The notes under the pieces are model-generated. The model saw nothing but the letters and a program-made list of their open reading frames with translations. It had not been told where the DNA came from and ran no database searches. Positions 1-60,996 of a DNA stretch of 60,996 nt are shown here, piece by piece. Origin of the DNA: Kiritimatiellia bacterium. Its GTDB lineage: Bacteria > Verrucomicrobiota > Kiritimatiellia > RFP12 > UBA1067. The translations under genes were made by a program, and so were the position numbers. The stretch is from positions 1 through 60,996 of the forward strand of contig JAFXXW010000007.1 of the NCBI GenBank assembly GCA_017542055.1, given 5' to 3'. Positions within the stretch are counted from its first letter, which is position 1; every line of letters starts with the position of its first letter.

Positions 1-285
1 CTCGATTCTGCAAGGTGCCATAACCCTCGGCCCCAAACCCATATCCAAAAAGAAATCCAACCTCGAAAGTGTCCGAATTCTGACGAACAACAATCAGCGC
101 AACTCAAACAAAAGTGTCTTTTCTACTTGACGAACTGGGCTTCCCCACCCTCCATTGGCCATTGGTACTGGTATTGGATATTTCCACATTTCCACATTAA
201 AGCAAAGTCTGAAGGAAGCCTCCAGTGACAATGCAGTCATTCCCGGTTGGATACGTCTCAGCTGGAGCTGAGCCTTCAGACAGCC

Positions 286-380
286 GATATTATATCATAT
301 TTCCACCCCGCTCGTCAAGCGGAAAGTGCAAAAACTCCCCAACTCCAAAACTCCCCCGAACGAAAGCAACTCCCCGCCCC
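286..380 (-). promoter_or_regulatory. Conserved promoter module, copy A: minus-strand TTGACG-18nt-TGATATAAT promoter plus ~60 bp conserved upstream tract, firing leftward into AT-rich DNA
   Basis: Reverse strand reads TTGACG (318-313), 18-nt spacer, TGATATAAT (297-289). 319-380 is near-identical to 36201-36260 and related to 58421-58476 (repeated GGAGTTT tracts). Confidence 0.6.
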
Positions 381-411
381 ATTTTGCTATTTGCCGGGCG
401 GAGATTAGCCC

Positions 412-441
412 TTGACAAGGGCGGGAGATTTATGGTATAAT
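412..441 (+). promoter_or_regulatory. Promoter of the lactate permease gene (TTGACA-18nt-TGGTATAAT)
   Basis: TTGACA 412-417, 18-nt spacer, TG at 433-434, TATAAT 436-441. ATG 442 abuts the -10 box. ATG 448 is the 7th nt downstream, the expected transcription start position. Confidence 0.65.
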
Positions 442-447
442 ATGGAT

Positions 448-1833
448 ATGATCGAGACTATTTGGGCTTTGATGCCGATTGCGGTATTGGTGGCGATGCT
501 GATGGCGTTGCGCGCGCCGGCGTGGCTGGCGGCGTTGGCGGCGCTCCTCACCGGCGCGGCGGAGGCGTATTGGCGCTACGCGACGGGACTCGGGGGCCTC
601 GCGCGCTGCTCGCTGGAAGGCGCGGCGACGGGGCTTTATCCCATCGGGCTCGTGATCGTGGCGGCGCTCTTCACCTACGCCATCACGGTGGAGTCGGGCG
701 CGGTGAACGAAATCAAGTCTGGCCTCGCCCGGCTGTCGCCGGACAAGCGATTCTTCGCGCTGCTCACGGTGTGGGGTTTCGGCAACTTCATGGAAGGCAT
801 GGCGGGCTTCGGCACCGCGGTGGCCATTCCCTGCGCGATTCTGGTGGGCGTGGGCTTCGATCCGGTCAAGGCGGTGCTGTGCGCGCTCGTGGCCAACACC
901 ACGCCTACCGCGTTCGGGTCGGTGGGGGTGCCCACGATGATGCTCGCCAAGGTGACGGGACTCGAAACGATGCGCCTTACCGCCACCATCGCGACCGCGC
1001 AGCTTGCGGTCACCGCGCTTTCGCCCTTCCTCATTCTCTACATCGTGGACGGACTTAAAGGCGTGCGCGAATGCTACAAGCTGGCGCTTTCGGCCGACGT
1101 GGCGTTTCTCGTGCCGTGGCTCGTCACCGCGCTTTTCCTCGGGTGCGAACTCCCCAACGTGATGGGCGGCATCGTCGTGATGGCGACGCTGGCCCTGAAA
1201 GGCGACTGGCGCAGTCTCGACGCGCGCAAACAGGCGCAGGCGTGGCTGCCCTTCGCGCTGGTGGTGGCGGCGCTGGGACTCTCGGCCGCGCTGGTGCCGG
1301 CGCGCTTCAAACCTTCGCCGGGCGTGCTCATTCTCCTGGCGGCCATTCCGGGGGGACTCCTCCAGCGCGTAAGCCTGCTGCGACTTTTGAAACTGCTTTT
1401 AACCACCATCAAAAAGTATTCGCTCGCGCTCCTCACCATCTGCCTCGTGCTGGCGCTCGCCAAGATCATGGGCAAGTCCGGCATGACGGGACAGCTGGCC
1501 GACGCGCTCATCGCCGCCACCGGACGCGGCTACGCGTTCTTCGCGACGGCGGTGGGGTCGCTGGGCGGTTTCGTGACGGGTTCGGGGACGAGTTCCAACG
1601 TGCTGTTCGGGTCGCTGCAGGCCAGCGTGGGGTCCACCGAAGCCCAGCAATATCTCTTCGCGGCGGCCAACGTGATGGGCGCGGGCATCGGGAAGATGAT
1701 CTGTCCCCAGTCGATCGTGCTCGGCTGCGCGGCCACAGGTCTTGCCGGGCGCGAGAGCGAGATCATGCGCAAGGCGCTCGGTTATTTTCTCGCGGTGCTG
1801 CTCTTGGCCTGCATCACGATCGCGGCGATGTGA
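448..1833 (+). CDS. lctP: L-lactate/glycolate permease (LctP family)
   Basis: ORF 412..1833. Polytopic membrane protein with GFGNFMEGMAGFGTAVAIP and GSGTSSNVLFGSLQ motifs typical of the LctP/GlcA family. Start set at ATG 448 from promoter geometry; 412 or 442 are also possible. Confidence 0.85.
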   Translation: MIETIWALMPIAVLVAMLMALRAPAWLAALAALLTGAAEAYWRYATGLGGLARCSLEGAATGLYPIGLVIVAALFTYAITVESGAVNEIKSGLARLSPDKRFFALLTVWGFGNFMEGMAGFGTAVAIPCAILVGVGFDPVKAVLCALVANTTPTAFGSVGVPTMMLAKVTGLETMRLTATIATAQLAVTALSPFLILYIVDGLKGVRECYKLALSADVAFLVPWLVTALFLGCELPNVMGGIVVMATLALKGDWRSLDARKQAQAWLPFALVVAALGLSAALVPARFKPSPGVLILLAAIPGGLLQRVSLLRLLKLLLTTIKKYSLALLTICLVLALAKIMGKSGMTGQLADALIAATGRGYAFFATAVGSLGGFVTGSGTSSNVLFGSLQASVGSTEAQQYLFAAANVMGAGIGKMICPQSIVLGCAATGLAGRESEIMRKALGYFLAVLLLACITIAAM

Positions 1834-2882
1834 TTTAGGTCGGACCGGTCAAGCCCCGTGCCCGACGGCAAGCAAAGCCCGCGCGCAAAGAGGTCTTCCG
1901 CCACTTTGCCGCCATGTGTTTTGAGGCCGGCGAAGACGGGCTGGAGATGGAGCGGCTTCCACACCGGGCGGACCTCGATATCGGCCTTTTCGAACGCAGC
2001 GATCATCCGGTCGCGCTCGGCCTCGTCGCGACAAAGCATCACGTTGAGCCAATGGTTTTCGCCTTCGACGGGCGGGAGGAAGTCGAGTCCCGTTTCGCGA
2101 TAGCACCGCGCGGTGGCGGCGCGTTTTTCGAGAATGGCGGGGAGCCGGTCGAGCTGGGCGAGGCCTACGGCGGCCAGGAGATTGGACAAGCGGTAATTGT
2201 ACCCCACGCGCTTGTGTTCGTACCAGAGCACGGGTTCGCGCGCCTGCTGCGAACGCGACTTCACCGCGGCGGCGAGGTCGGGATCGTCGGTGAGCACGGC
2301 CCCGCCCCCGGAGGTGGTGACGATCTTGTTGCCGTTGAAGGAGTAGACGGCCGCCCTGCCCGCAATGCCGGCCGGACCTTGGGGCGAGGTGGCGCCCACC
2401 GCCTCGGCGCTGTCGGAAATAAAGACCGCCTGGTGCTTCAAGGCGATGGCCTCGAGGCGCGCATAGTCGGCGCAGCGACCGTACAGATCGACGGAGACGA
2501 TCAGGCGCTTGGCCGTGGCGCACTGCGCGAGGGCGGAATCGAGGAGGTCGCAGTCGATATTGCCGGCGGGGGTGGAATCGACAAATTCCAACCGGGCGCC
2601 GCGATGGAACGCGGGACCGACCGTAGCCATGAAAGTGAGCGTGGGGGCGAAGACGGTCCAGGAGGCATCGACGCCGTAAAAGTCCATCAGCAGATCGAGC
2701 GCGGCCGTGCCGCTCGACACCGCCACCGCGTACCGGCGACGGGCAAGCGCGGCGAGGCGACGCTCGAACTCGTCCACCTGCGGGCCGCAAGGCGCGATGT
2801 AGTTGGAATCGAACGCGCGCGATACGAGATGGCGCTCGAGCTCGCCCACGAACGGAGGAGAAAGGAAAATGCGGTCACTCAT
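1782..2882 (-). CDS. DegT/DnrJ/EryC1/StrS-family PLP-dependent sugar aminotransferase
   Basis: ORF 1782..3023 trimmed to MSDRIFLSPP. SGTAALDLL and YSFNGNKIVTTSGGGAVLTDD (PLP-lysine region) are typical of the family. The longer ORF N-terminus runs into the upstream gene. Confidence 0.8.
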   Translation of the reverse strand: MSDRIFLSPPFVGELERHLVSRAFDSNYIAPCGPQVDEFERRLAALARRRYAVAVSSGTAALDLLMDFYGVDASWTVFAPTLTFMATVGPAFHRGARLEFVDSTPAGNIDCDLLDSALAQCATAKRLIVSVDLYGRCADYARLEAIALKHQAVFISDSAEAVGATSPQGPAGIAGRAAVYSFNGNKIVTTSGGGAVLTDDPDLAAAVKSRSQQAREPVLWYEHKRVGYNYRLSNLLAAVGLAQLDRLPAILEKRAATARCYRETGLDFLPPVEGENHWLNVMLCRDEAERDRMIAAFEKADIEVRPVWKPLHLQPVFAGLKTHGGKVAEDLFARGLCLPSGTGLDRSDLNHIAAIVMQAKSSTARK

Positions 2883-4302
2883 GGTAGCGAATCGGCTCCT
2901 TGCCGGCGCGGATGCGTCGATAGGTTTTGGTTTTGACGTCGTAATAGCAGCACTCGACTTCCGGCAGCGCGGGGGCGCCGTCCGCCACGAAGTACCCCTT
3001 CCATTCCCCGGGTTGCCAAGCAAAGGCGGCGCCCGGCGGGAGGTAGGAGTCGGGGACGTAGACCGTTTGCGTCGTCGGGGAGAAGAGTCGGCAAGTGACG
3101 GTGATCACGTCGTTGGTGCCCACGTCGAGCGAGTCGGGGAAAGTTTTGAGCGTCAGGTCTTGACCCAGAATGCCGGAGAAGTCGGCCGGTTGCGAGTCTG
3201 GGTCGAGCGGCGACGCCTTGACGGCGATGGGGGCGGTACGGACGGGGAACGCCTGTATGCTAGTGAACGAGCTGTAAAAGCCGCCCCGACGCGTCTCTTG
3301 GGACGTCTCGACCCGGACGGTAACGTCAAAGGCCAGCGCGGGATTGTCCACCGGCGCCAGGTAGCGGGCGGGCAAGCGGTAGCGATTTTTGCCGGCCGGC
3401 TGCAAGTCGCCCAGCGACAGCGCGAAAGCGTTGTCGGGCTCGACGGACGAAATCGACACGGTACCGGACGCTTGCGTCTCCAAAGCAAAGAGGAAGTCGA
3501 ATTCCTCGCCCACTTTGATCTCCGGCTTGGAAAGCGACACCGTGATCAGCGCCACGGCCGCGAAATGCTTGATGGTTTTGCCGAGCGCGAGCATGACCAC
3601 GACAAAGGCTAGAAGCCACCCGGCCACCACCTGGAGCTGGGTGACAAGCGGCATTTTGAGGAGCGGACGCAGCACCACGCGCCAAGCGGGCAGTTCCGCG
3701 TAAGGATTGCCGAGCAGCCGGGCGCGCGCGGCGATCATGGCCGACTCGATGACGGGGTCCTGACCGTAGCGCCAGGCGAGCGAGTTAAGGCGCTCGAGCG
3801 CTTCGGCGGGCTGGCCGGAATGGAGGAGCCGGCGAATGGCGAACCAGTCGTCCGGCGTGCCGGAGGGTCCGTCTTCGGTCGGGATGGGCGGCATGGCGTC
3901 CCCCTCCTCGTCGAGCGCGATATCGACCGCTTGGCCGGGCCGGGCGTGGACGGGAATCTCATTGGTGCGAAAGACGAGATCGCCGCATCGGAAGTCGATG
4001 GGGGGAAACCTAAGGACGCCGGCTTTGAGGGGACGGATGCGCCAAGTCACCCGACGGGCGGTAGGGATGGTGTCCGTTTTGGCGGAGGCTTGGTCGAGTT
4101 TCCAGACGGTCGGGTCCAGGGCGGAAGCGAGCCTGGGCGGATGGAGAGAGGAAAAGTCCGCCTCGCCGATAAAGTCCATCGTCAGCGTCATGGGGTCGCC
4201 CACCGTCACGTTGTTGACGTCGAAAAACGCGCGGGCGGACAGCTTGGTGCCGGTTACGCCGGTCAGCTCGATGACCGCCATCAGTAGGGCCGCGAGCATC
4301 AT
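2875..4302 (-). CDS. Membrane-anchored protein with two beta-rich ectodomains, BatD-like (oxygen-tolerance family) by eye
   Basis: ORF 2875..4539 trimmed to MMLAALL at 4302 (ATGA overlap with the upstream stop). Has a hydrophobic N-terminus and a central TM segment (VVAGWLLAFVVVMLAL). The family assignment is a visual impression only. Confidence 0.4.
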   Translation of the reverse strand: MMLAALLMAVIELTGVTGTKLSARAFFDVNNVTVGDPMTLTMDFIGEADFSSLHPPRLASALDPTVWKLDQASAKTDTIPTARRVTWRIRPLKAGVLRFPPIDFRCGDLVFRTNEIPVHARPGQAVDIALDEEGDAMPPIPTEDGPSGTPDDWFAIRRLLHSGQPAEALERLNSLAWRYGQDPVIESAMIAARARLLGNPYAELPAWRVVLRPLLKMPLVTQLQVVAGWLLAFVVVMLALGKTIKHFAAVALITVSLSKPEIKVGEEFDFLFALETQASGTVSISSVEPDNAFALSLGDLQPAGKNRYRLPARYLAPVDNPALAFDVTVRVETSQETRRGGFYSSFTSIQAFPVRTAPIAVKASPLDPDSQPADFSGILGQDLTLKTFPDSLDVGTNDVITVTCRLFSPTTQTVYVPDSYLPPGAAFAWQPGEWKGYFVADGAPALPEVECCYYDVKTKTYRRIRAGKEPIRYHE

Positions 4303-5201
4303 CGTCCTTGCACCTTGTAGCGAATGGTGAGCGACTCGCGCGAGAAGCGGTCGATGAATTCTTTGGAAAGTCCGCGCACGATGCCGACCGAACGGGCCAC
4401 GTCCAGCGCGGCGCGGTCGGAAATCTTGTCGCCGCAGGACTTGGCGAGACGCACGTCCACCATTCGACCCGAAGTGGCGAATTTGACGGACAGGTACACC
4501 GTGCCGTCCGCGCCCACTTTGGGCATCATGGCGTCCCATTTTTCGTTGAGCGCCATCTGGATGAGACTCACCCCCAGCTGCAGGTCGCTTTCGGCCAGCT
4601 GGTTGGCGGTGCCGGGCCTGTAGCCGGCGTTGAGAAGCTTTTGGATTTCCGCCTGCGACATCGTCTGCTTGGCAGTGCGACCGTTGCCGGTGGGAACGTT
4701 TTTGACCTTGATCTTCACTTCCTTGGCGCTCTCGCGCATCCGCTTGAGCCGGTCCTCCGGGGATTCCTTGGGCTTCTCCGGCTTTTTCTCCTCCTTGGGG
4801 GGATCGGGCTTTTTGACCTCGGGCTTCTTTTCTTCCTTGGGCGGGTCGGGCTTTTTGACTTCCGGCTTGGGCTTTTCCTTGACGTACTCCACCGCCTCCT
4901 GCTTGGAGTCGATTTTGGGAATCTCCTCCACCTTGGGCGGGTCGGGCTTTTTGACTTCCGGCTTGGGCGGTTCGGGTTCGGGGTTGTCGAGGGGCGGGGG
5001 CTCGTTGTCCACGCCGTCCAGATTCTCGTTGACGATCACGGTGAGGTCGATGGGGATCACCGTCTCCTTGGGCTGGAACTTGAAGAGCGCAATCGACGCG
5101 AGAATGGTGAAGAAGACGATATGCACCAAAAGCGAAACGCCCAAGGTAAAGGGCGAAACCACTTCCGGCGGACGGCTATCGGCTTCGGGCGAGTACATCA
5201 T
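4299..5201 (-). CDS. tonB: TonB-like energy transducer with Pro/Lys/Glu-rich repeat spacer
   Basis: ORF 4299..5240, start set at MMYSPEAD (5201, ATGA overlap with the exbD stop). It has an N-terminal TM anchor, KPEVKKPDPPKEEKK repeats and a C-terminal TonB/TolA-type domain. Position is directly after exbB-exbD. Confidence 0.7.
   Translation of the reverse strand: MMYSPEADSRPPEVVSPFTLGVSLLVHIVFFTILASIALFKFQPKETVIPIDLTVIVNENLDGVDNEPPPLDNPEPEPPKPEVKKPDPPKVEEIPKIDSKQEAVEYVKEKPKPEVKKPDPPKEEKKPEVKKPDPPKEEKKPEKPKESPEDRLKRMRESAKEVKIKVKNVPTGNGRTAKQTMSQAEIQKLLNAGYRPGTANQLAESDLQLGVSLIQMALNEKWDAMMPKVGADGTVYLSVKFATSGRMVDVRLAKSCGDKISDRAALDVARSVGIVRGLSKEFIDRFSRESLTIRYKVQGR
4793..4966 (-). repeat. In-frame coding tandem repeats inside tonB-like gene
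   Basis: Three copies of ccttggg(g/c)g(g/a)tcgggctttttgac(c/t)tc(g/c)ggctt start at about 4793, 4835 and 4931. They encode the KKPDPPK(E/V)E units. Confidence 0.8.
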
Positions 5202-5611
5202 TTTTCCACCGTCACAAGACTCATCTTGCGGATCTTGCACTTGTAGATGATTTTGACCACGTTCATCACGCTGCCGTAGTTGAGCCGCTCGTCGCCGCGC
5301 ACCAGCACGGGCACGTCGGGGTCGGCTTCGGCCATCGCCTTGAGTTTTTCCTCCAGTTCCTCGGAGGTGAGCGGCTTGTCGTTGAGAAAGATGCGCCCTA
5401 CCGAGTCGACCGTGACCGTGTTGGCCTTGCCGTCCTTGGTGGGCAGCTCGTCCGTCTTGGCCTGCGGCAGGAGAATGGACACGCCCTGCTCCAGCGCGGG
5501 CAGAGTGACGATGAACGTCACGAGCAGCAGAAAGGTGAGGTCGATGAGCGAATTCATGTCGATCTGGGCTTTGGGCCGCTCCACCCGCCGCCGGCGTCTG
5601 CCTAGCGCCAT
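5198..5611 (-). CDS. exbD: Biopolymer transport protein ExbD/TolR
   Basis: 137 aa with a single TM (LIDLTFLLLVTFIVTLP) and a periplasmic domain (DPDVPVLVRGDERLNYGSVMNVV) typical of ExbD. Confidence 0.85.
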   Translation of the reverse strand: MALGRRRRRVERPKAQIDMNSLIDLTFLLLVTFIVTLPALEQGVSILLPQAKTDELPTKDGKANTVTVDSVGRIFLNDKPLTSEELEEKLKAMAEADPDVPVLVRGDERLNYGSVMNVVKIIYKCKIRKMSLVTVEK

Positions 5612-5615
5612 CGGA

Positions 5616-6341
5616 TCACTCTCCCCTGCCCTGGAACTCGCAGGCGATGCGACCGATCAGCTCGTCCGCGAAACCTTCCATGCCGGACACCACGTTGCGC
5701 ACGGTGGCGGTGAGCTTGTTGTAGGCCATCACGCCGGGAATGGCAATCAAGAGTCCCACTACGGTAGTGACGAGCGCCGACGAAATCGAAGGCGCGATGG
5801 TGGCCAGATTGGCGCTGCCGGCCGAGCCCATTTCCGCAAACGCGTCCAGCACGCCCCAGACCGTGCCCAAAAGACCCAGCATCGGCGAAAGCGCCACGAT
5901 GGTGGCTATGGCGCCCATGCCGCGTTCGACCTTGATTTCCTCCTCGTCGAGCGCGTGTTCGCAGGCGCCCTTCACGAGTTCGATTTCGCGCACGGTCAGG
6001 GCGGCGGCGTTGGGATTGCCCGACCCGCGTCCGGTGAGCATGGTGCGGGTGTTGGGGGTGAGAAGCTTGAGGAGCCGGTCGCAAGTGCGCGCGTAGATTC
6101 CCTCCAAGCAGGCGGAAGTGACGGCTGGACGGTTGCGGAAATAGTATTCGAGCACTTCCTTGTCCTCGGAGAAGTCGCGAATGAAGCGCCGCACCAGCAT
6201 GCCCATGAAGCCGAGTTCCTTGAACTTGCCGATGATGACGGCCAGCATCACCACGCTGCCCAGGAGCTGCAGAGCCACGATGCCCTGTCCCATCAGATTG
6301 GATTTAACGAAACCTTCAACCAGCGAATTGGCCAGCAGCAT
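5616..6341 (-). CDS. exbB: MotA/TolQ/ExbB proton channel protein
   Basis: LGLLGTVWGVLDAF...LVTTVVGLLIAIPGVMAYN is the conserved ExbB/TolQ C-terminal core. An alternative start at 6293 (MGQGIVAL) would remove the overlap with rnhC. Confidence 0.85.
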   Translation of the reverse strand: MLLANSLVEGFVKSNLMGQGIVALQLLGSVVMLAVIIGKFKELGFMGMLVRRFIRDFSEDKEVLEYYFRNRPAVTSACLEGIYARTCDRLLKLLTPNTRTMLTGRGSGNPNAAALTVREIELVKGACEHALDEEEIKVERGMGAIATIVALSPMLGLLGTVWGVLDAFAEMGSAGSANLATIAPSISSALVTTVVGLLIAIPGVMAYNKLTATVRNVVSGMEGFADELIGRIACEFQGRGE

Positions 6342-7323
6342 TTGTCACCTGTCCTTCCGGCGGCAGATCCTTGCGGGAAAAGCCGCATGCTTCCAGCACC
6401 TGATCGGTGGTGCGGAAATGAGTTTTGCAATGGTTCATGAGATAATTGACACCCTCGGCCTTGACCCGTTCGATGGCGAATTCCTTGACTCTGGGGTCGC
6501 TGGAACCGATGGGGAGCTTGTCTTCGGGCCGATCGCCCGACATGTCGCGCAGGAACAGCTCGCGGGCGATCACGGAGGCGGCGGCCACCGCGATGTCGCT
6601 CTCGGCCTTGTGCATCTGCACGAGTTCCGCCTTTTTCCCGCGCGGCTTGAGCGCCCGGGCGATTACCGCTTCGGTGCGCGCGAACTGGTCCACGACCACG
6701 CGGGGGCAGCCGGGCTGCTTGGTCAGCAGGTCCTCGATGGCGGTGGCGTGCGCCCAGGCGAGCATCCGGTTGATGTTGCGCATCTTGGCGTAGAGGCGAT
6801 TGTAGGCCGCGTTGCCCAGCTTGACCACCGAATAGCGCGCGGGGGTGAGCAGTTCGCGCAGCGCGGCGCCGGTTTTGAGCACCTGGGCGTCGCTCATCTG
6901 CTTGCAGTCGCGCGCGCCGAGGTCTTTCATCGCCTTGGAGAGCGTTTCGTCGGTGTAGCAGCAGCAAACCACGAGCGGACCGAAAAAGTCGCCCTTGCCG
7001 GACTCGTCGCTGCCGGCGTGCGGGGCGAAATTTTCGGGATGGAGCACGTCCTCGTAGCCGAGTTCGGCCCGCATGAGCACTTGGGGCTCGAGCGTGAAGA
7101 GGACGAAATCCTCCGCGCCCTTGCCCTGGATGCAGAGCTTGCGCTTGCCGTGCTTGACCTTCTCGTACAGCGTGGCGTTGAAGCCCGGGCCCTCGACGGA
7201 CCAGAGCGAGTAAGGTACTTCGCGCTTGCGATAGTTGCCGGACAGCATCACCCCCAGCAAGCGCTCCTGCTCGATCTCGGAGAGCTCGTAGGTGAAGACG
7301 GTCTTGCCGGGGGAGGCGTCCAT
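6316..7323 (-). CDS. rnhC: Ribonuclease HIII
   Basis: HAGSDESGKGDFFGPLVV catalytic motif, preceded by an N-terminal substrate-binding extension of about 85 aa, as in RNase HIII. Confidence 0.8.
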   Translation of the reverse strand: MDASPGKTVFTYELSEIEQERLLGVMLSGNYRKREVPYSLWSVEGPGFNATLYEKVKHGKRKLCIQGKGAEDFVLFTLEPQVLMRAELGYEDVLHPENFAPHAGSDESGKGDFFGPLVVCCCYTDETLSKAMKDLGARDCKQMSDAQVLKTGAALRELLTPARYSVVKLGNAAYNRLYAKMRNINRMLAWAHATAIEDLLTKQPGCPRVVVDQFARTEAVIARALKPRGKKAELVQMHKAESDIAVAAASVIARELFLRDMSGDRPEDKLPIGSSDPRVKEFAIERVKAEGVNYLMNHCKTHFRTTDQVLEACGFSRKDLPPEGQVTNAAGQFAG

Positions 7324-7329
7324 ATCGGC

Positions 7330-8505
7330 TTAGCGGCTCTTGGCGAACGCCTGGATGGCGAAGTCGATATCCTCTGGCGTGTGGGCGGCCGACATCTGCG
7401 TACGGATGCGCGCCTTGCCCATCGGCACGACGGGATAGAAGAAGGCGGTGGCGTAGACGCCGTTCTTGTAGAGGTTTTCGCTCATCTTGACGGCCACTAC
7501 CGCGTCGCCCAGCATGACGGGAACGATGGGGTGGTGTCCGGGCACGAGATCGAAACCGAGCGCGGACATGCCGGCGCGGAAGCGCTTGGCGTTGTCGTTC
7601 AGGCGCTGACGGAGTTCCGGACGCGTGCGGACGAGCTCGATGGCCTTGATGGACGCGGCCGCGACGGGCGGGGGAACGGCGTTGGAGAAAAGATAGGGAC
7701 GCGCCTTCTGGCGGAGGATGTCCACGATCTCCTGGCGGGCGGCCACGTAGCCGCCGGAAGCGCCGCCGAGCGCCTTGCCGAACGTGCCGGTGATGATGTC
7801 CACCCGGCCGGTGACGCCGCAATCCTCCACGCTGCCCGCGCCGGTCGGTCCCAGCACGCCGACGGCGTGGGAGTCGTCCACCATGACGAGCGCCTCGTAC
7901 TTGTCGGCGAGGTCGCAGATTTCCTTCAAGGGGGCGATGATGCCGTCCATCGAGAACACGCCGTCGGTCACGATCAGCTTGAAGCGCGCGCCCGCCTCGG
8001 AAGCGGCGACGAGCTGCTTTTCGAGGTCGGCCATGTCGCCGTTGGCGTAGCGGAAGCGCTTGGCCTTGCAGAGCCGGACGCCGTCGATGATCGAGGCGTG
8101 GTTGAGCGCGTCGGAGATGATGGCGTCTTCGGCCGAGAGCAGCGCCTCGAACACGCCGCCGTTGGCGTCGAAGCAGGAACCGAAGAGAATGCAGTCGTCG
8201 GTGCCGGTGAATTCCGCCACCGTGCGTTCGAGTTCCTTATGGAGCGAGTCCGTGCCGCAGATGAAGCGCACGGAGCCCATGCCGTAGCCGTACTTGGCGG
8301 TGGCCTCGCGCGAAGCCTCCAGGATCTCGGGGTGGTTGGCGAGACCCAGATAGTTGTTGGCGCACATGTTCAGGAGCCCGGTGCCGTTGTCCAGCAACAC
8401 GCGGGCGCCCTGGGGGGTGGCGATGATTTTTTCGTTCTTGTAGAGACTCTTGGCCTTCAGGTCGGCGATGGTCTCCTGCAGATGGGCTTGGAATTTTCCG
8501 TACAT
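7330..8505 (-). CDS. kbl: Glycine C-acetyltransferase (2-amino-3-ketobutyrate CoA ligase)
   Basis: Alpha-oxoamine synthase features ([31 protein letters not shown]-lysine). Classic pairing with tdh. Confidence 0.9.
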
Positions 8506-8518
8506 TTTCGTTTCCTCC

Positions 8519-9547
8519 TTAAGCTTCCCAGTCGAGGATGACCTTGCCGGACTGTCCGGAGATCATGGCCTCGAAACCTTTTTCGAAGTCGGTGTATTTG
8601 TAGTGGTGGGTGATGACCGGGCTGATGTCGAGCCCGCCCTGGATCATGGCGCTCATCTTGTACCAGGTCTCGAACATTTCGCGTCCGTAGATGCCCTTGA
8701 TCTTGAGACCCTTCCAGACGATGTGGTTCCAGTTGACCCTGGTGTCGGGGCCGTGGATGCCCAGGAGCGCAATGCGTCCGCCGGTGTTCATGGCCTCGAT
8801 CATCTGGTTGAGGCAGGGACCGGCGCCGGACATTTCGAGGCCCACGTCGAAACCTTCCACCATGCCGAGCTCCTTCATGACGTCCTCGAGCTTCTCGTTG
8901 CGGGCGTTCACCGTGCGGGTGGCGCCCAGCTTTTTCGCGAGGTCCAGGCGGTAGTCGTTGAGGTCCACCACCACCACGTTGCGCGCGCCCACGTACTTGG
9001 AGATGCCGGCGGCCATGATGCCGATGGGACCTGCGCCGGTGATGAGCACGTCCTCGCCCACCATGTTGAAGCTCAGCGCGGTGTGCGTGGCGTTGCCGAA
9101 CGGATCGAAGATGGCGTAGAGGTCGTCGCTGATGGACGGATCGCAATGCCACACGTTGGATTCGGGGATGCAGAGATATTCCGCAAACGCGCCGTCGCGA
9201 TTGACGCCCACGCCCATCGTGTCGCGGCAGAGATGGCGCTGGCCGGCGCGGCAGTTGCGGCAGTGGCCGCAAACGATGTGGCCTTCGCCGGAGACGCGCT
9301 CGCCCACCTTGACGCTCTTGACGTTGGAGCCCACTTCCACCACTTCGCCCACGTATTCGTGGCCGATGGTCATGGGCGGCTTGATGGTTTCCTGCGCCCA
9401 GCTGTTCCACTCGTAGATGTGGACGTCGGTGCCGCAGATGGCGGTTTTCTTGATCTTGATGAGCACGTCGTTGATGCCCACCTGGGGGATCGGTTTTTCT
9501 ACCAGTTCAACGCCCTTTTGGGCGGCGGTTTTGGCAATTGCTTTCAT
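8519..9547 (-). CDS. tdh: L-threonine 3-dehydrogenase
   Basis: Zn-dependent ADH fold ([30 protein letters not shown]). Adjacent to kbl. An AGGA Shine-Dalgarno lies upstream. Confidence 0.9.
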
Positions 9548-9568
9548 GGAATTTTATTCATCCTTGAC

Positions 9569-10666
9569 TTATTTGACTGAAAAACGGAATTCGGTGGAGC
9601 TGCGGTAGACCGCGCCCGCCTTGACGATGGTGCTGGGCCACTGGGGCTTGTTGGGCGAGTCGGGCGCGTGCTGGGTTTCCAGCGCCACGCCGCAGCGGAA
9701 GGACAGGTGTTCGCCGCCCTTCGCGGTCTGGTCGTAGGACGCCCAGTTGGCGGTGTAGACCTGGAGGCACGGCTCGGTGGTGTACACGTCCACGTTGCGT
9801 CCGTTGAGCGGGCAATAGACGCCGCCGGCATACACGAGTCCGCCCGCTCCGCCGGCCATCACGCCCTTGTTGAGCACCCAGTTGTGGTCGTAGCCCTTGC
9901 CGATCTCCAGCTGCTCGTTGCCCTCGTTGATCCGCTCGCCGATGCGCATGCCTTGGCGGAAATCGAACGGCGTGCCGTCCACCCGGGCCATGTCGCCGGT
10001 GGGGATCTGGCCCTTGTCGGTGGGGGTCACGAAGTCGGCGTCGATGGTCATGACGTGATCTTCGATGGTGCCGCCGGCCTCGCCCTTGAAGTTGAAATAG
10101 ACGTGCTGGGTCATGTTGATGGGCGTGTCCTGGTCGGGGACGGCCTCGTAGTCCACGCGCCAGATGTTGTCCTTGGTGACGGTGTAGGTCACCTTCACCT
10201 CCACCTTGCCGGGGAAGCCCTCGTCGCCGTCGGGCGAGGTGTGGGTGAAGACTACGCCCACGTCGTCGCCGCGCACGAACGGTTCCGCGCCCCAGACGTA
10301 CGCGTTCCAGCCGCGATCGCCGCCATGCAGGTTGCAGCCGATGCCGCCGGGGGCGTTGTTGAGCGCGGGGAGTTTATACTCCACGCCGTTAAGGGTGAAC
10401 TTGCCGGCGGCGATACGATTGCCGTAGCGACCGATGATGCAGCCCCAGTAGGGGTCTCCGTTGTCCCAGCCGGCGGGGGAATCGAAGCCCACCACCACGT
10501 CTTTCAGCTTGCCTTCGCGGTCGGCCGTGAAGAGCTTCACCACCTTGCCGCCGTAGTCGCTCACCTCCAGCACCATTCCGCCGGCGCCGTTAAGCGTGAA
10601 TTTGCGGGCCTTTTCGCCGTATTTGGTTACGCCGAAGTCGCTTACCGTGTAATTTGGGGTTGCCAT
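9569..10666 (-). CDS. galM: Aldose 1-epimerase (galactose mutarotase)
   Basis: NLHGGDRGW, GKGYDHNWVL and ALETQHAPDSPN motifs of the aldose-1-epimerase family. A GGAG Shine-Dalgarno lies upstream. Confidence 0.8.
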   Translation of the reverse strand: MATPNYTVSDFGVTKYGEKARKFTLNGAGGMVLEVSDYGGKVVKLFTADREGKLKDVVVGFDSPAGWDNGDPYWGCIIGRYGNRIAAGKFTLNGVEYKLPALNNAPGGIGCNLHGGDRGWNAYVWGAEPFVRGDDVGVVFTHTSPDGDEGFPGKVEVKVTYTVTKDNIWRVDYEAVPDQDTPINMTQHVYFNFKGEAGGTIEDHVMTIDADFVTPTDKGQIPTGDMARVDGTPFDFRQGMRIGERINEGNEQLEIGKGYDHNWVLNKGVMAGGAGGLVYAGGVYCPLNGRNVDVYTTEPCLQVYTANWASYDQTAKGGEHLSFRCGVALETQHAPDSPNKPQWPSTIVKAGAVYRSSTEFRFSVK

Positions 10667-10679
10667 GTTGACTCCTTTT

Positions 10680-11906
10680 TTATTCGTATCGCAAACAATC
10701 GATTGGGTTTAGTTTACTGGCGCGGTATGCCGGATAAAATCCGAAAAACATGCCGACAAACGCCGAAAATCCGAAAGAAAAGACGGCCGAAGAGGCCTCG
10801 ATGACGATCGGCCAGTGCTTGACCGCGCCGATAAGCTCGGCCACGCCCACGCCCAACGCCACGCCCAGGATGCCGCCTACCGTCGAGAGCACCATCGACT
10901 CGAGCAGGAACTGGGTGAGAATCATGAACGGCGTGGCTCCGATGGCCATCCTAAGCCCGATCTCCTTGATGCGCTCGGTCACCGACACCAGCATGATGTT
11001 CATGATGCCGATGCCGCCCACCAGAAGCGAAATGGCGGCCACCACCGTGAGCAGCACCGTCATGAGCCCCGTGACCGAACCGATCGTATTCATGATTTCG
11101 GTGGTGTCGCGGGTTTCGAAATCGTCGTCCTGGTAGTCGGCCAGCTTGTGGCGTTGGCGCAACAAGGCGGAAATCTCCTCCTTGGCCTCGTCGAGATCGT
11201 CCATGTCGTAAAGCGAAATGTTCATCATATTGATGGACTTGAAGGCCGACCCCTGCAGCACCCGCGAAACGGTGGTGTAGGGCGCCATCACCGTATCGTC
11301 CTGGTCGTCGCCCCAGTTGTTGGCACCCTTCTGGTCCAGCACGCCCACCACCTTGAACGCCATGTTCTTGACCCGGATGGTCTGGCCCACCGGGTCTTCG
11401 TCGGCGAACAGGTTGGACGCCACCGTCCCGCCGATCACGCACACCCGCGAGGCCCGGCGCTCCTCCTGCTCGTTGAAGAACCGGCCGTCCTTCATCGTCC
11501 AGTTCTTGATGTCGGGAAAATCGGTGCTCACCCCTTGCACGCGCGTGGACCAGTTCTTGTTCTGGTACATCAGCTGGCAGGCGGCGTTGACCTGGGGAGA
11601 GGCGAACTCCACCAGATGCGGCAGTTCCCGCTTGATGGCCACCACGTCTTCGGCCGTCATGGTCTGGCCGCCGCCCAGTCCCTGATGGACCGCCCCGGCC
11701 TGCTTGCGCTCGGGGAACACCATCAAAAGGTTGTTGCCCATCTGGCTAATCTCCGCCACCATCATGGCGCTGGCGCCCTTGCCGATTGCCAAAACCGCGA
11801 TGACCGCCGCGATGCCGAAAATGATGCCGAGGCACGTCAGGAGCGAACGCGTCTTGTTGCGGAAGATGGCGAGCACCGCCACTTTGAAAATCATGGCCAG
11901 GCTCAT
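10680..11906 (-). CDS. MacB/FtsX-type ABC transporter permease
   Basis: N-terminal TM, a large periplasmic domain, then three C-terminal TMs ending FYPAYRASKLNPIDCLRYE, which is typical of MacB/LolCE permeases. Confidence 0.85.
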   Translation of the reverse strand: MSLAMIFKVAVLAIFRNKTRSLLTCLGIIFGIAAVIAVLAIGKGASAMMVAEISQMGNNLLMVFPERKQAGAVHQGLGGGQTMTAEDVVAIKRELPHLVEFASPQVNAACQLMYQNKNWSTRVQGVSTDFPDIKNWTMKDGRFFNEQEERRASRVCVIGGTVASNLFADEDPVGQTIRVKNMAFKVVGVLDQKGANNWGDDQDDTVMAPYTTVSRVLQGSAFKSINMMNISLYDMDDLDEAKEEISALLRQRHKLADYQDDDFETRDTTEIMNTIGSVTGLMTVLLTVVAAISLLVGGIGIMNIMLVSVTERIKEIGLRMAIGATPFMILTQFLLESMVLSTVGGILGVALGVGVAELIGAVKHWPIVIEASSAVFSFGFSAFVGMFFGFYPAYRASKLNPIDCLRYE

Positions 11907-12601
11907 GACGCCGCCTCCCGCTTGTCGTCCCGGACGATATGGCCGTCCTTCATGAGCAGATGGCGGCCGGCGAACGCGGCGATGTCGTCCTCGTGCGTCA
12001 CCATGACGATGGTGATACCCTCCTTGGACAGCTCGGTGAAAAGGTTCATGATCTCCACCGAAGACTTGGTGTCGAGGTTGCCGGTAGGTTCGTCGGCGAA
12101 GAGCACCGGCGGCTCGTTCATGAGCGCCCGGGCGATCGCCACGCGCTGCTGCTGGCCGCCCGAAAGCTGCGCGGGCGTATGCGTGCCGCGTCCGCCCAGC
12201 CCCACGCGTTTCAAGAGCTCCAACGCCCGACGGCGCCGCTGCTTGCGCGTGAGCCGGCCCATGTACAGATCCGGCAGCTCCACGTTCTCGATGGCGCTGG
12301 TGCGCGGCAGCAGGTTGAAGTTCTGGAAGACGAAGCCCAGCTTGTGGTTGCGGATGTGCGCCAGTTCCGTGCGCGAACGTCCCGCCACCTCCACGCCGTC
12401 CAGCAGATACGTGCCTTGGGTCGGCGTGTCGAGACAGCCCAGGATATTGAGCATCGTGGACTTGCCCGATCCGGACGCGCCCATGATGGCCACGAATTCG
12501 CCCTCGTCGATGGAGAGCGAAACGCCGTCGAGCGCGCGCACCGGCTCTTCGCCTTGCGCGTAGATTTTGGACAAATCCCTTATCTCGATGAGATGGCTCA
12601 T
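11903..12601 (-). CDS. ABC transporter ATP-binding protein (MacB/LolD type)
   Basis: ORF 11903..13888 trimmed to MSHLIEIRDL. Walker A GASGSGKST, signature LSGGQQQR, Walker B VLFADEPTGNLD. ATGA overlaps on both sides. Confidence 0.9.
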   Translation of the reverse strand: MSHLIEIRDLSKIYAQGEEPVRALDGVSLSIDEGEFVAIMGASGSGKSTMLNILGCLDTPTQGTYLLDGVEVAGRSRTELAHIRNHKLGFVFQNFNLLPRTSAIENVELPDLYMGRLTRKQRRRRALELLKRVGLGGRGTHTPAQLSGGQQQRVAIARALMNEPPVLFADEPTGNLDTKSSVEIMNLFTELSKEGITIVMVTHEDDIAAFAGRHLLMKDGHIVRDDKREAAS

Positions 12602-13776
12602 TGCTTGGGGGCGGGGGCGGTACCTTTGTTCTTGCCGCGTTGCGGAGGCTTGGGCATGAAAGGATTGCTGGCGGCGTCGGCCGACTTGACGTTGCCGGTT
12701 TCGTAGCCGATGGCCACCAACCGGCCTTCCAGCGAATCGTCCTTCACCTGCGTGAACGAGGCGTCGCTGGCGCCGAATTCGGGCTGGACGGCCTCGATGT
12801 CGCCGTCCTCCTTGACCAGCCAGATTTTCTTGCCGCGCAACTCGGTGCTCTTGTCCTTGGGCCGGAAACGGAAAGCCGCCTGGGTGACCGCCAACGCGTC
12901 GTCGGCGCGGTCGGTCTCGATGGCCAGCGTGACGGTCATGCCGGGAAACAGCTTCTCGTCCCGGTTGACCGCCTCCACGATGATGGGATAGGTGACCACG
13001 TTGTTGGTGGTGGAGGAGCTGATGCGCACCTGCTTGACGACCCCGGTAAAGCGGTCGCGATAGGCGTCGGCCGTGAACGTCACCTGCTGGCCCTCGCGAA
13101 TCTCGCCCACGTCCGCCTCCGGCACCGAGGCCTCGATCCAGATGGTTTTGAGATCTTCGGCGATGGTCAAAAGCCCCACCGCGTTCATCGACGAGACGAC
13201 CGTCTGCCCTTCGTCCACCGAACGCGTGATCACCACTCCGTTGACGGGACTGACGATGGTGCAGTAGTCCAGATTGGCTTGGGCCTGGCTGACCGACGCC
13301 TTGGACTGTTCGACCGACGCCTTGGCGGCCGCCAGCTGGGCCACCGCGCTGTCCCGCGCCTCGATGGCCGAATCGAGATCCGCCTCCGAGCACGACATCG
13401 ACTCGCGCAGTTTCTGCTTGCGGGCCAAGGTCTTTTCCGCATAGGCGAGCGTGGCTTCGCGCAACATCACGTTGGCCTCGTTCTGGTGCAATTGCGCCAC
13501 CGCGCTGTCGTAGTTGGCCCGGTAGACCAAAGGATCGATTTCCGCCACCACCTGGCCGTTGGTGACCACCGAATTGTAGTCCACGTACAGCTTGACGATC
13601 TTGCCGTTCACCTGCGCGCCCACTTCCACCTTCTTGATGGGCGTGACCGTGCCGGTGGCCTCGACGGTGGAAACGATGTCGGTGCGGCTGATGGGTGCGG
13701 TCTTGTAGACCGGTGCCTTTTCCTTGGGCGCGCCGAACAGCGACAACGCCAGAAGTGACGCCACGATCGGATTCAT
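12598..13776 (-). CDS. HlyD/MacA-family periplasmic efflux adaptor
   Basis: N-terminal anchor, coiled-coil hairpin segment (AQLHQNEANV...AKASVEQSKASVSQAQANLDY) and a beta-barrel/MP domain layout. Confidence 0.8.
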   Translation of the reverse strand: MNPIVASLLALSLFGAPKEKAPVYKTAPISRTDIVSTVEATGTVTPIKKVEVGAQVNGKIVKLYVDYNSVVTNGQVVAEIDPLVYRANYDSAVAQLHQNEANVMLREATLAYAEKTLARKQKLRESMSCSEADLDSAIEARDSAVAQLAAAKASVEQSKASVSQAQANLDYCTIVSPVNGVVITRSVDEGQTVVSSMNAVGLLTIAEDLKTIWIEASVPEADVGEIREGQQVTFTADAYRDRFTGVVKQVRISSSTTNNVVTYPIIVEAVNRDEKLFPGMTVTLAIETDRADDALAVTQAAFRFRPKDKSTELRGKKIWLVKEDGDIEAVQPEFGASDASFTQVKDDSLEGRLVAIGYETGNVKSADAASNPFMPKPPQRGKNKGTAPAPKQ

Positions 13777-15197
13777 TGTTCCACCTCCTCGAATTCATAG
13801 ACCGGATCCACGCCCAGATAGCGGTAAAGTTTGGCCTCGGCCACTTGCTCGGCGTAGAAATTCTGCACCTTGTCGCCCATCGCGGCAATCAAGGTGTTGA
13901 CGGCGTCGGCATATTCCAGCTGGGTGCATTCGCCCACCATGTACTGCTGCGAAACCACGTCGAAATTCTCCTTGGCCGCCCGATAGGTGGCTTCCGCCGA
14001 TTCGCACGCCACCCGGGCGTCGTCGCGGGTGGCCACCGCATCGGCCAACTGCTTGGACAGCTGCTGTTCCGTTTCGTTGACGTTGACGGCCGCGAGCTCC
14101 AGCGCCACCACCGACCGGTCGATGGCGGTGACGTTAGAAAAGCCGGAAAAGAGATTCTGCGTGAGTCCCGCGCCCCAGCTCCACCACCACAGGGGATCCG
14201 TCCAGTTGACCGACCCCGTAAGCGCCAGGCGCGGCATCAGATCGGCCTTGGCCGCATCGACGTTTTTCGAGGCCGCGCGCATTTTGGCCCGGGCGATCTT
14301 CATGCCGGGCGAATTGGTGCTGGCGAATTCGAACGCCTCTTCCAACGTGAAATCGGTCACCGGAAACGCCCGGCGATAGCGGTTGAGCGGATTTTCCATC
14401 GGCTCCAGAATATCGTCGCGGCTGGCCCTGGACGCGTCGAAGCCCATCGCCTTCACGAGCTGGGCGCCGGACGTCTTCACGTTGTCGCGCCGGACCACCA
14501 CCTGTTCGCGGGCCGCCGCCAGATTCTTCTTGGCCTGCAGCAGATCCGACTTCTGGGTTTCGCCCGCCTCCAGCCGGCGTTCGGCCCGTTCCACCTGCAC
14601 CGCGTTGACGTATTCGTTGGTGTGGGCGATCTCCAGCATGGCATCGGCGATGAGCACCTGGAAATACGCTTCCGTAACCTCCTCGAAAATCGTCAGGCAC
14701 TCCTCGAAAAGTCCGAGCTCGCCGGCCACCACCCGTTCGGCCTGCGCCTGGGCCTGCGCCGCGTTGCGTCCCCAGTCCCACACCAGAAGATCGAGCGACA
14801 GCACCGCCGACGCCTTGCCGTGACTGGCGGGTTTGAGTCCGCCATGCGTCTGCCGCGCGCTGGCGTTGTAGCCGGCGGAAAGGTCGGCGGAAAAAGCGTT
14901 CCAGGGCGTGCCGGACAAGACCGGCGCGTTGGCGTCGATTTCCCTGAGTGCGAGTCGGGCGTCCTCCAGCTCGAAATAGCTGGCCATCATCGAAGGCCGG
15001 TTGGTGATGGCCTGCAAGACCAGATCCTCCAGCGTGCATTCGGTGAAATCGACGAACGGCGCCGGATCCCGGCGAAAATCGTCGTTTCCGAGCGGAGCCA
15101 GCTGTTCCTGGACCGTACGGGCGTTGTTCAGGGCCTCGCAACCGGCGGCGACAGCCAGCAAGAGCGCCATTCCCGAAACATATAACGCGTTTCCCAT
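13773..15197 (-). CDS. TolC-family outer-membrane efflux protein
   Basis: ORF 13773..15236. Start set at MGNALYVSG (15197), which avoids overlap with the upstream gene. Signal/lipobox-like AVAAGC. Two-repeat coiled alpha/beta organisation typical of OEP family. Confidence 0.7.
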   Translation of the reverse strand: MGNALYVSGMALLLAVAAGCEALNNARTVQEQLAPLGNDDFRRDPAPFVDFTECTLEDLVLQAITNRPSMMASYFELEDARLALREIDANAPVLSGTPWNAFSADLSAGYNASARQTHGGLKPASHGKASAVLSLDLLVWDWGRNAAQAQAQAERVVAGELGLFEECLTIFEEVTEAYFQVLIADAMLEIAHTNEYVNAVQVERAERRLEAGETQKSDLLQAKKNLAAAREQVVVRRDNVKTSGAQLVKAMGFDASRASRDDILEPMENPLNRYRRAFPVTDFTLEEAFEFASTNSPGMKIARAKMRAASKNVDAAKADLMPRLALTGSVNWTDPLWWWSWGAGLTQNLFSGFSNVTAIDRSVVALELAAVNVNETEQQLSKQLADAVATRDDARVACESAEATYRAAKENFDVVSQQYMVGECTQLEYADAVNTLIAAMGDKVQNFYAEQVAEAKLYRYLGVDPVYEFEEVEQ

Positions 15198-15199
15198 GG

Positions 15200-15873
15200 T
15201 CAGATGTCGATTTTCACGATTTTGCTTATCATCCACCAGCCGAGCACGATGAGCACTATCGTGACCAGCACCGAAATCGCCCCAACTGGCGAGAGGAAAA
15301 ATCCAATCATCATCTCGGGCTTGAGCATCGTCATGATGAGCGCGAGAAATACCGGCATGAGCGACACGATGATGCCCTGCAGCTTGCCTTGCGCCGTCAA
15401 AGTCTTGATCTTGCGCTCGATCTTCATGCGCGCGCGGATGGTATCGGATATCTTGTCGAAGATTTCGGTGACGTTGCCGCCCGTCTTGCGCGAAATGAGA
15501 ATGGCGGTGTTGACCAGAAGCAGATCCTCGCTCCCCACCCGCTCGGTCATCGTCTCCAACGCCTCCTCCATCGACATGCCGACCTTGATGGACTGCACCA
15601 GAATCCGGAATTCGTCCGACAACGGATGCTGGCCGTTCTCAATGACCGACTCGAACGCCTGGTTGATGGAAAGTCCCGCCCTAAGCGCGTTGCTCATGGT
15701 GGCCAGCGCGTCCGGCAACTGGTCGTTGAACCTGGCCCGGCGCCGGTTGTTGAGATGCCGGGCGAGCGGCGACTCCCCCGGCTGCCAGGCGGCGTTGAAC
15801 TTGACTCCGGCCACCAAGTAGTAGACGAGGCCGGCGAACATCGCTCCGGAGAGCAAGGCTATGAGCAATACCA

Positions 15874-15877
<4 letters not shown>
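15200..15877 (-). CDS. TadB/TadC-like platform protein (T2SS-F domain)
   Basis: LPDALATMSNALRAGLSINQAFE...EEALETMTERVG...TGGNV...ARMKIERKIKTLTAQGKLQG matches the GspF/TadB domain. Only one copy is present, and it is short (225 aa). Confidence 0.75.
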
Positions 15878-17513
<1,636 letters not shown>

Positions 17514-17517
<4 letters not shown>

Positions 17518-18314
17518 CTTCTGCGTTCCATCCGGTTGTGGCGAGCCATGTTGAGATCGCCGATCATCGCCTTGATCTTTTCGTAATCCACCGGCGGCAG
17601 CGAAGGCGAGCTGTTGTCGGTGCGGTTGCGCAGCGTGAGCACCAGCCTTCCCTTCATCTGTTCGGCGAAGGCGATCATCTCCGCCTCTTGCGGAGTCACC
17701 TCCAACGTCACCGTCGAATACCCCCGGTTCAGCAATTCGTTTTTGGCGGTAGTCTGGCCGGTGGCCAGCACCAGCACGTTCTGGAGGATGGTGCAGGTTT
17801 CGATGTCGCCCTGCTTGGTCGTTCCGTCCGACTGCTGGAACACGAAGGTCCCGATCACGTCCACATGGTCGTTGGGCTTGATCACGCCCGAAACCGCCGA
17901 CGAGCCAGAGCAGTTGATGGAAATCGCGCGCATTTCCCGCTTGATGTCCCCGGATAGTCCCGTGTCGTGGGGGTTTTCGCATTCCATGTCGCTCCACAAC
18001 AGCACGTCTCCGCGCGAACGGCTGAACGCGATTTTATGCCCCACGATGAAATCGTCCACCTCGCTCTCCATCACCGCCCTCTCGCGCATGCCCGCCTCCG
18101 GCACTTCGATGATGCCTAAGTCCTTCTTGGAGAGCTCGGTTCCGGCGGCCACTTCGTGACGGAGGCACACCACCTCCATCGTGCCGAAACGGCGATCGAA
18201 ATCGGCGCGCCGCTCCTGCAGTATCCGCTCCTTGCCGCCCAGATAGATCTTGGTCAACAGCGCGGCCGCGATACCGGCCACCAGACTCGCCACCAACACG
18301 ATTTTCCTAGGCAT
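17514..18314 (-). CDS. cpaB: CpaB/RcpC-family Flp pilus assembly protein
   Basis: N-terminal TM followed by a SAF-like segment (VVCLRHEVAAGTELSKKDL) and an RcpC-like beta domain. Position is directly upstream of cpaF. Confidence 0.65.
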
Positions 18315-20083
18315 CAGAAGAGTCCTTTCACTTTACCGGTTTCGGTGTCGACGTCGATCCGGCGATAGGCCGGCGACGCCGAAGTGCCGGGCATGAGTTT
18401 GATTTCGCCGGCCACCGGCACGATCAACCCCGCCCCCTGGTAGATCAGCACGTCGCGCACCGGCATGCGCCAGCCTTTTGGCCGGCCCAGCAGCTTGGGA
18501 TCGTGCGAAAGCGAATATTGCGTCTTGGCGCAGCAGATGGGGAGCCGGGCGGTTTCCGGATCGGACTGGAACCGCTCCAGTTTCTCCAGCGCGGCCGGCT
18601 CGAAGTCCACGCCGTCGCCGCCATACACCTCCTTGACCTGCTTCTCGATTCGATCCTTGAGCGGCTCGTCGAGGTCGCACAGATACCGGAAGGAATTGGG
18701 CTCGTCGCACGCGGCGATCACCGCCCGCGCCAACTCCTCCGCGCCCTCGCCGCCCTTTAGCCAATGGTCGGAAACCGCAAACCGCGCACCCGCCCCCTCG
18801 GCCACCTTGCGCACCAGGTCGCGCTCGGCCTGGGTGTCGGTGTAGAAGGAGTTGAGACACACCACCGGCTGGATTCCCGCCTTGCGGATGATGTCGATAT
18901 GCGCCAAGAGGTTTTCGCAGCCTTTTTCGAGCAGTTCCAGGTTTTCCGTGCTGTAAACGGGGTCGAGCGGCAATCCCGCCTTGACCGCCGGCGCCCCGCC
19001 ATGCGCCTTGAGCGCCCGAACCGTCGCCACCAGCACCACCGCGTCCGGCTTGAGACCCGAGCAGCGGCACTTGATGTTCCAGAACTTTTCAAATCCCATA
19101 TCCGAAGCGAATCCGCTTTCCGTCACCACGTAGTCGCCAAGCGCGCAAGCCAGCTTGTCGGCCACCACCGAATTCTGTCCGATGGCGATATTGGCGAACG
19201 GTCCCGCGTGCACGAACATCGGCTGTCCCTCCAGCGACTGCATCAGCGTGGGCTTGATGGCGTTGACCATGATGGCGCACATGGCTCCGTCCACCTCGAG
19301 ATCGCGCGTCGTGACCGGCTTGCCGGACTTGGAATAGGCTACGATTATCCGCCCCAGCCGCTCGCGCAAATCCTTTAGATCCGACGACATCGCGAGAATC
19401 GCCATCACCTCCGACGCCACCGAAATGTAGAAACCGGACTCGCAGTTGAAGCCATCCAGCTTGCCGCCCCGACCGATTTCGATGTTCCGCAATCCCTGCG
19501 CGCAGAGATCCATCGCCCAACGGAACTGGATCCGCGCCGGATCGATATCGAGCCGCTTGAGTCCCCGCTCCGCCAGCCACGCGTCGTCGTGGTTGCGTTC
19601 GTGCTGCATGCGGGAATTGAGCGCCACCATCGCGATATTGTTGGCGTTGGTGATGGCGTCCATATCGCCCGTAAGCCCCAGCGAAAGCGAAGTGAGCGGC
19701 ACCACCTGCGCCAATCCGCCGCCCGCCGCCGAGCCCTTGATGTTGAAGGTGGGCCCGCCCGAAGGCTGCCGCACGCAGCCGATCACCTTCTTGCCCAGGC
19801 GCCCGAGGCCCTCCACCAGTCCCAGCGTGGTGGTGGTCTTGCCTTCGCCCAACGCGGTAGGCGTGATGGCGGTGACGTCGATATACTTGCCCTTGCGACC
19901 TTCGCCCACGCGGCGCAGCACCTTGGTCATGTCCACCTTGGCGAGCACCCGTCCGTAAGGCGTCCACTCGTCCTCCTTGAGCCCCAATTCGGCCACGAGG
20001 TCGCCGATCGGCCTCAAACCGTTGTCCTCCGCCGCTTCGGCGATCTGCCAGTCCTTCATCTTCGTCGGGTCGAGTTTGATCAT
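18314..20083 (-). CDS. fhs: Formate--tetrahydrofolate ligase
   Basis: 589 aa with the P-loop-like [16 protein letters not shown] and a full-length FTHFS pattern ([17 protein letters not shown]...). Confidence 0.95.
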
Positions 20084-21045
20084 ATCCCCACCGCCTTTCT
20101 GACTTTTTCCATTGTCGGAGCGGCTGCCGTCTGCGCGCGCCGCTTGCCTTCGTTCAAAACGTCTTCCACGTAGTCCGGATCCCGGGCCAACGCCTCGCGC
20201 TTTTCCCGGAAAGGATCGAACACGCGATGATACGCCTCCAAGAGCGCCTTCTTCGCGTGACCGTAGCCGTAGCCGCCCTTGCGGTAATTATCGGCCATCG
20301 TCGACACTTCCTCGGGCGTCGCGAAAAGCTTGTAGAGCTCGTAGATGGAATTCCCCTCCGGAACCTTGGGCGATTCCATCGGCGTGGAGTCGGTCACGAT
20401 GCCCATCACCTTCTTCTTGATCGACTTGGCGTCCTCGAAGAGCTCAATCGTGTTGTGGTAGCTCTTGCTCATCTTCTGTCCGTCCGTCCCCGGAATGAGC
20501 GCCACCTGTTCCGGAATGTACGCGTCTGGCAGTTTGAAGATCTCGCCGTAGGCGTTGTTGAACTTCTGCGCAAGATCGCGCGTCACCTCCAGATGCTGCT
20601 TCTGGTCCTTCCCCACCGGCACCAAGTCGGAATTCATGATGAGAATATCGGCCGCCATCAGCACCGGATAGGCGAAGAGCCCGTGCGTGGCGTCGAAACC
20701 GTGCGCCATCTTGTCCTTGTAGCTGTGGCAGCGCTCCAAGAGTCCCATCGGGCAGAGGCACGACAGATACCATGCCAGTTCCTGCACCTCCGGCAGGTCC
20801 GACTGGCGATAGAGCACCGTCTTTTCCGGGTCCATCCCGCACGCGAGATAGTCCAGCACCACGTCGCGCGTGGAAGCCCGCAGCGCCGCGCCGTCCCGCA
20901 CCGTAGTCATCGCGTGGAAGTTGGCGATGAACATGAACATGTCCTCGCCCGCGTTCTGCAGCTCCACCATATTGCGGATGGCTCCGAAATAGTTGCCCCA
21001 GTGCAATTTGCCCGATGGCTGGATGCCCGTAAGGATTCGCTTCAT
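20080..21045 (-). CDS. trpS: Tryptophan--tRNA ligase
   Basis: ORF 20080..21762 trimmed to [19 protein letters not shown] (HIGH-type motif). KMSKS motif present (GQKMSKSY). Confidence 0.95.
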
Positions 21046-21860
21046 TCGTTTTCTCCCAAAATCACCCGCGTGTAGATGCCGCTCGGGCACTTGTCGCCCA
21101 ACAGCATCTCGCCGCTTTCCAGCCGGGCTTCCGGCCACAGCTGACCCAAAATATTCTCCGACACCTTGACGCTCAAGCCCGGCGTGTGCGACGAAAAGAG
21201 CACGAAGGCGGGAGTCGCGGACAACAGCTCCTTCACCAGAGCCAAGGTCTCCTTCAAATCGCGCTCGATCTTGTACGTTTCGCCGTTCGCTCCCCGTCCG
21301 AACGTGGGCGGATCGAGAATGATCGCGTCGTACTTGCGTCCGCGCCGCAACTCCCGGCGCATGAACTTGTGCGCGTCGTCCACGATCCACCGGACCGGCC
21401 GCTCCGCCAAATCGTTGAGTCTCGCGTTTTCCCGCGCCCACTCCACCATGCCCTTGCTGGCGTCGAGGTGGCACGTCTCCGCCCCCGCCTTGAGACAGGC
21501 CATCGTCGACCCGCCCGAATAGGCGAAAAGATTGAGCGCCGTCTTGAACTTGCGGCCCATGATCCAACGCCACTGCTCGCGCTGCTCGGGGAAAATCCCG
21601 AGATGCCCGAAATCGGTTCCGCCCAACCGGAACTTGATGCCGCACGTTTCGATCGTCCATTCCTTGGGGAGATTGGCCCTGCCGTGCCAGTTGTTGCCGT
21701 CTTCCCGGTCGAAACTTGCGTCCGCCTGGTCCCATTCGGACTTGGGCAACTCCGGCCGCCACATCGCCTGCGAACAGGGCCGCGCGAGCACATACCGGCC
21801 GAACCGCTCGAGCTTGCGCCCGTCGCCGCTGTCCAAAAGCCGGTAGTCCTCTCTCGTCAT
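21042..21860 (-). CDS. Class I SAM-dependent methyltransferase (RlmI/RlmK-like, no PUA domain)
   Basis: ORF 21042..22367 trimmed to MTREDYRLLDSGDGRKLERFG. Contains NLFAYSGGST (SAM motif I) and ILDPPTFGRG (motif IV-like). Confidence 0.6.
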   Translation of the reverse strand: MTREDYRLLDSGDGRKLERFGRYVLARPCSQAMWRPELPKSEWDQADASFDREDGNNWHGRANLPKEWTIETCGIKFRLGGTDFGHLGIFPEQREQWRWIMGRKFKTALNLFAYSGGSTMACLKAGAETCHLDASKGMVEWARENARLNDLAERPVRWIVDDAHKFMRRELRRGRKYDAIILDPPTFGRGANGETYKIERDLKETLALVKELLSATPAFVLFSSHTPGLSVKVSENILGQLWPEARLESGEMLLGDKCPSGIYTRVILGENE

Positions 21861-23587
21861 TTGCCCAAAGCCTTGTCGAATTCCACCCGCATCGGCACGT
21901 CCGGCAGACACTTGTGCCCGGCCATCGCCTCTTTCAGCTCCTCGGCCTTGTCTTCGTCGTACCACCAATAGGTGAAAACGCTGTCTTCGTCGCCGTAGCG
22001 CGACATCACCGTAGCCGGCATGCCGAACTTGTTCCAGTAGAGAATCCGCTTCTCCGCGATGTTCCACAAAAAGGCGTACGGCACCTGCTCGCAGACGAGC
22101 CGGTCGATCTCCCGATACGCGTCCGCGCGCTCCGCCATCGTCGCCATGCCCTTTTCGCGGGCGATGAGCGCGTCCACCTCGGCCGACTTGAACCCGACCG
22201 TGTTGTTGGACCCCTTGCGATCGGCCTCGGCGCCCAGCCACTGCGTCTCCGGATTGCGGAAAATGGACGCGCCCCAGCTGGCCCAGGTCATCTCGAAATT
22301 GAACTGGTCCATGTCGCGCATCCACCCGGCGAAATCCTTGCGGTTGATCTCCATCTCGATGTTGCATTGCCTCAGCGCATGGTTGAAGAGCGCCAGGAAC
22401 TTGTCCTCCGTGCCCGAGCGCGACAGGAACGTGAACTTGAAGCCCTTCTCGTAGCCCGCCTCCTTCAAGAGCCGCCTGGCCTCCTCCACGTTGTATTCGT
22501 AGAAATGGTTCCGGCAGGGATGCTCGTCATCGTACAGGTCGGTGTAGGTGGAATTGAGCAGGAAATACTCCCCGAACATCATCGTCCGGTTCATCGTCTC
22601 GCGATCGATCAGCATGGCCATCGCCTGGCGGACCCGCACGTCGTCGAACGGCGCCTTGCGCATGTTCATGGCGAAACCCTGGAACCCGATCGGCGCATGG
22701 TTGGACACGCGGCGCTTGAGTATCCAGTTGCGATCGAACTTCTCCCCGTGCGTCTCGGCCGACATGATGCGCGCCGTATACACCGGATACACGTCGATCG
22801 TCCGCTTCTTGAGCGCCTCGAAGGCGTTTTCGTTATCGACGAAGTACCTCACCAAAAGCCGATCGAAATTGCACACGTACCGGCAGCTCGGCATGTCCTT
22901 GCGCCACCAGTTGACGTTCCGCGTGAACTCGGTTTCCACCTGTTCGTCCACCCGCGAGAGGTAATACGGACCGCTGACCGCGCACCCCGTCAAATCGAGC
23001 TTGTTGAAGTCCTGCCCCTCGAAGCAATGCTTGGGCATGATGTAGAAAAACCCGCAATGCTGCAAGTCGCGCCAGTCCTTGGGCGAACCCGGCTTCTTGG
23101 TGAAACGGATCGTCCGCTCGTCCAGGATCTCGGGGCTCTCGAACATGCCCAAAATCATCTTCCAGGGACCCGTGTCGTTGTGCTGGTCGAGAATCGTGTC
23201 GAACGTCCACTTCACGTCCTCCGCCGTCACTTTCTCGCCGTCCGACCAACGGGCGTTTTCGTCCAGCACGAAGGTGAACACCTCGCCGTCGTCCGAGATG
23301 CTCCAATGCCGCGCCAGTCCCGGCACGAAGTCGAGCGTCTCGGAATCCGTGCCCAGCATCGTCTCGAACATCAGCGAAAACGTCATCATCGTGTACGTGT
23401 TGTTGTCCACGTAGCCGTTGAGACTCTTCGGCGCCTGTCCGCCCGAAAACCTGATGGTGCCGCCCTTCTTCGCGCACGGCGAGGCGATCGGGTCGGGCGT
23501 GTCCTCCCAGTCCGGAGCCGGATACCACGTCTCCGCCTGCGCCGCCAACGCCGCCATCGTCGCCAATGCCCAATACAGTCGCTTCAT
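21857..23587 (-). CDS. ABC transporter substrate-binding protein, family 5 (peptide/oligosaccharide type)
   Basis: ORF 21857..23602. Start set at MKRLYWALATMAALAAQA (signal peptide, GGAGAG 8 nt upstream). SBP_bac_5-like GLARHWSISDDGEVFTFVLDENARWSDGEKVTAEDV. Confidence 0.75.
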   Translation of the reverse strand: MKRLYWALATMAALAAQAETWYPAPDWEDTPDPIASPCAKKGGTIRFSGGQAPKSLNGYVDNNTYTMMTFSLMFETMLGTDSETLDFVPGLARHWSISDDGEVFTFVLDENARWSDGEKVTAEDVKWTFDTILDQHNDTGPWKMILGMFESPEILDERTIRFTKKPGSPKDWRDLQHCGFFYIMPKHCFEGQDFNKLDLTGCAVSGPYYLSRVDEQVETEFTRNVNWWRKDMPSCRYVCNFDRLLVRYFVDNENAFEALKKRTIDVYPVYTARIMSAETHGEKFDRNWILKRRVSNHAPIGFQGFAMNMRKAPFDDVRVRQAMAMLIDRETMNRTMMFGEYFLLNSTYTDLYDDEHPCRNHFYEYNVEEARRLLKEAGYEKGFKFTFLSRSGTEDKFLALFNHALRQCNIEMEINRKDFAGWMRDMDQFNFEMTWASWGASIFRNPETQWLGAEADRKGSNNTVGFKSAEVDALIAREKGMATMAERADAYREIDRLVCEQVPYAFLWNIAEKRILYWNKFGMPATVMSRYGDEDSVFTYWWYDEDKAEELKEAMAGHKCLPDVPMRVEFDKALGK

Positions 23588-23591
23588 CTTG

Positions 23592-25229
23592 TTACTCTCC
23601 ATCCTTCAGCAATTTTGCCGTCAATATCTTTTTGGTTTGTTCCGAAATCACGAATACCGCATCGGCCGACCCCAACGTGGCGTAATACCCGCCCCGCGTG
23701 GCCGAACCGATCAAAATGTTCTTGCGCGACACCCCGGCCGTCGCGAGGTCGATCGCCAGGCGATACTGCGGCTCGCCCAAGCCGTAGCTCTCTAGTTCCG
23801 GCTCCGACACCTTGAGCTTCACCACGCGCCGCGCCGCCAGACTCTTGAGCTCGGCGACGATCGCCTCCACCGCCGCCTCGTCCACCTTGCCCGCGTTGGC
23901 CGACGTTTCCACCATCCACACCTTGCGCTCCGGATTGAACTCCACCGACGCTCCGCCGCCCACGAGCCGCTTCACGTCCAGCGGATCCACGCTCAAAATC
24001 TCCCGACTCCGGAGACCCACGAGACCCTCCTCGTCCGCCAACGCCGCCAGCCGCACCTTGACCGGCGCGCGATTGGTCGACACCGACAGCGTCACCCCGT
24101 CTTCCGCGAGGTCGCTCGTCCTGAGTTTCACGATCCGCCCCACCAGCGATTCGGCCGCCTTGCGATCGGCCGGCGCCGCCACCGGCGACTCCAGCTGCCA
24201 ATCGCCGTCCTGGTCGCGCTGCAAGAGGTAATTGACCCCGTTTTCGGCGATATTGACGGAATTTACCTCGCCCGCCTCCATCGGGAACAGCCGCGAATCG
24301 TCGAACGCGTCGCCGCCCTCGATAAGATCGTACTTGAGCTTGGAATCGACCGTCACGATCGCCCCGCCCCCGAAGACCAAAGCGAAGACGAGTCCGTCCC
24401 CCGCCCCCTTGCCGAAACTGATCGTCCTGTCCATCCCGTCCACGCCGTGCAGCGTCACGGTGGCGGCCGTTTCCGGATCGAGTCCGTACCCCGCCAGCAA
24501 ACTCATCCCGGCCGTGCTGGACTCGTTTTCGCCGCCCACCGGCCAGATGAACTCCTTGACCTCCGCCGACAACAGCGCCGCCAGAAACTCCACAAAGCGC
24601 TCGTTGTTCAGATTGCCGCGCTCGATACGGGAAAACTTGCCCGCCTCCAACCGGATGTCGACCGACATCACTTCCTCGTCGGAAATGGCGAAAAGATTCC
24701 GTCTGCGCAACTTGCCCAAAGTGACGTCGATCGCCTCGAAAGCGCGCTTAGGCACCACGAAGACGCGGTTTTCGCCGCTCACCGTCGCGTACACCCCTTC
24801 GCCCGAGGGCGTCTCCACCCCGAAATCCACCTCCACGCGTCCCGTCGGCATGTTCACCGCGAGCGACAGCCGGGGCGTGTCCAGCTCGAAATCCGCATGC
24901 GTCCGCCCCAACTTCATCAGCTCCACGTCGCTCAGCATGTCGTCCATCGGCGCAAACGCCAACGCGTCCGTCAAAGCCGCCACCGTTTTAGAATCCACGT
25001 CGCCGCGCACCGGCCATTCCAGCTTCCAGCCCCCCGCATTCGTCATCGTCACGCTTTCCGTTCCGTCGCGCAAAATCGTGATCGCCAGCGCCTCGTCCGC
25101 GCCCGGCAAGAGCGTATTGCCGCGCACCGTGCCGTGCTTGTCGTCGTGCCGGAGCGAAACAAGCAGATGTCCGCCCGCCAAGACAGCCGCCAAGAGCGTC
25201 AATTTCCAGAACGTGCGCGCGTTTTTCAT
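23592..25229 (-). CDS. DUF4340-like protein associated with GldG-type ABC systems
   Basis: N-terminal TM then repetitive beta-rich modules. It follows a GldF/GldG-like gene as DUF4340 proteins commonly do. The assignment rests on context and memory, not on a search. Confidence 0.4.
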   Translation of the reverse strand: MKNARTFWKLTLLAAVLAGGHLLVSLRHDDKHGTVRGNTLLPGADEALAITILRDGTESVTMTNAGGWKLEWPVRGDVDSKTVAALTDALAFAPMDDMLSDVELMKLGRTHADFELDTPRLSLAVNMPTGRVEVDFGVETPSGEGVYATVSGENRVFVVPKRAFEAIDVTLGKLRRRNLFAISDEEVMSVDIRLEAGKFSRIERGNLNNERFVEFLAALLSAEVKEFIWPVGGENESSTAGMSLLAGYGLDPETAATVTLHGVDGMDRTISFGKGAGDGLVFALVFGGGAIVTVDSKLKYDLIEGGDAFDDSRLFPMEAGEVNSVNIAENGVNYLLQRDQDGDWQLESPVAAPADRKAAESLVGRIVKLRTSDLAEDGVTLSVSTNRAPVKVRLAALADEEGLVGLRSREILSVDPLDVKRLVGGGASVEFNPERKVWMVETSANAGKVDEAAVEAIVAELKSLAARRVVKLKVSEPELESYGLGEPQYRLAIDLATAGVSRKNILIGSATRGGYYATLGSADAVFVISEQTKKILTAKLLKDGE

Positions 25230-27274
25230 GTCCGGTGCCTCCTTCTTACGGCGTTCAGCACCATCAGCATGAAGAGCGTAAACGGCACCACGCCCACCAG
25301 AATCACCGCGATCCGGATGCGCTCCTCGCGGTCGTACACGAGCGTCAGCACGCCCGCCTCGGTTCCGCTCATCACTACCGCGTCCACCCCCGAAAGGTAC
25401 GCGACGATATTGAGGAAAAAGTCCCGGTTGGCGTTCTGCCGCGCCGCCAATTGTCCGTTCATGACAAACTGCGCGTCGCCCACTGCCGCCACTCGCGTAG
25501 GCCGCAGCGCCAGGTCGCTCCCCGCGCCCGCGCCCCGCTCGCCGATGGCCGCCAGCGACTGGTCCAAAACCCCGGCCAGCATCGAATACTCCACCTTGTC
25601 CGCCCCCGAGCCCGAAACCGTCGCGGCCGACGGCTGCAGCGACACCGGTCGATCGAACACCAGCTGCGTCCCTTTAAGCGGCGAGGAAATGGAATGTTCG
25701 CCAAAATCGTCCACGATCACGTCCGTCCCCGAAAGCGTCCGCGCCCCCGTCAGCTTGGGCGTCGCGGCCACCTTCATCCCCCATTGCGGCAAAATGGAAT
25801 TGACGCCCGAATTGTCCGCGTTTTCCACGAGTGCGAGCATGCGTCCCCCGCCCAGCAGATACGCCTCGATCCGGGCCAGTTCCGAGCGCGAAAACTCCGT
25901 CTTGGCGCCTGCCACCAGAATGAGCGCGCAATCGTCCGGAATCTCCTCGCCCGCGTTCAAAGTCAGCGACCGGTTGATGTAGCCGTCGCGCATCAGTTCG
26001 CGGGCGATGTCGCTCATTCCCCACGTGTCGTACTGCGCAAAAGCCGCTTCGCCGTGCCCCACCGTCCAATACACCACCTTGCGCTGCGTGGGCGCCACCA
26101 CCTGCAAAATCGCACTCGCGACGTCGCGCTCGCCCGTACCGGACTCGAGCGGCACCGACACCAGCCTCCTTCCGCGCCGGACCACGATGGACCCTTCCTT
26201 CGCGCCCATCCGCACCAGCCGTCCCGCCTCGCCCAAGTCCCACTTGGGGTCGACGAATTTGAGCTTCACGCTGAGGCCGCCCGTCATTTCCGCCTCGCGC
26301 TTCAGCGCCCGGAGCATCTGCACCACCGGCTTGAAACGCTTGTTGCCGCGCGACACGAAACCCGTCAGTTCCACTTCGCCTTCCGCCCCCTTGAGGATGG
26401 ACTGCGTCCGCGCCGAAAATTCCTTGGTCTCCTTTACCGGCAGCTCCAACGTCACGTCGAGCCGCATCGCGAGGGTGATCGTGAGCGCCGCCACCACGAG
26501 CGACATGAAAATCACCGTTCTCTCGCCGCGCCGTAGCACCCGTGCGGCATAGCCTTCGAGCCGCATCATCTCCACGTACTTGAGCGTGATGAGGAGCGCC
26601 AGCACCGTCAAAATGGCGTAACCGAAGAGCATCCCGGTGGACACCACCCCCGACGCCATGTCCAAGACGTGCGCATCGAACGGCATCATCCCGTAAGGCA
26701 TGCGTTCGTCCGGCACCCACAAGATCATCCCGAACCACAACGCGCGCGGAATGATGACCGTGACCATCAAACACGCCATCGCCGCCGCCGCCGCATGCCG
26801 GAACCGGGCCGACATCATCGTGCCCACTGCGGTCCAGAGCGCCCCCTGCATGAAAAGCGCCGTCATGCCCAGGATCGGGAAACTTAAGTTGTGCCCGATA
26901 AAGAGCCCCAACCCCCAAATCGACAGCCAGCTCGTCAAAATCGCGCCCCACACGAGCGTCAGCACGCCCAGATATTTGCCGAGCACCAGCTCCATTTCCT
27001 TCACCGGCAGCGTCAGAAGCATATCCATCCGACCCGACAGCCGCTCGTCGCTCCACACGTCCATCGACAGAATCGCCGCCAAAGCCGGCAGCACCGGCGA
27101 CAGCGACATAGTCCAGATTTCCCCCAGCGACAGCGTCCCGCCCTCGCCGATATCCACGTTGGCGCAGAACAGCATGGCCGACACCGCGAAAAACGCCCCC
27201 AGCGCCAACGCGGTGGAGTAGTAGTTGCGCGCCATGCCGATGGTCCGGCTCATAATCGCTCGCGTCGGACTCAT
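25226..27274 (-). CDS. Fused ABC-2 permease (GldF-like) and GldG-like auxiliary domain
   Basis: ORF 25226..27316, start set at MSPTRAIM (27274, ATGA overlap). The first ~240 aa are a six-TM ABC-2 permease. The remainder is a GldG-like periplasmic domain (VVYWTVGHGE...) with a terminal TM. Confidence 0.6.
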   Translation of the reverse strand: MSPTRAIMSRTIGMARNYYSTALALGAFFAVSAMLFCANVDIGEGGTLSLGEIWTMSLSPVLPALAAILSMDVWSDERLSGRMDMLLTLPVKEMELVLGKYLGVLTLVWGAILTSWLSIWGLGLFIGHNLSFPILGMTALFMQGALWTAVGTMMSARFRHAAAAAMACLMVTVIIPRALWFGMILWVPDERMPYGMMPFDAHVLDMASGVVSTGMLFGYAILTVLALLITLKYVEMMRLEGYAARVLRRGERTVIFMSLVVAALTITLAMRLDVTLELPVKETKEFSARTQSILKGAEGEVELTGFVSRGNKRFKPVVQMLRALKREAEMTGGLSVKLKFVDPKWDLGEAGRLVRMGAKEGSIVVRRGRRLVSVPLESGTGERDVASAILQVVAPTQRKVVYWTVGHGEAAFAQYDTWGMSDIARELMRDGYINRSLTLNAGEEIPDDCALILVAGAKTEFSRSELARIEAYLLGGGRMLALVENADNSGVNSILPQWGMKVAATPKLTGARTLSGTDVIVDDFGEHSISSPLKGTQLVFDRPVSLQPSAATVSGSGADKVEYSMLAGVLDQSLAAIGERGAGAGSDLALRPTRVAAVGDAQFVMNGQLAARQNANRDFFLNIVAYLSGVDAVVMSGTEAGVLTLVYDREERIRIAVILVGVVPFTLFMLMVLNAVRRRHRT

Positions 27275-27903
27275 AGCACCCTCCCGCCTTCCAGCCGCAC
27301 GATCCGCGAGGACCACTTGCGCATTTCTTCCAGCTCGTGACCGGTGGTCAGCACCGAAGAAAACGCCGCCACCTCTTTAAGCGTTTCGCTCATCGACTCG
27401 CGCATTTCCAGGTCCAGCCCGGACAGGAAATCGTCCAAAAGCAGGATGCGGGGCCGGAGGAGAATCGTATCGGCCAGCGCCACCCGCTTTTTCTGTCCGT
27501 ACGACAGGTTCTTGATGGGCTTTCGCAGCATCCCCTCCACCTTCGCGAGCGACGACGCCTCCCCCACCCGACGCCGGATCCGCTTGGCCACTTCGCCCTT
27601 GATTTTGGCGCGGTAGGTGAGGTATTCCTTGACCGTCATATCTTCGTAAAGCGCCACTTTTTCGGGCAGATACCCGAGCTGTTTGCGATACCGGACGGGA
27701 TCCTGGAACGCATCCTTGCCGTCGAACACCACCTGTCCCGCCGTCGGCATGAGGAGCGTCGCCATCAGCCGCATGAGCGTCGTCTTCCCGCAGCCGTTGG
27801 CGCCCGTGAGCGACACCACCTCGCCCGGCGACACCACCAGGTTGACGTCGCGCAGCACCGGCGTCTTCAGATACCCGAAAGCCACGTTTCTCACTTCAAG
27901 CAT
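27271..27903 (-). CDS. ABC transporter ATP-binding protein (GldA-like)
   Basis: ORF 27271..28101 trimmed to MLEVRNVAFG. Walker A GANGCGKTT, signature LSYGQKKR, Walker B ILLLDD. Confidence 0.85.
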   Translation of the reverse strand: MLEVRNVAFGYLKTPVLRDVNLVVSPGEVVSLTGANGCGKTTLMRLMATLLMPTAGQVVFDGKDAFQDPVRYRKQLGYLPEKVALYEDMTVKEYLTYRAKIKGEVAKRIRRRVGEASSLAKVEGMLRKPIKNLSYGQKKRVALADTILLRPRILLLDDFLSGLDLEMRESMSETLKEVAAFSSVLTTGHELEEMRKWSSRIVRLEGGRVL

Positions 27904-28148
27904 GCTTCCACCTCGCGACGGATGTTTTCTTTGGCGATCGTCATCGAATCGTAGTCCATTTCGAGCGTGTCGCCGTTCAGCTTGATCGTCTCGTCCTTGA
28001 CGCCTTCGTAGCGCGACAGCGCCTGGCGCACCTGTCCCAGCTTGGCGTCGGTAAGTCCCGGCACCGGCTCCGCGAAGCGCTTGATTTCTTCGCGCCGGCA
28101 ACCCGAAAAAAGCGCCAAAACCGCCAATACCGGGACGAGCTTACTCAT
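27891..28148 (-). CDS. Small lipoprotein, unknown function
   Basis: 85 aa. Signal peptide with lipobox LFSGC. Wedged between nifS and the ABC ATPase with 8- and 13-nt overlaps. Confidence 0.45.
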   Translation of the reverse strand: MSKLVPVLAVLALFSGCRREEIKRFAEPVPGLTDAKLGQVRQALSRYEGVKDETIKLNGDTLEMDYDSMTIAKENIRREVEACLK

Positions 28149-29325
28149 ACGTGGACACCTTCGTTTCCGGCCCGAACGGCGAGAGGTCGCGCAGCTTTTT
28201 CACCACCTTCGGCACGTTTTCGATAACATACTCCACCTCGTCCATCGTGTTGTAGCGCGACAGCGAAAACCTCACGCTGCCGTGCACCGCCACAAACGGC
28301 ACCCCCATCGCCCGGATGACGTGGCTCGGGTCCAGCGACCCCGACGCGCACGCCGAACCGGTCGAGATGCAAATCCCGAGGTCCGACAGATGATAGGCGA
28401 TGGCCTCGCCCTCGATGTACTTGAAAGCCACGTTGAGCGTGCCGGGGAGTCGGTTCTCCCGGTCCCCGTTCACGATCGTATCGGGACACGCCGCCAAAAT
28501 CCCCGCTTCCAGCTTGTCGCGCATCTGGGCGATCCGGCCCTCGTCCTCCGCCATGTGCTTGCGCGCGAGTTCGCAGGCCTTCGCGAGACCCACGATGTAC
28601 GGCACGTTTTCGGTGCCGGCCCGGAGCCCCCGCTCCTGGTGTCCGCCCAGCATGAGCGGCTGGAAATACGACCCCTTGCGCACGTACAAAAGCCCCACGC
28701 CCTTCGGCGCATGGAACTTGTGTCCGCTCATGGCGAGCAGGTCCACCGGCGTTTTCTTCACGTCCACCGGCACTTTGCCCGCCACTTGCACGGCGTCGGT
28801 ATGGAAAGTGGCGCCGTATTCCCGGCAGATTTCCGCCACTTCTTCGACCGGAAAGATGACGCCCGTCTCGTTGTTGGCCCACATCACGCTCACGAGCGCT
28901 TTGTTGGTGCCCTTGAGCTCCTCCCGGAGCTCGTCCAAATCCAGCCGGCCGAGACTGTCCACGCCCAGCTCCGCCACCTCGTAGCCCCGGCCCTTCAGAT
29001 ACCGGCAAGTGTTCAGCACGGCCGGGTGCTCCACCTTGGTCGTGATGATCTTCGTCCCCGGACCGTTGAAGGCCGCCACGCCCCGGATGGCCGTGTTGTC
29101 CGACTCCGTCGCGCACGAGGTGAAAACGATCTCTTCCGGTTCCGCGTTGAGGAACGCCGCCACCTCTTCCCGCGCCCGGTCCAGATGCTTGGCCACCGCC
29201 CCGCCGAAAGCGTGCATCGAGCTGGGATTGCCGTACATCTCCCCCAGAAACGGAAGCATCGCCTCCGTCACCTCCGGCGCAACCCGCGTGGTGGCGTTAT
29301 TGTCAAAGTATACAATTCTGCTCAT
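28141..29325 (-). CDS. nifS: Cysteine desulfurase (NifS/IscS type)
   Basis: FDNNATT N-terminus, PLP-lysine motif SGHKFHAPKG, active-site cysteine GSACASG. Confidence 0.9.
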   Translation of the reverse strand: MSRIVYFDNNATTRVAPEVTEAMLPFLGEMYGNPSSMHAFGGAVAKHLDRAREEVAAFLNAEPEEIVFTSCATESDNTAIRGVAAFNGPGTKIITTKVEHPAVLNTCRYLKGRGYEVAELGVDSLGRLDLDELREELKGTNKALVSVMWANNETGVIFPVEEVAEICREYGATFHTDAVQVAGKVPVDVKKTPVDLLAMSGHKFHAPKGVGLLYVRKGSYFQPLMLGGHQERGLRAGTENVPYIVGLAKACELARKHMAEDEGRIAQMRDKLEAGILAACPDTIVNGDRENRLPGTLNVAFKYIEGEAIAYHLSDLGICISTGSACASGSLDPSHVIRAMGVPFVAVHGSVRFSLSRYNTMDEVEYVIENVPKVVKKLRDLSPFGPETKVSTYE

Positions 29326-29334
29326 TGAAGTAAT

Positions 29335-29363
29335 AGTATATCATATTCCGCCCGAAAAATCAA
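29335..29363 (-). promoter_or_regulatory. Promoter of the nifS-led gene array (TTGATT-17nt-TGATATACT)
   Basis: Reverse strand: TTGATT (29363-29358), TGATATACT (29343-29335). Only 9 nt separate the -10 box and the nifS ATG (29325). Confidence 0.6.
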
Positions 29364-29465
29364 GCAGAATCTTGGATTTTCGATTTATGATTTTCGATTT
29401 GCGATTGTCCAATCGACAATCCCTCAATACAATCCTAAATCTAAAATCGTAAATCCTAAATCACA

Positions 29466-29554
29466 GGGGGGGTGCCCACCCCCTCCACCTATCGCCCAAT
29501 AGGGCGTCACCCCCTCGCCCCGTATGGCGACACCCCGGGGGGTGCCCACCCCCC
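29466..29554. repeat. Two copies of palindromic GGGGGGTGCCCACCCCC box
   Basis: Copies at 29466-29483 and 29537-29554, 71 bp apart. GGGGGTG / CACCCCC arms. Confidence 0.8.
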
Positions 29555-29556
29555 TC

Positions 29557-29685
29557 GAAGGTCACCCCCTGCGCTCCGCGGAAGTCAACCCCCGCGCTCC
29601 GCGAAGGTCATACCCGTGCTCCGCAGAGGTCATGGGTCGGGCTCCGCAGAGGTCCAAACCAAGCTCCGCGAAGACCCTATCATAC
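29557..29685. repeat. Iteron-like array, family I (GCTCCGCRRAGGTCA, 5 clear units)
   Basis: GCTCCGC starts at 29573, 29596, 29618, 29641 and 29663 (22-23 bp period). Degenerate GTCACCCC-type units extend leftward to about 29500. Confidence 0.85.
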
Positions 29686-29700
29686 ACTCCGGGCGAAAAT

Positions 29701-29872
29701 TTCAATACCCAAAAAGTGTGTATTGAAACCGGGTTTAGGGCAATTCAATACACAATTTTGGTGTATTGAATGTGTATTGAAATGTGAAAAGGGTGTAAGC
29801 AGAAAGTGGTATAAAATCAAAAATAATGATAAATATTACTATATATTATACTACTATTTATTTTCAATACAC
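29701..29872. repeat. GTGTATTGAA boxes (6 copies, both orientations) flanking an AT-rich tract
   Basis: Boxes at 29701-08 (partial), 29716-27, 29744-53 (inverted), 29761-70, 29771-81 and 29863-72 (inverted). 29808-29870 is almost pure A/T. Confidence 0.8.
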
Positions 29873-29914
29873 CGTACACAGCCAAATACCCCCCTCTCCG
29901 AATTTTGCCCTTTT

Positions 29915-30484
29915 TTAGCCTTTTTTGAGAGAGGGGGGGTGTTGCGTGTGTACTGAGTGTATATTCACAAAAACGGCATTTTCGGCCCAGAGTTTGCGCA
30001 AGGCGGACACCATTCGCCCTTCGAAGGCGCTTGCTAGCTCTGGGGTGTCAAAGACAGTATCGGACGTTTTATCCAGAAAATGGAAATCTGTCAGAATCGA
30101 AATGAGCTCCCCATACACCTGAGCACAAATCGTTTTGGCGCGGGCGGCGGCATTAAGGAGGAACTTTTCCAGTGCCCGGCAGGCAATCTCGTGATCTTTG
30201 ATGACATTGATAAAGAGGTCGGTATCTTCCACGAGTTCGCCTGCTTCATCCTCGAAACTATAATCGAAAGCGGACGAAAACGCCAAACACTTGCAGATCC
30301 GGCCTAACGAAAGGCGCTCCAGCGGCTTCATATCGCCTTCGATCACGCATTGCGCAGCCTTGTCGAGCGCGACCAGGTCAGCTTGAATTTCCCCCGGAGA
30401 TCCAACTTTCCGGGTGTATTCCTCGCTCAATTCCCACTCGGCCGCTTCGTACGCCGACTCTTCCGTAAGTTTTTCGCTATTCAT
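29915..30484 (-). CDS. Hypothetical acidic protein (189 aa), no recognisable motif
   Basis: Only long ORF in this stretch. Lies 16 nt downstream of the helicase gene on the same strand. Codon usage is AT-richer than the core genes. Confidence 0.5.
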   Translation of the reverse strand: MNSEKLTEESAYEAAEWELSEEYTRKVGSPGEIQADLVALDKAAQCVIEGDMKPLERLSLGRICKCLAFSSAFDYSFEDEAGELVEDTDLFINVIKDHEIACRALEKFLLNAAARAKTICAQVYGELISILTDFHFLDKTSDTVFDTPELASAFEGRMVSALRKLWAENAVFVNIHSVHTQHPPSLKKG

Positions 30485-30500
30485 GATAAAATCGCTCCTT

Positions 30501-32276
30501 TCACGCCTTTTCGTTCAGGAAGTAAAGCTTGGCGCCTTGACGAAGACCCTGCTTTACGAGTATGAGCCCGCGCTCCACCAGCATCGCCTCGATATTGTCC
30601 ATTTCCTTTATGTCGGAAATATGGCTGCCTTTGGAGACCGTTCCACGTTTGAGTCCGGTGGGAACATTGTGCTCTTTGATATACTGGTAGACGCGCAAGA
30701 GCTTTTTCTCTTTTTCGTCCACGTTCATGAATTTCTTGGACTGCGCAATGACGCGCGCAATAATGGACTGACACAGTTCCCATGCCCAGTTTACGCCTTC
30801 GAGCGTGACGACTGGCTCTTTGGGATCTTGACTGATGGCGTAGAGGAGCGCCAGCTTGCCCGTCTGCTCGATCGCGCGACCCCAAATGGCCATGCCGGAA
30901 TCGTCGCCCTTGCGCGAGAGTTTGTCGATGAGCGCGTCCATCTGCTTGGCGAGCTCTTTGAAGCGCTCCTTGACGCCGGGACCGTCCTGCGCGAGTCGGC
31001 GTTGGGGCATTTCGCGATCGAAGAAGTCGGGGTTGAGTTCGATCGTCTTATGGAGGTCGTCCACGAGTTCCGGGGGAATCGTCACCGCCGCTTTGCGATC
31101 TTCGTTACGCTTCGGGAGTAGGCGCGTTTCGATGATGACGCAGCGATTCAAAAGTCCGCTCAAAATCGTCTTTTCGGTAATTTCCTCGTAAAAGAGCGTG
31201 GGCGTGGCGCAGCCGAAAATGGTGAGGGATGGATTCACGGCCACCGGGGCGCTCTCGCTTTTGCCGTAGCTCGATTTGGCGCGGGCGCGGGCGCGATGGA
31301 CCGTTTCGCTGGCGGAAAAGATTTGCAAAAGGTAGTTGTAGAACGCATCCCCGCCGCCCTGCCGCTTGTCGTTCATGACATGCAGGAGATTGCTGATTTC
31401 ATCGATCTGGAAGATGGCGCTGGGCGATTCGATGATAGCGTCTTCCGTGGCTTGGCCGGACGCAGGCTGCTCGTAGAACGACCGGGCGATTTGCAGTTTG
31501 TGTCCGATGGCCATATTGACCGAGCGCGGCTTTTGCTTGCCGAAGGTTGAGGGCGCCACCAGGATGATGTAGAGGTTGGGGTACGTGCCGCGCGAGTCGG
31601 TGTAGTTGCGTCCGGCGAGGTGCGAAAGGACAGCGAGTGCGCCCGCGAGCGCGATGGCGCGGTTGGGGTGGACGGCGCTTTCCAGGGTGACGTTCATGAT
31701 CCGGTCGATGAGACCCGGCACGTGCGTGAGCTTTTCGGGCGTGGAATAGAGGTCGGCGAGGTTTTCCTCTTCGTTGGACGCGAGCTCGCCTAAGAGCGAG
31801 GCCACGGCGCGATAGTCGGCGCGCAGGACATCCATTTCGCGCTGGAGCGCGTCCACCCGGAGACCGACGGTCAGCGAAGGATCCTGCATGATCCGGATGA
31901 TGTGCTCCTGGTAGTTGCCGAACATGTCGGCGAACTTGAGGAACGCCACGTCTTCGACGTCGATCTTTTCGGGCACGGAGTCCACGAGTCCGCTAAAGGT
32001 GCGCCGGGGGTCGTCGCAGTTGCGCGCGAGGATGTTCTGACGCGTTTCGCGCGCGTCGTCCGTCTCTTCGTCGCCCGCTTTGAGGATTTCGGGGAAGGCG
32101 TCGCGGAATACGGGATCGTTGAATTTTATGCTTTCGAGCCCCGCTCCCAAAACGATAGGAAACATGGCTTTCGGACGGAATACCATCGCAGCGATAACCC
32201 GTGTCTCGCGCCGCTGCCGCTCGAGCTTGATCTCGGCTTGCAGTTGTTCCTGCTTCTTCTGTTCTTCTTCAGTCAT
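30501..32276 (-). CDS. DUF3987-type (P4 alpha / VirE-like) replicative helicase with DnaB-N-like start and C-terminal winged-helix
   Basis: P-loop LVAPSTFGKQKP, Walker-B-like IFQIDEISNLL, then NPSLTIFGCATP and LLNRCVIIE segments resembling Pfam DUF3987. The N-terminus (ETRVIAAMVF...IKFNDPVFRDAF) resembles DnaB-N. Recognised by eye only. Confidence 0.55.
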   Translation of the reverse strand: MTEEEQKKQEQLQAEIKLERQRRETRVIAAMVFRPKAMFPIVLGAGLESIKFNDPVFRDAFPEILKAGDEETDDARETRQNILARNCDDPRRTFSGLVDSVPEKIDVEDVAFLKFADMFGNYQEHIIRIMQDPSLTVGLRVDALQREMDVLRADYRAVASLLGELASNEEENLADLYSTPEKLTHVPGLIDRIMNVTLESAVHPNRAIALAGALAVLSHLAGRNYTDSRGTYPNLYIILVAPSTFGKQKPRSVNMAIGHKLQIARSFYEQPASGQATEDAIIESPSAIFQIDEISNLLHVMNDKRQGGGDAFYNYLLQIFSASETVHRARARAKSSYGKSESAPVAVNPSLTIFGCATPTLFYEEITEKTILSGLLNRCVIIETRLLPKRNEDRKAAVTIPPELVDDLHKTIELNPDFFDREMPQRRLAQDGPGVKERFKELAKQMDALIDKLSRKGDDSGMAIWGRAIEQTGKLALLYAISQDPKEPVVTLEGVNWAWELCQSIIARVIAQSKKFMNVDEKEKKLLRVYQYIKEHNVPTGLKRGTVSKGSHISDIKEMDNIEAMLVERGLILVKQGLRQGAKLYFLNEKA

Positions 32277-32286
32277 AGCGCCTCAT

Positions 32287-32316
32287 ATTATACCATATTT
32301 TCCGCCCCTTTGTCAA
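32287..32316 (-). promoter_or_regulatory. Promoter of helicase gene (TTGACA-18nt-TGGTATAAT)
   Basis: Reverse strand: TTGACA (32316-32311), TGGTATAAT (32295-32287). 10 nt separate the -10 box and ATG 32276. Confidence 0.65.
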
Positions 32317-32318
32317 GT

Positions 32319-32535
32319 CCCAATTCCCCCGCGGGACATTTCCCAATTCCCCCGCAGGACTTTTGCCAAATCTCCCGCAGGACTTTCCCCAATTCCCCCG
32401 CAGGGCTTTCCCCAAGTCTCCGTGCAGACTCCAAAAAGTCTACACGCTCACTTTGCAAAGTGTGCACGTAAACTTTCAAAAGTCTACACGCTCACTTTAC
32501 CCAAGTCTCCGTGCAGACTTTACAAAGTCGAGACG
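32319..32535. repeat. Iteron-like array, family III (~10 contiguous 21-24-bp units, CCAAnTCTCCnnGCAGACTTT / AAAGTCTACACGCTCACTTT)
   Basis: Unit starts at 32319, 32342, 32366, 32388, 32411, 32432, 32455, 32477, 32499 and 32521. The same family recurs at 56978-57063. Confidence 0.85.
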
Positions 32536-32551
32536 ATAAATATGTTTGACT

Positions 32552-33901
32552 CTATGCCTTTTTCTGCATACTCATTGCCGAATAGCCGGCAAGTATAGCG
32601 AAGAACGGGATCATTATGTACCTATAACGAGTTGCCGTAATCGGGCCAATGACAGCTGCGAGCAGGATGATACTAAGCAAAGGACTCAATACCAACAAGT
32701 AGCCGCCAAACGACAAGTCTTTATATCGCCGTATGCTTTTAATTGCGCCAATCGCTACCAGCAAATATCCTCCCAGCAGAACCAGCCAACTTACTATCTG
32801 CACACCGGCACCAAGCGCCTTTTCGCCTAAGGTATATGGCGTTTCATATTGCACCTGGTAACCGCGCGCCACACCTGAACTCCACATGTTGTCAAGCGCG
32901 TCGCAAGTTCTTTCCAGTCCCAAGTATCGCAGCAATGCAACCGTTCCGGTTCCCGCATACAAACGCGGATGGGTTTTCGCCGTATATATCATATACTCCG
33001 GCAGGTGAGCCATTAATTGCTCCCGCGCATACTTACCCATAAGTTTCGACCGTTTCATCAAATCGTAATCGGCAATTTCACTTTCAAACCGTTCCATATC
33101 GGCGAGAACCGCTTCCTTCTCTCCGACCGGGAGCAGCTGCGCCAGCCTCCCCCAATTGCAACTGTAAAGATTGGTTCCGGAAATCGACGTAATTCCGGCT
33201 GTTCCAAATGCCAACTTGTTTCTGACCATCCAAGGACTCAAACCAATCGCCACTATCGCAACCCCGGCCACTACCATTGCCAGTTTCTTTTTCCAGGTTG
33301 ACCCATACACCAGTATCAGCGCCAAGATAAACGCCAATGCCAACGGGATGCAAATTGGCTTGGCATAAATTGCCACCACAAAGGAAATAAACGAGCCAAT
33401 CAAGCACTTGACGTTCCCGTTAACCCCTCTAAAATAAAGCCACAACGCCACTATCACCGAAGACACCGCCAACTGATCGGGCATGTGGAATAGCGAATAA
33501 ATAACCGTATCGGGCATAAACAGCAATACCGCCACGCCTAACGTAATTTGAGTATCTCCAAACGAAAACGGCTTGTTCCGGAGCAAAGCAATCATTGCTA
33601 TAATGCCTACTACCACCAACAGAATATTGATTAATCCCGCAATATGCTGAGTGGCCGGCACCGAACCGGTAGCCCAATAGACCGCTGCCATTATTCCTGG
33701 CCACAACGGCATGTCGTGGGCAGATGGCATCGGGGCGTCAGACTGCGCAGTCGAAAACACCCCATGATCGATTAGATTGATACTTTCCGTCAGATAGCGA
33801 AGCCCATCATCACCCTCCGGCGAAGATTGAAATGCCCATAGGCACAGTCGCAACCCCACCCCGGCAATTACAACCCACTTCAACCACTTACTTCCCTTCA
33901 T
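32552..33901 (-). CDS. Polytopic GT-C-type glycosyltransferase (ArnT/PMT/GT39-like)
   Basis: ORF 32552..34099 trimmed to [11 protein letters not shown] (33901). Roughly 11-12 TM segments with an early acidic loop ([11 protein letters not shown]), as in GT-C enzymes. Family call is by architecture only. Confidence 0.5.
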
Positions 33902-35411
33902 GATATTCTTCCTCGGTATTGACGTTCCAAACTGTGGATTTGGCGGTTTCACCCAAGAGCGCACGAACCGCCTCGATGCCGCAAAGCATGGAGTGGTCCA
34001 TATTGTTATAACGATGCTGCCCGTTCCGGCCAATGCAGTAGAGGTTACCGAAACCATCCAGCCAATCGCGCACCTTGCCGAATTCGGCATAGGAACCAAA
34101 ATAGGCGGGATAAGCCTTCTTCACCTTGATGCGAACGCTCTTGATGACCGGCTCGTCCGCTCCCAACACCCCGATATGACGCAACTCCTCAACCGCCATA
34201 TCGATGAATGGCTTGTCTTCCATCGTCCAGAACTTGTCCCCTTCCGTGCAGAAGTATTCAAGCCCCACCCAAACATGCTTGGTAACATCGTCCACCATAT
34301 AAGGCGACCAGTTGTTGAAGATTTGGATGCGACCCATCCTTACGTCACGCTCCTGCACGTAGATCCAAGTGTCGGGTACGATATTGTTGACCGTCTTGAA
34401 CTGCGTCTGATTCTTGATGGCCAACTTGTCGACCAACAGGCCCACCGTGATAAAGTCGCGATAAGGCAACTCTGACGCGATTTTGGCTACTTCGGCCGGT
34501 TTCTGGTCGAATGCGGCAACCAGGTCTTTGACCGGCATCGAGGAGAAGACCGCATCGCACTCGAGGCGCGTACCGTCTTTCAGCTTGACCGCCTTTACCT
34601 GTCCGTCTTTGGTCTCGATGCCGACCGCTTGCGCGTTCATCCGCACCTCTACGCCCATACCGCGCAATTTGGCCGCCATAGTCTCCCAAAGCTGTCCCGG
34701 GCCTTTCTTGGGATAGATAAACTCGTCAATCAGCGAGGTTTCCTTCTTGCCGCCTTTGGGGATGAAAATGTTGAGGATGGCCTTCCACAGCGAGAGACCC
34801 TTTACTCGCTGGGCACCCCACGAAGGATCGATTTTGGACGGATGGATGCCCCACAACTTCTCGGTATAGTCCTCGAAGAACATCGAGTAAAGCACCTTGC
34901 CAAAGCGATTGATATAAAAATCTTCCAACGAGTTTTCGGGCCGCTTCTTGATTGCGCTATAAAGATAACTCCAACCGGCTTTCCAGGTACGAATCAGCCC
35001 CATCGCGATAAAGGTGGCCGGCTTGATGGAAATGGGATAATCGAAGAAATGGCGCAGATAGTAGATGCGGCTCACGCGATGCCGGCGCAGCATCACTTCG
35101 TCGGTCTCTTCCGGATCGGGACCGCATGCTTCCACGTGACATTCGCGCCCGAGGATCGTGTCATCCTTGGCGGGCTTGCCTTGAATAGGCATCAGCTCGG
35201 CCCAAAGATCGTTCACCTCTTTCGACTTGGAGAAGAACCGATGCCCTCCAATATCGATGCGGCATCCCTCATAAACCGCAGTGCGCGAAATGCCGCCTAT
35301 TTCGGATGTCTCTTCAAGCACCACCACATCCCAATCCCGGGCCTTGCGCTTCAGTTCGTACGCGGCAGTAAGTCCCGCCGGACCCGCCCCGATAATAACG
35401 GCTCTTTTCAT
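33888..35411 (-). CDS. NAD(P)/FAD-dependent oxidoreductase (amine-oxidase / UDP-galactopyranose-mutase-like fold)
   Basis: N-terminal dinucleotide-binding motif [16 protein letters not shown]...[10 protein letters not shown]. 507 aa, soluble. Confidence 0.7.
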
Positions 35412-35857
35412 TTGTTGCCAACTCCTTTGTCATTGAAAATAAGCAGCTTGCGACCTAGATAATTCCACACCAGCACAGCACCGGTCACGAATACTTTGAC
35501 TATCATATAATTCCAATCGAGAATCTCAATGCCGAACCACATACCAATCTCGGTCAGCACCAGGCCTAAGAGCCCGATTATCCCAAAGACCAGAAACGCC
35601 CCGAAGCTACGCCCCTTCCCTTTATCCTTCGCCTGCGTGAACACAAACCACAGCGATAGCGCGTAATTGACCGCCAACCCGACGATAAAGCCAAACACGG
35701 TTGCGATATACACGCCCAGCGCCCAGTCCTTGAGAAAACACTCCTGCACCAACACCAACGTTCCAAAGTCCGCCAGAAAAGCGATCCCGCCCACGATAAC
35801 ATAACGCAAAAACTCACCTGCCAATATCTTGGCCGATGCAACTACGCCTGTCTTCAT
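35408..35857 (-). CDS. gtrA: GtrA-family membrane protein
   Basis: 149 aa with four TMs. N-terminal [17 protein letters not shown] motif typical of GtrA-like proteins. GGAG Shine-Dalgarno upstream. Confidence 0.7.
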
Positions 35858-36164
35858 TATCGTTTACGCTCTCCTTTCCGCCCCTCCACCCGCACGGAAA
35901 AGAAAAAGGGCGATTCTAGTCCGTGTCTCAAGTGAGGCTCTGGAATGCCCGATACGAAACACGTTAGAATACGCCCAGAGGACGCACTCCATACCATGTG
36001 TGACTCGTATCGTAGAAATTTTCCAGATTTCACTTGAGCCAACATAGCAGAATGCTAAGTTGAATTGTCGCGCTCCTGCACTCGCAGTGGCGACGCGTGC
36101 CGGGTAAAGACTCCCATCTTCCCGGCTATGACAAAGATCAAATCGGGGGATTTCCCCGTTAGAT
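35858..36164 (-). other. ~305-nt untranslated leader (possible cis-regulatory RNA) between promoter module B and gtrA
   Basis: No convincing ORF. The minus-strand transcript contains hairpins CGGGGAAAUCCCCCG, GCCGGG-16nt-CCCGGC and GUCGC..CUGC-GAGU-GCAG..GCGAC. Confidence 0.4.
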
Positions 36165-36165
36165 G

Positions 36166-36275
36166 CTAATATTATACCATATTCCCACCCTTTCCGTCAA
36201 GCGGAAAGTGCGAAAACTCCTAAACTCCAAAACTCCCCCGAGCGAAAGCAACTCCCCTCCCCGTCAAGCGGGAAA
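36166..36275 (-). promoter_or_regulatory. Conserved promoter module, copy B (TTGACG-18nt-TGGTATAAT plus upstream tract and second CCGTCAAGCGG box)
   Basis: Reverse strand: TTGACG (36200-36195), TGGTATAAT (36179-36171). CCGTCAAGCGG boxes at 36194-36204 and 36261-36271, 67 bp apart, as in copy C. Confidence 0.65.
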
Positions 36276-36289
36276 TGGAAATGGTCGCG

Positions 36290-37060
36290 TTACAGGCCGG
36301 AGGGGAGGATGCGCTCGAGATACCACTGGGTGAGCGTCTGGAGCTGGTCGTAGGCGAAGGTGCGCTCTTTCGTCCATTTGGCAAGGAACGCGCCCAGCCA
36401 CCACACGTCGCGGGCGCCCGCGCCCCAGGTGGAGTCGGTGGCCAGCCACTTCTCGAACTTGCGTTTGAGTCGCCGCTGGTCCTTGGACTCCGGCGAACGC
36501 CACACGGCGAGAAAGAAATTGTCCGAGCTCTCCTTAGGCGTAGAGAGCCGGGCGTCGAACATGTCGGACCCCTCGTGCGCCAGCAGCGAAACCTTGTTGC
36601 CGAGCCCGCCGCTGTAACCGGTGAGACTGCCGTCCGCACCGGTCACCCGGTGGCAGGGAACGACGATCGCGATCGGATTCCACCCCACCGCGCCGCCGAC
36701 CGCCCGCGCGGAAACCGGCTTGCCGCCCTGCCGCTTGGACAAAGCCTTGGCGATGTCGCCGTAGGACGCGGTGGCGCCGTACGGAATCCGCTTCACCTCC
36801 TCCAATACGTCCCGGCGGAAGTCCGTCAAGCCATCGAATCGGCACGCGGGCGCAAAGCCGGGATCGCGTCCGGCGAAGTATTCGTCCAGCCAGCGGCACG
36901 TGTCGCGAAAAACGGGAGTCTCGCGCATCTCCCCGCCCTCCGCGAGCGGAGAAAAAGCGCGCGAACCTTCGAACCACAAACCGGTCAGCGCCTCGTCGTC
37001 GCCTTCCAGCAAGAGATCGTCGAAGCTTGCCGGAGTGGAATAGCGCCAAAAGTATTTCAT
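36290..37060 (-). CDS. ogt: Methylated-DNA--protein-cysteine methyltransferase with ~90-aa C-terminal extension
   Basis: IPYGATASYGDIA and the active site IVVPCHRV. The canonical domain ends near residue 165 of 256. Confidence 0.85.
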   Translation of the reverse strand: MKYFWRYSTPASFDDLLLEGDDEALTGLWFEGSRAFSPLAEGGEMRETPVFRDTCRWLDEYFAGRDPGFAPACRFDGLTDFRRDVLEEVKRIPYGATASYGDIAKALSKRQGGKPVSARAVGGAVGWNPIAIVVPCHRVTGADGSLTGYSGGLGNKVSLLAHEGSDMFDARLSTPKESSDNFFLAVWRSPESKDQRRLKRKFEKWLATDSTWGAGARDVWWLGAFLAKWTKERTFAYDQLQTLTQWYLERILPSGL

Positions 37061-37902
37061 CGTTCGCTCCTCTCCCCGGCCACCCGGGACCGGGCGAAGA
37101 GTCGGGCCACCAAGGCGCCGCTCACGTTATGCCAGACGCTGAAGATGGCGCCCGGCACCGCGGCCATGGGATAGGCGGCGAAATGCACGGCCGCGAGGCT
37201 CGCCGCGAGACCCGAATTCTGCATACCCACCTCGATGGCGAGCGCCCGGCGCTTGGGTTCCGCGAGCCGGCACGCGAAAGCGAGGAGGTAGCCGAGGGCC
37301 ATCCCCAAGGCGTTGTGCAGCATGACGACGAGCAAAACAGCATATCCACCCTGGGCGAGTCGACCAAAATTGGCCCGAACGACGAGCGCCAGAATGACGG
37401 CGATCGCCACCGAAGAGACGGTAGGCATGAAGCGCACCACGCGTTCGGTCGCTTTGGGGAAGCAGCGCTTGGCCGCAAACCCGAGCGCGATCGGGAGCAC
37501 CACCACCCAGAGGATGCCGACGAACATGCCGACGGCGTCCACCGCCACCGTCCGGCCCGCCAGGAGCAGCGTCAACGCCGGGGTCAGAAACGGCGCCAAC
37601 AGCGTGGAGACGCCCGTCATGCCGACGGAAAGCGCGAGGTCGCCCTTGGCGAGATACGTCATCACGTTCGACGCGGTTCCGCCGGGACAGCACCCCACGA
37701 GAATCACGCCCAACGTCAGCGCTTCGTCGAGACCGAACAGCCGCGCCAGCGCCCAGGCCAAGGCGGGCATGATGGTAAACTGCGCCGCGCAGCCGATGAG
37801 GATGTCTTTGGGTCGGCTGAACACCACCTTGAAATCTTCGAGCCGGGTGGCGAGGCCCATCCCGAACATGACGACACCCAAGAGAATAGCGATTACGTTC
37901 AT
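37057..37902 (-). CDS. Bile acid:sodium symporter (BASS/SBF) family transporter
   Basis: ORF 37057..38214 trimmed to MNVIAILLG. Contains GVILVGCCPGGTASNVMTYLAKGDLALSV, the family signature region. Confidence 0.75.
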   Translation of the reverse strand: MNVIAILLGVVMFGMGLATRLEDFKVVFSRPKDILIGCAAQFTIMPALAWALARLFGLDEALTLGVILVGCCPGGTASNVMTYLAKGDLALSVGMTGVSTLLAPFLTPALTLLLAGRTVAVDAVGMFVGILWVVVLPIALGFAAKRCFPKATERVVRFMPTVSSVAIAVILALVVRANFGRLAQGGYAVLLVVMLHNALGMALGYLLAFACRLAEPKRRALAIEVGMQNSGLAASLAAVHFAAYPMAAVPGAIFSVWHNVSGALVARLFARSRVAGERSER

Positions 37903-38975
37903 ATTTTGCGGCAAATGGAAGTTACGGCCAAGCGCGCGGTGGCGAAGGCCAACGAAAGATTGTATCCGCCGGTGGGGCCGTCGAGGTCGAGCACTTCGCC
38001 GGCGAAGTAAAGTCCCGGCACCTTGCGCGACTCCATCGTGTCCGGATCCACGTCGTCCAGCGACACGCCCCCGATGGTGACGATGGCCTCTTTGACCGGT
38101 CGGGGCCGGATGTGCTCCAGGCGAACCGTCTCCCCGCCGAACGACGCCTCGAGCGTCAGGTCCGCCATTCTGCCCGGATGCTCGCGCAGCCAATGTTCGA
38201 CGAAGCGCTGGCAATTGTAGACGGCAGCGCCGCTAAGTCCGAAAGTCTCGCAGTCCACCTCGCCGCGATAGGCGTACAGCACGCGGCCGGACAAGTCCAG
38301 CACCCGGGCCTGCGCCTCCTCGAAGCGCTCCCCGGCCCGACGCACCACGCGCGGATCGGTCGTTTCGAGTCCGATCAGTCCCGGCCGGTACGGCACCAGC
38401 GCGTGTCCGAGTTCCGACGCGAAACGCTGGCCGTCGCCCGTCGAGCCGAGTTTGGGATAGCTGACGCCGCCGGTGGCCAAAAGCACGTGCTCGGCCCATA
38501 GCGTGAAATTGGGCGTGGCCACGATGAAACCGGTCTTCTGGGGCTGGATGCCGGCAACCGGACAATTGGCGACGATCGGCACGCCGTTATCGCGCAAGAG
38601 ATCGCCGAAGGCATGCACGATGGTGGCGGCCTTGCCGTCGGCCGGGAACATCCTTCCGTCCGCCATGCGCTTTAGTCCCACCCCGAGCGACTTGAACCCG
38701 GCGATGATCTTGCGCGGCGGACATTCGCGCACGGCCTTGGCGGCGAACGGCGCGGCGGGACCCAAATCCGACAGGAACTGCTCGGCGGAAATGTCTTTGG
38801 CGAAATTGCAGCGACCGTTGGCGGTCATCAGCACCTTGGACCCCAAGCGCGCCTTGCGCTCGAACACCACGCAGGGCAGCTTGCGCTCGGCGGCCACCGC
38901 GGCGGCGAACATTCCGGCGGCGCCACCGCCGACGATCGCCAACTTTACCGGTGTGTGCTTAAGCGCTTTTGCCAT
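37899..38975 (-). CDS. BaiN/RdsA (HI0933/YhiN-like) FAD-dependent oxidoreductase
   Basis: IVGGGAAGMFAA dinucleotide motif, LMTANGRCNF, and C-terminal GLYFAGEVLDLDGPTGGYNL, typical of this family. Confidence 0.7.
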   Translation of the reverse strand: MAKALKHTPVKLAIVGGGAAGMFAAAVAAERKLPCVVFERKARLGSKVLMTANGRCNFAKDISAEQFLSDLGPAAPFAAKAVRECPPRKIIAGFKSLGVGLKRMADGRMFPADGKAATIVHAFGDLLRDNGVPIVANCPVAGIQPQKTGFIVATPNFTLWAEHVLLATGGVSYPKLGSTGDGQRFASELGHALVPYRPGLIGLETTDPRVVRRAGERFEEAQARVLDLSGRVLYAYRGEVDCETFGLSGAAVYNCQRFVEHWLREHPGRMADLTLEASFGGETVRLEHIRPRPVKEAIVTIGGVSLDDVDPDTMESRKVPGLYFAGEVLDLDGPTGGYNLSLAFATARLAVTSICRKI

Positions 38976-38991
38976 GCTGGATTTTGGGGAT

Positions 38992-39068
38992 TGGTCGGAG
39001 CGGAGGGATTCGAACCCTCGACCTTTTGTACCCGAAACAAACGCGCTACCAGGCTGCGCTACGCTCCG
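38992..39068 (-). tRNA. tRNA-Pro (anticodon CGG)
   Basis: Reverse strand CGGAGCG-TA-GCGC-AGCCTGGTA-GCGC-G-TTTGT-TTCGGGT-ACAAA-AGGTC-GAGGG-TTCGAAT-CCCTC-CGCTCCG-ACCA. A full cloverleaf with encoded CCA. Confidence 0.9.
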
Positions 39069-39092
39069 AAGATTTTGTAAAAAACATCGTAT

Positions 39093-39122
39093 ATTATATC
39101 ATATTCTGGCCGTGACTGTCAA
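39093..39122 (-). promoter_or_regulatory. Promoter of tRNA-Pro and downstream genes (TTGACA-18nt-TGATATAAT)
   Basis: Reverse strand: TTGACA (39122-39117), TGATATAAT (39101-39093). The TGA of the extended -10 is the pyrC stop codon. The tRNA 5' end is about 18 nt past the predicted start site. Confidence 0.65.
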
Positions 39123-40175
39123 GCCATTATATGGACAATTTTTCGAGCGGGTCCGCCAGCCGGACACGTCGATGGCGTACGGCGCGCCCACCTTGACTAC
39201 GGTAGGCGACAGCTTCAGCCGCTCCGCGCCGCCCTGGATTATCCAGGCGGGCAAATCGTACCAGGCGCGCGCCCAGGCGTCTTCGGCCATGCCCTCTTCC
39301 TCTACCATAACCCGATAGGTGACGGCCACCGCCGCCTCCAAACCCACGATTCCGTTGGCGCTCGCGCGAAAGCCCCGGTTCTTGGTGGCGACCGGATGGG
39401 GGGCGTGGTCGGTGGCGAACATGAGCAGTCCCTCCTTGACCGCCTTGCGCAACTCCGCGCGGTCCTCGCGCGTACCCAAAGGCGGCGCCATCTTGTAGGC
39501 CGCGTCGTCCTCGGTCAGGTCTTCGCAGGCGAACAACAGATGGTGCGGAGTGGCCTCGGCCGTGACGGGCAAGCCCTCCCGGCGCGCCTCGCGCACCAGG
39601 TCCACGCCTTGCGCGGTGGAAATGTGCTGGATGTGCAACCGGCAACCGGTCTCGCGACAGAGCGACAGGTCGCGCGCGATCGCCGTCGTTTCCGTTTCGG
39701 GCGAGATCACTGGCAGATTCAGTTTGCGCGCGAGGGGGCAGTCGCGAATGACGCCCCCGGCCTGGACCTTGGGGTCCATCGCGTGATCGCAAATGGCCAT
39801 ATTGAGCTCGGCGGCGCGTCGCATGGCCTCCAGCATCACCCTGTCGTCCGCCACGTAGTTGCCGTCGTCGGTGAAGAAGGCGCAACCGGCCTCCGCGAGC
39901 GCTTCCAGGTCGGCCACCTCGCGTCCCAGCCGTCCCTTGGTGATGCAGGCGGACGGCACGATCTTGACGGGGAGCTCCGCCGTCAGCTGCCTTTGGACCC
40001 ACTCCACGCTGTCGCCGGCGGGAACGGTGTTGGGCATCGTCACCACCGCCCGGAAACCGCCCGCCGCCGCGGCCCGGGCGCCGGACAAGGTGTCTTCGGC
40101 TTCGGTCATGCCCGGATCGCGAAAATGCACGTGCACGTCGATGAAACCGGGGAAAACGAGCTGGCGTTCGCTCAT
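39099..40175 (-). CDS. pyrC: Dihydroorotase
   Basis: ORF 39099..40958 trimmed to MSERQLVFPGFIDVHVHFRDPG (metal-binding HxH). FATDHAPH near the C-terminus. Confidence 0.85.
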   Translation of the reverse strand: MSERQLVFPGFIDVHVHFRDPGMTEAEDTLSGARAAAAGGFRAVVTMPNTVPAGDSVEWVQRQLTAELPVKIVPSACITKGRLGREVADLEALAEAGCAFFTDDGNYVADDRVMLEAMRRAAELNMAICDHAMDPKVQAGGVIRDCPLARKLNLPVISPETETTAIARDLSLCRETGCRLHIQHISTAQGVDLVREARREGLPVTAEATPHHLLFACEDLTEDDAAYKMAPPLGTREDRAELRKAVKEGLLMFATDHAPHPVATKNRGFRASANGIVGLEAAVAVTYRVMVEEEGMAEDAWARAWYDLPAWIIQGGAERLKLSPTVVKVGAPYAIDVSGWRTRSKNCPYNGLTVTARI

Positions 40176-41152
40176 GGTTTGATCCTTCCCTTGCACGCGC
40201 GGACGATTTCGGTGGCGATCAAATCTCCCGTCGCCTCGCCGCCGGACGCGACCGCCCTTTCGCGCAGATTGAGAAAACGGAAACGGGCCGCGCGCAATTC
40301 GTTGGGATTCCAATTGCGCCGGAAATTCTGCAGGTTGCGCACCTGGAACGGCGCCAAAGTGTCGGCGATGCGTTCGAGGTCGATCAGCTGGCGGAAAAAG
40401 CGTTCGATGGCGCCGGAGATCATGACCGCGAAATTGCTTTCGCCCGCGAATTCCATCGCGGCGGAGATGGCTTTTTCCGCGTTGCGCGCGCCGATGGCGT
40501 CGGTGATGGCCCAGAAATTGGGTTCCACCCCGGCGCCCGGCGAAACGATGGCGGCCACGTCGGCGCGGGTGGCGGTTTTGCGCTCGGGTTCGAGATAGCA
40601 CCTCAGCTTGGCCGTTTCCGACCGGATCGAGCGCATGTCGAGTCCTACCTTGGCGATGAACGCTTCGGCCGCGCCGGAATCGAACTGGAAACCTTCCTCG
40701 GCGGCGAAATCGATGGCGGCCACCACCGCCTGTTCGATGGCGGCGCGACCCGTGAGCGGCGCGAAGACGGTGAACTCGGCGATGTCCGCGAGCGCCTTGG
40801 CGAAAATCGACGTCTTGAGGAGCTTGGGTCCCGAGAGAACGAAAATCTGGTTTTCCGGCAAGGGATACTCGGCCAAGGTGCGGGCAAAGTCCTCCAGCGC
40901 CTCTTTGACGTTTTCGGCGAGCTTGTCCGCACCGGGCAGAAACTTGACGTTGCGCCACCAGGTGGCCTTGTTGGGGTCGAACAGCGGCTGGCTCAAAAAG
41001 CTTTCGCGCGCCTTGGCGATTTCCTTGAGCTGCGCTTCGGCGTTGGTGGCGGCGCCGGAATCGATTTCCTCCACGATGAAGTCCTTCATCGCGCGCCGGG
41101 CGGCTTCGGCCACCAGGAAATCATCCTCGCCGATTATCACATGCAAGTTCAT
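40172..41152 (-). CDS. holA: DNA polymerase III subunit delta
   Basis: 326 aa, starting HVIIGEDDFLV, with a clamp-loader delta-like three-domain length. Weak family motifs only. Confidence 0.6.
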   Translation of the reverse strand: MNLHVIIGEDDFLVAEAARRAMKDFIVEEIDSGAATNAEAQLKEIAKARESFLSQPLFDPNKATWWRNVKFLPGADKLAENVKEALEDFARTLAEYPLPENQIFVLSGPKLLKTSIFAKALADIAEFTVFAPLTGRAAIEQAVVAAIDFAAEEGFQFDSGAAEAFIAKVGLDMRSIRSETAKLRCYLEPERKTATRADVAAIVSPGAGVEPNFWAITDAIGARNAEKAISAAMEFAGESNFAVMISGAIERFFRQLIDLERIADTLAPFQVRNLQNFRRNWNPNELRAARFRFLNLRERAVASGGEATGDLIATEIVRACKGRIKP

Positions 41153-41870
41153 AGCCGAGTAGCATCAATCCGAACGCGAACATCGCGAGCGATATGGTTT
41201 GGGAAATGGAGAACGGTCCCACGGCGGCGCGTGGATCGCCGCGCAGATATTCGAGACCGAAGCGAATGGCGGCGTAGCCCATGAAGTAGAGCCCGGCCGT
41301 GAATCGGCGCCACTTGAGATACACGGCGAGCAGAATCGCGAACAGCGCCAACAACGCGGCAGCCTCGAAGAGCTGCACCGGCAACACGGGCAACTGCCGC
41401 CCGTCCGCGAAATACTGGGGCGAGCCCACCGGAAACGTCACCGCCCAGGCCGAATGCGACACCTTGCCGTAGCAGCAGCCGTAGCAGAAGCAACCGAGCC
41501 GTCCGAACGCATGCGCCAGCGGCACCACCACCGTCAGCAGATCGCCCAGCCGCACGGGATTTTCTTTTTTCGCGAAGCACCAGGCGAAAAAGACGAGCGA
41601 GGACAGGATGAGGCCGCCATAGAACATGAGCCCGCCCCGGAACACGTAGAGGACGCTTACGGGGTCGGCGGCGAATTCGACCCGCCAATGCTCGATTACG
41701 TAGGCGATACGCGACCCGATCACGCCGCAAATCACCAAAGCGATGGCCAGATTCCCCAAATCCGGCCGTTTGAACAACTTTTCCACCAGCGTCCAGGCCA
41801 GCAGAAAACCGACCGCCATCATCAAGCCGTAGCTGTGGAGGAATTCGAAACCCAGGAAATGAGGATACAT
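41121..41870 (-). CDS. lgt: Prolipoprotein diacylglyceryl transferase
   Basis: ORF 41121..42494 trimmed to MYPHFLGFEFLHSYGLMMAVGF. GRLGCFCYGCCYG signature. Confidence 0.85.
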   Translation of the reverse strand: MYPHFLGFEFLHSYGLMMAVGFLLAWTLVEKLFKRPDLGNLAIALVICGVIGSRIAYVIEHWRVEFAADPVSVLYVFRGGLMFYGGLILSSLVFFAWCFAKKENPVRLGDLLTVVVPLAHAFGRLGCFCYGCCYGKVSHSAWAVTFPVGSPQYFADGRQLPVLPVQLFEAAALLALFAILLAVYLKWRRFTAGLYFMGYAAIRFGLEYLRGDPRAAVGPFSISQTISLAMFAFGLMLLGYELACDNRRG

Positions 41871-42544
41871 ATGCCCTTCCAGACGCAACCGGCCACGCCC
41901 ATGTAGGCGGCGAAGACCCGCTGCACGACGATTCCGGCCAGATCGGCGAAGCCCAGCTGGGTGACCGAGGCCAGAAACACCAACACCAACGCGATATTGG
42001 CGATGAAAATGAACGTCCAGCTGAAGATTCGCCCGTACAGCTTCACGTCGGGCTGACGCTGGGTGAGCGTCTGCAAGGTGAAGAGCACGTGGAACGACCA
42101 GGTAAAGCCAATCAGAAACATCCAGAGCGGCAAGCACGGCAGCGGCCGCAGAAAGGCGTAGGTGACGAGCGCCACCACGATCACCAGGAAGGTGTAGAAC
42201 GGAAAGAAATACGGCGCGAGCGTGATGAGGAAATTGGACTTGGTGAGCCGGACGCTGCCGCCGGACTCGCTGACCCTTACATCCGAGGGCCGGGCGCCAA
42301 AGAGCAGACCCCACAGCGCGTGCGTGAGCTCGTGGCCGAACACGTAGGTGCGGATGGGATGGGAAATGGTGGACCAGCAAAAGCCGAACGAGGCGATGCC
42401 ACCCAAGAGACTGATGCTCTCGGCGCTGAAGGCGTTGTCCGCGCCGCTGACGCGCAAAACCGCGTCGAGGAGCGAACGCAAAAAGCCCCAGCACATCGGC
42501 AGGAGCGCGAATCCGAGCAGCAATCGCAAAAAGTTGGCCATCAC
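41822..42544 (-). CDS. Membrane protein with HExxH motif (putative zincin peptidase, DUF3267-like)
   Basis: 240 aa, 5-6 TMs, motif VFGHELTHALWG. Overlaps the lgt start by 49 nt. Confidence 0.4.
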   Translation of the reverse strand: MMANFLRLLLGFALLPMCWGFLRSLLDAVLRVSGADNAFSAESISLLGGIASFGFCWSTISHPIRTYVFGHELTHALWGLLFGARPSDVRVSESGGSVRLTKSNFLITLAPYFFPFYTFLVIVVALVTYAFLRPLPCLPLWMFLIGFTWSFHVLFTLQTLTQRQPDVKLYGRIFSWTFIFIANIALVLVFLASVTQLGFADLAGIVVQRVFAAYMGVAGCVWKGICILISWVSNSSTATA

Positions 42545-42831
42545 TCCTTCTCGAACACGAACACCAATTCGCCGGGGTACACGCGCTTGTTCTCGCGGGC
42601 GATCTTCTCCACGAAATCGGGGTCGGTGCGGAAACGCCGCTGATTATCCACCAGTTTGGCGATTTCCCGACGCTTTTCCTCGATGCGCTCGGACAGCTTG
42701 GCGTTCTCGCGCTTCAGGTCTTGCGTGCGGACGTAGGTGGGATAGGCAAAGCAAATGCCGCCCACGAAGATGGCCGCGATGAGCGTAAACGTGAAGTAGC
42801 GGAAGAACCTTTCTGTCAAATCCTCAGTCAT
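42541..42831 (-). CDS. ftsB: Septum formation initiator (FtsB/DivIC family)
   Basis: 96 aa with a single TM, then a coiled coil (LKRENAKLSERIEEKRREIAKL) and a DPDFVEKIARE tail. Confidence 0.65.
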   Translation of the reverse strand: MTEDLTERFFRYFTFTLIAAIFVGGICFAYPTYVRTQDLKRENAKLSERIEEKRREIAKLVDNQRRFRTDPDFVEKIARENKRVYPGELVFVFEKE

Positions 42832-42839
42832 TGGAGTAT

Positions 42840-42868
42840 ATTATATCATTTTTCCGGAAAAATTTCAA
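42840..42868 (-). promoter_or_regulatory. Promoter of ftsB-led array (TTGAAA-17nt-TGATATAAT), embedded in the 3' end of epmA
   Basis: Reverse strand: TTGAAA (42868-42863), TGATATAAT (42848-42840). The TGA is the epmA stop. 8 nt separate the -10 box and the ftsB ATG (42831). Confidence 0.6.
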
Positions 42869-43682
42869 GCACTCTCGCCTCGGAAATGCGATTTTCTTTT
42901 CCGAGCGCCATCACGAGCCGGTCGATCCCGAGCGCCACTCCGGCCGCGCTGCCGACGAGCGGCAACAGCGCCAGAAACTCCTCGTCCAAAGGATAATCCG
43001 CCTCGCCCAACGCCCTACGCTCCTCGCACGCCGCGAGAAAACGGCGTCGCTGCTCCGCGCCGTCGCACAATTCGGTGAAGGCGTTGGCCAGTTCCATACC
43101 GTCATGGTAGAGCTCCCAGCGCTCGGCGTGATCGCCCGAAATCCGCGCCAGCGACGCGCACTCCACCGGATAGTCAGCGAGAAACGTCCACCCGGCGAGC
43201 GCCGGCTCGATCTTGACGGCCATGTCGTAGTCGAAGCGGTCCTGATCGAACCGCTCGAACGGGTCCCATCCGGCGTATTCGCGATAGGCCTCGCGCACGG
43301 TCACGGTGCGGAACTCCACCTGTCCGGCCAAAGCGGTCACGAGCGCTTTCATGTCCGTCATGATGTCGCGATAGTCCGCCCGCCGGCGATACCACTCCAG
43401 CATGGTGAACTCCTCGCTGTGCCGCGAACCGTTTTCACCCTCGCGGAAACAGGGTCCCAGCTGATAGATGCGGTCCATGCCCTGGGCCAGGAGCTTCTTC
43501 ATCTGCAATTCGGGCGAAGCGCGCAGAAACCCCCGGCCGCAACGCGGACAATCGATGTGCGGTTCGGGCGCCGGCGCCAAGATGCGCACGGGCGTCTCCA
43601 CCTCCACCATGCCCGCCGCGTCCAGGAACGAGCGGATGCGCCGCAACACGCCGGCGCGAAACTCAAGGACGGACAAGCGCAT
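42846..43682 (-). CDS. epmA: EF-P lysine ligase EpmA/GenX-like class II aminoacyl-tRNA-synthetase paralogue
   Basis: VEVETP, SPELQMKKLLA, IYQLGPCFREGE...RHSEEFTMLEWY (class II motifs 1-2), GVALGIDRLVM (motif 3). Confidence 0.7.
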   Translation of the reverse strand: MRLSVLEFRAGVLRRIRSFLDAAGMVEVETPVRILAPAPEPHIDCPRCGRGFLRASPELQMKKLLAQGMDRIYQLGPCFREGENGSRHSEEFTMLEWYRRRADYRDIMTDMKALVTALAGQVEFRTVTVREAYREYAGWDPFERFDQDRFDYDMAVKIEPALAGWTFLADYPVECASLARISGDHAERWELYHDGMELANAFTELCDGAEQRRRFLAACEERRALGEADYPLDEEFLALLPLVGSAAGVALGIDRLVMALGKENRISEARVLEIFPEK

Positions 43683-44742
43683 TGGCGATCACCAGGTCGG
43701 CCACTTTCCGGTCGGCTTCGGGTTGCGACAGTTCCAGCATGCGTTCGCGCATCCGCGCCAGCCGTTCGCCGTCCTCGTACATTCTGAGGATGTAGCGCGA
43801 CAGTCCCCGGGCGTTGAGCATGGCCTGCTGTCCCTCGTCGGCCGCGCCGTGCGCCACGAACGCGTCGGCGTTGAAATGCTGATGGTTGCGCATCGACGAA
43901 GGCAACGGAATGAAGAAAGTCGGCTTGCCGCACGCGGCCACTTCGAAGCAGGTGGAGGCGCCGGCGCGGGCGATCACCAGATCGGCCGAAGCGAAAGCGT
44001 TGGCCATTTCGCGCTCGAACGCATGCACGCGCGACGGCAGTCCCGCCGCGGCGTAGCGGGCGATGACTTCTGGCTCGTCGGCGACGCCGGTCTGGTGGAT
44101 CACGTAAAGGGGGCGACCTTCCTTGCCCCGGGATTTGAGCTCCTTGTCGACCATGCACAGCGCGGCCGACGCCAGCTCGTTGACCGCATGGGCACCCTGG
44201 GAGCCGCCGGTCACGAATACCGTGAAGCTGCCGGCGGGAATGAATTGGAAGCGCTCGCCTTGGGCGATTTCCGTGCGAATAGGCAGTCCCGTCAGCACCG
44301 TCTGGGCCCGGGGCAGATGGCGCGCGGTGATTTCGAAAGAAATGGCCACCACCTTGGCGTAGCGCGACAGAAACTCCACCGCCTTGCCGGGAAGCGTGTT
44401 GGCCTCGTGCAGCACCACCGGAATGTGGTAGTGGCGCGCGGCCATCACCGGCGGCAACGACGCGTACGAGCCCATCGCCAGCACCACCGCGGGACGGAAG
44501 CGTCTCAACTCCTGCACGCACCGCAGGTAGGAGGCGAAGATCGAAAACAGATATTTGGGCCGCAACTGACGGGCCTTGGTGGAAAAGACGGGGCCATCCC
44601 AGCTTTTGAGCACGCTCTGTTCGATGTCGCGCCCGGACGACCACACCACCACCTCGTGGCCGCGCGAACGCAATTCCTTTGCTACCGCAATACCCGGAAA
44701 GGAATGTCCGCCCGTGCCGCCGCATGCCACCACTATTTTCAT
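43663..44742 (-). CDS. murG: Undecaprenyldiphospho-muramoylpentapeptide beta-N-acetylglucosaminyltransferase
   Basis: MKIVVACGGTGGHSFPG N-terminus; full-length GT28 pattern. Confidence 0.9.
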   Translation of the reverse strand: MKIVVACGGTGGHSFPGIAVAKELRSRGHEVVVWSSGRDIEQSVLKSWDGPVFSTKARQLRPKYLFSIFASYLRCVQELRRFRPAVVLAMGSYASLPPVMAARHYHIPVVLHEANTLPGKAVEFLSRYAKVVAISFEITARHLPRAQTVLTGLPIRTEIAQGERFQFIPAGSFTVFVTGGSQGAHAVNELASAALCMVDKELKSRGKEGRPLYVIHQTGVADEPEVIARYAAAGLPSRVHAFEREMANAFASADLVIARAGASTCFEVAACGKPTFFIPLPSSMRNHQHFNADAFVAHGAADEGQQAMLNARGLSRYILRMYEDGERLARMRERMLELSQPEADRKVADLVIANALVRP

Positions 44743-44743
44743 T

Positions 44744-46030
44744 TCACCAGTCCCTTTCGTTCGGCGGCATTTTGGCCCTGCGCATCATGGCCTTCTTTTC
44801 CGCCTCGTGTTCGTCGTTGCGCTCTTCCGCTTTTTTGAGCAAAGCTTCCAGCTCCCGCTCCTCCGGATTTTCGGGCTCCTGCGTTTCCGCCGGAGTTTCC
44901 TGCGGTTCCGGCGGCGGATTTTCGTCCGGTTTTCCCTCGCCCGTTTCCGGGGGCGGCTCGCTTTCCGCCTTCTGTCCGGTCTCTCCCGCGCCGCCGCCAC
45001 GTCCGTTCTTGGGCAGCAGCGAACCGATTTCGCGAATCAACTCCAGCGCCTTTTCCTGCTCCGGCGTCTCCGGTTGTTCGAGACACGACAGTTGGACTTT
45101 TTCGAGTTCGGTGGCGAGCGCGCTGATTTTGGCCTGATCCTCCTCGGAAAACGCTACCAGATCGGTATCGCTTGGGGCCTGCTGTTCGTAGTTGCGCGCC
45201 CATTCCGGGAAGCGCATCCGGAACGCGCGGGTGTAGTCCAGCGCCTCCCGCTGCCAGTCGCGATTGTTGAACGATTCCGCCTTGACGCAGGCGTTGGATT
45301 GCGCCGTCAAATCTTCGTCCAAGGCACCCGGCGGCATGATGCAAAGTTTGAGAAACGCGGTAAAGCGGTCTTCCGCCTGCGACAGCGACGAATACGCCTC
45401 GCCGTCGAAATCGCCCAACTGCTTGGCGGCGTCCAAGGTGATTTGGCGGGCATCGTCCAGTTGCTGCAGAATGGTCGCCACCTCGTTTTCGTTGGTCGCC
45501 GACTGCAAAATCGCCATCCGCACCGGAATCCACGCATCCGCCAACCGGTCCGCCCGGGCCGAAAGCGCATCGGAAAGCGCCACCGCCCGCACCGCCTCGT
45601 TGGTCCGGTAGGTGCCGGACTCGACAAAAAGCTCTCGCGCTTCCCGGGTGGCGGCAAGTAGAATATCCCCCGGCGCCTTCCCCTGCGCCGCCTTGATCGC
45701 CGCGTCCCGGCGCCGGTTTTCCCTTAGTTCCCCCAGCCCCTGCGTGGCGAGCGCGAAATTGCGTTTTTCCCTTTCGCCGTCGGGACGGGCCCTAAGCGCG
45801 ATTTGCGCCATCGCCGCCGCCTCTTCCTGGTTGCCGCAGTCGTATTCCAGTTTGGCCAGCACCTCCGCCGCCCGGGCCGCATAGCCCGGGGAATAGACGA
45901 GCGGCCTCAGCGTCTGCATCGCGTTGGTGACATCGCCCGCGTAATAGCAGTCGACGCCCCGGTTCCAGACTTCGGTGTCGGAAACGGTTTCGGCGGACGC
46001 CAGAAGCAGAATGGCCAAGAGCGCCGTCAT
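44744..46030 (-). CDS. Secreted hypothetical protein with TPR-like N-region and acidic Pro/Glu-rich tail
   Basis: ORF 44744..46267 trimmed to MTALLAILLLASA (signal-like). C-terminal PPPETGEGKPDENPPPEPQETPAETQEPENPEE low-complexity tail. Confidence 0.5.
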   Translation of the reverse strand: MTALLAILLLASAETVSDTEVWNRGVDCYYAGDVTNAMQTLRPLVYSPGYAARAAEVLAKLEYDCGNQEEAAAMAQIALRARPDGEREKRNFALATQGLGELRENRRRDAAIKAAQGKAPGDILLAATREARELFVESGTYRTNEAVRAVALSDALSARADRLADAWIPVRMAILQSATNENEVATILQQLDDARQITLDAAKQLGDFDGEAYSSLSQAEDRFTAFLKLCIMPPGALDEDLTAQSNACVKAESFNNRDWQREALDYTRAFRMRFPEWARNYEQQAPSDTDLVAFSEEDQAKISALATELEKVQLSCLEQPETPEQEKALELIREIGSLLPKNGRGGGAGETGQKAESEPPPETGEGKPDENPPPEPQETPAETQEPENPEERELEALLKKAEERNDEHEAEKKAMMRRAKMPPNERDW

Positions 46031-46731
46031 TAATTCACGCTTTCCATCTCCGCGCGAATCTGCCGGGCGGCCGAAACGGGATCTTCCGCCGCCAGAATGG
46101 GCCGCCCCACCACCAGATGCGTGGCTCCGTCGCGCACTGCGTCGGCCGGAGTGGCCACGCGCTTCTGGTCGCCCACGTCCGCGCCCCGGGGTCGCACGCC
46201 GGGAGTGACGAACAGCGTTCCGGCCTTGAGCGTGCGGCTGAGCGAACCCACCTCGCGAGGACTGCACACGAGCCCGTCGGCGCCATGATCGATGGCGAAC
46301 TTGGCCATGGCCATCACCTGATCGGCCGGCTCGCGACCCGTAATCCCCACATCCTCGAGATCGCTCCGGTCGAGCGACGTAAGCACCGTAACCGCCAAAA
46401 TCCTGGGCGCCGACGCTCCGAATTCGGCCGCCGCCTCGTGCGCCGCCCGGATCATCGCCTTGCCGCCCACCGAATGGATGGTCATCAAATCCACCCCTAG
46501 TTTGCCGCCGGACTTCACCGCGCGCTCCACCGTGCGCGGAATGTCGTGGAATTTGAGATCCAAAAAAATCCGCTTGCCCAAATCTTTCACCGCCTTGACC
46601 ACGTCCGGACCCTCTGCCGTGTACAGCTCGAGCCCGATTTTGTAGAAATCTACCGCATCTCCGATGGCCTTGACTTTGGCCACGGCCTCTTCCCTGGTCT
46701 GTACGTCCAGCGCCACAATCAGTTCAGACAT
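46030..46731 (-). CDS. pyrF: Orotidine 5'-phosphate decarboxylase
   Basis: IVALDV..., FLDLKFHDIPRT and VVGRPI motifs. Confidence 0.9.
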   Translation of the reverse strand: MSELIVALDVQTREEAVAKVKAIGDAVDFYKIGLELYTAEGPDVVKAVKDLGKRIFLDLKFHDIPRTVERAVKSGGKLGVDLMTIHSVGGKAMIRAAHEAAAEFGASAPRILAVTVLTSLDRSDLEDVGITGREPADQVMAMAKFAIDHGADGLVCSPREVGSLSRTLKAGTLFVTPGVRPRGADVGDQKRVATPADAVRDGATHLVVGRPILAAEDPVSAARQIRAEMESVN

Positions 46732-48641
46732 GACAACAATCCTCCTTTAAGCACTAGCTGTTTTTCGCGCGCGGTGAGATCGGTCCGCAGTTTTACGCCA
46801 TTCACCTCGATCCGCCCGTCGCCCGCGATCGCCCGGGCGATACCGGCAAACTCCAGCCGTTCGCCGGCCGACAACCGGTCGTAGTCGCGCGGATCTTCAA
46901 ACTCGAAAGGTACGATGCCGAAATTGATCAGATTGGCGCGATGGATCCGCTCGATCGACTTGGCGATTACCGCCTTGACGCCGAGATACATCGGACACAG
47001 CGCCGCATGCTCCCGGCTCGACCCCTGCCCGTAGCTCTCGCCGGCCACGATCACGTTGGCCCAACCTTCGCTTTGGTTGCGCCGGCAATTGTCGTGGAAA
47101 TCCCGGTCGCACGGCTCGAACACGTACTTGGCGTATTCCGGCACGTTCGAACGGTATTTAAGCCGCGCCCCGGCCGGCATGATGTGGTCGGTGGTGATCT
47201 TGTCGCCCACTTTGATGGCCACTTTGGCCGCGAGATTTTCCGGCATCGCCGACCCGGCGGGAACGGGTGCGATATTGGGTCCGCGCACGATTTTCGTCTT
47301 CGGCACGCCCTTTCCGGCCGTTTCCCGATAGAGGAACATGTCGTCGACCGCCGGGAATTTCTTGGGCATCGGCACCTTGGCCACGCCCTCGCACGCCGTC
47401 ACCTTGCCGGTCAAGGCCGAAGCCGCAGCGGTTTCCGGCGACACGAGATACACCTGGGCGCTTCGGGTGCCCGAGCGTCCCTCGAAATTGCGGTTGTTCG
47501 TCCGGAGACTCACCGCGTTCGTCGACGGCGACATGTGCGCCCCGATGCAAAATCCGCAGGCGTTCTCGAGCATGCGACACCCGGCCGCGTGCAGAATGGC
47601 GAGCGATCCGTCCTCAAGCAGCATCTCGACAACCTGCCGGCTGCCGCAGGCGATGCCCACCTCCACCTCCTTGGCCACCTTTTTGCCTTTGAGAATCTGC
47701 GCCACCGTGCGGATGTCGCGATAGGAACTGTTGGTGCAAGACCCGATCAGAATCTGATTGACCTTTTTCCCCGCGATGCTCTTAACGCGCACGACGTTGC
47801 CGGGACTGTGCGGCGCGGCGGCGAGCGGTTCCAGTCGATCCATATCCACCGTGAACACGTCATCGTAACTGGCGCCTTTGTCCGCCACGATTTCGGTAAA
47901 GTCGCCGCCCCGTCCTTGCGCTTCCAGGAACTGGCGCGTCACCCGGTCGGACGGGAACACGGAAGTGGTCACCCCCAGCTCCGCGCCCATGTTCGCGATG
48001 GTGGCCCGGGACGGCACGTCCAATGCGGCCACGCCCGGACCGAAATACTCGAAAATCCAGCCCACGTTCCCCTTGGTGCCGAACTTCTCGAGCACTTTCA
48101 GAATCACGTCCTTGGCGCTCGTGCCGGCCGGCATCCGGCCCGTGAGTTCAATGCCGCGCACTTTGGGCCGGGGGATGTGGAACGCGCCGCCGGCCATCGC
48201 CACCGCGATGTCGATTCCGCCCGCCCCGATGGCGATCTGCCCGATTCCCCCGCCCGTCGGCGTGTGCGAATCCGATCCCAGCAGCGTCGTGCCCGGCTTG
48301 CCGAACCGCTCCAGATGCAGCTGATGGCAGATGCCGTTGCCGGCTTTGGAATAGATGATGCCGTATTTCTTGGCGATCGACGCCAGAAAGTCGTGGTCGT
48401 CCGCGTTCTCGAATCCGATCTGCACGGTATTGTGGTCCACGTAGCTCACCGCCAAATCGTTCCGGATGCGCTTCAGCCCCATCGCCTCGAACTGCAGATA
48501 CGCCATCGTGCCGGTGGCGTCCTGGGTAAGCGTCTGGTCGATGCGGATGCCCAGTTCCCGGTCGACGGCCATGTCCCCTTCCACCAGATGTGCGGCGATA
48601 ATCTTCTCCGTCACGTTTCTCGGTTTTGCGGTCTTTTTCAT
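46719..48641 (-). CDS. Aconitase-family hydratase (fused catalytic and swivel domains, 640 aa)
   Basis: ORF 46719..48980 trimmed to MKKTAKPRNV. Fe-S ligand regions GSDSHT, IGSCTNSS and CGFCIG. GESYGQGSSREHAA in the swivel domain. Confidence 0.8.
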   Translation of the reverse strand: MKKTAKPRNVTEKIIAAHLVEGDMAVDRELGIRIDQTLTQDATGTMAYLQFEAMGLKRIRNDLAVSYVDHNTVQIGFENADDHDFLASIAKKYGIIYSKAGNGICHQLHLERFGKPGTTLLGSDSHTPTGGGIGQIAIGAGGIDIAVAMAGGAFHIPRPKVRGIELTGRMPAGTSAKDVILKVLEKFGTKGNVGWIFEYFGPGVAALDVPSRATIANMGAELGVTTSVFPSDRVTRQFLEAQGRGGDFTEIVADKGASYDDVFTVDMDRLEPLAAAPHSPGNVVRVKSIAGKKVNQILIGSCTNSSYRDIRTVAQILKGKKVAKEVEVGIACGSRQVVEMLLEDGSLAILHAAGCRMLENACGFCIGAHMSPSTNAVSLRTNNRNFEGRSGTRSAQVYLVSPETAAASALTGKVTACEGVAKVPMPKKFPAVDDMFLYRETAGKGVPKTKIVRGPNIAPVPAGSAMPENLAAKVAIKVGDKITTDHIMPAGARLKYRSNVPEYAKYVFEPCDRDFHDNCRRNQSEGWANVIVAGESYGQGSSREHAALCPMYLGVKAVIAKSIERIHRANLINFGIVPFEFEDPRDYDRLSAGERLEFAGIARAIAGDGRIEVNGVKLRTDLTAREKQLVLKGGLLSCLN

Positions 48642-49812
48642 TTCGGCACCACCCAGCTTACGGCTTTGTTTTCGTCCTTCAAAACAGCTTGCGCCACCGC
48701 CAGAATATCGTCGGCGGTCACCGCCCTCACGCCCTCGATCTGCTCCTGCGGCAGCACCAGCTTGCCGAACGACATCATGGTCGAACCGTAGAAAAAGAGC
48801 TTGTTCGTGAGCTTCTCGTGTCCCAACTTGAAATTCCCGATCAAGAATTCCTTGATGCGCTTGAGTTCGCCCGCCTTCACTTTGACCGTGCGGATCTTCT
48901 CGATTTCCCGCTCGATGGCCTTGAGCGTCCGGTCGCGCTTGGCGGCGTCCATTCCGGCCGTAACCGTCCACATGCCGCAATCGGAGAAAAACTGCACGCG
49001 CGAACCGATGTCGTAGCTGAGGCCGCGCTTTTCCCGGAGTTCCACGAACAGCCGGCTGGACATGCCCCGACCCATTATCGCGTCCAACACGGTCAAAGCG
49101 TAGCGCCGGGGATCTTTGACGCCGAACGTCCGGAAGCCCAGCGCCAGCTGCGCCTGTTGCACGTCTTTGGCCACGACTATTTCCGGAATCGTCTTTTTCA
49201 CAGCCGCCCCGCCATTTCCAGCGCTTTCGCCGCGTCGAATTTGCCCGCCACCACCAAAACCGTGTTCCCGGGCGTGTAGCGCCGCTTGATCCACCCGCGC
49301 AGATCTTCCGGCGTCATGGGCTCGAGACTCTTTTCGCCGCCCGCCACCGGCCGGCCCAGCGGATGGCCAGGAAACAGACACGCCTGCAGATTCTCCATCG
49401 CCACCGAATCCGGCTCGTCGGCGTACATCTTGATTTCTTCCAGGATCACCGCCTTCTCCTTGGCGAATTCCCTGGCGTCCAGCTTGGCGTTCTTGAACAT
49501 GTCCACCAGAATATCCATCGCCTCCGCCAGATATTCGTCGGGAATATGGGCGAAAAAGCACGTGTTCTCCTCACTCGTGTAGGCGTTGAACATTCCGCCC
49601 CGGCCCTCGATGGCCCGCGTGATGTCCAACGCGCTGCGCTTGGCCGTCCCTTTGAAGAGCATGTGCTCGATAAAATGCGATATCCCGGCCTGCGCCTTGC
49701 GCTCGTTCCGCGAACCCGAGCGCACGAACAGCCCCACCGCCACGCTCTCGGCCTCGCAAGGCGCCAGCACCACCTGAAGCCCGCTCTTCAAACGCTCACA
49801 ACGCGGCGACAT
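48638..49812 (-). pseudogene. M16-family zinc peptidase split by a frameshift near 49198-49215
   Basis: N-terminal half (ORF 49198..49812) carries the HxxEH motif HFIEHMLFKG and stops after EMAGRL. The C-terminal half continues in the adjacent frame (VKKTIPEIVV... in ORF 48638..49561). Confidence 0.7.
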
Positions 49813-50521
49813 TCATCTCCTTCAGCGTGGTCCGCCCGTCGTACAGCGCCTTGCCGCAGATGGCCGCCCGCAGGTTCTGACGCTCCAGCGCCTTAAGATT
49901 GGCGATGTCGTACGGCGACGAAACTCCGCCCGAAGCGGTTATCTGGCAATGGGGCGCGCTATCGCAGATGGTGGCCAATTGCGCGAGATTGGGTCCGCCC
50001 AGCATGCCGTCGGTGGCGGTGTCGGTGTAGATGATGGTCCTTACCCCCATCTTGTCCACCGCGGCCGCCAGATCCACCGCCCGCACCGAAGTGGTCTTCA
50101 CCCAGCCGCGCGTCTGCACGAGTCCGTTCCTGGCGTCGATCCCCACCGCGATCCGGTCGCCCCACAACTCCACCGCCTTGACGAGAAAATTGGGGTCGTC
50201 CAGCGCCGACGAACCGATGATGGCCCGCGCCGCTCCCGCCTCCAGCACGGCGTTGATGGCGTCCGGCGTGCGCAATCCCCCGCCCACCTCCACCGGACCT
50301 TCGAACGCCCGGATGATGGCTTTGATTTCTTCCAGATGGCGGGGAAACCCGTCGAACGCGCCGTCCAGATCCACCACGTGCAGTTCCCGTCCGCCTTGCT
50401 CGCGCCAGTCTCTGGCCTGCTCGGCCGGGTCGTCGCTGTAAACCGTCATGTCGTCCGCCCGGCCCTGTCGCAGGCGCACGCACTTGCCGTCTTTGAGATC
50501 GATTGCCGGCAATATTATCAT
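49796..50521 (-). CDS. hisA: 1-(5-phosphoribosyl)-5-[(5-phosphoribosylamino)methylideneamino]imidazole-4-carboxamide isomerase
   Basis: ORF 49796..50749 trimmed to MIILPAIDLKDGKCVRL. VVDLDGA and GGGLRT motifs. Confidence 0.9.
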   Translation of the reverse strand: MIILPAIDLKDGKCVRLRQGRADDMTVYSDDPAEQARDWREQGGRELHVVDLDGAFDGFPRHLEEIKAIIRAFEGPVEVGGGLRTPDAINAVLEAGAARAIIGSSALDDPNFLVKAVELWGDRIAVGIDARNGLVQTRGWVKTTSVRAVDLAAAVDKMGVRTIIYTDTATDGMLGGPNLAQLATICDSAPHCQITASGGVSSPYDIANLKALERQNLRAAICGKALYDGRTTLKEMNVAAL

Positions 50522-51102
50522 ATCATTCCTTTCGAAGACGGCACGCCCTTTTCGGACGGGTCGATTTTGACCGCGGCCCGGAGCGCGCGGGCGAACGACT
50601 TGAAGAACGCCTCGCAGATGTGATGCGCCTCGTCGCCGTAGATCTGCCGGAGATGGATGTTGGCGCGCGCCTCCACGCTGACCGCCCGGAAAAATTCCTC
50701 CAGCAGCTTCACCTCGAAATCCTTGACCATCATGTGCTTCACCGGGCACGACATGACCAGAAACGGCCGGCCGCCCAGATCGATGGACGTCTCGCAGAGC
50801 GACTCGTCCATCGGCACCGACGCGAAACCGTAGCGCACCAGACCCTTGCGGTCGCCCAGCGCCTCGTTGATGGCCCTGCCCAGCACCAATCCCACGTCCT
50901 CCACCGTGTGATGGTAATCCACCTGGATGTCGCCCTGCGCCTCTACCGTCAAATCCACGTTGGCGTGCTTCTTAAACAGCTCCAGCATGTGGTCGAAAAA
51001 CCCGATTCCCGTCCGGACGGTTCCCTCGCCCGATCCGTCCAGCTCGAGGCTCAGCTTGATCTGCGTCTCTTTGGTCGTACGCTCCTGCACCGATTTTCTC
51101 AT
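50518..51102 (-). CDS. hisB: Imidazoleglycerol-phosphate dehydratase
   Basis: ORF 50518..52440 trimmed to MRKSVQERTTKETQI. FFDHML and DYHHTVEDVG motifs. Confidence 0.9.
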   Translation of the reverse strand: MRKSVQERTTKETQIKLSLELDGSGEGTVRTGIGFFDHMLELFKKHANVDLTVEAQGDIQVDYHHTVEDVGLVLGRAINEALGDRKGLVRYGFASVPMDESLCETSIDLGGRPFLVMSCPVKHMMVKDFEVKLLEEFFRAVSVEARANIHLRQIYGDEAHHICEAFFKSFARALRAAVKIDPSEKGVPSSKGMI

Positions 51103-52520
51103 CTTGTGGTCCTCCTTCGATAATCCCTTACCTTGCCCAAAAATCTCGTATGCGCCAAAATGGGCGGAATCGTGGCCAGAAACGCCGCCACGTCGCTCAC
51201 CGGCAACGCCACCCAAATGGCGAAAGTCTTGTCCGCCAGCAGATAAGGCAAAAACCAGATGCACGGCAACAGCACCACCCCCTGGCGCAAGGTCGACAGC
51301 ACGATTGCCGTCAGCGGCCTGCCGATAGACTGGAAGTAGGTGGACGCCACCACGTTGAGCCCGATGCACCAGAGCATGCAGTTGGAAATCTGGAGATCGT
51401 GTCCGGCGAGCCTGACCATATCCGGATCGCTCACGAACAGCCGCGCCAGCCAATACGGGAAAGGCGGCACCACCTGGACGATGCACGCGCCCACGCAAAG
51501 CCACGTGGTCACGAAAAATCCGAGCTTGAACGTTCCCAGCACCCGGCGGAACTGCCGGGCCCCCCAGTTGAAACCGATGATCGGCTGCAAGCCCTGTTGC
51601 GTGCCCATGATAGGGAGTACCGTCAAGATGAGCACCGAATGGAACACACCCAGCGACGCGAACTGCGCCGTGCACTGCTCCGGGTCGGCTATCCACTTGG
51701 AAAACGCCGTCTGCATCGACACCGCGATCGTAGCCGACAAAAGCTGCTGCAGAAACGGCCCAAAGCCGATCGCCGCCGTGCGCCGCACGAACTCGCCGTA
51801 GAAGCGGATGCGCTTGAGCCGCATCGGCACTGCCGTAACCCCCCGCCAGTAATACTGGAGCGCCCACAGACACGAACACGCCATCGCGATATTGGTGGCC
51901 CAGGCCGCGCCGGCGATGCCCATTTTCAAGCCGAAGATGAAGAGCGGATCGAGAATGAGGTTGGTGCCGAAACCCACCACCATCGCCATCATCGACCGGT
52001 GCGCCGCCCCTTCCGCGCGCTGCAACGCCGAGAGTCCGAACGCCAAATGCGAAAAGAGATGCGAAAAGAGCACTATCCGCATATACGTCTTGGCGCTCGC
52101 GAAGGCCCCGGCCGTCACCTTGCCCGCGCCGCAAAGCCCCAACACCTCGTCGAGAAACACAAACACCAAAGGCGGGATAGTGACGAAAAACGCCAATTTG
52201 AACGCCACCAGCTGACCCAGAATCTTCTCGCCCGCTTCCCGGTTGCCCTCTCCCAGTTTGATGGACAGCACCGACGCGTGCCCCGCTCCCACGAACACCC
52301 CGAACGCCGCAAACAGCATCATGATCGGCATCGCAAGCGTCATGCCGGCGATCGCATCCACGCCGCAGCCCTGCCCGATGTAGATCCGGTCCACCACCGA
52401 ATAGAGCGCGTTCAGCGTCATCGCCACCAGCGCGGGCCATGAATACTTCAAAAGGAGCTTGCCGGTGTTGCCGCTCCCAAGCTCCTCCAGATTCTTGCCA
52501 GTATCCAATCGCCGGTCCAT
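51099..52520 (-). CDS. MATE-family efflux transporter
   Basis: 473 aa, 12 TMs, N-terminal LLKYSWPALVAMTLNALYSVVDRIYIG typical of MATE/NorM proteins. Confidence 0.85.
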   Translation of the reverse strand: MDRRLDTGKNLEELGSGNTGKLLLKYSWPALVAMTLNALYSVVDRIYIGQGCGVDAIAGMTLAMPIMMLFAAFGVFVGAGHASVLSIKLGEGNREAGEKILGQLVAFKLAFFVTIPPLVFVFLDEVLGLCGAGKVTAGAFASAKTYMRIVLFSHLFSHLAFGLSALQRAEGAAHRSMMAMVVGFGTNLILDPLFIFGLKMGIAGAAWATNIAMACSCLWALQYYWRGVTAVPMRLKRIRFYGEFVRRTAAIGFGPFLQQLLSATIAVSMQTAFSKWIADPEQCTAQFASLGVFHSVLILTVLPIMGTQQGLQPIIGFNWGARQFRRVLGTFKLGFFVTTWLCVGACIVQVVPPFPYWLARLFVSDPDMVRLAGHDLQISNCMLWCIGLNVVASTYFQSIGRPLTAIVLSTLRQGVVLLPCIWFLPYLLADKTFAIWVALPVSDVAAFLATIPPILAHTRFLGKVRDYRRRTTR

Positions 52521-53122
52521 CAGAATACTATCGCAACCTCCGGCAACGCCTGGCGGATTCTGGCCATTTCCTCGGCGGAAAGGCGCAAATCGCCCAATTG
52601 CAGCGAACTCAACTTGCGCCAGCCCGAAAGATCTTCCGGCAGTTTTTCGATTCGCGTGCGGTTGAAGCTGACGTTTTTGAGACTCTCCATCCGCGTCAGC
52701 CAGTCCGGAACTTCGGTTATCGGATTGCCGCTAAGTTCCAGATCGGTCAGCTTGGGCAATCCCTTGAGCGCTTCGGGCACGGAGGCGAAATTGTTGTTTT
52801 TGAGATAGATGCGCCGCAGCTCCTCGAGCCCGGTCAGGTCCGGCAACGTCTCCAACCGGTTGCCGTTGAGCCGCAGCCACTTGAGTTTGGCGCACTTGAG
52901 CACCTCGGCCGGCACTTCCCTGAACTCGTTCCGGTCCAGATTGACGTACACCACCTTAGCCGGATCGAGCGCCACGTCAAGCGTGCTGAGCCCCCGATCC
53001 TGAAGCCTTATTTCCGCTCCTTCGGGTCTCGTTTTGTACGCCGGCTCCGGCTCATTGAAGCAACCGGCCAGCGCGAGCATTCCCGCGCCAGCCAGTATTG
53101 CCTTGTATAACGCTCCGGGCAT
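52520..53122 (-). CDS. Leucine-rich-repeat lipoprotein
   Basis: ORF 52520..53851 trimmed to MPGALYK. Lipobox LALAGC. About five LRR units (LxxLxLxxNxL: LKWLRLNGNRLETLP, LRRIYLKNNNFASVP, LTDLELSGNPITEVP). Confidence 0.7.
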   Translation of the reverse strand: MPGALYKAILAGAGMLALAGCFNEPEPAYKTRPEGAEIRLQDRGLSTLDVALDPAKVVYVNLDRNEFREVPAEVLKCAKLKWLRLNGNRLETLPDLTGLEELRRIYLKNNNFASVPEALKGLPKLTDLELSGNPITEVPDWLTRMESLKNVSFNRTRIEKLPEDLSGWRKLSSLQLGDLRLSAEEMARIRQALPEVAIVF

Positions 53123-53877
53123 CAGTTTCCGGCGGCCACGATTCCGGCGAAGTCGCCGGCCTTGAGCGCCGCACCGCCAATGAGCCCGCCGTCGATATCC
53201 GGCTTGGCCAACAGCTCGGCCGCGTTGCCCGGCTTCATCGAACCGCCATACTGGATGCGAACCTTGTCCGCCGTTTCGGCGCCCACCAGCTTGGCCAGCG
53301 TCGCGCGAATGAGCGCATGGACCTCCTGCGCCTGGTCGGGCGTGGCGGTCTTGCCGGTGCCGATGGCCCACACTGGCTCGTAGGCGATGACCAGCTTGTC
53401 GCAATCTGCCGCCGTCACGCCCTTGAGACCCACGTTCATCTGGCGTTCGATCACTTCCACCAGCTTGCCGGCCTCGCGCTCCTCCAGCGTTTCGCCCACG
53501 CAGACGATGGCCGTCATGCCGGCGGCGATCACCGCACGCGCACGCTTGTTTACCGTTTCGTCCGTCTCGCCGAAATACTGCCGGCGCTCGCTGTGGCCGA
53601 TGATGACGTACTTGACGCCCGCATCCACCAGCATGGGGCAGCTGATTTCGCCCGTGAACGCGCCCTTGGCTTCCCAGTGCGCGTTCTCCGCGCCGATTCC
53701 CACCTGGGTGCCCTTGGCCGCCTCGATCGCCGCCGCCACGTCGATGGCCGGCACGCAGCAAACCACTTCCACGTTGCCGCAAGCCTTGGTGGCCTCGGCC
53801 ACTTCCTTCACGAGCGTCGCCGTCTCGCTGGGGAGCACGTTCATCTTCCAATTGCCTGCAATGATTTTCTTGCGCAT
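53122..53877 (-). CDS. tpiA: Triosephosphate isomerase
   Basis: IAGNWKMN, GHSERR and AYEPVWAIGTG motifs. Confidence 0.95.
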   Translation of the reverse strand: MRKKIIAGNWKMNVLPSETATLVKEVAEATKACGNVEVVCCVPAIDVAAAIEAAKGTQVGIGAENAHWEAKGAFTGEISCPMLVDAGVKYVIIGHSERRQYFGETDETVNKRARAVIAAGMTAIVCVGETLEEREAGKLVEVIERQMNVGLKGVTAADCDKLVIAYEPVWAIGTGKTATPDQAQEVHALIRATLAKLVGAETADKVRIQYGGSMKPGNAAELLAKPDIDGGLIGGAALKAGDFAGIVAAGN

Positions 53878-53878
53878 C

Positions 53879-54361
53879 TTAACGTTCCTTTTTGAAATTG
53901 TATTCCCGGTATTTGACGCCGCTCATCTCGAACATCTCTTTTACCGTGTCCAAGAATTCGTACTGTCCGTCGTAAACCACCTCGCCGATTCCGGAATTGA
54001 TGATCAGCTTGGCGCACGTGAGACAGGGGCTCAACGTGATGTAGATGGTCGAGCCCTGCAGGCTGGTGCCGTAAAGCGCGGCTTGGCAGATGGCGTTCTG
54101 TTCGGCGTGCACGCACAAACATTCCTCCAGCCGCGAGCCGCTCTTCACTTTGCCCGCGCAACGCGGACACCCGCCTGCAAAGCAGTTTTTCACTCCGTGC
54201 GGGGTACCGTTGTACCCCGTGGAGAGAATGTGATTGTCCCGCATCACGACCGCTCCCACGTGGCGGCGCGAGCAGTTGCTCCGCTTGGCCACCACCTGGG
54301 CGATTTCCATGAAGTAGTCGTCCCAGCCGGGACGCGGGTCGATCACGGATTTCTTAGGCAT
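53879..54361 (-). CDS. comEB: Deoxycytidylate (dCMP) deaminase, ComEB type
   Basis: HAEQNAI and PCLTCAKLI zinc-binding motifs. Confidence 0.85.
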   Translation of the reverse strand: MPKKSVIDPRPGWDDYFMEIAQVVAKRSNCSRRHVGAVVMRDNHILSTGYNGTPHGVKNCFAGGCPRCAGKVKSGSRLEECLCVHAEQNAICQAALYGTSLQGSTIYITLSPCLTCAKLIINSGIGEVVYDGQYEFLDTVKEMFEMSGVKYREYNFKKER

Positions 54362-54824
54362 CCTGGGCCGCGCCTTCGTCCAGAATGTTGATCTTGAACT
54401 TCACCGTCACGCCGTGGCCGAGGTCGATAACCGCCTCGTATTCGCCCACTTCGCGCAGCGAGTCTTCGATGCTGAGCTGTCCGCGCTCCACCTTGACGCC
54501 GCGATTGGCTTCGATGGCCGCCAGCAGGTCGGTCACGGAAACCGCGCCGTACAGCTTCTTGCCGTCGGTCGTGGGGGCCGAGACGGTCAGTTCCAGCTTG
54601 TCCAGCTTGCGGGCCGTCTCCAGCGCCTCCTTCTTGAGCTCGGCGGCCTTGGCGGCACGCTCGGCCTCCAGCTTTTTCAGCCGGCGCTTGGCGGCTTCGG
54701 TCGCTTCGGCGGCGAGTCCGCGGGGCAAAAGATAGTTGCGCGCGTAACCGGCCGCCACCTTGACGAGCTGGCCCGACTTGCCCAACTTCTTCACGTTGTC
54801 CATGAGCATTACTTCAACTTGCAT
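54354..54824 (-). CDS. rplI: 50S ribosomal protein L9
   Basis: MQVEVMLMDNVKKLGKSGQLVKVAAGYARNYLLP N-terminal domain. Confidence 0.9.
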   Translation of the reverse strand: MQVEVMLMDNVKKLGKSGQLVKVAAGYARNYLLPRGLAAEATEAAKRRLKKLEAERAAKAAELKKEALETARKLDKLELTVSAPTTDGKKLYGAVSVTDLLAAIEANRGVKVERGQLSIEDSLREVGEYEAVIDLGHGVTVKFKINILDEGAAQDA

Positions 54825-54838
54825 TGCCCTCTCCTTCC

Positions 54839-55069
54839 TTAGGCCATGAGGCCCATGTTGCGGGCACGCTTCACGCCCTGGCGAATCTGCCGCTGCTGCG
54901 CGGAAGTGACTCCGGTGATGCGGGCGGGCAGGATCTTGCCGTAATCCGTGATGTAGTACTTGAGTGTCTCGATGTCGTTGACGTCGATCTGGTCCTTGGG
55001 GCCGAGCGGCGGACGCTTGCGCGCGGCGAATTCCTCGCCGGCGGAGCTATTCGATTTCTTGAACGCCAT
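54839..55069 (-). CDS. rpsR: 30S ribosomal protein S18
   Basis: 76 aa with DYGKILPARITG...QRQIRQGVKRARNMGL. Confidence 0.9.
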   Translation of the reverse strand: MAFKKSNSSAGEEFAARKRPPLGPKDQIDVNDIETLKYYITDYGKILPARITGVTSAQQRQIRQGVKRARNMGLMA

Positions 55070-55096
55070 GATTATGGTTCCTTGATTTGAGATTGA

Positions 55097-55519
55097 TTAA
55101 AACGGAATGTCGTCCGGATCGGCCTCGAGCGGGCTCGGGGCTCCGGTCTGGTCATCTTGCCGATTCTGCGGGCCGCCGTTCAGGCGATCGCCCGTAGGCA
55201 GGAATTTGATGGTGGAAGCGCGAACTTTCAGCTTGTTGTGCTTGACGCCATCCTTTTCCCAGCTGTCCATCTGCAGCCGGCCTTCCACCAGGATCGAACG
55301 ACCCTTCGAAAGATACTGCCCGCAGAGTTCCGCCAGCTTGTCCCACGCGTCCACGTCCACGAACACCGGGAATTCCTGGATGTTGCCGTTGCGGTCGCGC
55401 CGACGCTCGTTCATCGCGATGCCCAGACGCGCCACCTTCATTCCGGCAGCTCCAGTGGCCCTGATGTCGGGGTCTCGCGTGAGGTTGCCCATCAGAATCA
55501 CTTTGTTGAAAGATGCCAT
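55097..55519 (-). CDS. ssb: Single-stranded DNA-binding protein
   Basis: MASFNKVILMGNLTRDP OB-fold start and an acidic C-terminal tip DDIPF. Confidence 0.9.
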   Translation of the reverse strand: MASFNKVILMGNLTRDPDIRATGAAGMKVARLGIAMNERRRDRNGNIQEFPVFVDVDAWDKLAELCGQYLSKGRSILVEGRLQMDSWEKDGVKHNKLKVRASTIKFLPTGDRLNGGPQNRQDDQTGAPSPLEADPDDIPF

Positions 55520-55540
55520 GACGACCTTCCTTCCTTTGCC

Positions 55541-55927
55541 TTACTCGGCAGCCGGCACCGCCTGTTGCTGGGCCGCGGCCTCGCGACGGGCCTGACGGTC
55601 GGCGCGGGCCTGACGCTCGGCGGCGATCTTGGCCTCGCGGCGCTCGTCCACCGCCAGGATCTGCACGCGGAAGACTTCTTCCACCAGATGGTAGCGGTTC
55701 ACGAGTTCTTCCATCTTGGCCGGATCCAGCTCGAAGCGGACCTTGACGTAGGCGCCGGAATCGCGCTTCTTCATGGGCCGCGCGAACGCACGCTTGCCCA
55801 ACGCGTCCTGACCGATGACCACGCCGCCCAGGCGGGTCACTTCGGCGAGCGCGCGGTCCAGATTGGCCTGCAGCGTCTCGTCGCGGTTGACGCCGACGAA
55901 AATATAGAGCGCATCATACTTTTTCAT
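55541..55927 (-). CDS. rpsF: 30S ribosomal protein S6
   Basis: ORF 55541..56161 trimmed to MKKYDALYIF. Sits in the S6-SSB-S18-L9 conserved order. Confidence 0.9.
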   Translation of the reverse strand: MKKYDALYIFVGVNRDETLQANLDRALAEVTRLGGVVIGQDALGKRAFARPMKKRDSGAYVKVRFELDPAKMEELVNRYHLVEEVFRVQILAVDERREAKIAAERQARADRQARREAAAQQQAVPAAE

Positions 55928-56565
55928 CACTTCTTCACCTCTTCTTCCTTGCCCTTCTTGATCACTTCGGGAGCCTTCTCGCCCTGGGCCGCGCCGGCCG
56001 GCGCGTCTTCCGGAGCCTTGACCACCGCCAGCGCCAGTTCGCCGCGCGTAACCACCGTCTGCTTGTCGCCAAGCTGCAGGTCGCGCACGAAGAGCGTCTG
56101 GTCGAGACCGAGACCCGACACGTCGATTTCGAATTTCTCCGCGATATCCTCGGGCAGGCACTCCACGTCGATCGTACGGAGCACCTGCTCCAGCACGCCG
56201 CCGCCCAGCTTCACGCCGACCGCTTCGCCCACGAGATACACCGGAACCGTCACGCGCACCTTTTCGGTCAGCGACACTTCGCTGAAGTCCACGTGAATGG
56301 GCGTACCCGCCAGCACGTCGTTCTGCATTTCGCGCATCAACGCCGGAACTTCCCGGCCGTCCATATCCAGCGTGACGAGCAGCTGCTTGCTGGCGTGTCC
56401 ACGCATGGCCATCATGAAGTCGTGCGCCGGCAGCTTGATGAGCTCCGTCCCGCCCTTCCTCATTTTCATGACGCTGCCGGGTATCATGCCCGTGCGGCGC
56501 AAACGGCGAACCGCCCCCGTACCTTGCTCGGTGCGAGGCTCCGCCTTGATCCTGATCTGATCCAT
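55927..56565 (-). CDS. rplY: 50S ribosomal protein L25 / general stress protein Ctc
   Basis: 212 aa with RRLRRTGMIPG... and HVDFSEV motifs, plus the long Ctc-type C-terminal domain. Confidence 0.85.
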   Translation of the reverse strand: MDQIRIKAEPRTEQGTGAVRRLRRTGMIPGSVMKMRKGGTELIKLPAHDFMMAMRGHASKQLLVTLDMDGREVPALMREMQNDVLAGTPIHVDFSEVSLTEKVRVTVPVYLVGEAVGVKLGGGVLEQVLRTIDVECLPEDIAEKFEIDVSGLGLDQTLFVRDLQLGDKQTVVTRGELALAVVKAPEDAPAGAAQGEKAPEVIKKGKEEEVKK

Positions 56566-56639
56566 TTCTTGCCTTTTTTGGTAATTTTCCGCCTACTCTC
56601 GCGCACCCGCGCTACCCTCTGCGGCTAAAACAGTTGTAT

Positions 56640-56669
56640 ATTATATCATATTCCCCGCCCAAAAGTCAA
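56640..56669 (-). promoter_or_regulatory. Promoter of the rplY-led 17-gene array (TTGACT-18nt-TGATATAAT)
   Basis: Reverse strand: TTGACT (56669-56664), TGATATAAT (56648-56640). A leader of about 68 nt precedes the rplY ATG (56565). Confidence 0.65.
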
Positions 56670-56806
56670 TAGGGAAAATGAAAAAACGCATTATCCCCAT
56701 TGGCAATTGGATCTATCCGCCACTAGGTGATGTACTTTTAGTGTCAATCTTCCGGTTCCAATCCCTCCCCACCACCACCCTTCTCTCCCCTGCAGTTCAA
56801 GCAAAA

Positions 56807-56950
56807 AGTGACACATTTTTATCATTAAGGTGACACCTTTTAACCTTTACGGTGACACCTTTTGACCATTTTGGTGTCACCTTTTCTATCAAACGGTGTC
56901 ACCTTTTACCACTAAATGTGTCACCTTTCACATCAAAAGGTGACACCTTA
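56807..56950. repeat. Seven GGTGWCACC(TTTT) sites at exactly 22-bp spacing (family IV)
   Basis: Core starts at 56807, 56829, 56851, 56873, 56895, 56917 and 56939. The centre base is A,A,A,T,T,T,A. The first and sixth cores are slightly degenerate. Confidence 0.9.
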
Positions 56951-56977
56951 CGCATCATCTCCCCCAGCCAGGCAATA

Positions 56978-57063
56978 CAAAGTCTCCCCGCCGACAGTTC
57001 AAAGTCTACGCGCACGCTATTGAAAGTCTACACGCAAACTCTCCCAATTCTCCGTGCAGACTA
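56978..57063. repeat. Family III repeat array, second locus (4 units)
   Basis: Units: CAAAGTCTCCCCGCCGACAGTT, CAAAGTCTACGCGCACGCTATTG, AAAGTCTACACGCAAACTCT, CCCAATTCTCCGTGCAGACTA. Same orientation and family as 32319-32535. The last unit overlaps the acyltransferase stop codon. Confidence 0.8.
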
Positions 57064-58173
57064 CCTTCCGCCGAACAGGATGCCGGCAAATTTAGGCAAG
57101 TAGCGTCTGAGCAGCAAGGTGATTGCAATCGCCCCGCCAAAACTGCCGGCAAGGCTAATAAACGCCGCCCGGATTTCCGGCACCGGGATATGCTTGAACG
57201 CGATGCCAAAATAGACAAGGAGCACGATATGAATAAGAAAAACAGGAAACGAGCACGCAGTCAGCCACTTGGGCCATTCGCTTGTAGGCGTGATGCTCCA
57301 AACCAGGTATAGCAAGCACGGAACTGCGAACTTGCCAAGCGCGATTTCGCCGCGATATCCTTTATAGGCAAAAAACAACTTGAGAACCAGCAAGCCCAAT
57401 CCGGCTATTCCGCACCAAAGCGCAACCTTCCGCCCTTCGATTTGCGGCTTGAACTTCTGAATAAATACGCCAAGTGAAAAGTAGACTATGCCGCCAGCCG
57501 AATATCCCATCCGGAAGAACTCGCGCCAATTCTCGGTCGGCAAGTGATTCTGTACGAGCGAAAACGCAAATGCCAGCCCCAACCACCAATACTTGAATCG
57601 CCCCACTCCCCATTTGAACAACCAGCCAGTCAGCACGAACAAAAAGAGACATCGTACATACCACAAGGGGACGTGGCCAGGAAATTCGGTCAAGTCCAGT
57701 CCCCAAAAACCAAGCGGATTGTGAGCTACGCAAATGTTGGTTCCAAACGGACGATGCGCAATCAAATCGGCGATAATGCTCAATGGCATAGTAGCAATCA
57801 ATGTTATGGCCGACCACAACACAAACGGCACCACCAATGATTTTATGCGTTTCGTGGTTTCGCGTCGCCACCAATCCTGCTCCTCGAAGTGTTGCGCAAG
57901 GAAGAAACCGGAGACAACGAAAAAGAACGGCACGGCAATCCGCGCAATTCCCTCTTCCATAAATTCCTGCATAAACCAACCAAGCGACAGCGCTTGCTCG
58001 GCCGGCCATGAGATATGTATCACGACCACCAAGAACGCGCATATAAGACTCATGTTCTTGATCTTCTGACTGGACTCTGCGGAAATCTGCATCTGGCACC
58101 TGACATTCTCGCGCGTGGTTATCGCCCAACCGAATGCCGGGTGCATAAAAAGAGCGCATTTCAATCCATGCAC
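57061..58173 (-). CDS. Acyltransferase family 3 membrane protein (O-acetyltransferase of surface glycans type)
   Basis: About 10 TMs, early LICAFLVVVIHI segment and FFFVVSGFFL motif typical of acyltransferase_3. The start may instead be MQISAESS at 58092. AT-rich codon usage. Confidence 0.65.
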   Translation of the reverse strand: MHGLKCALFMHPAFGWAITTRENVRCQMQISAESSQKIKNMSLICAFLVVVIHISWPAEQALSLGWFMQEFMEEGIARIAVPFFFVVSGFFLAQHFEEQDWWRRETTKRIKSLVVPFVLWSAITLIATMPLSIIADLIAHRPFGTNICVAHNPLGFWGLDLTEFPGHVPLWYVRCLFLFVLTGWLFKWGVGRFKYWWLGLAFAFSLVQNHLPTENWREFFRMGYSAGGIVYFSLGVFIQKFKPQIEGRKVALWCGIAGLGLLVLKLFFAYKGYRGEIALGKFAVPCLLYLVWSITPTSEWPKWLTACSFPVFLIHIVLLVYFGIAFKHIPVPEIRAAFISLAGSFGGAIAITLLLRRYLPKFAGILFGGR

Positions 58174-58382
58174 TCCCTCGATGCCCTACCACAGGCCCAA
58201 TACGAATACACGAAGAAAAAATGCGCCCAGAATAGACGCATCTTCACTTGCACATCGCTCGTATTTTTGAAATAGTGGTAGTATTTCGAGGGAACGACTT
58301 GTTAGCGTTGATGCTAAAATCGATGTGATGCGGAAGAACGTGTCTACCCGCCCATCCTTAAGGATTTCTCCCCTAAGAACAC

Positions 58383-58495
58383 TGATATTATATCATATTT
58401 TGCCCCTCCCCGTCAAGCGGAAAGTGCGAAAAATCCCCGACTCCGAGACTCCCAACAGCGAAAGCAACTCCCCTCCCCGTCAAGCGGAAAGCGGG
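58383..58495 (-). promoter_or_regulatory. Conserved promoter module, copy C (TTGACG-18nt-TGATATAAT plus upstream tract and second CCGTCAAGCGG box)
   Basis: Reverse strand: TTGACG (58416-58411), TGATATAAT (58395-58387). CCGTCAAGCGG at 58410-58420 and 58477-58487 (67 bp apart). The intervening tract is related to copies A and B. Confidence 0.6.
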
Positions 58496-58504
58496 GGAAT
58501 GGAT

Positions 58505-58978
58505 TCAAGCGGGGAGGGAGGACAGCTGGCGGTAGCACTCGTAGGCGGCGATGGAGACCGCGTTGGCGAGATTGATGCTGCGGGCGTGTTCGCCCGGCAT
58601 GGGGATGCGGAAGAGCTGCTCCGAGTAGCGATCGTAAAAGTCCTTGGGCAGACCGGAAGACTCGTTGCCGAAGACGAGCGCGTCGCCCGGCTCGAACCGG
58701 CAGTCGTAGAGCGACTTTTGGCCGTGCGTGGAGAGAAAATGGAGTCGCTTAGGTTTGGCCGCAGCGAGGTAATCGTCCCACGAGTCGTGGAGATGCCAGT
58801 CAAGATGCGCCCAGTAGTCCAGTCCCGCGCGGGCGATAGACTTGTCGTCGAGATGGAAACCGAGCGGTCTCACCAGATGGAGCGGCACGCCCAGACCCAC
58901 GCAGAGGCGACCGATTGCTCCCGTGTTGTGCGGGATTTCGGGTCGCAACAGGACAATGGAGAAACCGGCTACTTGCAT
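58505..58978 (-). CDS. trmL: tRNA (cytidine/uridine-2'-O-)-methyltransferase TrmL (SpoU family)
   Basis: ORF 58505..60169 trimmed to MQVAGFSIVLLRPEIPHNTGAIGR. VFGNESSGLP and SINLANAVSIAAYE SPOUT motifs. Confidence 0.85.
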   Translation of the reverse strand: MQVAGFSIVLLRPEIPHNTGAIGRLCVGLGVPLHLVRPLGFHLDDKSIARAGLDYWAHLDWHLHDSWDDYLAAAKPKRLHFLSTHGQKSLYDCRFEPGDALVFGNESSGLPKDFYDRYSEQLFRIPMPGEHARSINLANAVSIAAYECYRQLSSLPA

Positions 58979-60312
58979 TTGCGCAACATCGAGGCGAAGA
59001 CCGTTAACGCCAACAGCGGCTGGTAATAGAGACTGGAGAGCAACGACACGGTGTCGATCGACATGTCGAGACCCTTGGCCACGCCCATCGCGATGAGAAT
59101 TTGCGCACCATAGGGGATGAGGCCCTGCACCACGCAAGAGGCGGTATCGAGCACCGAGGCGATGCGGACGGGCGCCGCACCGAATTTTTCCGCGCACTCC
59201 TTGGCGATGGGTCCGGCGATCACAATGGCGACAGTGTTGTTGGCGGTGAAGCAATTGATGGCCGAGACGAGGAGAAACACGCCCAATTCGCAAGTGCGCG
59301 GTCCCCGGATGGCTTTGGAAATCTTGTCCGTGAGCCACCTTATGCCGCCATTGGCCTGGACGGACTTGAACAGACCGCCGGCCAGGAGCGCGACGATCAG
59401 CGTTTCGCCCATGCCGAGCGTCCCCTTGCCCAAGAGGTCCATGATGTCGAAGAACGCGAGCCGACCCAGCACGCCACCGATGATCGCCGCCAGCACCGTG
59501 CCCGAAAAGAGCAGCGCCATCACGTTGAAGCCCGCAAGCGCCAGCACGAACACGAAAACGTACGGCAAGACGAGCACCAGATGATGCCAGGCGAGCGCGG
59601 GAGTCTCCACCGACCCGGCCGTCGCGCCCGAAACCGCATAGAGAAAGAGCGCCACCAAGGCCGCCGGAGCCGCGATGCGTCCGTTGGCGATGAATTTGTC
59701 CTTCATCCGCACCCCTTGAGTTCGCGTGGCGGCGATGGTGGTGTCGGAAATCATGGACATGTTGTCGCCGAACATGGCCCCGCCGATCACCGCCCCCATG
59801 AGGAGCGCGGGGTCGAGCTTGAGCGGCGCGGCAAAGCCGAGCGCGATCGGGGTGACGGCCGCAATCGTGCCGCAGGAGGTGCCGATGGCCAGCGAAACGA
59901 GGCAGGAAACGAGAAACACGCCCGCCACCATCAGTCTCACCGGCACGAAGGTCCGGGCGATCGCGACGGCCGCGTCCACCGCCCCCGAACCCTTGGCGAT
60001 CGTCGCGAAAGTTCCCGCCAGGATGAAGATGAGGCACATGATCATGATGTTGGTTTCGCCCATGCCGCGCGCATAGGTTTCCACTTTCTCGTCGAGGGGT
60101 CGCCGTCCCGTCAGAAGCGACACGGCCGAAGCCACGAGAAACGCGATCGGCATCGAAACCTTGTACCAAGGCATCTCGTAGCCGAGGTGGGAGGCGAAGA
60201 GCGACAGCCCCACGTAAAACGCGGCGAACACCGCAAACGGCACGAGCGACAGGCCGCTAGGACGGGGCGCGGGTGGAGTCCGGTCGGTCGATTTTTTCAG
60301 GTCTTCCGTCAT
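58969..60312 (-). CDS. nhaC: Na+/H+ antiporter, NhaC family
   Basis: 447 aa, about 12 TMs, with NIMIMCLIFILAGTFA and GDNMSMISDTTIAATR segments typical of NhaC. Confidence 0.8.
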   Translation of the reverse strand: MTEDLKKSTDRTPPAPRPSGLSLVPFAVFAAFYVGLSLFASHLGYEMPWYKVSMPIAFLVASAVSLLTGRRPLDEKVETYARGMGETNIMIMCLIFILAGTFATIAKGSGAVDAAVAIARTFVPVRLMVAGVFLVSCLVSLAIGTSCGTIAAVTPIALGFAAPLKLDPALLMGAVIGGAMFGDNMSMISDTTIAATRTQGVRMKDKFIANGRIAAPAALVALFLYAVSGATAGSVETPALAWHHLVLVLPYVFVFVLALAGFNVMALLFSGTVLAAIIGGVLGRLAFFDIMDLLGKGTLGMGETLIVALLAGGLFKSVQANGGIRWLTDKISKAIRGPRTCELGVFLLVSAINCFTANNTVAIVIAGPIAKECAEKFGAAPVRIASVLDTASCVVQGLIPYGAQILIAMGVAKGLDMSIDTVSLLSSLYYQPLLALTVFASMLRKCK

Positions 60313-60321
60313 AACCTAAAT

Positions 60322-60351
60322 ATTATACCATATTCCGGCCCTTCCGGTCAA
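60322..60351 (-). promoter_or_regulatory. Promoter of nhaC-trmL (TTGACC-18nt-TGGTATAAT)
   Basis: Reverse strand: TTGACC (60351-60346), TGGTATAAT (60330-60322). 9 nt separate the -10 box and ATG 60312. It shares the CACTTTCCGCTTGAC upstream box with modules A-C. Confidence 0.65.
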
Positions 60352-60364
60352 GCGGAAAGTGCGG

Positions 60365-60401
60365 AAAAAAGGAAGAGGTCCGGGGGAAACCCGGGCCTCT
60401 T
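60365..60401 (-). terminator. Rho-independent terminator after gap
   Basis: Reverse strand AAGAGGCCCGGG-TTT-CCCCCGGACCTCTT followed by CCTTTTTT. Confidence 0.7.
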
Positions 60402-60430
60402 GCCTGATACGTTCTTTGGCAAGAACGCGC

Positions 60431-60996
<566 letters not shown>

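Follow-up and report, generated by a model that had tools for sequence, protein, structure and literature searches.

We conclude that positions ~29330 to 32545 of the window (by which we mean the whole 60,996-nucleotide stretch of ruminant-gut Kiritimatiellia chromosome that was analyzed) are probably an integrated, still functional small mobile replicon that has no recombinase of its own and circulates in Kiritimatiellia of the ruminant gut. This module of ~3.2 kb adjoins nifS and contains two genes, encoding a phage-type DUF3987 helicase and a small orphan partner, together with a repeat-rich putative origin (Table 1). Its right boundary, at ~29330, is a few bases from the nifS ATG (29325), and its left boundary is a few bases past the stop codon of a PMT_2 gene (32552). 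Every repeat family, the A+T tract, the two genes, and the consensus promoter are confirmed at the positions described, and their clustering is far above chance. An earlier reading of this DNA from its sequence alone (the sequence-only reading) placed a replicon-type module at 29466 to 32535. The DUF3987 helicase, the phased iterons, and the A+T-rich element support that claim, but the interval was ~140 bp too short for the conserved module. The module lies within a low-GC region (~29.3 to 36.2 kb; GC of 0.50 to 0.54, versus 0.61 to 0.66), of which further low-GC DNA, with GtrA, FAD oxidase, and PMT_2 genes, borders it. Its foreignness to the chromosome and the absence of an integrase nearby, both part of that reading, are supported. 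The suggestion that it might be an autonomous origin kept in the chromosome finds no support, and GC skew does not switch at the module.

Table 1. Features of the module, with positions counted from the first nucleotide of the window
Feature	Position	Strand	Description
Right-end promoter	29335..29363	-	TTGATT-17-TATACT with TG; reads into nifS with almost no leader
Heptamer arrays	29375..29462		GATTTTC-type x4.6 (29375-29406); inverted AATCCTA-type x4.6 (29431-29462)
GC-rich hairpin block	29467..29553		two identical 17-bp palindromes enclosing two small hairpins
Downstream array	29545..29678	-	six phased 22-23-bp repeats; unit on the rep-coding strand GACCTYYGCGGAGC
Putative origin core	29701..29872		five GTGTATTGA boxes, A+T tract, sixth box
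Inverted repeat CCCCCCCTCTC...GAGAGGGGGG	29869..29958	-	end of the 189-aa gene, then T-rich sequence
189-aa protein gene	29915..30484	-	acidic, helical; obligatory helicase partner
591-aa Rep gene	30501..32276	-	DUF3987 family
rep promoter	32287..32316	-	TTGACA-18-TATAAT; 12/12 matches, TG extension
Upstream array	32318..32415	-	four to five 23-bp AAAGTCCTGCGGGRGAWTT units; ends at the -35 hexamer of the rep promoter
Left-end block	32414..32545		22-bp family in mixed orientation; AAGTCTGCACGGAGACTT and AAAGTGAGCGTGTAGACTTT units

The larger gene encodes a 591-residue protein, Rep, and its interpretation as a helicase gene with its own consensus promoter is borne out by a PF13148 match and by the promoter itself. 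The ATG is 10 nt past the -10 hexamer, and the promoter is near-identical in all copies, even those in which Rep is only 34% identical. The DUF3987 (PF13148) match scores 29.9 bits against a gathering cutoff of 27, covers residues 344 to 506, and is the sole Pfam match of the protein; of the DUF3987 and primase profiles proposed as a check on Rep, only the former detects its domain. Rep also matches phrog_3022, annotated as "DNA primase" (2.8e-61), and this match is limited to profile positions 339 to 710 of 788. The protein consists of a helical N-terminal domain (~residues 1 to 170), an MCM-like P-loop/AAA+ core, and a C-terminal winged helix. The best fold matches of its AlphaFold model (pLDDT of 78) are MCM7, ORC1, Cdc6, and RuvB, in agreement with published work that places DUF3987 proteins among the SF6/MCM-like helicases and gives them a C-terminal wHTH (PMC4889955). 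The literature sees in this family the replicative helicases used by phages and mobile elements (PMC4889955, PMC5862659). The Walker A motif of Rep is ..FGKQ and its Walker B motif is IDE; in the family as a whole, Walker A is atypical (GK[DEQ]) and the DE of Walker B is conserved. Because Walker A is atypical, the ATPase activity of Rep is assumed.

The affinities of Rep point to phages. Its database matches include 292 phage records versus 1 plasmid record, its nearest outgroup sits in a phage replication module, and its remoter relatives are PrimPol + PriCT_1 fusions whose similarity is confined to the C-terminal 60% of the protein. Neither a primase domain nor a primase gene is found in the module; the N-terminal 170 residues are helical, have no primase match, and have no match of any kind outside this small family. 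On the evidence of homology and predicted fold, we conclude that Rep is an MCM-like DUF3987 helicase, kin to the phage PrimPol-helicases, with a helical domain in the place of the primase. No plasmid Rep-type initiator (Rep_3/RepA/pi/TrfA, double winged helix) is present in the module, in which Pfam finds only DUF3987 and the fold is MCM/ORC-like. The theta-plasmid iteron model offered by the sequence-only reading (R6K, RK2, F) thus does not suit the initiator, given the record counts, the fold matches, and the phage descent of this MCM-like protein.

The 189-aa gene is found after every Rep homologue, and the family of its product has 7 representatives among 1.84 billion proteins. This protein has no match in Pfam, PHROG, NCBIfam, or PADLOC, and it is modeled as a helical bundle (pLDDT of 69) with no fold match.

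Judging from its architecture, the putative origin lies just 3' of the operon. Six GTGTATTGAA boxes (starting at 29701, 29718, 29744, 29761, 29772, and 29863) occur in both orientations, five of them (29701 to 29781) on one side of an A+T tract and the sixth (29863 to 29872) on the other. The tract extends from ~29808 to 29862 (55 bp), and its best 50-nt stretch is 90% A+T. At ≤1 mismatch, the window has 7 GTGTATTGAA matches versus 1.28 expected, a number reached in 0 of 100 shuffles, which confirms the six boxes around an A/T stretch that had been described. The positions and orientations of the boxes (+,-,-,+,-,+) are kept in four copies, and all six change sequence together between copies, from GTGTATTGA to GTGTATTSA to GTGCATTCA. 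Even in the relative with a 34%-identical Rep, CAAGATAGCACA boxes flank that copy's own 92% A+T tract on both sides. The concerted change could also be explained by gene conversion among the boxes. Between L014 and L099, two of the related loci, there are 33 differences in Rep; these are clustered in residues 81 to 150 and in the winged helix (542 to 553), and the helicase core holds 4 of them. We consider the short inverted GTGTATTGA boxes, not the 23-bp repeats, most likely to be the elements associated with melting. With the consensus TTATCCACA, which may not be that of Kiritimatiellia, no DnaA box is found at ≤1 mismatch in the noncoding origin region, and matches over the whole window are at chance level. 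The inverted repeat at the end of the 189-aa gene, which two degenerate boxes (29946 to 29967) overlap, is probably the terminator of the operon; in the alignment its pairing is kept by change on both sides (TCTC/GAGA in the window, TCCC/GGGA in L014 and L099).

Two arrays of phased repeats flank the operon and have the core CTGCGG(G)AG in common, in the same orientation. In the downstream array, GCTCCGCRRAGGTC units start at 29573, 29596, 29618, 29641, and 29663, a spacing of 22 to 23 bp, and a degenerate sixth unit occupies 29545 to 29565, so the five units and the degenerate copy to their left were correctly recognized by the sequence-only reading. The loose GCTCCGCRRAGGTC pattern alone is no rarer than chance over the window (22 of 100 shuffles), but its phased clustering is. 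The number of units in this array varies between copies. The upstream pattern, AAAGTCCTGCGGGRGAWTT, has 4 matches in the window versus 0.07 expected, and an array of three to four units is at the same place in L003, L014, and L099; two short contigs, L011 and L012, begin within it. What had been taken for a second array of ~10 units by the rep promoter does consist of repeats, but of two families, the AAAGTCCTGCGGGRGAWTT units (32318 to 32415) and the 22-bp units (32414 to 32535). The block formed by the latter family is 91% identical to L014 positions 6648 to 6839 and is absent from L003 and L099.

The hairpin block contains two exact copies of the GGGGGGTGCCCACCCCC palindrome (29467 to 29483 and 29537 to 29553), as previously claimed, and between them the small hairpins CGCCC-AATA-GGGCG and TCGCC-loop-GGCGA. 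Its single-stranded folding z-scores are -2.4 and -2.0, it recurs in L003, L014, L099, and the end of L011, and one hairpin loop is inverted between copies that are 98.8% identical. The heptamer arrays (GATTTNN), which the earlier reader overlooked, are part of the conserved module; they surround a small palindrome directly upstream of the right-end promoter, and within the window CGATTTA is confined to them. They are kept in L014 and L003, and their place in L099 is taken by 13 direct heptamers. The right-end promoter is ~90% identical over 43 nt to the right ends of L014 and L099, which face different genes, and it is of a type widespread among promoters of this lineage. In the window and at L014 and L099, the promoter of the gene next to the right module end either adjoins that end or is provided by it. 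The left end is shortened to differing extents among the copies, a pattern more in keeping with recombination or decay than with precise transposition. Heptamer-array similarity is the sole link between the two ends, and it is limited to L014. The copies share no consistent target duplication or att repeat, in line with the earlier claim that no att-like duplication is visible; L099 alone has an 11-bp flanking repeat, which lies inside a promoter motif common in these genomes.

The identical 591-aa protein is found in at least two unrelated chromosomal contexts, the window and L003, whose shared DNA is 98.8% identical over window positions 29619 to 32386, plus the hairpin block. At L003 the neighbors of the module are a Schlafen/AlbA_2 protein and a DNA methylase, with further low-GC DNA. 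Relatives of Rep at 81 to 84% and 34% identity fill three more contexts (84% for L014, 82% by global alignment for L099, and 34% for L011). At L099 the insert is the bare module of 3.1 kb, with a kinase-LRR gene on one side and fabD on the other; the low-GC stretch there coincides with the module, and the genes on both sides are housekeeping genes of host composition. From the fabD promoter onward, loci L100 and L101 match L099 at 97.9% identity, but they do not have the module; by this comparison, one species is polymorphic for its presence. Both reading frames are intact in all copies (at least 8). The dN/dS values are 0.18 to 0.35 for rep and 0.26 to 0.33 for the 189-aa gene, and the window differs from L003 by 7 synonymous and 0 nonsynonymous changes. 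Both module genes are under purifying selection. The near-identical and related intact copies at other chromosomal sites indicate that the module is a live mobile element. The sequence-only reading had named, as evidence that would count against it, relatives with the interval at the same place and of native composition; relatives instead carry the module elsewhere. Its description of the interval as a remnant cannot be reconciled with intact frames, purifying selection, and 98.8%-identical copies in unrelated contexts. No circular contig with the module was found, and the module has no matches in IMG/VR or in 185,579 GTDB species genomes.

No integrase, transposase, or partition gene is found among the Pfam-annotated genes of window positions 20.5 to 42.3 kb or among 20 further large open reading frames (ORFs), so the earlier statement to this effect holds for the genes and ORFs scanned in the 61-kb window. 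There is also no integrase within 10 kb of the minimal L099 copy, and no transposase or partition gene next to it. The marks of insertion sequences and transposons (a transposase, terminal inverted repeats, and a consistent target-site duplication) are absent from the module, as are an AlpA- or Stl-type regulator and any packaging or capsid-redirecting gene, since neither module gene matches such families.

We propose that Rep, an MCM-like DUF3987 helicase that homology and predicted fold show to descend from the phage PrimPol-helicases and that has a helical N-terminal domain instead of a primase, acts as the initiator. It would read the six GTGTATTGA boxes via its C-terminal winged helix, perhaps together with its N-terminal domain, and would melt the 90% A+T tract and load itself, like SaPI Rep proteins. 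Because the element has no primase, the host or a helper must do the priming; a possible single-strand initiation site is the GC-rich hairpin block beside the repeats. The two 22- to 23-bp arrays probably bind Rep or its 189-aa partner, which would shut off rep and pair the arrays, and this binding may provide copy-number control and silencing while the module is integrated, as with P1 incC/incA. These assignments of repeats to proteins are drawn from position and co-variation only. Integration and excision might be carried out by a function acting in trans (from the host, a helper phage, or another element) or by recombination at the promoter-like ends, the right one of which would abut or supply the promoter of the neighboring host gene, here nifS. 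Replication of the module is deduced, and neither replication nor excision has been observed.

It is possible, if unlikely, that the module is instead a minimal phage satellite, silent in the chromosome until a helper phage induces it and allows its excision, replication, and packaging, supplying both recombinase and primase. The phage descent of the Rep helicase domain and the SaPI-type origin layout would fit such a satellite, small satellites of the PICMI type have a DUF3987 primase as a marker gene, and, like satellites, relatives of the module bring anti-phage genes along (AbiEi/AbiEii at L011 and PDC-M21A/B at L014); at L003, the Schlafen/AlbA_2 protein and DNA methylase adjoin the module. 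However, all described satellite families encode an integrase (PMC10803314), and here there is none, nor are there att repeats, a satellite-type regulator, packaging functions, or IMG/VR matches. The absence from IMG/VR is weak negative evidence on helper-phage transfer. We think it improbable that the module is a dead or domesticated leftover of a plasmid or phage whose promoters and repeats survive as regulatory DNA of its neighbors. The lack of integrase, primase, and partition genes, the variably shortened left ends, the promoter at the right end, and the atypical Walker A motif could all be read in this way, but a leftover does not account for purifying selection on both genes with no broken frame in at least 8 copies, for 98.8% identity between unrelated contexts, for a species polymorphic for the module, or for six boxes that change in concert with their geometry kept.

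Related loci often have defense-gene neighbors and both proteins are rare orphans, as would be expected of a two-gene anti-phage or stress system that travels in defense islands and uses the repeats as operator sites. This explanation is more improbable still: neither protein matches a PADLOC model, the minimal L099 copy lies between housekeeping genes, and bidirectional boxes, a 90% A+T tract, phased repeats, and hairpins 3' of a winged-helix helicase are origin-like, not operator-like. Least probable of all is that the module travels as cargo in larger mobile elements, with their integrases beyond the stretches examined, so that the different contexts are different large elements. The further low-GC DNA that borders the module in the window and at L003 is what cargo would show, but at L099 the module by itself makes up the low-GC stretch, between housekeeping flanks and with no integrase within 10 kb, and the ORFs scanned in the window include no integrase either. 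The integrated mobile replicon is our preferred reading.

This replicon has parts in common with several known systems. In SaPI origins, iterons follow rep closely and flank an A+T-rich center in opposite orientations, and a self-loading helicase reads them through its winged helix (PMC9371898). The module resembles SaPIs and other PICIs in having an AAA+ SF3/SF6-type self-contained initiator-helicase with a C-terminal winged helix, an origin directly downstream of the operon with short, oppositely oriented repeats around an A+T-rich center, and a repeat sequence that co-varies with Rep; like phage satellites, it has its own initiator-helicase and, to judge by architecture, a cognate origin. 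Unlike them, it has a DUF3987 helicase rather than one of the SaPI Rep types; it has no pri or primase domain, integrase, master repressor, or packaging genes; it has additional 22- to 23-bp phased arrays, a hairpin block, and heptamer arrays; and it is 3.2 kb rather than ~15 kb in size. With P1 incC-repA-incA and P4 ori/crr it shares one family of direct repeats on both sides of rep, a spacing of about two helical turns, and one set placed at the rep promoter, which suggests autoregulation and array pairing. It has the 17- to 23-bp phased direct repeats of iteron theta replicons and an A+T-rich unwinding element adjoining them, but not the plasmid Rep-type initiator (a Rep_3/RepA-type winged-helix dimer), DnaA boxes in the origin, singly or as a cluster, or partition genes, and the repeats on either side of its A+T tract belong to a different, shorter family. 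P4, in addition, has its own integrase and primase-helicase.

Homology to the phage PrimPol-helicase DUF3987 fusions and to PICMI covers the helicase core and the C-terminal winged helix. In the module, however, a helical domain replaces the primase domain and the gene pair is free-standing, outside a phage replication module, whereas PICMI always have int, alpA, and fis. The AEP or DnaG primase that accompanies DUF3987 helicases, fused or adjacent, is missing, as the 189-aa neighbor is no primase. In the oriV of IncQ plasmids (RSF1010), iterons are followed by a G+C-rich and an A+T-rich segment and then by palindromic single-strand initiation sites. The succession of boxes with A+T tract, phased repeats, and GC-rich hairpin block in the module is similar, but the module has neither a RepB primase nor a RepC initiator, its helicase is unrelated to RepA, and a role for its hairpins is a guess at z-scores of -2.4 and -2.0.

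To our knowledge, almost nothing has been described of the mobile elements in Kiritimatiellia and other PVC bacteria. If our reading is correct, the module is among the smallest self-contained rep-ori modules integrated in bacterial chromosomes, is far below the size of every phage satellite described so far, and moves without encoding an integrase. A bolder proposal, which we regard as doubtful, is that it represents a new class of mobile element, a ~3-kb, two-gene, recombinase-less replicative hitchhiker that would enter promoter or intergenic sites via its promoter-like ends, adjoin or provide the promoter of the host gene downstream, and, when triggered, fire its origin in situ, thereby amplifying or mobilizing itself and adjacent cargo such as defense genes. 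The module is a compact system in which to ask how a primase-less, MCM-like DUF3987 helicase initiates replication, what its 189-aa partner does, and how an element without an integrase changes sites, and it may seed a replicon or vector for gut bacteria that currently have no genetic tools.

An earlier, sequence-only reading of this region had called the 591-aa protein (Rep) a DUF3987-type helicase, and Rep does pass the Pfam DUF3987 model (29.9 bits; cut-off, 27). The profile phrog_3022, annotated as "DNA primase," matches Rep at 2.8e-61, with the match limited to positions 339 to 710 of its 788 positions, which are the helicase half of the profile. The module contains neither a primase domain nor a primase gene. 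Relatives of Rep number 11 among 5.8 billion proteins; 4 are full length, and the remainder are PrimPol and PriCT_1 fusions, whose match is confined to the C-terminal 60%. A tblastn search with Rep found 292 phage records (annotated primase/helicase) and 1 plasmid, and the nearest outgroup lies within a phage replication module beside AAA_24, DUF669, RusA, and a DEAD helicase. In the AlphaFold model of Rep (pLDDT, 78), the ~170 N-terminal residues form a helical domain, followed by an alpha/beta P-loop core and, at the C terminus, a winged helix. Its best PDB fold matches are MCM7, ORC1, Cdc6, archaeal MCM, and RuvB (E down to 1e-5), and these MCM/ORC-type matches agree with the published view of DUF3987 proteins as MCM-like SF6 replicative helicases whose C terminus carries a wHTH (PMC4889955; PMC5862659). 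Walker B is IDE and is conserved; Walker A is unusual, FGKQ, with GK[DEQ] family-wide. The Rep family profile found 0 relatives in GTDB species genomes and IMG/VR. Taken together, homology and predicted fold show Rep to be an MCM-like DUF3987 helicase of phage descent.

In all relatives, rep is followed by the 189-aa protein, whose identity falls to 29% in the most distant of them. Among 1.84 billion proteins this orphan has 7 representatives, and its structure model predicts a helical bundle (pLDDT, 69); the best E value in a fold search with this model was 0.49, and family searches were also without a match. For both proteins, a PDB sequence search gave nothing significant, and NCBIfam and PADLOC gave 0 matches.

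When checked against the window sequence, every feature listed by the sequence-only reading was found where that reading had placed it. Its "second array of ~10 units" does consist of repeats, but these belong to two families rather than one. The heptamer arrays were absent from its list. Coordinates are collected in the table.

Positions of the module parts and of other features (window coordinates unless a contig is named)
Feature	Position	Remarks
Heptamer arrays (GATTTNN)	29375-29406; 29431-29462	second array inverted
Heptamers, L099	12776-12866	13 direct units
GGGGGGTGCCCACCCCC palindromes	29467; 29537	two exact copies
Hairpin region	29484-29536; L003 12475-12562; L099 12664-12760	
Degenerate GCTCCGCRRAGGTC-type unit	29545	sixth unit
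GCTCCGCRRAGGTC units	29573, 29596, 29618, 29641, 29663 (starts)	n = 5; spacing 22-23 bp
GTGTATTGAA boxes	29701-29781; 29863-29872	n = 6; both orientations
Promoter-like site	29838-29867 (-)	TTGAAA-18-TATAGT, 10/12
591-aa ORF (rep)	30501-32276 (-)	189-aa ORF comes next
AAAGTCCTGCGGGRGAWTT 23-bp units	32318-32415	four to five; array stops at -35 hexamer
22-bp family	32414-32535	mixed orientation
Low-GC gene group	32552-35857	
Promoter and leader to GtrA	35858-36200 (-)	31-nt block at L003 15890-15920
TTGAC-N6-GGGNGGAAATATGRTATAAT promoters (first bases)	318, 412, 32316, 36200, 39122, 56669, 58416, 60351	
Second low-GC stretch	56000-58500	G+C 0.51-0.56

The GTGTATTGAA box has 7 matches in the window compared with 1.28 expected, a number reached in 0 of 100 shuffles, and the AAAGTCCTGCGGGRGAWTT units have 4 matches compared with 0.07 expected. 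The tract enclosed by the boxes is 90% A+T over 50 nt, and the promoter of the 591-aa ORF is a perfect TTGACA-18-TATAAT with a TG extension. No DnaA boxes were found in the putative origin. An Rfam search of the window and of L003, a second locus with a module copy, in gathering and E-value modes returned tRNA-Pro only, leaving the module and the 290-nt leader before GtrA without a match.

In the window and in the copies at L003, L014, and L099, the order of parts along the direction of rep is identical. The 22-bp family or its leftover is followed by the 23-bp array, the rep promoter, rep, the 189-aa gene, and a terminator-like inverted repeat, in which a change between copies affects both sides and keeps the pairing. 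Then come one box, the A+T tract, five boxes, the 22- to 23-bp repeats, a palindrome, two small hairpins, a second palindrome, the heptamer arrays, and an outward-reading promoter. The positions and orientations of the six boxes (+,-,-,+,-,+) are fixed across copies, while their sequence shifts in concert: the window and L003 have GTGTATTGA, L014 has both GTGTATTGA and GTGTATTCA, and L099 has GTGCATTCA. In a relative with 34% identity, unrelated CAAGATAGCACA boxes flank its own 92% A+T tract on either side. The Rep proteins of L014 and L099 differ at 33 positions, of which 19 are in residues 81 to 150 and 6 in the winged helix (542 to 553), with just 4 in the helicase core. Such clustering would be expected of a Rep that reads the boxes.

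SaPI origins have six to twelve short iterons in opposite orientations directly downstream of rep; the iterons flank an A+T-rich centre, and a self-loading helicase binds them through its winged helix (PMC9371898). The arrangement of boxes and A+T tract 3' of the rep operon matches this description, and the putative origin of the module is of the SaPI type. We infer origin activity from the architecture and, from position and co-variation, which protein would bind which sites. The promoter-like site inside the A+T tract reads towards the boxes and repeats, and transcription from it across the putative origin could play a part in origin activation.

Other parts of this region vary between copies. 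Between copies with 98.8% identity elsewhere, the loop of one small hairpin (stem TCGCC/GGCGA) has opposite orientations: it reads ATACGG in the window but CCGTAT in both L003 and L014. The two small hairpins of L099 are swapped in order. The inversion looks like a flip at a palindrome via template switching or hairpin processing. The heptamers, directly upstream of the outward promoter, are direct and inverted in the window and L014 and all direct in L099. Heptad operators are used by ribbon-helix-helix partition/repressor proteins such as omega of pSM19035; the arrays recall these operators, but the module encodes no such protein.

On the rep coding strand, the units upstream of the operon are AAAGTCCTGCGGGAG and those downstream are GACCTCTGCGGAGC. 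They form one family with the core CTGCGG(G)AG, oriented alike on both sides, and the upstream array runs up to the -35 hexamer of the rep promoter. Plasmid P1 has an incC-repA-incA arrangement and P4 an ori/crr pair, and the arrays flanking the operon look similar. By analogy with P1, they would probably autoregulate rep and restrain the putative origin. The upstream array, promoter, and first codons of the window have 91 to 93% identity to those of L011/L012, although the Rep of these copies is only 34% identical; this block may be either swapped by recombination or read by something conserved.

Contigs that encode the identical 591-aa protein fall into two groups with unrelated neighbours. 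In the window, the order is ogt, GtrA, FAD oxidase, PMT_2, module, and nifS; in L003, L004, and L006, the module is preceded by hisG, a sigma factor, a protein kinase, and 614-aa and 118-aa proteins and followed by a Schlafen/AlbA_2 protein and a DNA methylase. The DNA common to these contexts is 98.8% identical over window positions 29619 to 32386, plus the hairpin block, and the chief difference is repeat-unit number. Several 2- to 3-kb contigs consist of the two genes alone, broken off in the repeats, as assemblies do where a sequence exists in more than one version. More distant copies, in three further contexts, are those of L014 (84% Rep identity; a 210-kb contig with an AbiE-like PDC-M21A/B pair between the 23-bp array and rep), L011 (34%; AbiEi/AbiEii separates the repeats from the hairpin block), and L099 (82% by global alignment). 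The last, on a JGI contig, is a bare 3.1-kb insert between a kinase-LRR gene and fabD, and both flanks are housekeeping genes of host composition.

Two contigs, L100 and L101, are 97.9% identical to L099 starting at the fabD promoter; where L099 has the module, they have a 7-kb island that includes an Mrr_cat-nSTAND3 gene, so that one species is polymorphic for the module. The L099 and L003/L004 hosts have an AcrB-OEP-HisG stretch in common at 87% identity, with the module at different sites. By sequence comparison, both cases show recent movement of the module. The fabD-upstream site is a hotspot: L100 has its island there (1-6930; G+C, 40 to 50%), L099, another strain of that species, has the module (9805-12871), and in a related species panD is directly upstream of fabD.

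Where the module begins and ends is less uniform. Its left end is truncated variably among copies, and among terminal inverted repeats just the heptamer arrays of L014 resemble one another. An integrase, transposase, or partition gene was absent from the called genes and scanned large ORFs of the window, in agreement with the sequence-only reading, and also from the 10-kb surroundings of the L099 copy; terminal overlap, sought as a sign of circular forms, was present in 0 of 7 short contigs (L007 to L013). The synteny comparison at nifS that had been proposed yielded relatives but no empty site, the closest in GTDB being 70 to 76% identical and having only nifS and the next small ORF in common. 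At fabD, same-species contigs lack the module but carry the different island, which does not give the exact ends. The sequence-only reading saw no att-like duplication in the window, and L099 alone among the copies is flanked by a direct repeat, TTCCGCTTGAC (10 of 2,000 shuffles), which is the -35 region of the fabD promoter. Its significance in shuffles is overstated, since the word belongs to a promoter type common in these genomes, TTGAC-N6-GGGNGGAAATATGRTATAAT, with eight occurrences in the window. Homology between L099 and module-free L100 starts exactly at the fabD -35 element. The right-end promoters of the window and L014 are ~90% identical to one another, above the general consensus, though they face different genes. 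In relatives, the promoter ahead of nifS is also of this type and lies equally close to the ATG, and the nifS promoter of the window may be native, element-borne, or a hybrid. A reasonable guess is that the module would enter at or beside promoters via a recombinase acting in trans or via short promoter homology.

The eight window promoters resemble one another far past the two hexamers, and the type also precedes nifS and fabD in relatives, frequently 9 to 13 nt ahead of the ATG, which suggests leaderless or near-leaderless mRNAs. A TTGACG..TATAAT promoter with its first 17 transcribed bases (31 nt) is 97% identical between the window, where it precedes the ~290-nt leader to GtrA, and L003, where it precedes a ~330-nt leader to a DNA methylase gene. 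No Rfam family matches either of these leaders.

The window is chromosomal and carries genes for aconitase, hisB, formate-tetrahydrofolate ligase, holA, lgt, a tRNA synthetase, and tRNA-Pro. The nearest relatives of its NifS (70 to 76%) and FabD (82 to 83%) come from Kiritimatiellae genomes that were assembled from the gut of cattle, goats, and deer, which indicates that the host is an uncultured ruminant-gut member of the Kiritimatiellia. G+C drops from 0.61-0.66 to 0.50-0.54 over ~29.3 to 36.2 kb. The low-GC genes beside the module encode a GtrA-like protein, a 507-aa FAD oxidoreductase (NF005546, 738 bits), and a PMT_2-type membrane glycosyltransferase; they look like a surface-glycan modification cassette and are missing beside other module copies. 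The second low-GC stretch has an Acyl_transf_3 membrane acyltransferase, family-less ORFs, and two strong promoters (56669 and 58416). Within rep (31001 to 32000), GC skew is +0.165, compared with -0.06 to -0.22 in stretches of same-strand neighbours, so that the codon/strand composition of rep is unlike that of host genes. Cumulative GC skew peaks at ~10000 to 11000, 19 kb off the module, changing from positive to negative where gene orientation switches. An origin at a GC-skew switch was rejected for the module, on either side of which the skew sign is equal.

The sequence-only reading had offered an integrated plasmid or satellite remnant, with iterons of the theta-plasmid kind. Decay does not fit the copies: both frames are intact in all of them, and the module occurs in several contexts. 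The dN/dS of rep is 0.18 to 0.19 between the window and the 82 to 84% relatives and 0.35 between L014 and L099; that of the 189-aa gene is 0.26 to 0.33; and between the window and L003 the two genes have 7 synonymous and 0 nonsynonymous changes. These ratios show both genes to be under purifying selection. The phased repeats do resemble plasmid iterons in their spacing, but the initiator, an MCM-like DUF3987 helicase, is of a different type, and membership in an iteron-plasmid family is ruled out by it. So is membership in any described satellite family, the module having none of their integrase, regulator, and packaging functions.

Alignments of the copies show a conserved architecture with co-varying parts, multiple contexts, and within-species polymorphism. 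Based on these properties, we regard the module as probably the integrated and still live form of a small mobile replicon. It would rely on other functions for priming and for change of place, and its workings would be closest to those of a SaPI's rep-ori core.

Follow-up and report, generated by a model that had tools for sequence, protein, structure and literature searches.

In an uncultured rumen bacterium, surface sugars are altered by gene cassettes that vary between strains and are exchanged laterally. In the window analysed here, that is, the whole stretch of 60,996 nucleotides, the first of these cassettes (copy 1) reads along the minus strand as a 110-bp promoter module, a leader of ~306 nt, gtrA, an FAD enzyme gene, a GT-C gene and nine 22-23-bp repeats, whereas a second one, at 56.8-58.5 kb, has the same layout around a different glycan-modifying gene. 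Both had been proposed by a sequence-only reading of the same DNA, and every part of cassette 1 was found in the place and on the strand given there. Copy 1 is accessory DNA, as shown by its absence from a near-identical strain, its occurrence at other loci elsewhere and an inter-species identity above that of core genes. On balance, and with a modest preference that applies to the best explanation as a whole, we regard it as a self-contained, laterally exchanged expression cassette of ~3.9 kb that modifies a cell-surface glycan.

Cassette layout and comparison among strains

The features of cassette 1 are the following:

36166-36275, minus strand: promoter module copy 1, with -35 at 36195-36200, extended -10 at 36171-36176 and predicted start at ~36164
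35858-36165, minus strand: leader 1, with a small hairpin close to its 5' end at 36144-36158
35927-36038, minus strand: rod-like RNA stem-loop in leader 1, 112 nt, helices P0-P3
35408-35857, minus strand: gene for a GtrA-family small membrane protein, 149 aa (GtrA_DPMS_TM, Pfam PF04138, E 5e-18)
33888-35411, minus strand: gene for an FAD-dependent oxidoreductase, 507 aa (Pfam FAD/amine-oxidase fold; NCBIfam PRK07208 type)
32552-33901, minus strand: gene for a GT-C fold membrane glycosyltransferase, 449 aa (Pfam PMT_2)
32408-32520, minus strand: B array of five units (22-23 bp, orientation alternating) plus a degenerate one at 32521-32535; the cassette ends here on its 3' side
32317-32407, minus strand: A array of four units (23 bp, core CCYGCGGG), the last of which adjoins the -35 of the next promoter

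The length of the leader follows from the -10, which ends at 36171, and from the ATG at 35857, in agreement with the ~305 nt of non-coding leader first proposed. The genes are AT-richer than their surroundings, as had also been claimed, with a G+C of 50-53 % in the cassette versus 61-66 % around it; this low G+C is common to the cassette regions and not restricted to copy 1. The trio formed by the GtrA-family protein, the PRK07208-type flavoenzyme and the GT-C transferase may carry out a polyprenyl-phosphate-type periplasmic modification.

The second cassette, which is without a replication module, comprises:

58382-58495, minus strand: promoter module copy 2
58175-58292, minus strand: rod-like RNA stem-loop in leader 2, 118 nt
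57061-58146, minus strand: gene of the Acyl_transf_3 (O-acyltransferase) family
56808-57063, minus strand: B array (four units, 56978-57063) and then C array (56808-56957, six to seven 22-bp GGTGACACC/GGTGTCACC units), together one long hairpin

When strains are compared, both loci vary in presence/absence, and the MGMT site also in content. In particular, a near-identical strain (flanks 98-99 % identical) lacks both cassettes: at locus 1 identity ends at 36169 and resumes at 29381, and at locus 2 the segment 58508-56696 is replaced by ~90 bp. In the MGMT-site allele L014 the A array, and with it a different replication module, comes directly after the module; in the MGMT-site allele L025 the module precedes a four-helix-bundle gene and then a second module. 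Moreover, L046, belonging to a second species, carries window positions 36278-32342, from the module to the A array, after an HD-domain gene and at 94.5 % identity, whereas the core DNA of the L046 sample set is only 81-89 % identical; L046, L027 and L055 were taken as one organism on the basis of their co-occurrence in the same two samples. The MGMT gene of this set is followed by a terminator, with no module. A third context of the cassette, L003, is flanked by an exact 13-bp direct repeat, and the coding trio alone, without either flank, occurs in a large polysaccharide locus elsewhere (85.9 % identity). In addition, the site of module 3 in a sister species heads another acyltransferase cassette. 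The cassette-free strain, the relocation in L046, L003 and the sister-species cassette bear out the initial proposal of accessory, exchangeable and laterally acquired units.

The exchange breakpoints coincide with promoter start sites, with positions a short way upstream of the following promoter, or with arrays. We lean, if only slightly, towards flexible surface-glycan cassettes for which dispersed promoter and array repeats are the sites of exchange by recombination. Specifically, cassettes would be gained, lost, replaced and relocated via recombination in conserved flanks, represented by core genes or by the dispersed promoter and array repeats, so that the exchanged segment would tend to reach from a promoter to the one that follows. 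The adjacent phage-type replication module is itself swappable, and the outcome would be strain-specific variation of surface glycans, presumably driven by selection by phages or host. Recombination between promoter repeats cannot explain every event, because the left junction of locus 2 lies inside the last codons of spoU, where no repeat is visible. Against this explanation, the 13-bp direct repeat around L003 hints at site-specific or transposition-like insertion.

The promoter family and the leader RNA

Two further module copies were located in the window:

284-392, minus strand: promoter module copy 3, back-to-back with the lctP promoter (412-441, plus strand)
60319-60368, minus strand: fourth, partial copy (proximal half only), promoter of the housekeeping operon nhaC-spoU

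The promoter of copy 1 is TTGACG-18-TATAAT with a TG extension; the module also contains GGAGTTTT-type T-tract repeats and two boxes, both exact CCGCTTGACGG, at 36194-36204 (proximal) and 36261-36271 (distal). The motif coordinates confirm the consensus promoter and the distance of 67 bp between the boxes that had been read from the sequence. A sigma-70-type promoter, strong by prediction and embedded in a 110-bp dispersed repeat, would drive copy 1. Three module copies (284-392, 36166-36274 and 58382-58490) share 80-83 % identity over 109 nt, far beyond chance, and the third one, initially placed at 286-380, is real. Similarly, TGGTATAAT occurs 4 times versus 0.02 expected; the 11-mer box alone, with one mismatch allowed, is not significantly enriched in this search (7 occurrences versus 3.0 expected). 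In every assembly examined, an assembly break falls ~280 nt downstream of module copy 3.

The module is a member of a lineage-wide family of near-identical promoters and is not private to the cassettes. Members of this family stand ahead of unrelated genes at 10 window sites and at 31 sites in 11 loci; their conservation stops 2-3 nt past TATAATAT, and eleven aligned copies are followed by nine different downstream contents. The promoters of the lineage are near-identical repeats of 50-110 bp, and many genes look leaderless, with only 8-12 nt between the -10 and the start codon. The module core or its proximal half is found upstream of nhaC-spoU, of an ACP-like gene, of a toxin-antitoxin pair and of lipoprotein, secreted-protein and four-helix-bundle genes. 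The sequence-only reading had named a 5' module ahead of unrelated core operons as evidence against its own proposal, and this is in part what was found; some of the unrelated genes headed by module core or proximal half are housekeeping ones. The data do not support flanks that act as a signature reserved for cassettes: parts of the module head unrelated genes, the arrays are two of many families and the trio also occurs without flanks.

The two identical boxes could instead suggest native regulatory DNA, in which module boxes and arrays would be operator or iteron arrays for DNA-binding proteins, the cassettes would form one regulon and the repeats would serve regulation. We consider this unlikely. 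The distal box is absent from module copy 3 and from the L013 copies, and the presence/absence polymorphism, the low G+C and the inter-species transfer indicate that the DNA is not simply native.

Downstream of the promoter, a rod-like stem-loop of 112-121 nt is common to three independent leaders, with the same architecture and a fold z of -5.7 to -8.5. A covariance model recovered the third copy, which was outside the training set, at E 4e-10, and 16 of the 22 shared pairs are compensatory. A scan of leader 1 against Rfam 15 returned noise alone (E above 6), leaving the stem-loop without an Rfam match, and in the whole window the tRNA-Pro gene is the sole feature at gathering threshold. The leader stem-loop is a candidate for a previously undescribed structured RNA, with strong covariation. 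It probably controls mRNA stability, processing or read-through, and translation. The candidate precedes gtrA-type and acyltransferase genes and is open to direct testing.

Repeat arrays and the replication module

The repeats of cassette 1 start ~30 nt past the stop codon and consist of nine clear 22-23-bp units (32317-32520) plus one degenerate; the array of ~10 units first seen at 32319-32535 is in this way refined to 32317-32535. B units are seen again at 56978-57063, after the Acyl_transf_3 gene, as anticipated, and B and C arrays alternate in orientation. The cores of the array units are palindromic, with A and T tracts on either side, and arrays A and B are two of many 21-23-bp palindromic minisatellite families in the variable intergenic DNA of the lineage. 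Across the 61-kb window and the fetched loci, the B family occupies the two window loci and is seen as remnants in L019 and in L040. A loose likeness may exist between the IS5-type repeat GAGACCTTTGCA and the motif of the B units, (G)AGACTTTnnAAA.

The sense-strand array folds reach -100 kcal/mol (z -7.0) and -112 kcal/mol (z -8.7), with weaker antisense folds. According to the model, the transcript of nine repeat units would fold into long hairpins, and the B array may terminate transcription at the 3' end, insulate, or stabilise the mRNA; the A array would be part of the promoter region that serves the adjacent replication module. The antisense strand too folds better than shuffled sequence, so that the arrays could also have a role at the DNA level, such as protein binding or cruciform formation. 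This symmetry at the DNA level speaks for native regulation, as do the palindromic cores with A and T tracts and a two-helical-turn period typical of iterons and operators, and the A array set against the replication-module -35 in three contexts. Conversely, sense array RNA is 34-40 kcal/mol more stable than antisense, through G-U pairs, the same arrays are kept when the adjacent replication protein is exchanged, and the many unrelated array families would need many cognate proteins.

An integron comprises an IntI gene and cassettes in which a promoterless ORF is followed, at its 3' side, by a single attC, an imperfect palindrome of 57-141 bp with R''/L''-L'/R' cores. The cassettes described here are alike in having one or more genes and then a hairpin-forming 3' site, a conserved promoter region upstream, and exchangeable content. 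An integron-like site-specific system, with arrays as attC-type sites and the module as common promoter and attachment site, would account for the strongly hairpin-forming block that closes each cassette, for modules that can be tandem with one gene between them and for the breakpoints in arrays; we nevertheless hold it to be highly improbable. Promoter and leader come with each cassette, the 3' sites consist of tandem units of 22-23 bp from several unrelated families (two in cassette 1) instead of single imperfect palindromes with conserved core sites, no attC/attI core sites are found and the majority of breakpoints are at promoters. Neither an integron integrase nor a tyrosine or serine recombinase, nor any other recombinase domain, appears in the gene tables, which cover ~50 kb of the window (main gap ~12.9-20.5 kb) and all islands. 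Rfam gave no match either, although Rfam is no test for attC.

Cassette 1 is adjoined by a replication module, which extends the variable region as follows:

32287-32316, minus strand: replication-module promoter, consensus, 12/12 hexamer matches, TG extension
30501-32276, minus strand: gene for a DUF3987 protein, 591 aa, like phage primase/helicase proteins (phrog_3022, E 3e-61)
29915-30484, minus strand: partner gene, 189 aa, no family match; its pairing with the DUF3987 gene is kept in L035
29701-29872, minus strand: AT-rich stretch with six GTATTGAA/TTCAATAC repeats, resembling a replication origin
29465-29654, minus strand: D array (four 23-bp units, 29556-29654) and E hairpins
29335-29381, minus strand: iscS promoter

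The -35 of the module promoter (32311-32316) lies directly against the cassette 1 array, and the ATG follows the -10 by 10 nt, which implies a leaderless mRNA. Position 29381 is the right edge of the variable region, because homology to the cassette-free strain resumes there. Beyond the window, analogous replication modules likewise come after glycan genes; they consist of a 195-aa gene and an AAA_25 helicase gene in L046 and L014, of the DUF3987 pair in L035 and of a lambda-O-like initiator in L043. Iteron-type origins contain direct repeats of 17-22 bp bound by a cognate initiator encoded alongside. In keeping with this, the A array adjoins the replication-module promoter, yet the arrays persist when the replication genes change, both in the window versus L014 and L046 and in L035 versus L043.

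Replication modules beside glycan genes in three independent islands point to a mobile-element mechanism over plain homologous recombination. The whole 6.8-kb variable segment (36278-29381) might then be an integrated, replication-competent, satellite- or plasmid-like element with glycan genes as cargo; module, arrays, AT-rich iteron region and E hairpins would be its own regulatory, origin and attachment sequences, and a recombinase supplied in trans would excise and integrate it. This is a possibility that we rate as the minor one, somewhat ahead of native regulation. The phage-type helicase/primase gene, its partner and an AT-rich region of 8-10-bp iterons directly downstream of cassette 1 are consistent with it, and so are the direct repeat around L003 and the ends shared by the window and L046 islands at different chromosomal sites (the module on one side and the E hairpins, 89 % identical, on the other). 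No island examined, however, contains an integrase, excisionase, relaxase or structural gene, and no relatives were seen in the viral or plasmid collections. Furthermore, the replication modules are swapped independently of cassette and arrays, cassette 2 and the L055 cassette have none, and none was identified in the polysaccharide locus that also holds the trio. A broader proposal, which we likewise regard as improbable, is that of undescribed integrase-less modular mobile elements in an uncultured rumen lineage, in which promoter-capped glycan cassettes would be coupled to replication modules that can be interchanged. A new recombination or replication-coupled transfer mechanism would use the 22-23-bp hairpin arrays and a 13-bp core, CCCAGTTCGTCAA, as its sites, and the 112-121-nt leader rod would be a new cis-regulatory RNA class for surface-glycan-modifying membrane enzymes.

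Known systems and biological meaning

The earlier statement that no described element has such a layout is fair for the combination, but every single component has known analogues. Phages of Shigella and Salmonella carry O-antigen cassettes, gtrA-gtrB-gtr(type) and oac, near the int-att region of the temperate phage; in gtrABC, GtrA and a type-specific GT-C accompany GtrB, a GT2 bactoprenol glucosyltransferase. Like these, the cassettes of the window are small, low in G+C and strain-variable, encode GtrA-family and GT-C-type proteins or a single Acyl_transf_3, alter a surface glycan and have mobile-element genes alongside. They differ in the middle gene of cassette 1, a PRK07208-type flavoenzyme in place of a GT2 GtrB, in the lack of a prophage or attachment site, and in having their own promoter (strong by prediction), a long leader with RNA structure and an array of repeats at the 3' end. 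The location is not that of gtrABC serotype conversion: only the helicase/primase-type replication module is adjacent, with no integrase, structural genes or viral relatives. Nor is it that of a tRNA-targeted island, which would be inserted at a tRNA 3' end, with an integrase and a direct repeat of that end: the tRNA-Pro gene (38992-39068) lies ~2.7 kb upstream, with core genes between and no integrase.

REP/BIME and REPIN elements are clustered short palindromic extragenic units in alternating orientation at gene 3' ends, lineage-specific and of several families, with tens to hundreds of copies per family genome-wide and a cognate RAYT transposase; termination, mRNA stabilisation and recombination are their proposed roles. 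The B and C arrays are likewise palindromic extragenic units clustered in alternating orientation and forming long hairpins. In contrast to REP/BIME, the units are contiguous without spacers, with a strict 22-23-bp period and a core sequence of its own in each array, and in the comparisons made here the arrays sit in variable DNA; no RAYT transposase was seen in the 61-kb window and the fetched loci. Polysaccharide operons can also be under leader control, as with RfaH/ops-JUMPstart, Bacteroides UpxY, LoaP and the EAR element. The cassettes share with them a 5' leader of unusual length that contains a conserved element and precedes surface-polysaccharide genes, but this element is a 112-121-nt rod-like hairpin with a putative function and without Rfam match, and no NusG paralogue was seen near the cassette.

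Putative mobile promoters (Matus-Garcia, Nijveen and van Passel 2012; PMC3575422) are promoter regions with a length of at least 50-100 nt and an identity of at least 80 % that recur before unrelated genes, both inside one genome and across taxa. The module agrees with this definition, with at least 50 nt of upstream sequence at 80 % identity or above before non-homologous genes, and goes beyond it: it is resolved into UP-like T-tracts, -35, conserved spacer and extended -10, ends at the predicted start site and coincides with recombination breakpoints of accessory cassettes. BrickBuilt, a minisatellite MITE of Porphyromonas gingivalis, combines one repeat family with leader and tail segments and with terminal inverted repeats that are IS5-like (PMC4596501). 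The arrays resemble it as spacer-less 22-23-nt tandem repeats, strictly intergenic, variable in copy number and associated with promoter activity, but they fall into many families and belong to an unrelated host lineage; around them, neither terminal inverted repeats nor leader/tail segments were identified.

Uncultured rumen bacteria appear to vary their surface glycans strain by strain via compact, self-promoted cassettes that cross species boundaries, and this variation bears on phage-host dynamics and on the tracking of gut strains. Because promoter repeats coincide with recombination breakpoints and assembly breaks, MAGs are fragmented exactly at the most variable loci. Finally, the set of module, leader and array could be a ready-made expression unit for genetics in this group.

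Layout and portability of the glycan cassettes

Reading of the minus strand together with Pfam searches confirmed the layout that the sequence-only reading had proposed for cassette 1, namely a promoter module followed by a long leader, three genes (the trio) and a train of short repeats:

36275-36166, minus strand: copy 1 of the promoter module, 110 bp
36261-36271 and 36194-36204, minus strand: two exact CCGCTTGACGG boxes, spaced 67 bp
35408-35857, minus strand: GtrA gene (Pfam)
33888-35411, minus strand: gene of an FAD/amine-oxidase-fold enzyme (Pfam; NCBIfam, uncharacterised PRK07208 group)
32552-33901, minus strand: gene of a GT-C/PMT_2 protein (Pfam)
32408-32520, minus strand: five B units, 22-23-bp repeats behind the GT-C gene
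32317-32407, minus strand: four A units, 22-23-bp repeats behind the B units

In module copy 1, GGAGTTTT-type T-tract repeats lie between both boxes and the promoter is TTGACG-18-TATAAT with a TG extension, while leader 1 measures about 306 nt, from the -10 ending at 36171 to the ATG at 35857. The genes are AT-richer, as had been noted, since the cassette regions have 50-53 % G+C and their surroundings 61-66 %. Of the roughly ten repeats said to follow the last stop codon immediately, the tandem arrangement stands; specifically, the array has nine clear units of 22-23 bp and starts about 30 nt downstream. The A array directly adjoins a perfect promoter (32316-32287) of the next gene, which had escaped the earlier reading. 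The B units are found again at 56978-57063, behind the Acyl_transf_3 gene of locus 2 (the acyltransferase cassette), in agreement with a 3′ repeat family shared by the two loci.

The view of these segments as exchangeable, horizontally acquired surface-modification cassettes is well supported by their absence from a nearly identical strain and by a close copy elsewhere in buffalo samples. In an African-cattle sample, a contig of 158 kb (L019/L040) matches the window on either side at 98-99 % identity and has neither cassette. At locus 1, identity ends at 36169, at the module -10, and restarts at 29381, immediately before the iscS promoter. The intervening 6.8 kb gives way to 1.0 kb that contains a CTAG-rich short leader, a truncated four-helix-bundle gene, a single B unit, two A units and further arrays of 21-23 bp. 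At locus 2, about 90 bp take the place of 58508-56696; they lack the module and include one B-like unit. Behind the same MGMT gene, the gene upstream of locus 1, two other alleles occur. In contig L014 the module runs directly into four A units, after which come a promoter, a gene of 195 aa and one for an AAA_25 helicase; L025 carries the module, a complete four-helix-bundle gene and a second module. The four-helix-bundle gene (TIGR02436 and 4helix_suffix domain), whose CTAG-rich short leader has an 18-nt repeat, accompanies the promoter module to different loci; of its three copies (L025 1054-1704; L019 11014-11148; L012 2109-2270), two are truncated.

A third cassette context is L003, where a short promoter and leader 1 precede the trio and five B and three A units follow it; the right flank there is the same sequence as window 139-85. 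The whole L003 cassette is bracketed by an exact 13-bp direct repeat, CCCAGTTCGTCAA (64-76 and 3990-4002), which occurs once in the window (127-139, minus strand), downstream of module 3, and which could represent either a duplicated target site or the core of a crossover.

In the buffalo samples (L046-L049), window 36278-32342, that is, module, leader, trio and B plus A arrays, is present at 94.5 % identity behind an HD-domain gene, as compared with 88.5 % (L027) and 80.9 % (L055) for core DNA of the same samples. There, the MGMT gene is followed by a hairpin terminator and the module is absent. Several buffalo contigs were assigned to one organism on the basis of their co-occurrence in the same samples. 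A ruminant-gut origin is suggested by the sample labels. In L045 the coding trio alone is shared (85.9 % over window 35864-32573), within a large polysaccharide locus and behind its own short-leader promoter; the genes upstream of that locus show no similarity to the replication modules. Moreover, in the DegT-lctP locus of the buffalo species, which matches the first 4 kb of the window, a short promoter and a leader of 330 nt precede an Acyl_transf_3 gene whose product has 73 % protein identity to the locus-2 enzyme; the position of module copy 3 is therefore a third site for cassettes. Behind the acyltransferase gene of L055, the intergenic stretch 5050-5690 contains repeat trains whose period is about 11 nt (CGTTCGGAA and CAGTA-type), with a direct repeat of about 50 nt on either side.

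Comparison of the cassette DNA with plasmids gave no match and comparison with phages a single one, of 66 % nucleotide identity over part of the FAD gene (L053). The matching entry (MT835743.1, 12041-12546) was described as 'bacteriophage' DNA of human faeces but is unverified, and the ORFs beside its FAD homologue are unlike the trio.

The promoter module and the leader RNA

The three module copies (36166-36275, 58382-58495 and 284-392) are 80-83 % identical across 109 nt, as expected for the shared 5′ module originally described, and a fourth copy, overlooked at that stage, is represented by the proximal module half only at 60319-60368. The pattern TTGnn-N10-14-WWATGRTATAMT occurs at 10 sites in the 61-kb window (before lctP, iscS, the DUF3987 gene, gtrA, tRNA-Pro, the 96-aa gene, the L25 gene, the acyltransferase gene and nhaC, plus module 3) and at 31 sites in 11 related loci. 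Several other genes (ACP-like, lipoprotein, toxin-antitoxin pair, secreted-protein and four-helix-bundle) are likewise preceded by the GCACTTTCCGCTTGA extension 5′ of the -35 and by the T-tract portion, and among 11 aligned promoter copies, with nine different downstream contents, similarity is gone 2-3 nt past TATAATAT. The idea of conserved flanks as a private signature of the cassettes has to be abandoned for the 5′ side, where the promoter is lineage-wide and serves unrelated genes. Such reuse fits the concept of putative mobile promoters (PMC3575422).

The only match to the module pattern in a scan of genome contigs, L005 (a Hydrogenedentales metagenome-assembled genome), lacks the module's internal repeats and looks like a chance match. 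A metagenome scan returned five matches, three of them true relatives (L012-L014) and two unrelated, L010 repeating the L005 sequence and L011 bearing no resemblance to the module; nothing was found for the promoter pattern in viral sequences. Assemblies of several samples are broken within the promoter repeats, with contig ends lying in promoter modules or about 280 nt past module 3 (window 1-6; the ends of L018, L021, L022, L024 and L026; the starts of L032-L034). Promoter repeats, or the variable DNA behind them, fragment metagenome-assembled genomes.

In many genes at these promoter sites the start codon lies 8-12 nt behind the -10, as in the following cases:

412-441, plus strand: lctP promoter
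29335-29363, minus strand: iscS promoter
32287-32316, minus strand: promoter of the DUF3987 gene
42840-42868, minus strand: promoter of the 96-aa gene
60322-60351, minus strand: nhaC promoter

Because of this spacing, leaderless mRNAs seem to be common in the lineage. Leaders of 200-330 nt are the exception among these promoters and a marker of the glycan cassettes. Folded separately, three of them give the same stem-loop RNA, referred to as the rod:

35927-36038: rod of leader 1, z-score -7.7
58175-58292: rod of leader 2, z-score -5.7
L055 leader: rod, z-score -8.5

The predicted folds consist of the helices P0, P1 and P2, separated by internal loops, and the apical hairpin P3; 300 shuffles of each sequence gave no fold as good. 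A covariance model built from leaders 1 and 2 alone recovered the L055 element (46.5 bits, E 4e-10); in the related loci scanned, about 390 kb, it located the element nowhere outside these three cassette types. Since a MAFFT alignment of the three leaders placed leader 2 out of register, the helices were compared by script: all P0-P2 pairs are canonical, and 16 of the 22 shared positions are changed on both sides with the pair kept. Rfam searches yielded tRNA-Pro alone at gathering thresholds over the whole window, and noise only in permissive mode on leader 1. When leader 1 is folded at full length, its ribosome-binding site pairs with an upstream U-rich tract, a feature not clearly conserved in the other leaders. 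Candidate roles of the rod would be RNase III processing or stability, a regulator binding site, or the control of read-through or translation. In leader 1, the rod is overlapped by an ORF of 62 codons (window 35857-36045, minus strand), which L046 retains.

Repeat arrays

In 18 loci the tandem-repeat period peaks sharply at 22, followed by 23 and 21. The units have a palindromic GC-rich core between A and T tracts, often AAAGT...ACTTT, with one core per array (CCYGCGGG, GGTGWCACC, TCCGCGGA, GTACTAGTAC, GTCCGGAC, TGCTATAGCA and others), and the arrays belong to the variable DNA in both comparisons with island-free strains. On the 3′ side, too, the flank is no private signature of the cassettes: it belongs to a numerous class of hairpin minisatellites. 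The B+A block folds at -100 kcal/mol (z -7.0) as sense and -66 kcal/mol (z -6.1) as antisense RNA, and the B+C block of locus 2 at -112 (z -8.7) and -72 kcal/mol (z -5.9), respectively; the arrays are therefore symmetrical at the DNA level. G-U pairs favour the transcribed strand in the window arrays, and the sense/antisense energy asymmetry, taken as a test of RNA-level selection, is suggestive there and mixed at other loci. The B and C blocks may act as 3′ terminator, insulator or stabiliser of the cassette, and the A array could be part of a control region for the replication-module promoter.

Among known elements, those nearest to the cassette 3′ arrays are REP/BIME clusters and BrickBuilt, a 23-nt repeat of P. 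gingivalis (PMC4596501). The B units (32408-32520) contain (G)AGACTTTnnAAA, whose loose likeness to GAGACCTTTGCA, the IS5-type terminal repeat of the BrickBuilt MITE and of ISNme1 (PMC4596501, Table 2), raised the idea of an IS5/MITE origin of these units but could be due to chance. A 42-bp tandem repeat at window 4776-4973, within a TonB-like gene, encodes a Pro/Glu/Lys-rich linker.

Replication modules and mode of exchange

Behind the A array lies the DUF3987 gene (30501-32276), which matches families of phage primase/helicase proteins (phrog_3022, E 3e-61) and has about 25 % identity to the phage proteins. Downstream of it come a partner gene of 189 aa, which is conserved, an AT-rich stretch (29701-29872) that contains six GTATTGAA/TTCAATAC repeats, and additional arrays and hairpins. 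A homologous replication pair (31 % identity) lies behind GT2-GT8 genes in L035; in L043 a lambda-O-like initiator takes the place of this pair with identical downstream arrays, and in L039 the island is absent and homology restarts at the next promoter. The E hairpins, a block at the distal island end, are common to the window and L046 islands (89 % identity), the replication genes of which are unrelated.

A mobile-element mechanism behind the islands is a serious rival to homologous exchange: the cassettes are recurrently coupled to swappable replication modules, the window and L046 share their island ends, and the direct repeat CCCAGTTCGTCAA surrounds the L003 cassette. No integrase, relaxase or structural genes were detected in any island examined, and a search of viral sequences with the DUF3987 protein found nothing. 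In PADLOC, the replication-module proteins match no defence family; only a pair of L046 (165 and 228 aa) matches, to the candidate system PDC-M21. This PDC-M21 A/B-matching pair, which resembles AbiEii and MarR proteins, lies in the buffalo island (L046 11511-12691) just before a tRNA-Tyr gene.

The breakpoints coincide with predicted transcription starts, with the upstream boundary of the following promoter or with arrays. Such positions suggest that the dispersed promoter and array repeats, together with the flanking core genes, would supply the homology for recombination, by which the content behind one promoter may be replaced up to the next.

Follow-up and report, generated by a model that had tools for sequence, protein, structure and literature searches.

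Regularly spaced binding sites are well known from plasmids. The γ origin of R6K contains seven 22-bp iterons, which are bound by the π protein, and pPS10 and pSC101 carry autoregulatory iteron arrays of their plasmid initiators. The sopC centromere of plasmid F comprises twelve 43-bp units with a palindrome in each, and parC of R1 and pSK41 is likewise a partition centromere. As to nucleoid-associated proteins, Fis sites are found upstream of rrn P1, and IHF and Fis sites precede strong promoters.

A second body of background concerns the HU-HIG clade of the HU/IHF superfamily. Structure 4FMR is that of BVU_2165, which belongs to the Ig-fused subclade of this clade (Burroughs et al. 2017, PMC5499826). 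It was argued from this structure that the Ig domain narrows the HU clasp, so that DNA binding by Ig-fused forms is unlikely, and a role of HU-HIG proteins as sequence-specific transcription factors was judged improbable (Burroughs et al. 2017, PMC5499826). Our literature searches found no cis-element reported for HU-HIG, and PF14848, DUF4469 and HU-HIG were never tied to repeat arrays in the searchable literature. The same searches found nothing on tandem repeats of Kiritimatiellia and, for the 9-mer described below, returned primers only.

The locus considered here lies in a 60,996-bp stretch of DNA (as a whole, the window) of an uncultured gut/rumen bacterium of the Kiritimatiellia. Among species representatives, the closest, with L25 up to 89% identical (93% over a partial match), are without exception rumen and gut MAGs of the Kiritimatiellia/Verrucomicrobia type. 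Around the array lie the L25 operon and genes that encode a SpoU methylase, an antiporter and an acyltransferase. Read on the minus strand, the order is SpoU methylase, Acyl_transf_3 gene, three family III repeats, array, a 125-bp spacer, promoter and L25-S6-SSB-S18-L9. The main features are as follows.

55927–56565, minus strand: ribosomal protein L25 (Ctc) gene, the first of its operon, downstream of the array
56640–56669, minus strand: L25-S6-SSB-S18-L9 operon promoter, TTGACT-N18-TATAAT, the -10 being preceded by TG
56795–56948, minus strand (register read in the direction of the flanking genes): seven-unit array, 154 bp, 22-bp period
56967–57045, no strand assigned: family III, three ~22-bp repeats, CAAAGTCTnC...
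57019–58456, minus strand: low-GC cassette with the Acyl_transf_3 gene (57061–58146/58173) and its own promoter (58387–58416)

The array thus has the L25 promoter on one side and the family III repeats on the other, as the preliminary description had it. Counted from the start codon of L25 (56565) up to the stop of the acyltransferase gene (57061), the non-coding gap, put there at 380 bp, measures 495 bp; counted from the promoter, it measures ~390 bp. The promoter core of L25 is a near-identical promoter sequence that occurs in multiple copies within this genome. A search for synteny upstream of L25 across 80 related species found none. A coding role for the array was considered and rejected, as it is crossed by just two spurious ORFs of 51 and 83 aa.

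In the minus-strand register, the repeated unit can be written as (A)GGTGWCACC, followed by K/TTT, a spacer and AAA. The seven cores of the array are the following.

56807–56815: core 1, AGTGACACA, imperfect; in sister strains AGTGACACC or TGTGACACC, one base off
56829–56837: core 2, GGTGACACC
56851–56859: core 3, GGTGACACC
56873–56881: core 4, GGTGTCACC
56895–56903: core 5, GGTGTCACC
56917–56925: core 6, TGTGTCACC, imperfect; in sister strains the perfect GGTGTCACC
56939–56947: core 7, GGTGACACC

Seven phased GGTGWCACC palindromes had been claimed for this segment. The phasing is exact, the heptamer GTGWCAC being present in all seven cores at steps of precisely 22 bp, but full palindromes number only five (56829, 56851, 56873, 56895 and 56939), sites 1 and 6 being imperfect. 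Five exact matches compare with 0.43 expected, and at least five were seen in none of 100 shuffles. Nor is the motif common or unphased elsewhere in the 61-kb window, where no further GTGWCAC occurs. The 22-bp period was detected by Tandem Repeats Finder as well, and the autocorrelation of the 154-bp array peaks at lag 22 (0.69, vs 0.22–0.36 at lags 19–25). The leave-one-out similarity of units to their consensus is 13–16 of 22 positions across exactly seven units and falls to a background of 6–9 of 22 in neighbouring registers. The GC content of the array is 0.38, that of the adjoining DNA 0.48.

The order of the central bases of the cores (A, A, A, T, T, T, A) proved to be as first read. A CTTTT tract had been ascribed to every core; a T-tract does follow most of them (TTTTT in site 1 and TTTT in sites 2–5), but site 6 has TTTC and site 7 has TTAC. 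Since several units also have an A-rich left flank, the full unit approximates a longer palindrome, AAAnGGTGWCACCTTTT. The proposal that all sites face one side of the helix needs a small correction: at 10.5 bp per turn, a 22-bp step rotates successive sites by ~34 degrees, or ~200 degrees over the array, so that the sites spiral and do not strictly share one face.

A metagenome scan revealed homologous arrays in at least six other flanks (L162, L163, L164, L165, L166 and L178), as well as in L176, which is the window locus in another strain. In L164, the end of the array reads TTTTGC-TTGACT-N18-TATAAT, and a gene matching Pfam HU-DNA_bdg follows. Ten homologues of the L164 protein (P0001–P0010; 36–100% identity) were each looked up on their own contigs. 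An upstream 22-bp array is present in 11 of the 11 genes of this subfamily of HU-Ig proteins (HU domain with an Ig-like domain) for which upstream DNA is available; with the exception of L221, where it reaches the start codon, it finishes at the -35 of the gene. In all nine complete HU-Ig arrays, the autocorrelation is maximal at lag 22 (0.57–0.83) and consensus similarity delimits exactly seven units. In L164, L189 (P0001), L220 (P0002) and L217, L218 and L219 (P0003), an array with the GGTGWCACC core runs up to the promoter of an HU-DNA_bdg gene, with the junction TTTTGC/G-TTGACn (TTGAC(T/C/A))-N18-TATAAT. The more distant homologues (36–56% identity) are also preceded by 22-bp arrays, but with cores other than GGTGWCACC. 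By protein, the cores are as follows.

P0001–P0003 and the L164 protein: upstream core GGTGWCACC
P0004: upstream core GGTGGGACC
P0005 and P0006: upstream core CATAsTATG-like
P0007–P0009: upstream core GTCWGAC
P0010: upstream core AAAGGTnnnACCTTT

These five core classes follow the clades of the HU-Ig proteins, while units are alike within an array and the geometry is constant between clades. Cores that co-vary with the clade under a fixed geometry, next to a gene for a member of a DNA-binding superfamily, are the signature of a cognate protein–site pair. It should be noted that simple co-divergence of linked DNA could account for part of the co-variation. The link appears to be specific to this subfamily, since two HU-Ig genes of Parabacteroides have no array upstream; on the evidence of these two genes, a generality across Bacteroidales is not borne out.

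The proteins themselves are readily placed. All ten homologues match Pfam HU-DNA_bdg (PF14848), one matches PF18291 and four match DUF4469, in a layout with HU-DNA_bdg at the N-terminus and an Ig-like domain at the C-terminus. In a profile search of the PDB, 4FMR was the sole match, and the top Foldseek matches of a structural model were the four 4FMR chains (E = 1e-9). The model is good in the C-terminal β sandwich (pLDDT about 90) and poor in the N-terminal domain (pLDDT about 45). P0001–P0010 thus belong to the Ig subclade of the HU-HIG clade. They share with it the domain pair and 4FMR as the best fold match, as well as the rapid divergence, the absence of conserved operon partners and the location in variable regions described for the clade. 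They differ from it in the linked 22-bp cis-array, which the two Parabacteroides members do not have; the published analysis had predicted that the clade has no role as sequence-specific transcription factors (PMC5499826). The array-linked subfamily is small: a search of 1.84 billion representatives gave 13 clusters at a cutoff of E <= 1e-30 and 91 when this was relaxed to E <= 1e-10; no relatives were found in viral contigs or, with P0003 as the query, in plasmids.

The linkage in 11 of 11 genes and the co-variation of core and clade make the HU-Ig protein the likely cognate binder of GGTGWCACC arrays. Arrays of the same design are also found before genes of other kinds. In L133, which is from another species, a seven-unit 22-bp array with the core CCAATGsGCATTGG ends 16 bp before the -35 of L25, which means that such arrays also serve, or at least occupy, non-HU promoters. 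In the window, 24 kb from the array, four 23-bp units made of different repeats abut the -35 of a DUF3987 helicase gene. Both observations would suit a reading in which some other trans-acting factor binds the arrays and the HU-Ig genes are its regulated targets, not its source. The case made from 4FMR against DNA binding by Ig-fused HU proteins fits this reading too, and the use of the same 9-mer at 22/23-bp spacing by phage HTH_36 initiators makes another binder conceivable. However, five core classes that track HU-Ig clades are to be expected of a cognate pair and are hard to explain by an unlinked regulator, and the adjoining gene encodes a member of a DNA-binding superfamily. We regard an unrelated binder as distinctly improbable.

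If HU-Ig proteins are the binders, the most likely mechanism is cooperative binding by seven HU-Ig dimers. We infer that one dimer would occupy each near-palindromic core, AAA-GGTG-W-CACC-TTT, and that the two-turn spacing would allow the cooperative assembly of seven dimers into a filament or a wrap of ~154 bp. At an HU-Ig gene, such a complex would touch the -35 and presumably autoregulate the gene.

The comparison with plasmid iterons is instructive in this respect. As in the iterons of R6K γ, pPS10 and pSC101, the repeats are direct and have a two-turn period of 22 bp, and here, too, they number seven; the array of an HU-Ig gene abuts the promoter of its presumed binder, so that binding would be autoregulatory. 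Unlike in plasmid iterons, the cores of the units are palindromic, the linked protein is of the HU fold, the locus is chromosomal and orphan copies exist; moreover, no Rep-family protein is encoded, and neither an AT-rich unwinding element nor a cluster of DnaA boxes is clearly recognisable. Analogously, sopC of F and parC of R1 and pSK41 consist of tandem units, each with a binding site, which adjoin and regulate the promoter of the operon of their binder, whereas the present arrays have no ParA/ParM partner and no plasmid context, and the protein fold is a different one. The parallel with IHF and Fis lies in the stacking of candidate sites of the nucleoid-associated type upstream of the -35 of a translation-machinery operon and, for IHF, in the A/T tracts that flank the core. 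The array differs in being made of seven identical phased units with palindromic cores instead of a few dispersed sites, and the copy in the window lies 126 bp from the -35 of L25, with no evidence of activation.

That copy differs from the arrays at HU-Ig genes in what follows it. Two further features border it.

56795–56800, minus strand: vestigial -35 hexamer TTGAAC, in the junction TTTTGC-TTGAAC, with no -10 following
56949–56966, minus strand: flanking sequence GGGGGAGATGATGCGTA, which precedes the array in the sense of the genes and is conserved in L189, L162, L165 and L166

The window array shares with that of L189 the flank GGGGAGATGATGC and the junction TTTTGC-TTGA(A/C)C; these two features and the GGTGWCACC core are homologous to those of L189, L164, L217 and L220. 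No functional -35/-10 promoter adjoins its last unit, the nearest being that of L25, with its -35 126 bp from the array end. Neither tblastn nor profile HMMs found an HU-Ig homologue in the window, in agreement with the initial remark that no cognate gene is adjacent. Elsewhere, homologous arrays directly precede an HU-Ig gene, with a core that co-varies with the protein. With neither a -10 nor an HU-Ig gene after TTGAAC, the window array is an orphan copy of the HU-Ig-gene array in which all seven cores and both junctions are kept.

Among the other Kiritimatiellia loci examined, members of the subfamily were found in none except L164, L166 (a fragment) and L189. The other orphans, in L162, L163, L165, L166 and L178, are also complete. 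Each orphan has the 3′ end of a low-GC accessory gene on one side and the next promoter on the other, and in five of seven cases the -35 of this promoter is 120–176 bp away. Among the genes that flank the arrays to the left or right are GT2, TIR, a hexapeptide acetyltransferase together with GT4, and a DUF433/DUF5615 toxin-antitoxin pair.

In our opinion, the array in the window is an orphan of the seven-unit cis-element of HU-Ig genes that probably still serves as a platform for an HU-Ig protein whose gene lies elsewhere in the genome, the most likely role for this copy; we put the probability of this reading at roughly 0.6. The copy would have lost the -10 and the gene while keeping the seven cores and both junctions, and would now provide an extra platform between a hot spot for accessory cassettes and the promoter of the L25 operon, where it might affect L25 or the cassette. 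In run X10, the dominant strain of this species has no L164-type HU gene at >=80% nucleotide identity. The P0003 contigs derive from two samples that also contain this species, a co-occurrence that is only suggestive of a P0003-type gene in its genome.

The alternative closest to this reading is that the array is a dead relic, i.e., the leftover promoter region of a deleted HU-Ig gene, which is decaying and is no longer bound effectively. Such a fate would account for the vestigial -35 with neither a -10 nor a gene behind it and for the imperfection of two of the seven cores in this strain; it would also agree with the polymorphism of the array among strains, which is ~3.5 times that of its flanks. 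The distribution of the changes argues otherwise. Seven sister-strain contigs (six with an identical SpoU protein and L176, a strain variant of the same locus) span the intergenic region fully or nearly, at 97% identity and with no indels. Wherever a sister-strain contig covers the site, it contains the array. Of its 14 variable sites within the species, none falls on the 63 inner core positions (P = 4e-4), and seven fall on the outer core positions 1 and 9 (P = 2.5e-5).

The same pattern is observed between contexts. Across seven independent ones (the window, L162, L163, L164, L165, L166 and L178), each array has seven units with no indel; in the resulting 49 units, positions 2–4, 6–8 and 11 are invariant, whereas spacer positions 14–19 and 22 carry little information. 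The conserved core is 13 bp long, and the spacers drift while the phase is kept, which answers the check on related genomes proposed at the outset. Homology between contexts stops ~15 bp from the array on one side and ~30 bp on the other. Six orphan copies in different contexts have retained seven units with no indels despite diverged spacers, and the array is also kept in a strain without the adjacent cassette. On balance, a dead relic seems unlikely. The general reading as a cooperative protein-binding array, offered at the outset, is upheld by a core and a 22-bp phase fixed in seven contexts and by strain polymorphisms that avoid the inner core.

The position of the array next to a variable cassette requires separate consideration. 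The cassette is present in this strain, as well as in all ten contigs encoding the identical SpoU protein, and absent from the dominant strain of run X10. In this run, which covers the species ~360-fold, position 57018 is joined to 58457 via 14 bp at 258-fold depth. The joint means that the acyltransferase gene and its promoter are absent from the X10 strain and that the array is retained, and hence the array is not part of the acyltransferase cassette. The idea that the array is a piece of this mobile cassette is accordingly ruled out. The last family III repeat is part of the cassette, the junction of which lies inside the family III block.

The array might still mark a place where accessory cassettes recombine or land, or might be a partition centromere. 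Landing is suggested by the constant position of orphans, with the 3′ end of a low-GC accessory gene before them and a promoter after them, and by a cassette indel 70 bp from the array, and a centromere by the tandem palindromic units, which resemble those of sopC/parC-type centromeres. The cassette junctions (57018/57019 and 58456/58457), however, fall in other repeats and not in the array; neither a recombinase or transposase gene nor a Par gene such as ParA/ParM was found beside the window array or any other copy; and the same array is also present at ordinary gene promoters. Both roles are highly improbable.

A replication origin is the remaining candidate of this kind, namely an iteron origin (of the lambda O/HTH_36 or R6K γ type) of an integrated or helper-dependent element, the initiator of which would be supplied in trans, e.g., by a phage. 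It is encouraged by the seven 22-bp iterons of R6K γ and by viral sequences: pairs of GGTGWCACC at a 22-bp distance are found in 66 viral contigs, as against 7 for a permuted palindrome and 20 for the same core at 26-bp spacing. In nine of the ten tested, the viral arrays lie inside HTH_36 or Phage_rep_O genes, some of them beside perfect DnaA boxes, which identifies them as lambda-O-type origins. Such phage origins, in which the iterons are inside the O/HTH_36 gene, resemble the array in the window in the 9-bp palindromic core and the 22–23-bp spacing. They differ from it in consisting of 3–6 units, in their mixed 22/23-bp spacing, in their location in coding sequence and in a binder of another family; most have no T-tract, the T-tract variant being found in one viral contig only. 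Matches of the hairpin AGTCTCCGTGCAGACT and of the family III repeats in viral contigs were at chance level or absent.

Neither the window nor any array-bearing Kiritimatiellia locus encodes an HTH_36, O-like, Rep_O or Rep protein, and together with the differing geometry this makes the viral arrays look-alikes and the phage-type origin a minor rival. A clear cluster of DnaA boxes is not seen either. A one-mismatch DnaA box, TTATCCCCA (56691–56699), lies 96 bp from the array edge and 108 bp from core 1, but the window contains three such boxes, compared with 4.3 expected, so that a single one is within chance. Moreover, the array lies outside the neighbouring mobile cassette, and its exact seven-unit geometry fits the arrays of HU-Ig genes instead. 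We consider an iteron origin very improbable. The kinds of array first proposed (iterons, centromeres and repressor filaments) thus lose ground, because no replication initiator, Par or repressor gene is found beside any Kiritimatiellia copy. In our reading, the array of the window is neither an origin nor a centromere nor part of a mobile cassette.

An RNA element was also considered and rejected, the best Rfam matches scoring 14–26 bits vs gathering scores of 41–440. No intrinsic terminator was found between the acyltransferase stop and the array. In metatranscriptome data, the contig of the L25 transcript ends at 56615, just past the predicted start site, and no contig extends over the array, which is weak evidence. 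With no significant Rfam match, no terminator and no transcript over the array, a role at the DNA level is the sensible reading.

The orphan in the window, which we take to be a retained platform for an HU-Ig protein, is in itself a copy of uncertain consequence. The wider significance lies in the family. The HU-HIG proteins, to which no function has been assigned, represent a large expansion of the HU superfamily that evolves fast, and the sole published analysis speaks against sequence-specific binding. One HU-HIG subfamily now has an invariant cis-partner, i.e., seven 22-bp units that end at its own -35 and have a core that tracks the clade. No earlier report of a cis-array linked to HU-HIG proteins was found in the searchable literature; by analogy, the element would work like an autoregulatory iteron or operator array. 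A protein of unknown function thereby becomes one partner of a directly testable protein–DNA pair, for which the 154-bp substrate is defined and specificity variants occur in nature, and the arrays hint at the DNA recognised by a little-studied family of HU-like proteins. The HU-Ig link also explains why 22-bp tandem arrays are unusually frequent in the related gut Kiritimatiellia loci sampled (16 in 805 kb, vs 3–4 at periods of 19 and 20 bp).

The location of orphans beside accessory cassettes and upstream of a ribosomal-protein operon suggests a regulatory or architectural role. It is conceivable, although at present doubtful, that this HU-HIG subfamily consists of sequence-specific binders, seven dimers of which would assemble on each cognate 154-bp array with a specificity that varies from clade to clade, and which, in addition to autoregulation at their own genes, would occupy orphan arrays and act there as boundary, silencing or regulatory elements. 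If true, this would fit the earlier prediction that the HU-HIG clade handles invasive DNA, and it would amount to a system of nucleoprotein "punctuation" for the variable regions of the genome, with orphans placed between low-GC accessory or defence cassettes gained by horizontal transfer and the promoters of core genes.

The Acyl_transf_3 gene, together with its own promoter (window 57019-58456), is a presence/absence polymorphism: in the dominant strain of sequencing run X10 (~360x), position 57018 is linked to 58457 via 14 bp, GCCGAAAGGCCCAG. The junctions of this cassette lie within the family III repeats and within a common promoter module; none is located at the GGTGWCACC array. The promoter module, which is ~110 bp long and common to unrelated accessory cassettes, includes the 18-mer CCCCTCCCCGTCAAGCGG (window positions 36254, 58403, and 58470) and may be a recombination substrate for cassette exchange. 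Its copies are found in the window and in three contigs that carry orphan arrays, i.e., arrays not followed by a gene for an HU-DNA_bdg plus Ig-like (HU-Ig) protein:

Window 58380-58495, promoter module
Window 36160-36275, promoter module
L162 4999-5050, promoter module
L166 7437-7491, promoter module
L178, promoter module

On the other side of the array, the promoter core of L25, first gene of the L25-S6-SSB-S18-L9 operon, reads TTGAC-N18-TGATATAATAT (window 56638-56686). Because read depth in X10 rises ~8-fold above the flanks at this core, and short-read contigs end there, we infer that this strong promoter has several near-identical genomic copies. Among 80 related species (L073-L152), no synteny between species was found upstream of the L25 operon, and the contig ends 800 bp or less upstream of L25 in 14 of the 80, making this region a breakpoint or variable hot spot. 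In several species (L120, L121, L133, L147), 22/23-bp arrays built on different palindromic cores lie upstream of L25.

Variation of the array itself was assessed by comparing window 56807-56960 with L176, a strain variant of the same locus, and with L180 and L184. Half of the variable sites (7 of 14) fall at the two ends of GGTGWCACC, its first G and last C, where changes are for the most part G>T or C>A, while positions 2-8 and 10-12 of the unit are invariant among the compared strains. The outer variation could arise because the 5' G of GG is subject to a mutational bias, or because affinity is under selection. Iterons of the GGTGWCACC type, spaced at 22/23 bp, also occur inside the HTH_36 / Rep_O initiator genes of many unrelated phages (IMG/VR contigs L006-L071; GC 36-70%), in some of which (L020, L023, L034, L037, L043, L052) perfect DnaA boxes lie beside them.

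Other tandem arrays of the window, with 2-5 units apiece, periods of 14, 22, or 23 bp, and differing cores, each follow the 3' end of a cassette gene and precede the next promoter. Two features listed with them are a low-GC island, which looks like a mobile-element remnant with glycan-modification cargo, and a 42-bp tandem repeat, probably within a coding region:

4776-4881, 42-bp tandem repeat, 2.2-2.5 copies
29330-36275, low-GC island, including a 189-aa ORF
29375-29660, tandem array
30501-32276, DUF3987 helicase (island), matching a phage "DNA primase" family in its C-terminal part only
32318-32415, tandem array, four 23-bp units immediately adjoining the -35 of the helicase gene
32434-32519, tandem array
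32552-34099, PMT_2-like glycosyltransferase (island)
33888-35411, FAD oxidoreductase (island)
35408-35857, GtrA (island)
56967-57045, tandem array

In L166, a truncated HU-Ig gene fragment (8012-8530), neighboured by a four-helix-bundle gene (7573-8079), also adjoins the cassette promoter module and lies 2.6 kb from the orphan array. This fragment and its neighbours suggest that HU-Ig genes are themselves broken by cassette turnover.

Follow-up and report, generated by a model that had tools for sequence, protein, structure and literature searches.

An accessory acyltransferase unit of a Kiritimatiellia bacterium and its structured leader RNA, a candidate transcription attenuator

The analysed window, a 60,996-nt stretch of a Kiritimatiellia contig (JAFXXW010000007.1), carries between trmL and the ribosomal-protein operon an insert on the minus strand, which was delimited to positions 56696-58508 by comparison with contigs bearing the empty allele. 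Read along the minus strand, it consists of promoter module C (58382-58495), a leader of ~290 nt, a gene for an Acyl_transf_3 protein (57061-58092), four family III 22-bp units (56978-57063) and an array of seven GGTGNCACC units (56805-56957). The GC content is 0.47-0.52 over 56501-58500 as against 0.60-0.64 in the flanks, and an empty allele exists in the same species, so the AT-richer insert proposed in the first-pass annotation is well founded. Its length, given there as 1.5 kb, had to be corrected to ~1.8 kb; the insert also takes in the GGTGNCACC array.

The gene encodes an Oac/OafA-like membrane O-acyltransferase of 343 aa. Residues 44-352 of the 370-aa ORF matched PF01757 with 92.2 bits (cut-off 31), and a match to PHROG 3333 ('O-acetyltransferase') was obtained with E = 1e-16. 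The exact product was found on four contigs, and a conserved N-terminus, M.IS..SQKIKNMSL, is common to 212 homologues. H26 and the stretch A53-V54-P55-F56-F57-F58..S61-G62 are invariant in 17 homologues, which thus have both the N-terminal His and an FFxxSG-type motif; the motif FFxITG(Y/F)LF has been described for OacB (PMC4159516). One homologue, 51% identical, lies inside a classical polysaccharide cluster together with a flippase, glycosyltransferases and an epimerase. The sequence points to an enzyme that would add an acyl, probably acetyl, group to a surface polysaccharide.

The 5' leader of the acyltransferase mRNA was read from the sequence as 58093-58380 (minus strand), with the start site placed ~7 nt past the -10. 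Such a leader is unusual here, because several other genes of the window start 2-10 nt after their -10. A 5' hairpin, CUUAGG-GGAGAAAU-CCUUAAG (58357-58377, minus strand), was recognized by comparing leaders, and its GGGAGAAAUCC motif recurs, as judged by sequence comparison, in the leaders of L024, L030 and a second cassette of the window, cassette B. Positions 58174-58293 (minus strand) form a rod-shaped structured RNA with 43 modelled base pairs (P1a, P1b, P2, P3) and conserved internal loops. This element of ~120 nt, followed by a U-run, is common to cassettes B and C and to the acyltransferase leaders of four other related metagenome contigs, and the same rod was obtained by independent folding of seven leaders.

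Covariance models were used for the alignments, because MAFFT alone mis-registers the inner helices. Model R1, built from copy C alone, recovered L030, L024, cassette B, L019 and L016; model R2, built without C, scored copy C at 133.5 bits with E of about 1e-29. For copy B the independent figure is the one from R1 (43.9 bits, E = 6e-9), the 112.9 bits reached with R2 being dependent on the presence of B in the R2 training set (via L009 in A6). In the alignment used for counting, which covered the six distinct leader sequences available and was fitted to the model, 97.2% of cells were paired and 33 of the 43 pairs had changes on both sides, whereas slid controls gave 44-50% paired cells and 6-12 doubly changed pairs, and none of 500 shuffles reached the observed values. 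Fold z-scores were -6.2, for the minimum-energy fold of copy C, and -4.9. Many G-U pairs form on the mRNA-sense strand only, and the score was 133 bits in sense (model R2) versus 28 bits in antisense (model R1); hence, the structure is strand-specific.

In Rfam 15 the gathering thresholds were passed only by tRNA-Pro, and permissive scans of both leaders gave chance-level miRNA/snoRNA matches. The leader RNA matches no described Rfam family and is undescribed. It is also present in homologous acyltransferase loci which have neither the module nor family III units; the element that tracks gene content is the RNA inside what the first-pass annotation had recorded just as a "~200-290-nt leader". 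Not every member of the protein family has the RNA, since the P0023 and P0037 homologues sit in operons that lack this leader. Attenuation by a leader peptide was considered as well, and dropped because the short ORFs seen by eye (20 aa in B, M-G-G-stop in C, 22 aa in L024) are not conserved in position or sequence.

Directly 3' of the rod, at 58145-58173 (minus strand), lies a putative expression platform, a local hairpin GAGUGCA..UGCGCUC with the U-run. Here segment AAAUGCGCUC (X') can pair with GGGCGCAUUU (X), which forms the 3' strand of the apical helix of the rod. Although the sequences differ, each of the six leaders retains 10-13 bp of X:X' pairing, i.e., the two segments co-vary. When the X:X' pairing was forced in the folds, a long hairpin resulted, which stops at the U-run and comes to within 3-27 kcal/mol of the rod fold. 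All leaders have the U-run 40-110 nt before their start codon. The scheme that we propose begins with the strong sigma-70-type promoter evident in module C, which would start the ~290-nt leader, whose 3' half folds into the conserved rod. The 3' strand of the rod may pair instead with the segment before the U-run, and according to the folds this would create a long terminator hairpin. With the rod formed, transcription would read through into the acyltransferase gene; with the rod absent, it would terminate ~55 nt before the start codon. Because of this alternative pairing, the leader may be regarded as a candidate terminator/antiterminator switch, and the RNA probably gates the acyltransferase gene by premature termination. 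In every sequence in which the folds were compared, the rod is made first and is more stable than the alternative. A win of the terminator fold over the rod is, in the modelled folds, unexplained without an effector; candidates for the factor that shifts the balance are proteins, small molecules and RNAs. In C, L030 and L024 the rod can coexist with a weak local hairpin that precedes the U-run, so that the logic of the switch could be the reverse.

Module C begins ~10 nt past the trmL stop and comprises a distal box, a GGAGT-rich spacer, a proximal box with the -35, and an extended -10. Its promoter, TTGACG (58416-58411), an 18-nt spacer and TG-TATAAT ending at 58387, reached 11/12 matches with TG in the promoter scan. 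An identical layout was found at 36200-36171 in module B (36166-36274, minus strand). The CCGTCAAGCGG boxes occupy 58410-58420 and 58477-58487 in module C and 36194-36204 and 36261-36271 in module B; the promoter shared by the two copies and the spacing of 67 bp between the boxes in both modules were thus read correctly at the outset. Modules B and C (58382-58490) and module A (284-392, minus strand), which has the proximal box only and whose cargo is off the window, share 80-85% identity over a length of 109 nt, with module-versus-module BLAST E-values of 1e-22 to 1e-27. Leader A (1-283) was matched by neither RNA model, has no obvious homologous helices and does not belong to the RNA family.

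The -35/-10 core is a general promoter of this genome and is not specific to the cassettes. Block ATATGRTATAATAT with TTGAC upstream was counted ten times in the window, the promoters of tRNA-Pro, rplY, nifS and a transporter among them, and box ACTTTCCGCTTGAC also stands upstream of the housekeeping transporter promoter at 60345. Elsewhere the 100-nt module drives DUF3990/DUF3791 fragments in L007 and is followed only by repeats in L008. Scans with the module pattern gave matches in one genome (L005), two metagenome contigs (L007 and L008) and no viral contig, so in the exact form searched the module is rare. An invertible promoter was rejected, no inverted repeats being found to flank the module.

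On the 3' side, repeat comparison showed that the four family III units (minus strand) are common only to cassette B (32411-32522, minus strand). The first unit, TAGTCTGCACGGAGAATTGGG, contains the TAG stop codon of the acyltransferase gene at 57061-57063, and both the number of units and the overlap with the stop agree with the original description. The 20-mer AGTCTGCACGGAGAMTTGGG has only three occurrences in the window (32411, 32500 and 57043) versus 0.01 expected. The 3' flanks of the two cassettes align with 75% identity over 85 nt (E = 2e-9), so that the resemblance of the flanks is significant on this side as well as in the modules. The statement that at most ~16 bp separate the repeats from the stop in cassette B is right only if a degenerate unit, AAAGTCGAGACG, is included; from the stop at 32552-32554 to the start of the first well-formed unit the distance is 29 nt.

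Each of the seven 22-bp units at 56805-56957 includes the palindrome (A)AAGGTGNCACCTT(T). The array is kept with the cassette in L005, a contig of a different species, where it occupies 2763-2904 and abuts the -35 of a leaderless HU-DNA_bdg gene. Comparison with L005 identified TTGAAC at 56795-56800 (minus strand) as the remnant -35 of the promoter that drives this HU-like gene there; in the window neither the -10 nor the HU-like gene follows TTGAAC, and the homology with L005 stops at 56784. In several of the related loci examined, promoters are preceded by tandem palindromic arrays of ~22 bp that differ in unit sequence. The family III and GGTGNCACC units probably serve as protein-binding arrays of the next downstream promoter and not of the acyltransferase gene. 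An automated survey of arrays versus promoters was too crude, TRF having missed known arrays, and was used as an aside only.

Cassette B (32409-36161, minus strand) was delimited by its absence from L008, which joins module B straight to 23-bp units and whose ogt flank is 95% identical. The covariance model placed the same RNA at 35899-36042 in its leader. The operon that follows was assigned with Pfam and NCBIfam, and comprises gtrA (35408-35857), a PRK07208-type FAD oxidoreductase gene (33888-35411) and a GT-C/PMT_2 membrane glycosyltransferase gene (32552-33901), all on the minus strand and ~22 kb from cassette C. The direct orientation and the essential genes between the cassettes, both claimed in the first-pass annotation, were confirmed: the interval holds tRNA-Pro and the genes for dihydroorotase, Lgt, DivIC, MurG, aconitase, His enzymes, TIM, L9, S18, SSB, S6 and L25. 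The recurring architecture stands too, since the promoter module, long leader, glycan-modification gene(s) and family III units of cassette C all recur in cassette B. As marks that define a cassette the flanks are specific only in part, the module, the core promoter and the ~22-bp arrays being largely generic. Because the same RNA precedes the gtrA/FAD oxidoreductase/GT-C operon, the two glycan-modification units would be co-regulated.

The empty trmL allele is represented by L033, L034 and L035, which belong to the same species (TrmL 97% identical) and align with the window at 97.6-99.3% identity on both sides of the insert, to 58509 and from 56695. The site measures 90 bp in these contigs versus 1813 bp in the window, and the two sequences replace each other rather than differ by a clean insertion. 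Filled alleles occur in the window, L001, L002, L036 and L037 with 98.4-99.9% identity. In L005 the cassette, from the module to the GGTGNCACC array, is 96.7% identical over 1711 bp and adjoins a lactate-permease orthologue that is only 80% identical; this position corresponds to locus A of the window and not to the trmL locus. Given the empty alleles within the species and the 96.7% copy beside an 80% core gene elsewhere, the cassette is, on sequence grounds, strain-variable and horizontally mobile, having changed both host species and locus. As L005 was assembled from a metagenome, a chimeric join is conceivable there; it would require two mis-joins in unique sequence.

No recombinase, integrase or transposase was seen to travel with the cassette in the window and the loci examined. 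No clear target duplication accompanies the trmL insert, and the window and L005 have no conserved terminal inverted repeats in common; the ends of the insert are weakly alike, but the idea of terminal repeats was dropped because L005 does not share this likeness. The exchange would most likely proceed by host recombination at the short conserved promoter-like sequences or 22-bp repeats that bound the cassette, which is the weakest step of the scheme. Altogether, we favor with moderate confidence the interpretation of 56696-58508 as an accessory, horizontally acquired unit for surface-glycan O-acylation under the control of a new transcription-attenuator RNA.

A serious, though clearly less probable, alternative is that the cassettes are what decay has left of integrated mobile elements (prophage, satellite or integrative plasmid), rather than small units that moved autonomously. 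The glycan genes would then be lysogenic-conversion morons at the edge of the element, the module its end with a promoter, and the arrays the operators or iterons of replication or regulatory genes. Such an origin would suit the DUF3987 gene beside cassette B, which lies past a 23-bp array and promoter, matches PHROG 3022 'DNA primase' (E = 3e-61) and leads into an AT-rich stretch containing inverted repeats and a further 23-bp array. It would also suit the AAA_25 gene of L008, preceded by the same array and promoter as the DUF3987 gene, the position of the GGTGNCACC array of L005 before the HU-DNA_bdg gene and a gene matching PHROG 8741, the low GC of both islands, and the start of the module always right after the stop of a different housekeeping gene. 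However, the window and the loci examined hold no integrase, excisionase, capsid or terminase gene, none of 2.9 million viral contigs matched the module pattern, viral acyltransferases reach at best 27-33% identity, and the trmL insert is just 1.8 kb long. Moreover, the homologous acyltransferase-plus-leader units of L013, L019, L024 and L030 have housekeeping genes on both sides, and genes of mobile elements are absent from their annotated flanks.

The phage-borne O-antigen modules of Shigella and Salmonella (oac/oacB, gtrABC) are among the closest known systems. They likewise consist of a stand-alone Acyl_transf_3 gene for ~340 aa or a gtrA-led operon, and are likewise low-GC, strain-variable accessory units that alter the surface polysaccharide from differing chromosomal sites; two settings are reported for oacB, phage Sf101 at sbcB and a transposon-like structure that lies upstream of adrA (PMC4159516). 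Serotype-converting prophage modules have int/attP neighbours, whereas no integrase, att site or phage structural gene was found in the window and the loci, and they are ordered gtrA-gtrB-gtr(type), whereas cassette B combines gtrA with an FAD oxidoreductase and a GT-C gene and has no GT2 GtrB. The acyltransferase of the window has no close viral homologues. Long structured leaders are not known from the enterobacterial modules.

It is improbable that an integron-like system is at work, with the 21-24-bp units as recombination sites and promoterless cassettes (leader, genes and family III units) captured behind a resident module by a recombinase encoded elsewhere. Comparison with L008 does place cassette B, which brings no promoter of its own, precisely at the junction of the resident promoter (after TATAATATTAGCATC) with the first 23-bp unit; both cassettes have near-identical terminal AGTCTGCACGGAGAMTTGGG units, each unit holds a short palindrome, and the empty trmL site consists of a promoter and then one family-III-like unit, AAAGTCTACCCGTAG. 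That unit is, however, in the opposite orientation, no recombinase gene was found near any copy, similar arrays precede cassette-free promoters, and the cassettes of L019 and L030 have no downstream arrays. As with integron cassettes and phage morons, units placed between a resident promoter and the next gene, bounded by short repeats, are present or absent in close relatives. Integrons, on the other hand, rely on an IntI, attI and Pc platform, while among the genes of the window and the loci examined no tyrosine recombinase was detected; they have one attC of ~60-140 bp per cassette, in contrast to the variable tandem arrays of 21-24-bp units with 5-7-bp palindromes seen here, and their cassettes are promoterless, whereas in L005 the promoter module belongs to cassette C itself.

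The view that the shared flanks are generic dispersed promoter and repeat sequences, so that the resemblance of two loci says nothing about a cassette, is very unlikely and largely refuted. The ten copies of the -10 block, the box before a housekeeping promoter, the unrelated cargo found with the module and the frequency of ~22-bp arrays in this lineage speak for it; but the family III 20-mer is limited to the two cassettes, the leader RNA is common specifically to glycan-modification units, and the interval is an indel between strains which reappears at another locus in another species. That the rod is an inverted repeat of the DNA (MITE or cruciform) and not an RNA structure is scarcely credible: although it is a long imperfect palindrome with reverse-strand matches of 28 bits (R1), the G-U pairs and the sense score given above are against it, as are its fixed place 40-110 nt before the start codon, followed by the U-run, in seven loci at different chromosomal sites, and the presence of only two copies in 61 kb.

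Within the favored interpretation, an attenuated accessory unit, the leader can be set beside several known systems. LoaP, RfaH/ops-JUMPstart, Bacteroides UpxY and Bacillus EAR likewise combine a long structured leader and an intrinsic terminator before costly glycan or metabolite genes. In the LoaP system the leader hairpin and the leader terminator hold all determinants (PMC12691694). LoaP-type leaders have a small UNCG hairpin, in contrast to the 43-bp rod found here. The ops element GGCGGTAGNNTG had no match in either leader and matched the window at chance level, the leaders match neither the JUMPstart nor the EAR Rfam family, and no NusG paralogue was found among the window genes checked (61 kb of an incomplete genome). 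EAR, from the work of Irnov and Winkler in 2010, is reportedly a structured RNA of ~120 nt in eps operons. The co-variation of X with X' suggests a structural switch here, instead of or besides a processive factor. Terminator/antiterminator riboswitches and attenuators likewise show covarying structure, one segment with two exclusive partners and one fold that ends in a U-run before the coding region. The present RNA differs from riboswitches in being a nearly unbranched rod with small internal loops and no obvious multi-helix ligand pocket, and in that its predicted read-through fold, the rod, is the more stable one and forms first.

A wider proposal, which we offer only tentatively, is that the leader represents a new class of effector-responsive attenuator, riboswitch-like or a target of a dedicated RNA-binding factor, which coordinates independently acquired surface-glycan units in gut Verrucomicrobiota. 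The same proposal takes the near-identical promoter blocks and the 22-bp palindromic arrays of this lineage as portable recombination anchors, by which units might be swapped from locus to locus and from species to species even with no recombinase on the cassette.

In gut bacteria, the adsorption of phages, recognition by the immune system and competition among strains are decided by how surface glycans are modified, and almost nothing is known about such modification in the uncultured Verrucomicrobiota of ruminants, the apparent source of this window. This work documents the presence and absence of one glycan-modification unit and its apparent transfer across species, and supplies a testable regulatory RNA with unusually clean covariation that is tied to two different glycan-modification units in one genome. 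The architecture of promoter and array hints at how accessory genes may plug into strongly expressed sites beside essential operons. If the RNA does respond to a metabolite or a dedicated protein, it would constitute a new regulatory class for envelope variation.

All the features that the first-pass annotation had listed for cassette C, the acyltransferase insert between trmL and the ribosomal-protein operon, were present on the minus strand at 56978-58495. The GC content was 0.47-0.52 at 56.5-58.5 kb versus 0.60-0.64 on either side. The minus-strand promoter (58416-58387; TTGACG, an 18-nt spacer and TG-TATAAT) has a twin on the same strand at 36200-36171 in the partner cassette B, and two CCGTCAAGCGG boxes at a distance of 67 bp were found in both promoter modules. 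Over 109 nt, the minus-strand modules A (284-392), B (36166-36274) and C (58382-58490) were 80-85% identical to one another. At the 3' end of cassette C, four 22-bp family III units occupy 56978-57063 (minus strand), the first of them holding the TAG stop codon. The 20-mer AGTCTGCACGGAGAMTTGGG occurs in the window only at positions 32411, 32500 and 57043 (expected count 0.01), and the 3' flanks of both cassettes could be aligned with E = 2e-9. The proposed direct orientation of the cassettes, with core genes in between, was also confirmed; these genes include tRNA-Pro, dihydroorotase, Lgt, DivIC, MurG, aconitase, TIM, SSB and ribosomal proteins. The cassette architecture is real, and cassette C constitutes an accessory unit that is mobile.

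The acyltransferase product is also encoded on four contigs (L001, L002, L036 and L037) whose identity to the window is either complete or 98.4-98.6%. Three contigs of the same species (L033, L034 and L035), whose TrmL is 97% identical to that of the window, carry an empty allele with rplY 206 bp after trmL. They match the window with 97.6% identity up to 58509 and again from 56695 onward (99.2-99.3% for L033 and L034, 98.0% for the short stretch of L035); between these points there are 90 bp versus 1813 bp in the window. Within the 90 bp are a separate TTGACA-17-TATAAT promoter, with ATTCCCAC, like the left end of the module, in front of it, and a single family-III-like unit AAAGTCTACCCGTAG. 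No target duplication was evident when filled and empty alleles were compared. The alignments indicate that the insert is genuine and variable within the species, and that the two alleles replace each other rather than differ by a clean insertion.

A scan of 185,579 species genomes with the module pattern gave one match, contig L005 of an "uncultured Verrucomicrobia" MAG, a different species. L005:2739-4448 corresponds to window 56784-58494 with 96.7% identity, spanning the module, leader, gene, family III units and GGTGNCACC array, whereas the adjacent lactate-permease gene is merely 80% identical to window 496-1812. Since this permease flanks the L005 cassette, the latter sits at the locus A of the window and not at trmL. 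Judged from these comparisons, cassette C has evidently moved between species and loci. In a third species (L013-L017), an acyltransferase of 73% identity, preceded by the leader RNA but not by the module, is also placed at locus A, between lpxI and a permease 83% identical to that of the window and 78% to that of L005. The presence of acyltransferase units there in both species marks locus A (window 1-392; L005:2739-4868; L013:5565-7687) as a hotspot. In the window itself, locus A consists of module A followed by a different, unrelated leader, the cargo lying beyond the window end. Cassette B is likewise an insert relative to a related contig, L008, in which the ogt flank is 95% identical and module B is joined after TATAATATTAGCATC straight to four 23-bp units and then the next promoter; the segment without counterpart, 32409-36161, comprises the leader, gtrA, FAD oxidoreductase, GT-C and family III units.

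In the short-read assemblies, several contigs (L003, L004 (= window 56654/56656-58486), L006 (starting at about window 6) and L010-L012) end at cassette borders and at generic promoters. The majority of acyltransferase homologues lie on contigs of 1.2-4 kb. Such breaks fit flanking repeats and strain variation, and also reflect the short contigs of the collection. At L019:7125-7480, an acyltransferase unit is directly upstream of a tmRNA gene (tag ANNDYALAA) with its own generic promoter. The tmRNA genes are classic integration sites.

The view of the cassette flanks in the first-pass annotation was upheld in part: the family III units are common to B and C only, but the promoter module and its boxes are partly generic. 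The motif ATATGRTATAATAT has 10 copies in the window versus 0 expected, each with TTGAC about 17 nt upstream, including the tRNA-Pro, rplY, nifS, lactate-permease and transporter promoters. The very uniform consensus TTGAC-N17-aATATGrTATAATAT (10 copies per 61 kb, at 287-300, 430-443, 29333-29346, 32285-32298, 36169-36182, 39091-39104, 42838-42851, 56638-56651, 58385-58398 and 60320-60333) is the general strong promoter of the lineage. The box ACTTTCCGCTTGAC is also the -35 region of a housekeeping transporter promoter at 60345. Four different genes have the full module of about 100 nt behind their stop codons; it drives DUF3990/DUF3791 fragments in L007 and repeats only in L008. Because its core is generic and its cargo unrelated or missing, the module is a dispersed promoter element and not a marker of glycan genes. 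At L007:505-930, it stands behind a gene without identification, and the DUF3990 and DUF3791 frames are truncated, a pseudogenised pair.

Cassettes B and C differ in the array adjoining the family III units, which is of the CCCGCGGG type in the former and GGTGNCACC in the latter. The L005 copy of the GGTGNCACC array runs up to the -35 of an HU-DNA_bdg gene that is leaderless; of this promoter, the window retains only the -35 TTGAAC (56800-56795). The promoter of the DUF3987/primase gene has its -35 immediately next to the 23-bp array of B. The acyltransferase promoters of L019 and L024 have arrays of about 22 bp, built on other palindromes, directly upstream, and no array was found downstream of the acyltransferase in L019 and L030. 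The arrays look like candidate protein-binding sites attached to promoters in the accessory DNA of the lineage, and do not appear to be part of the acyltransferase unit itself. Intergenic repeats near acyltransferase units were also seen at L013:7230-7450 (tandem TTCAGTAT-type and 11-bp CGTTCGGAA-type) and L030:1770-1996 (two 22-bp arrays).

A low-GC island beside cassette B (29400-32280) has several mobile-element-like features: the DUF3987 gene (30501-32276; PHROG 3022 "DNA primase", 3e-61), a 189-aa gene without assigned identity, 27-nt inverted repeats TTCAATAC..GTATTGAA (29701-29770) in an AT-rich stretch and, ahead of the nifS promoter, a tandem array of 23-bp units (29492-29654). The island resembles the replication module of an integrated element; no integrase was seen in it. 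Elsewhere, 42-bp tandem repeats at 4776-4973 (2-3 copies, 79-86% identical), in a region without Pfam match, possibly encode a repetitive low-complexity protein.

Several genes of the lineage have the start codon 2-10 nt past the -10 and appear leaderless or nearly so (ATG at 442/448, the HU-like gene of L005, nifS and the transporter at 60312), and against this background the leaders of about 290 nt in A, B and C stand out. Leaders B and C have little primary sequence in common; they share nested helices of differing sequence. The same pattern was found upstream of other acyltransferases (L013/L016 73%, L019 58%, L024 58% and L030 56% identical), at loci whose promoters and flanks differ from those of the cassettes. 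Seven leaders, each folded alone, converged on one rod of about 115-120 nt; the fold z-score was -6.2 in the case of C and -4.9 in that of B. A covariance model from leader C alone (R1) matched L030 (104 bits), L024 (67), B (44), L019 (29) and L016 (28). The model built without C (R2) recovered C at 133.5 bits and its L005 copy at 135.3, with exactly two matches in the window, 58145-58298 and 35899-36042. In the alignment, six distinct sequences fitted to the model, a fitting mitigated by the independent single-sequence folds, standard pairs filled 97.2% of cells and 33 of the 43 pairs had changes on both sides. Sliding the partners by 1-3 columns left 44-50% paired cells and 6-12 double-change pairs, and none of 500 shuffles attained the observed values. 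G-U pairs are frequent and the sense strand scored 133 bits (R2) versus 28 bits (R1) for the antisense, which places the structure at the RNA level. No Rfam family matched it; the leader RNA lies outside all described RNA families. This undescribed leader RNA, common to two glycan-modification units, is the main new result and is well supported.

A second conserved element is a putative hairpin with GGGAGAAAUCC in its loop or stem (GGGGAAAUCCCC in B), at window 58357-58377 and 36144-36158, L024 ~2722-2740 and L030 ~2797-2815. Four of the six leader types have it upstream of the rod, and its place in B and C is at the very 5' end of the transcript.

The rod is followed after 15-25 nt by a segment X' and a U-run 40-110 nt ahead of the start codon. 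The apical helix of the rod has as its 3' strand a segment X complementary to X', and the pairing survives sequence changes: GGGCGCATTT with AAATGCGCTC in C, GTGGCGCATTCT with AGAATGCGCCAC in L013 and L019, GGGCG-T-ATTCT with AGAAT-CGCCC in B, and GGGCGC-GTCTTCT with AGAAGAC-T-GCGCTC in L024. Forcing X:X' gave a long 3' hairpin ending exactly at the U-run; relative to the rod, this fold loses 3 to 27 kcal/mol in stability. The modelled folds make a switch likely, in which the rod would allow read-through and the alternative X:X' fold would terminate transcription, as in the attenuator topology. The rod does not preclude a weak local hairpin, GAGUGCA..UGCGCUC, in leaders C, L030 and L024, so the sign of regulation may be either way. 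In its proposed working, the leader is most like terminator/antiterminator attenuators and the leader-dependent antitermination systems of polysaccharide/polyketide operons, such as RfaH, UpxY and EAR. It is equally like LoaP, another of these antitermination systems (PMC12691694). Neither an ops element nor a conserved leader peptide was found in the leaders, and the window genes examined include no NusG paralogue.

Cassette C encodes an Acyl_transf_3 protein of 343 aa that has the His and FFxxSG motifs conserved in the family; it matches a phage O-acetyltransferase PHROG, and a 51% identical relative lies inside a flippase/glycosyltransferase/epimerase cluster. Cassette B codes for GtrA, a PRK07208-type FAD oxidoreductase and a GT-C membrane glycosyltransferase. 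The cassettes are functionally like the oac/gtr serotype-conversion modules of enterobacterial phages (PMC4159516), but unlike a prophage serotype module they have no integrase, att site, gtrB or close viral homologue, and unlike integron cassettes no IntI or attC. Given the product families and gene context, both units would most plausibly decorate a surface polysaccharide.
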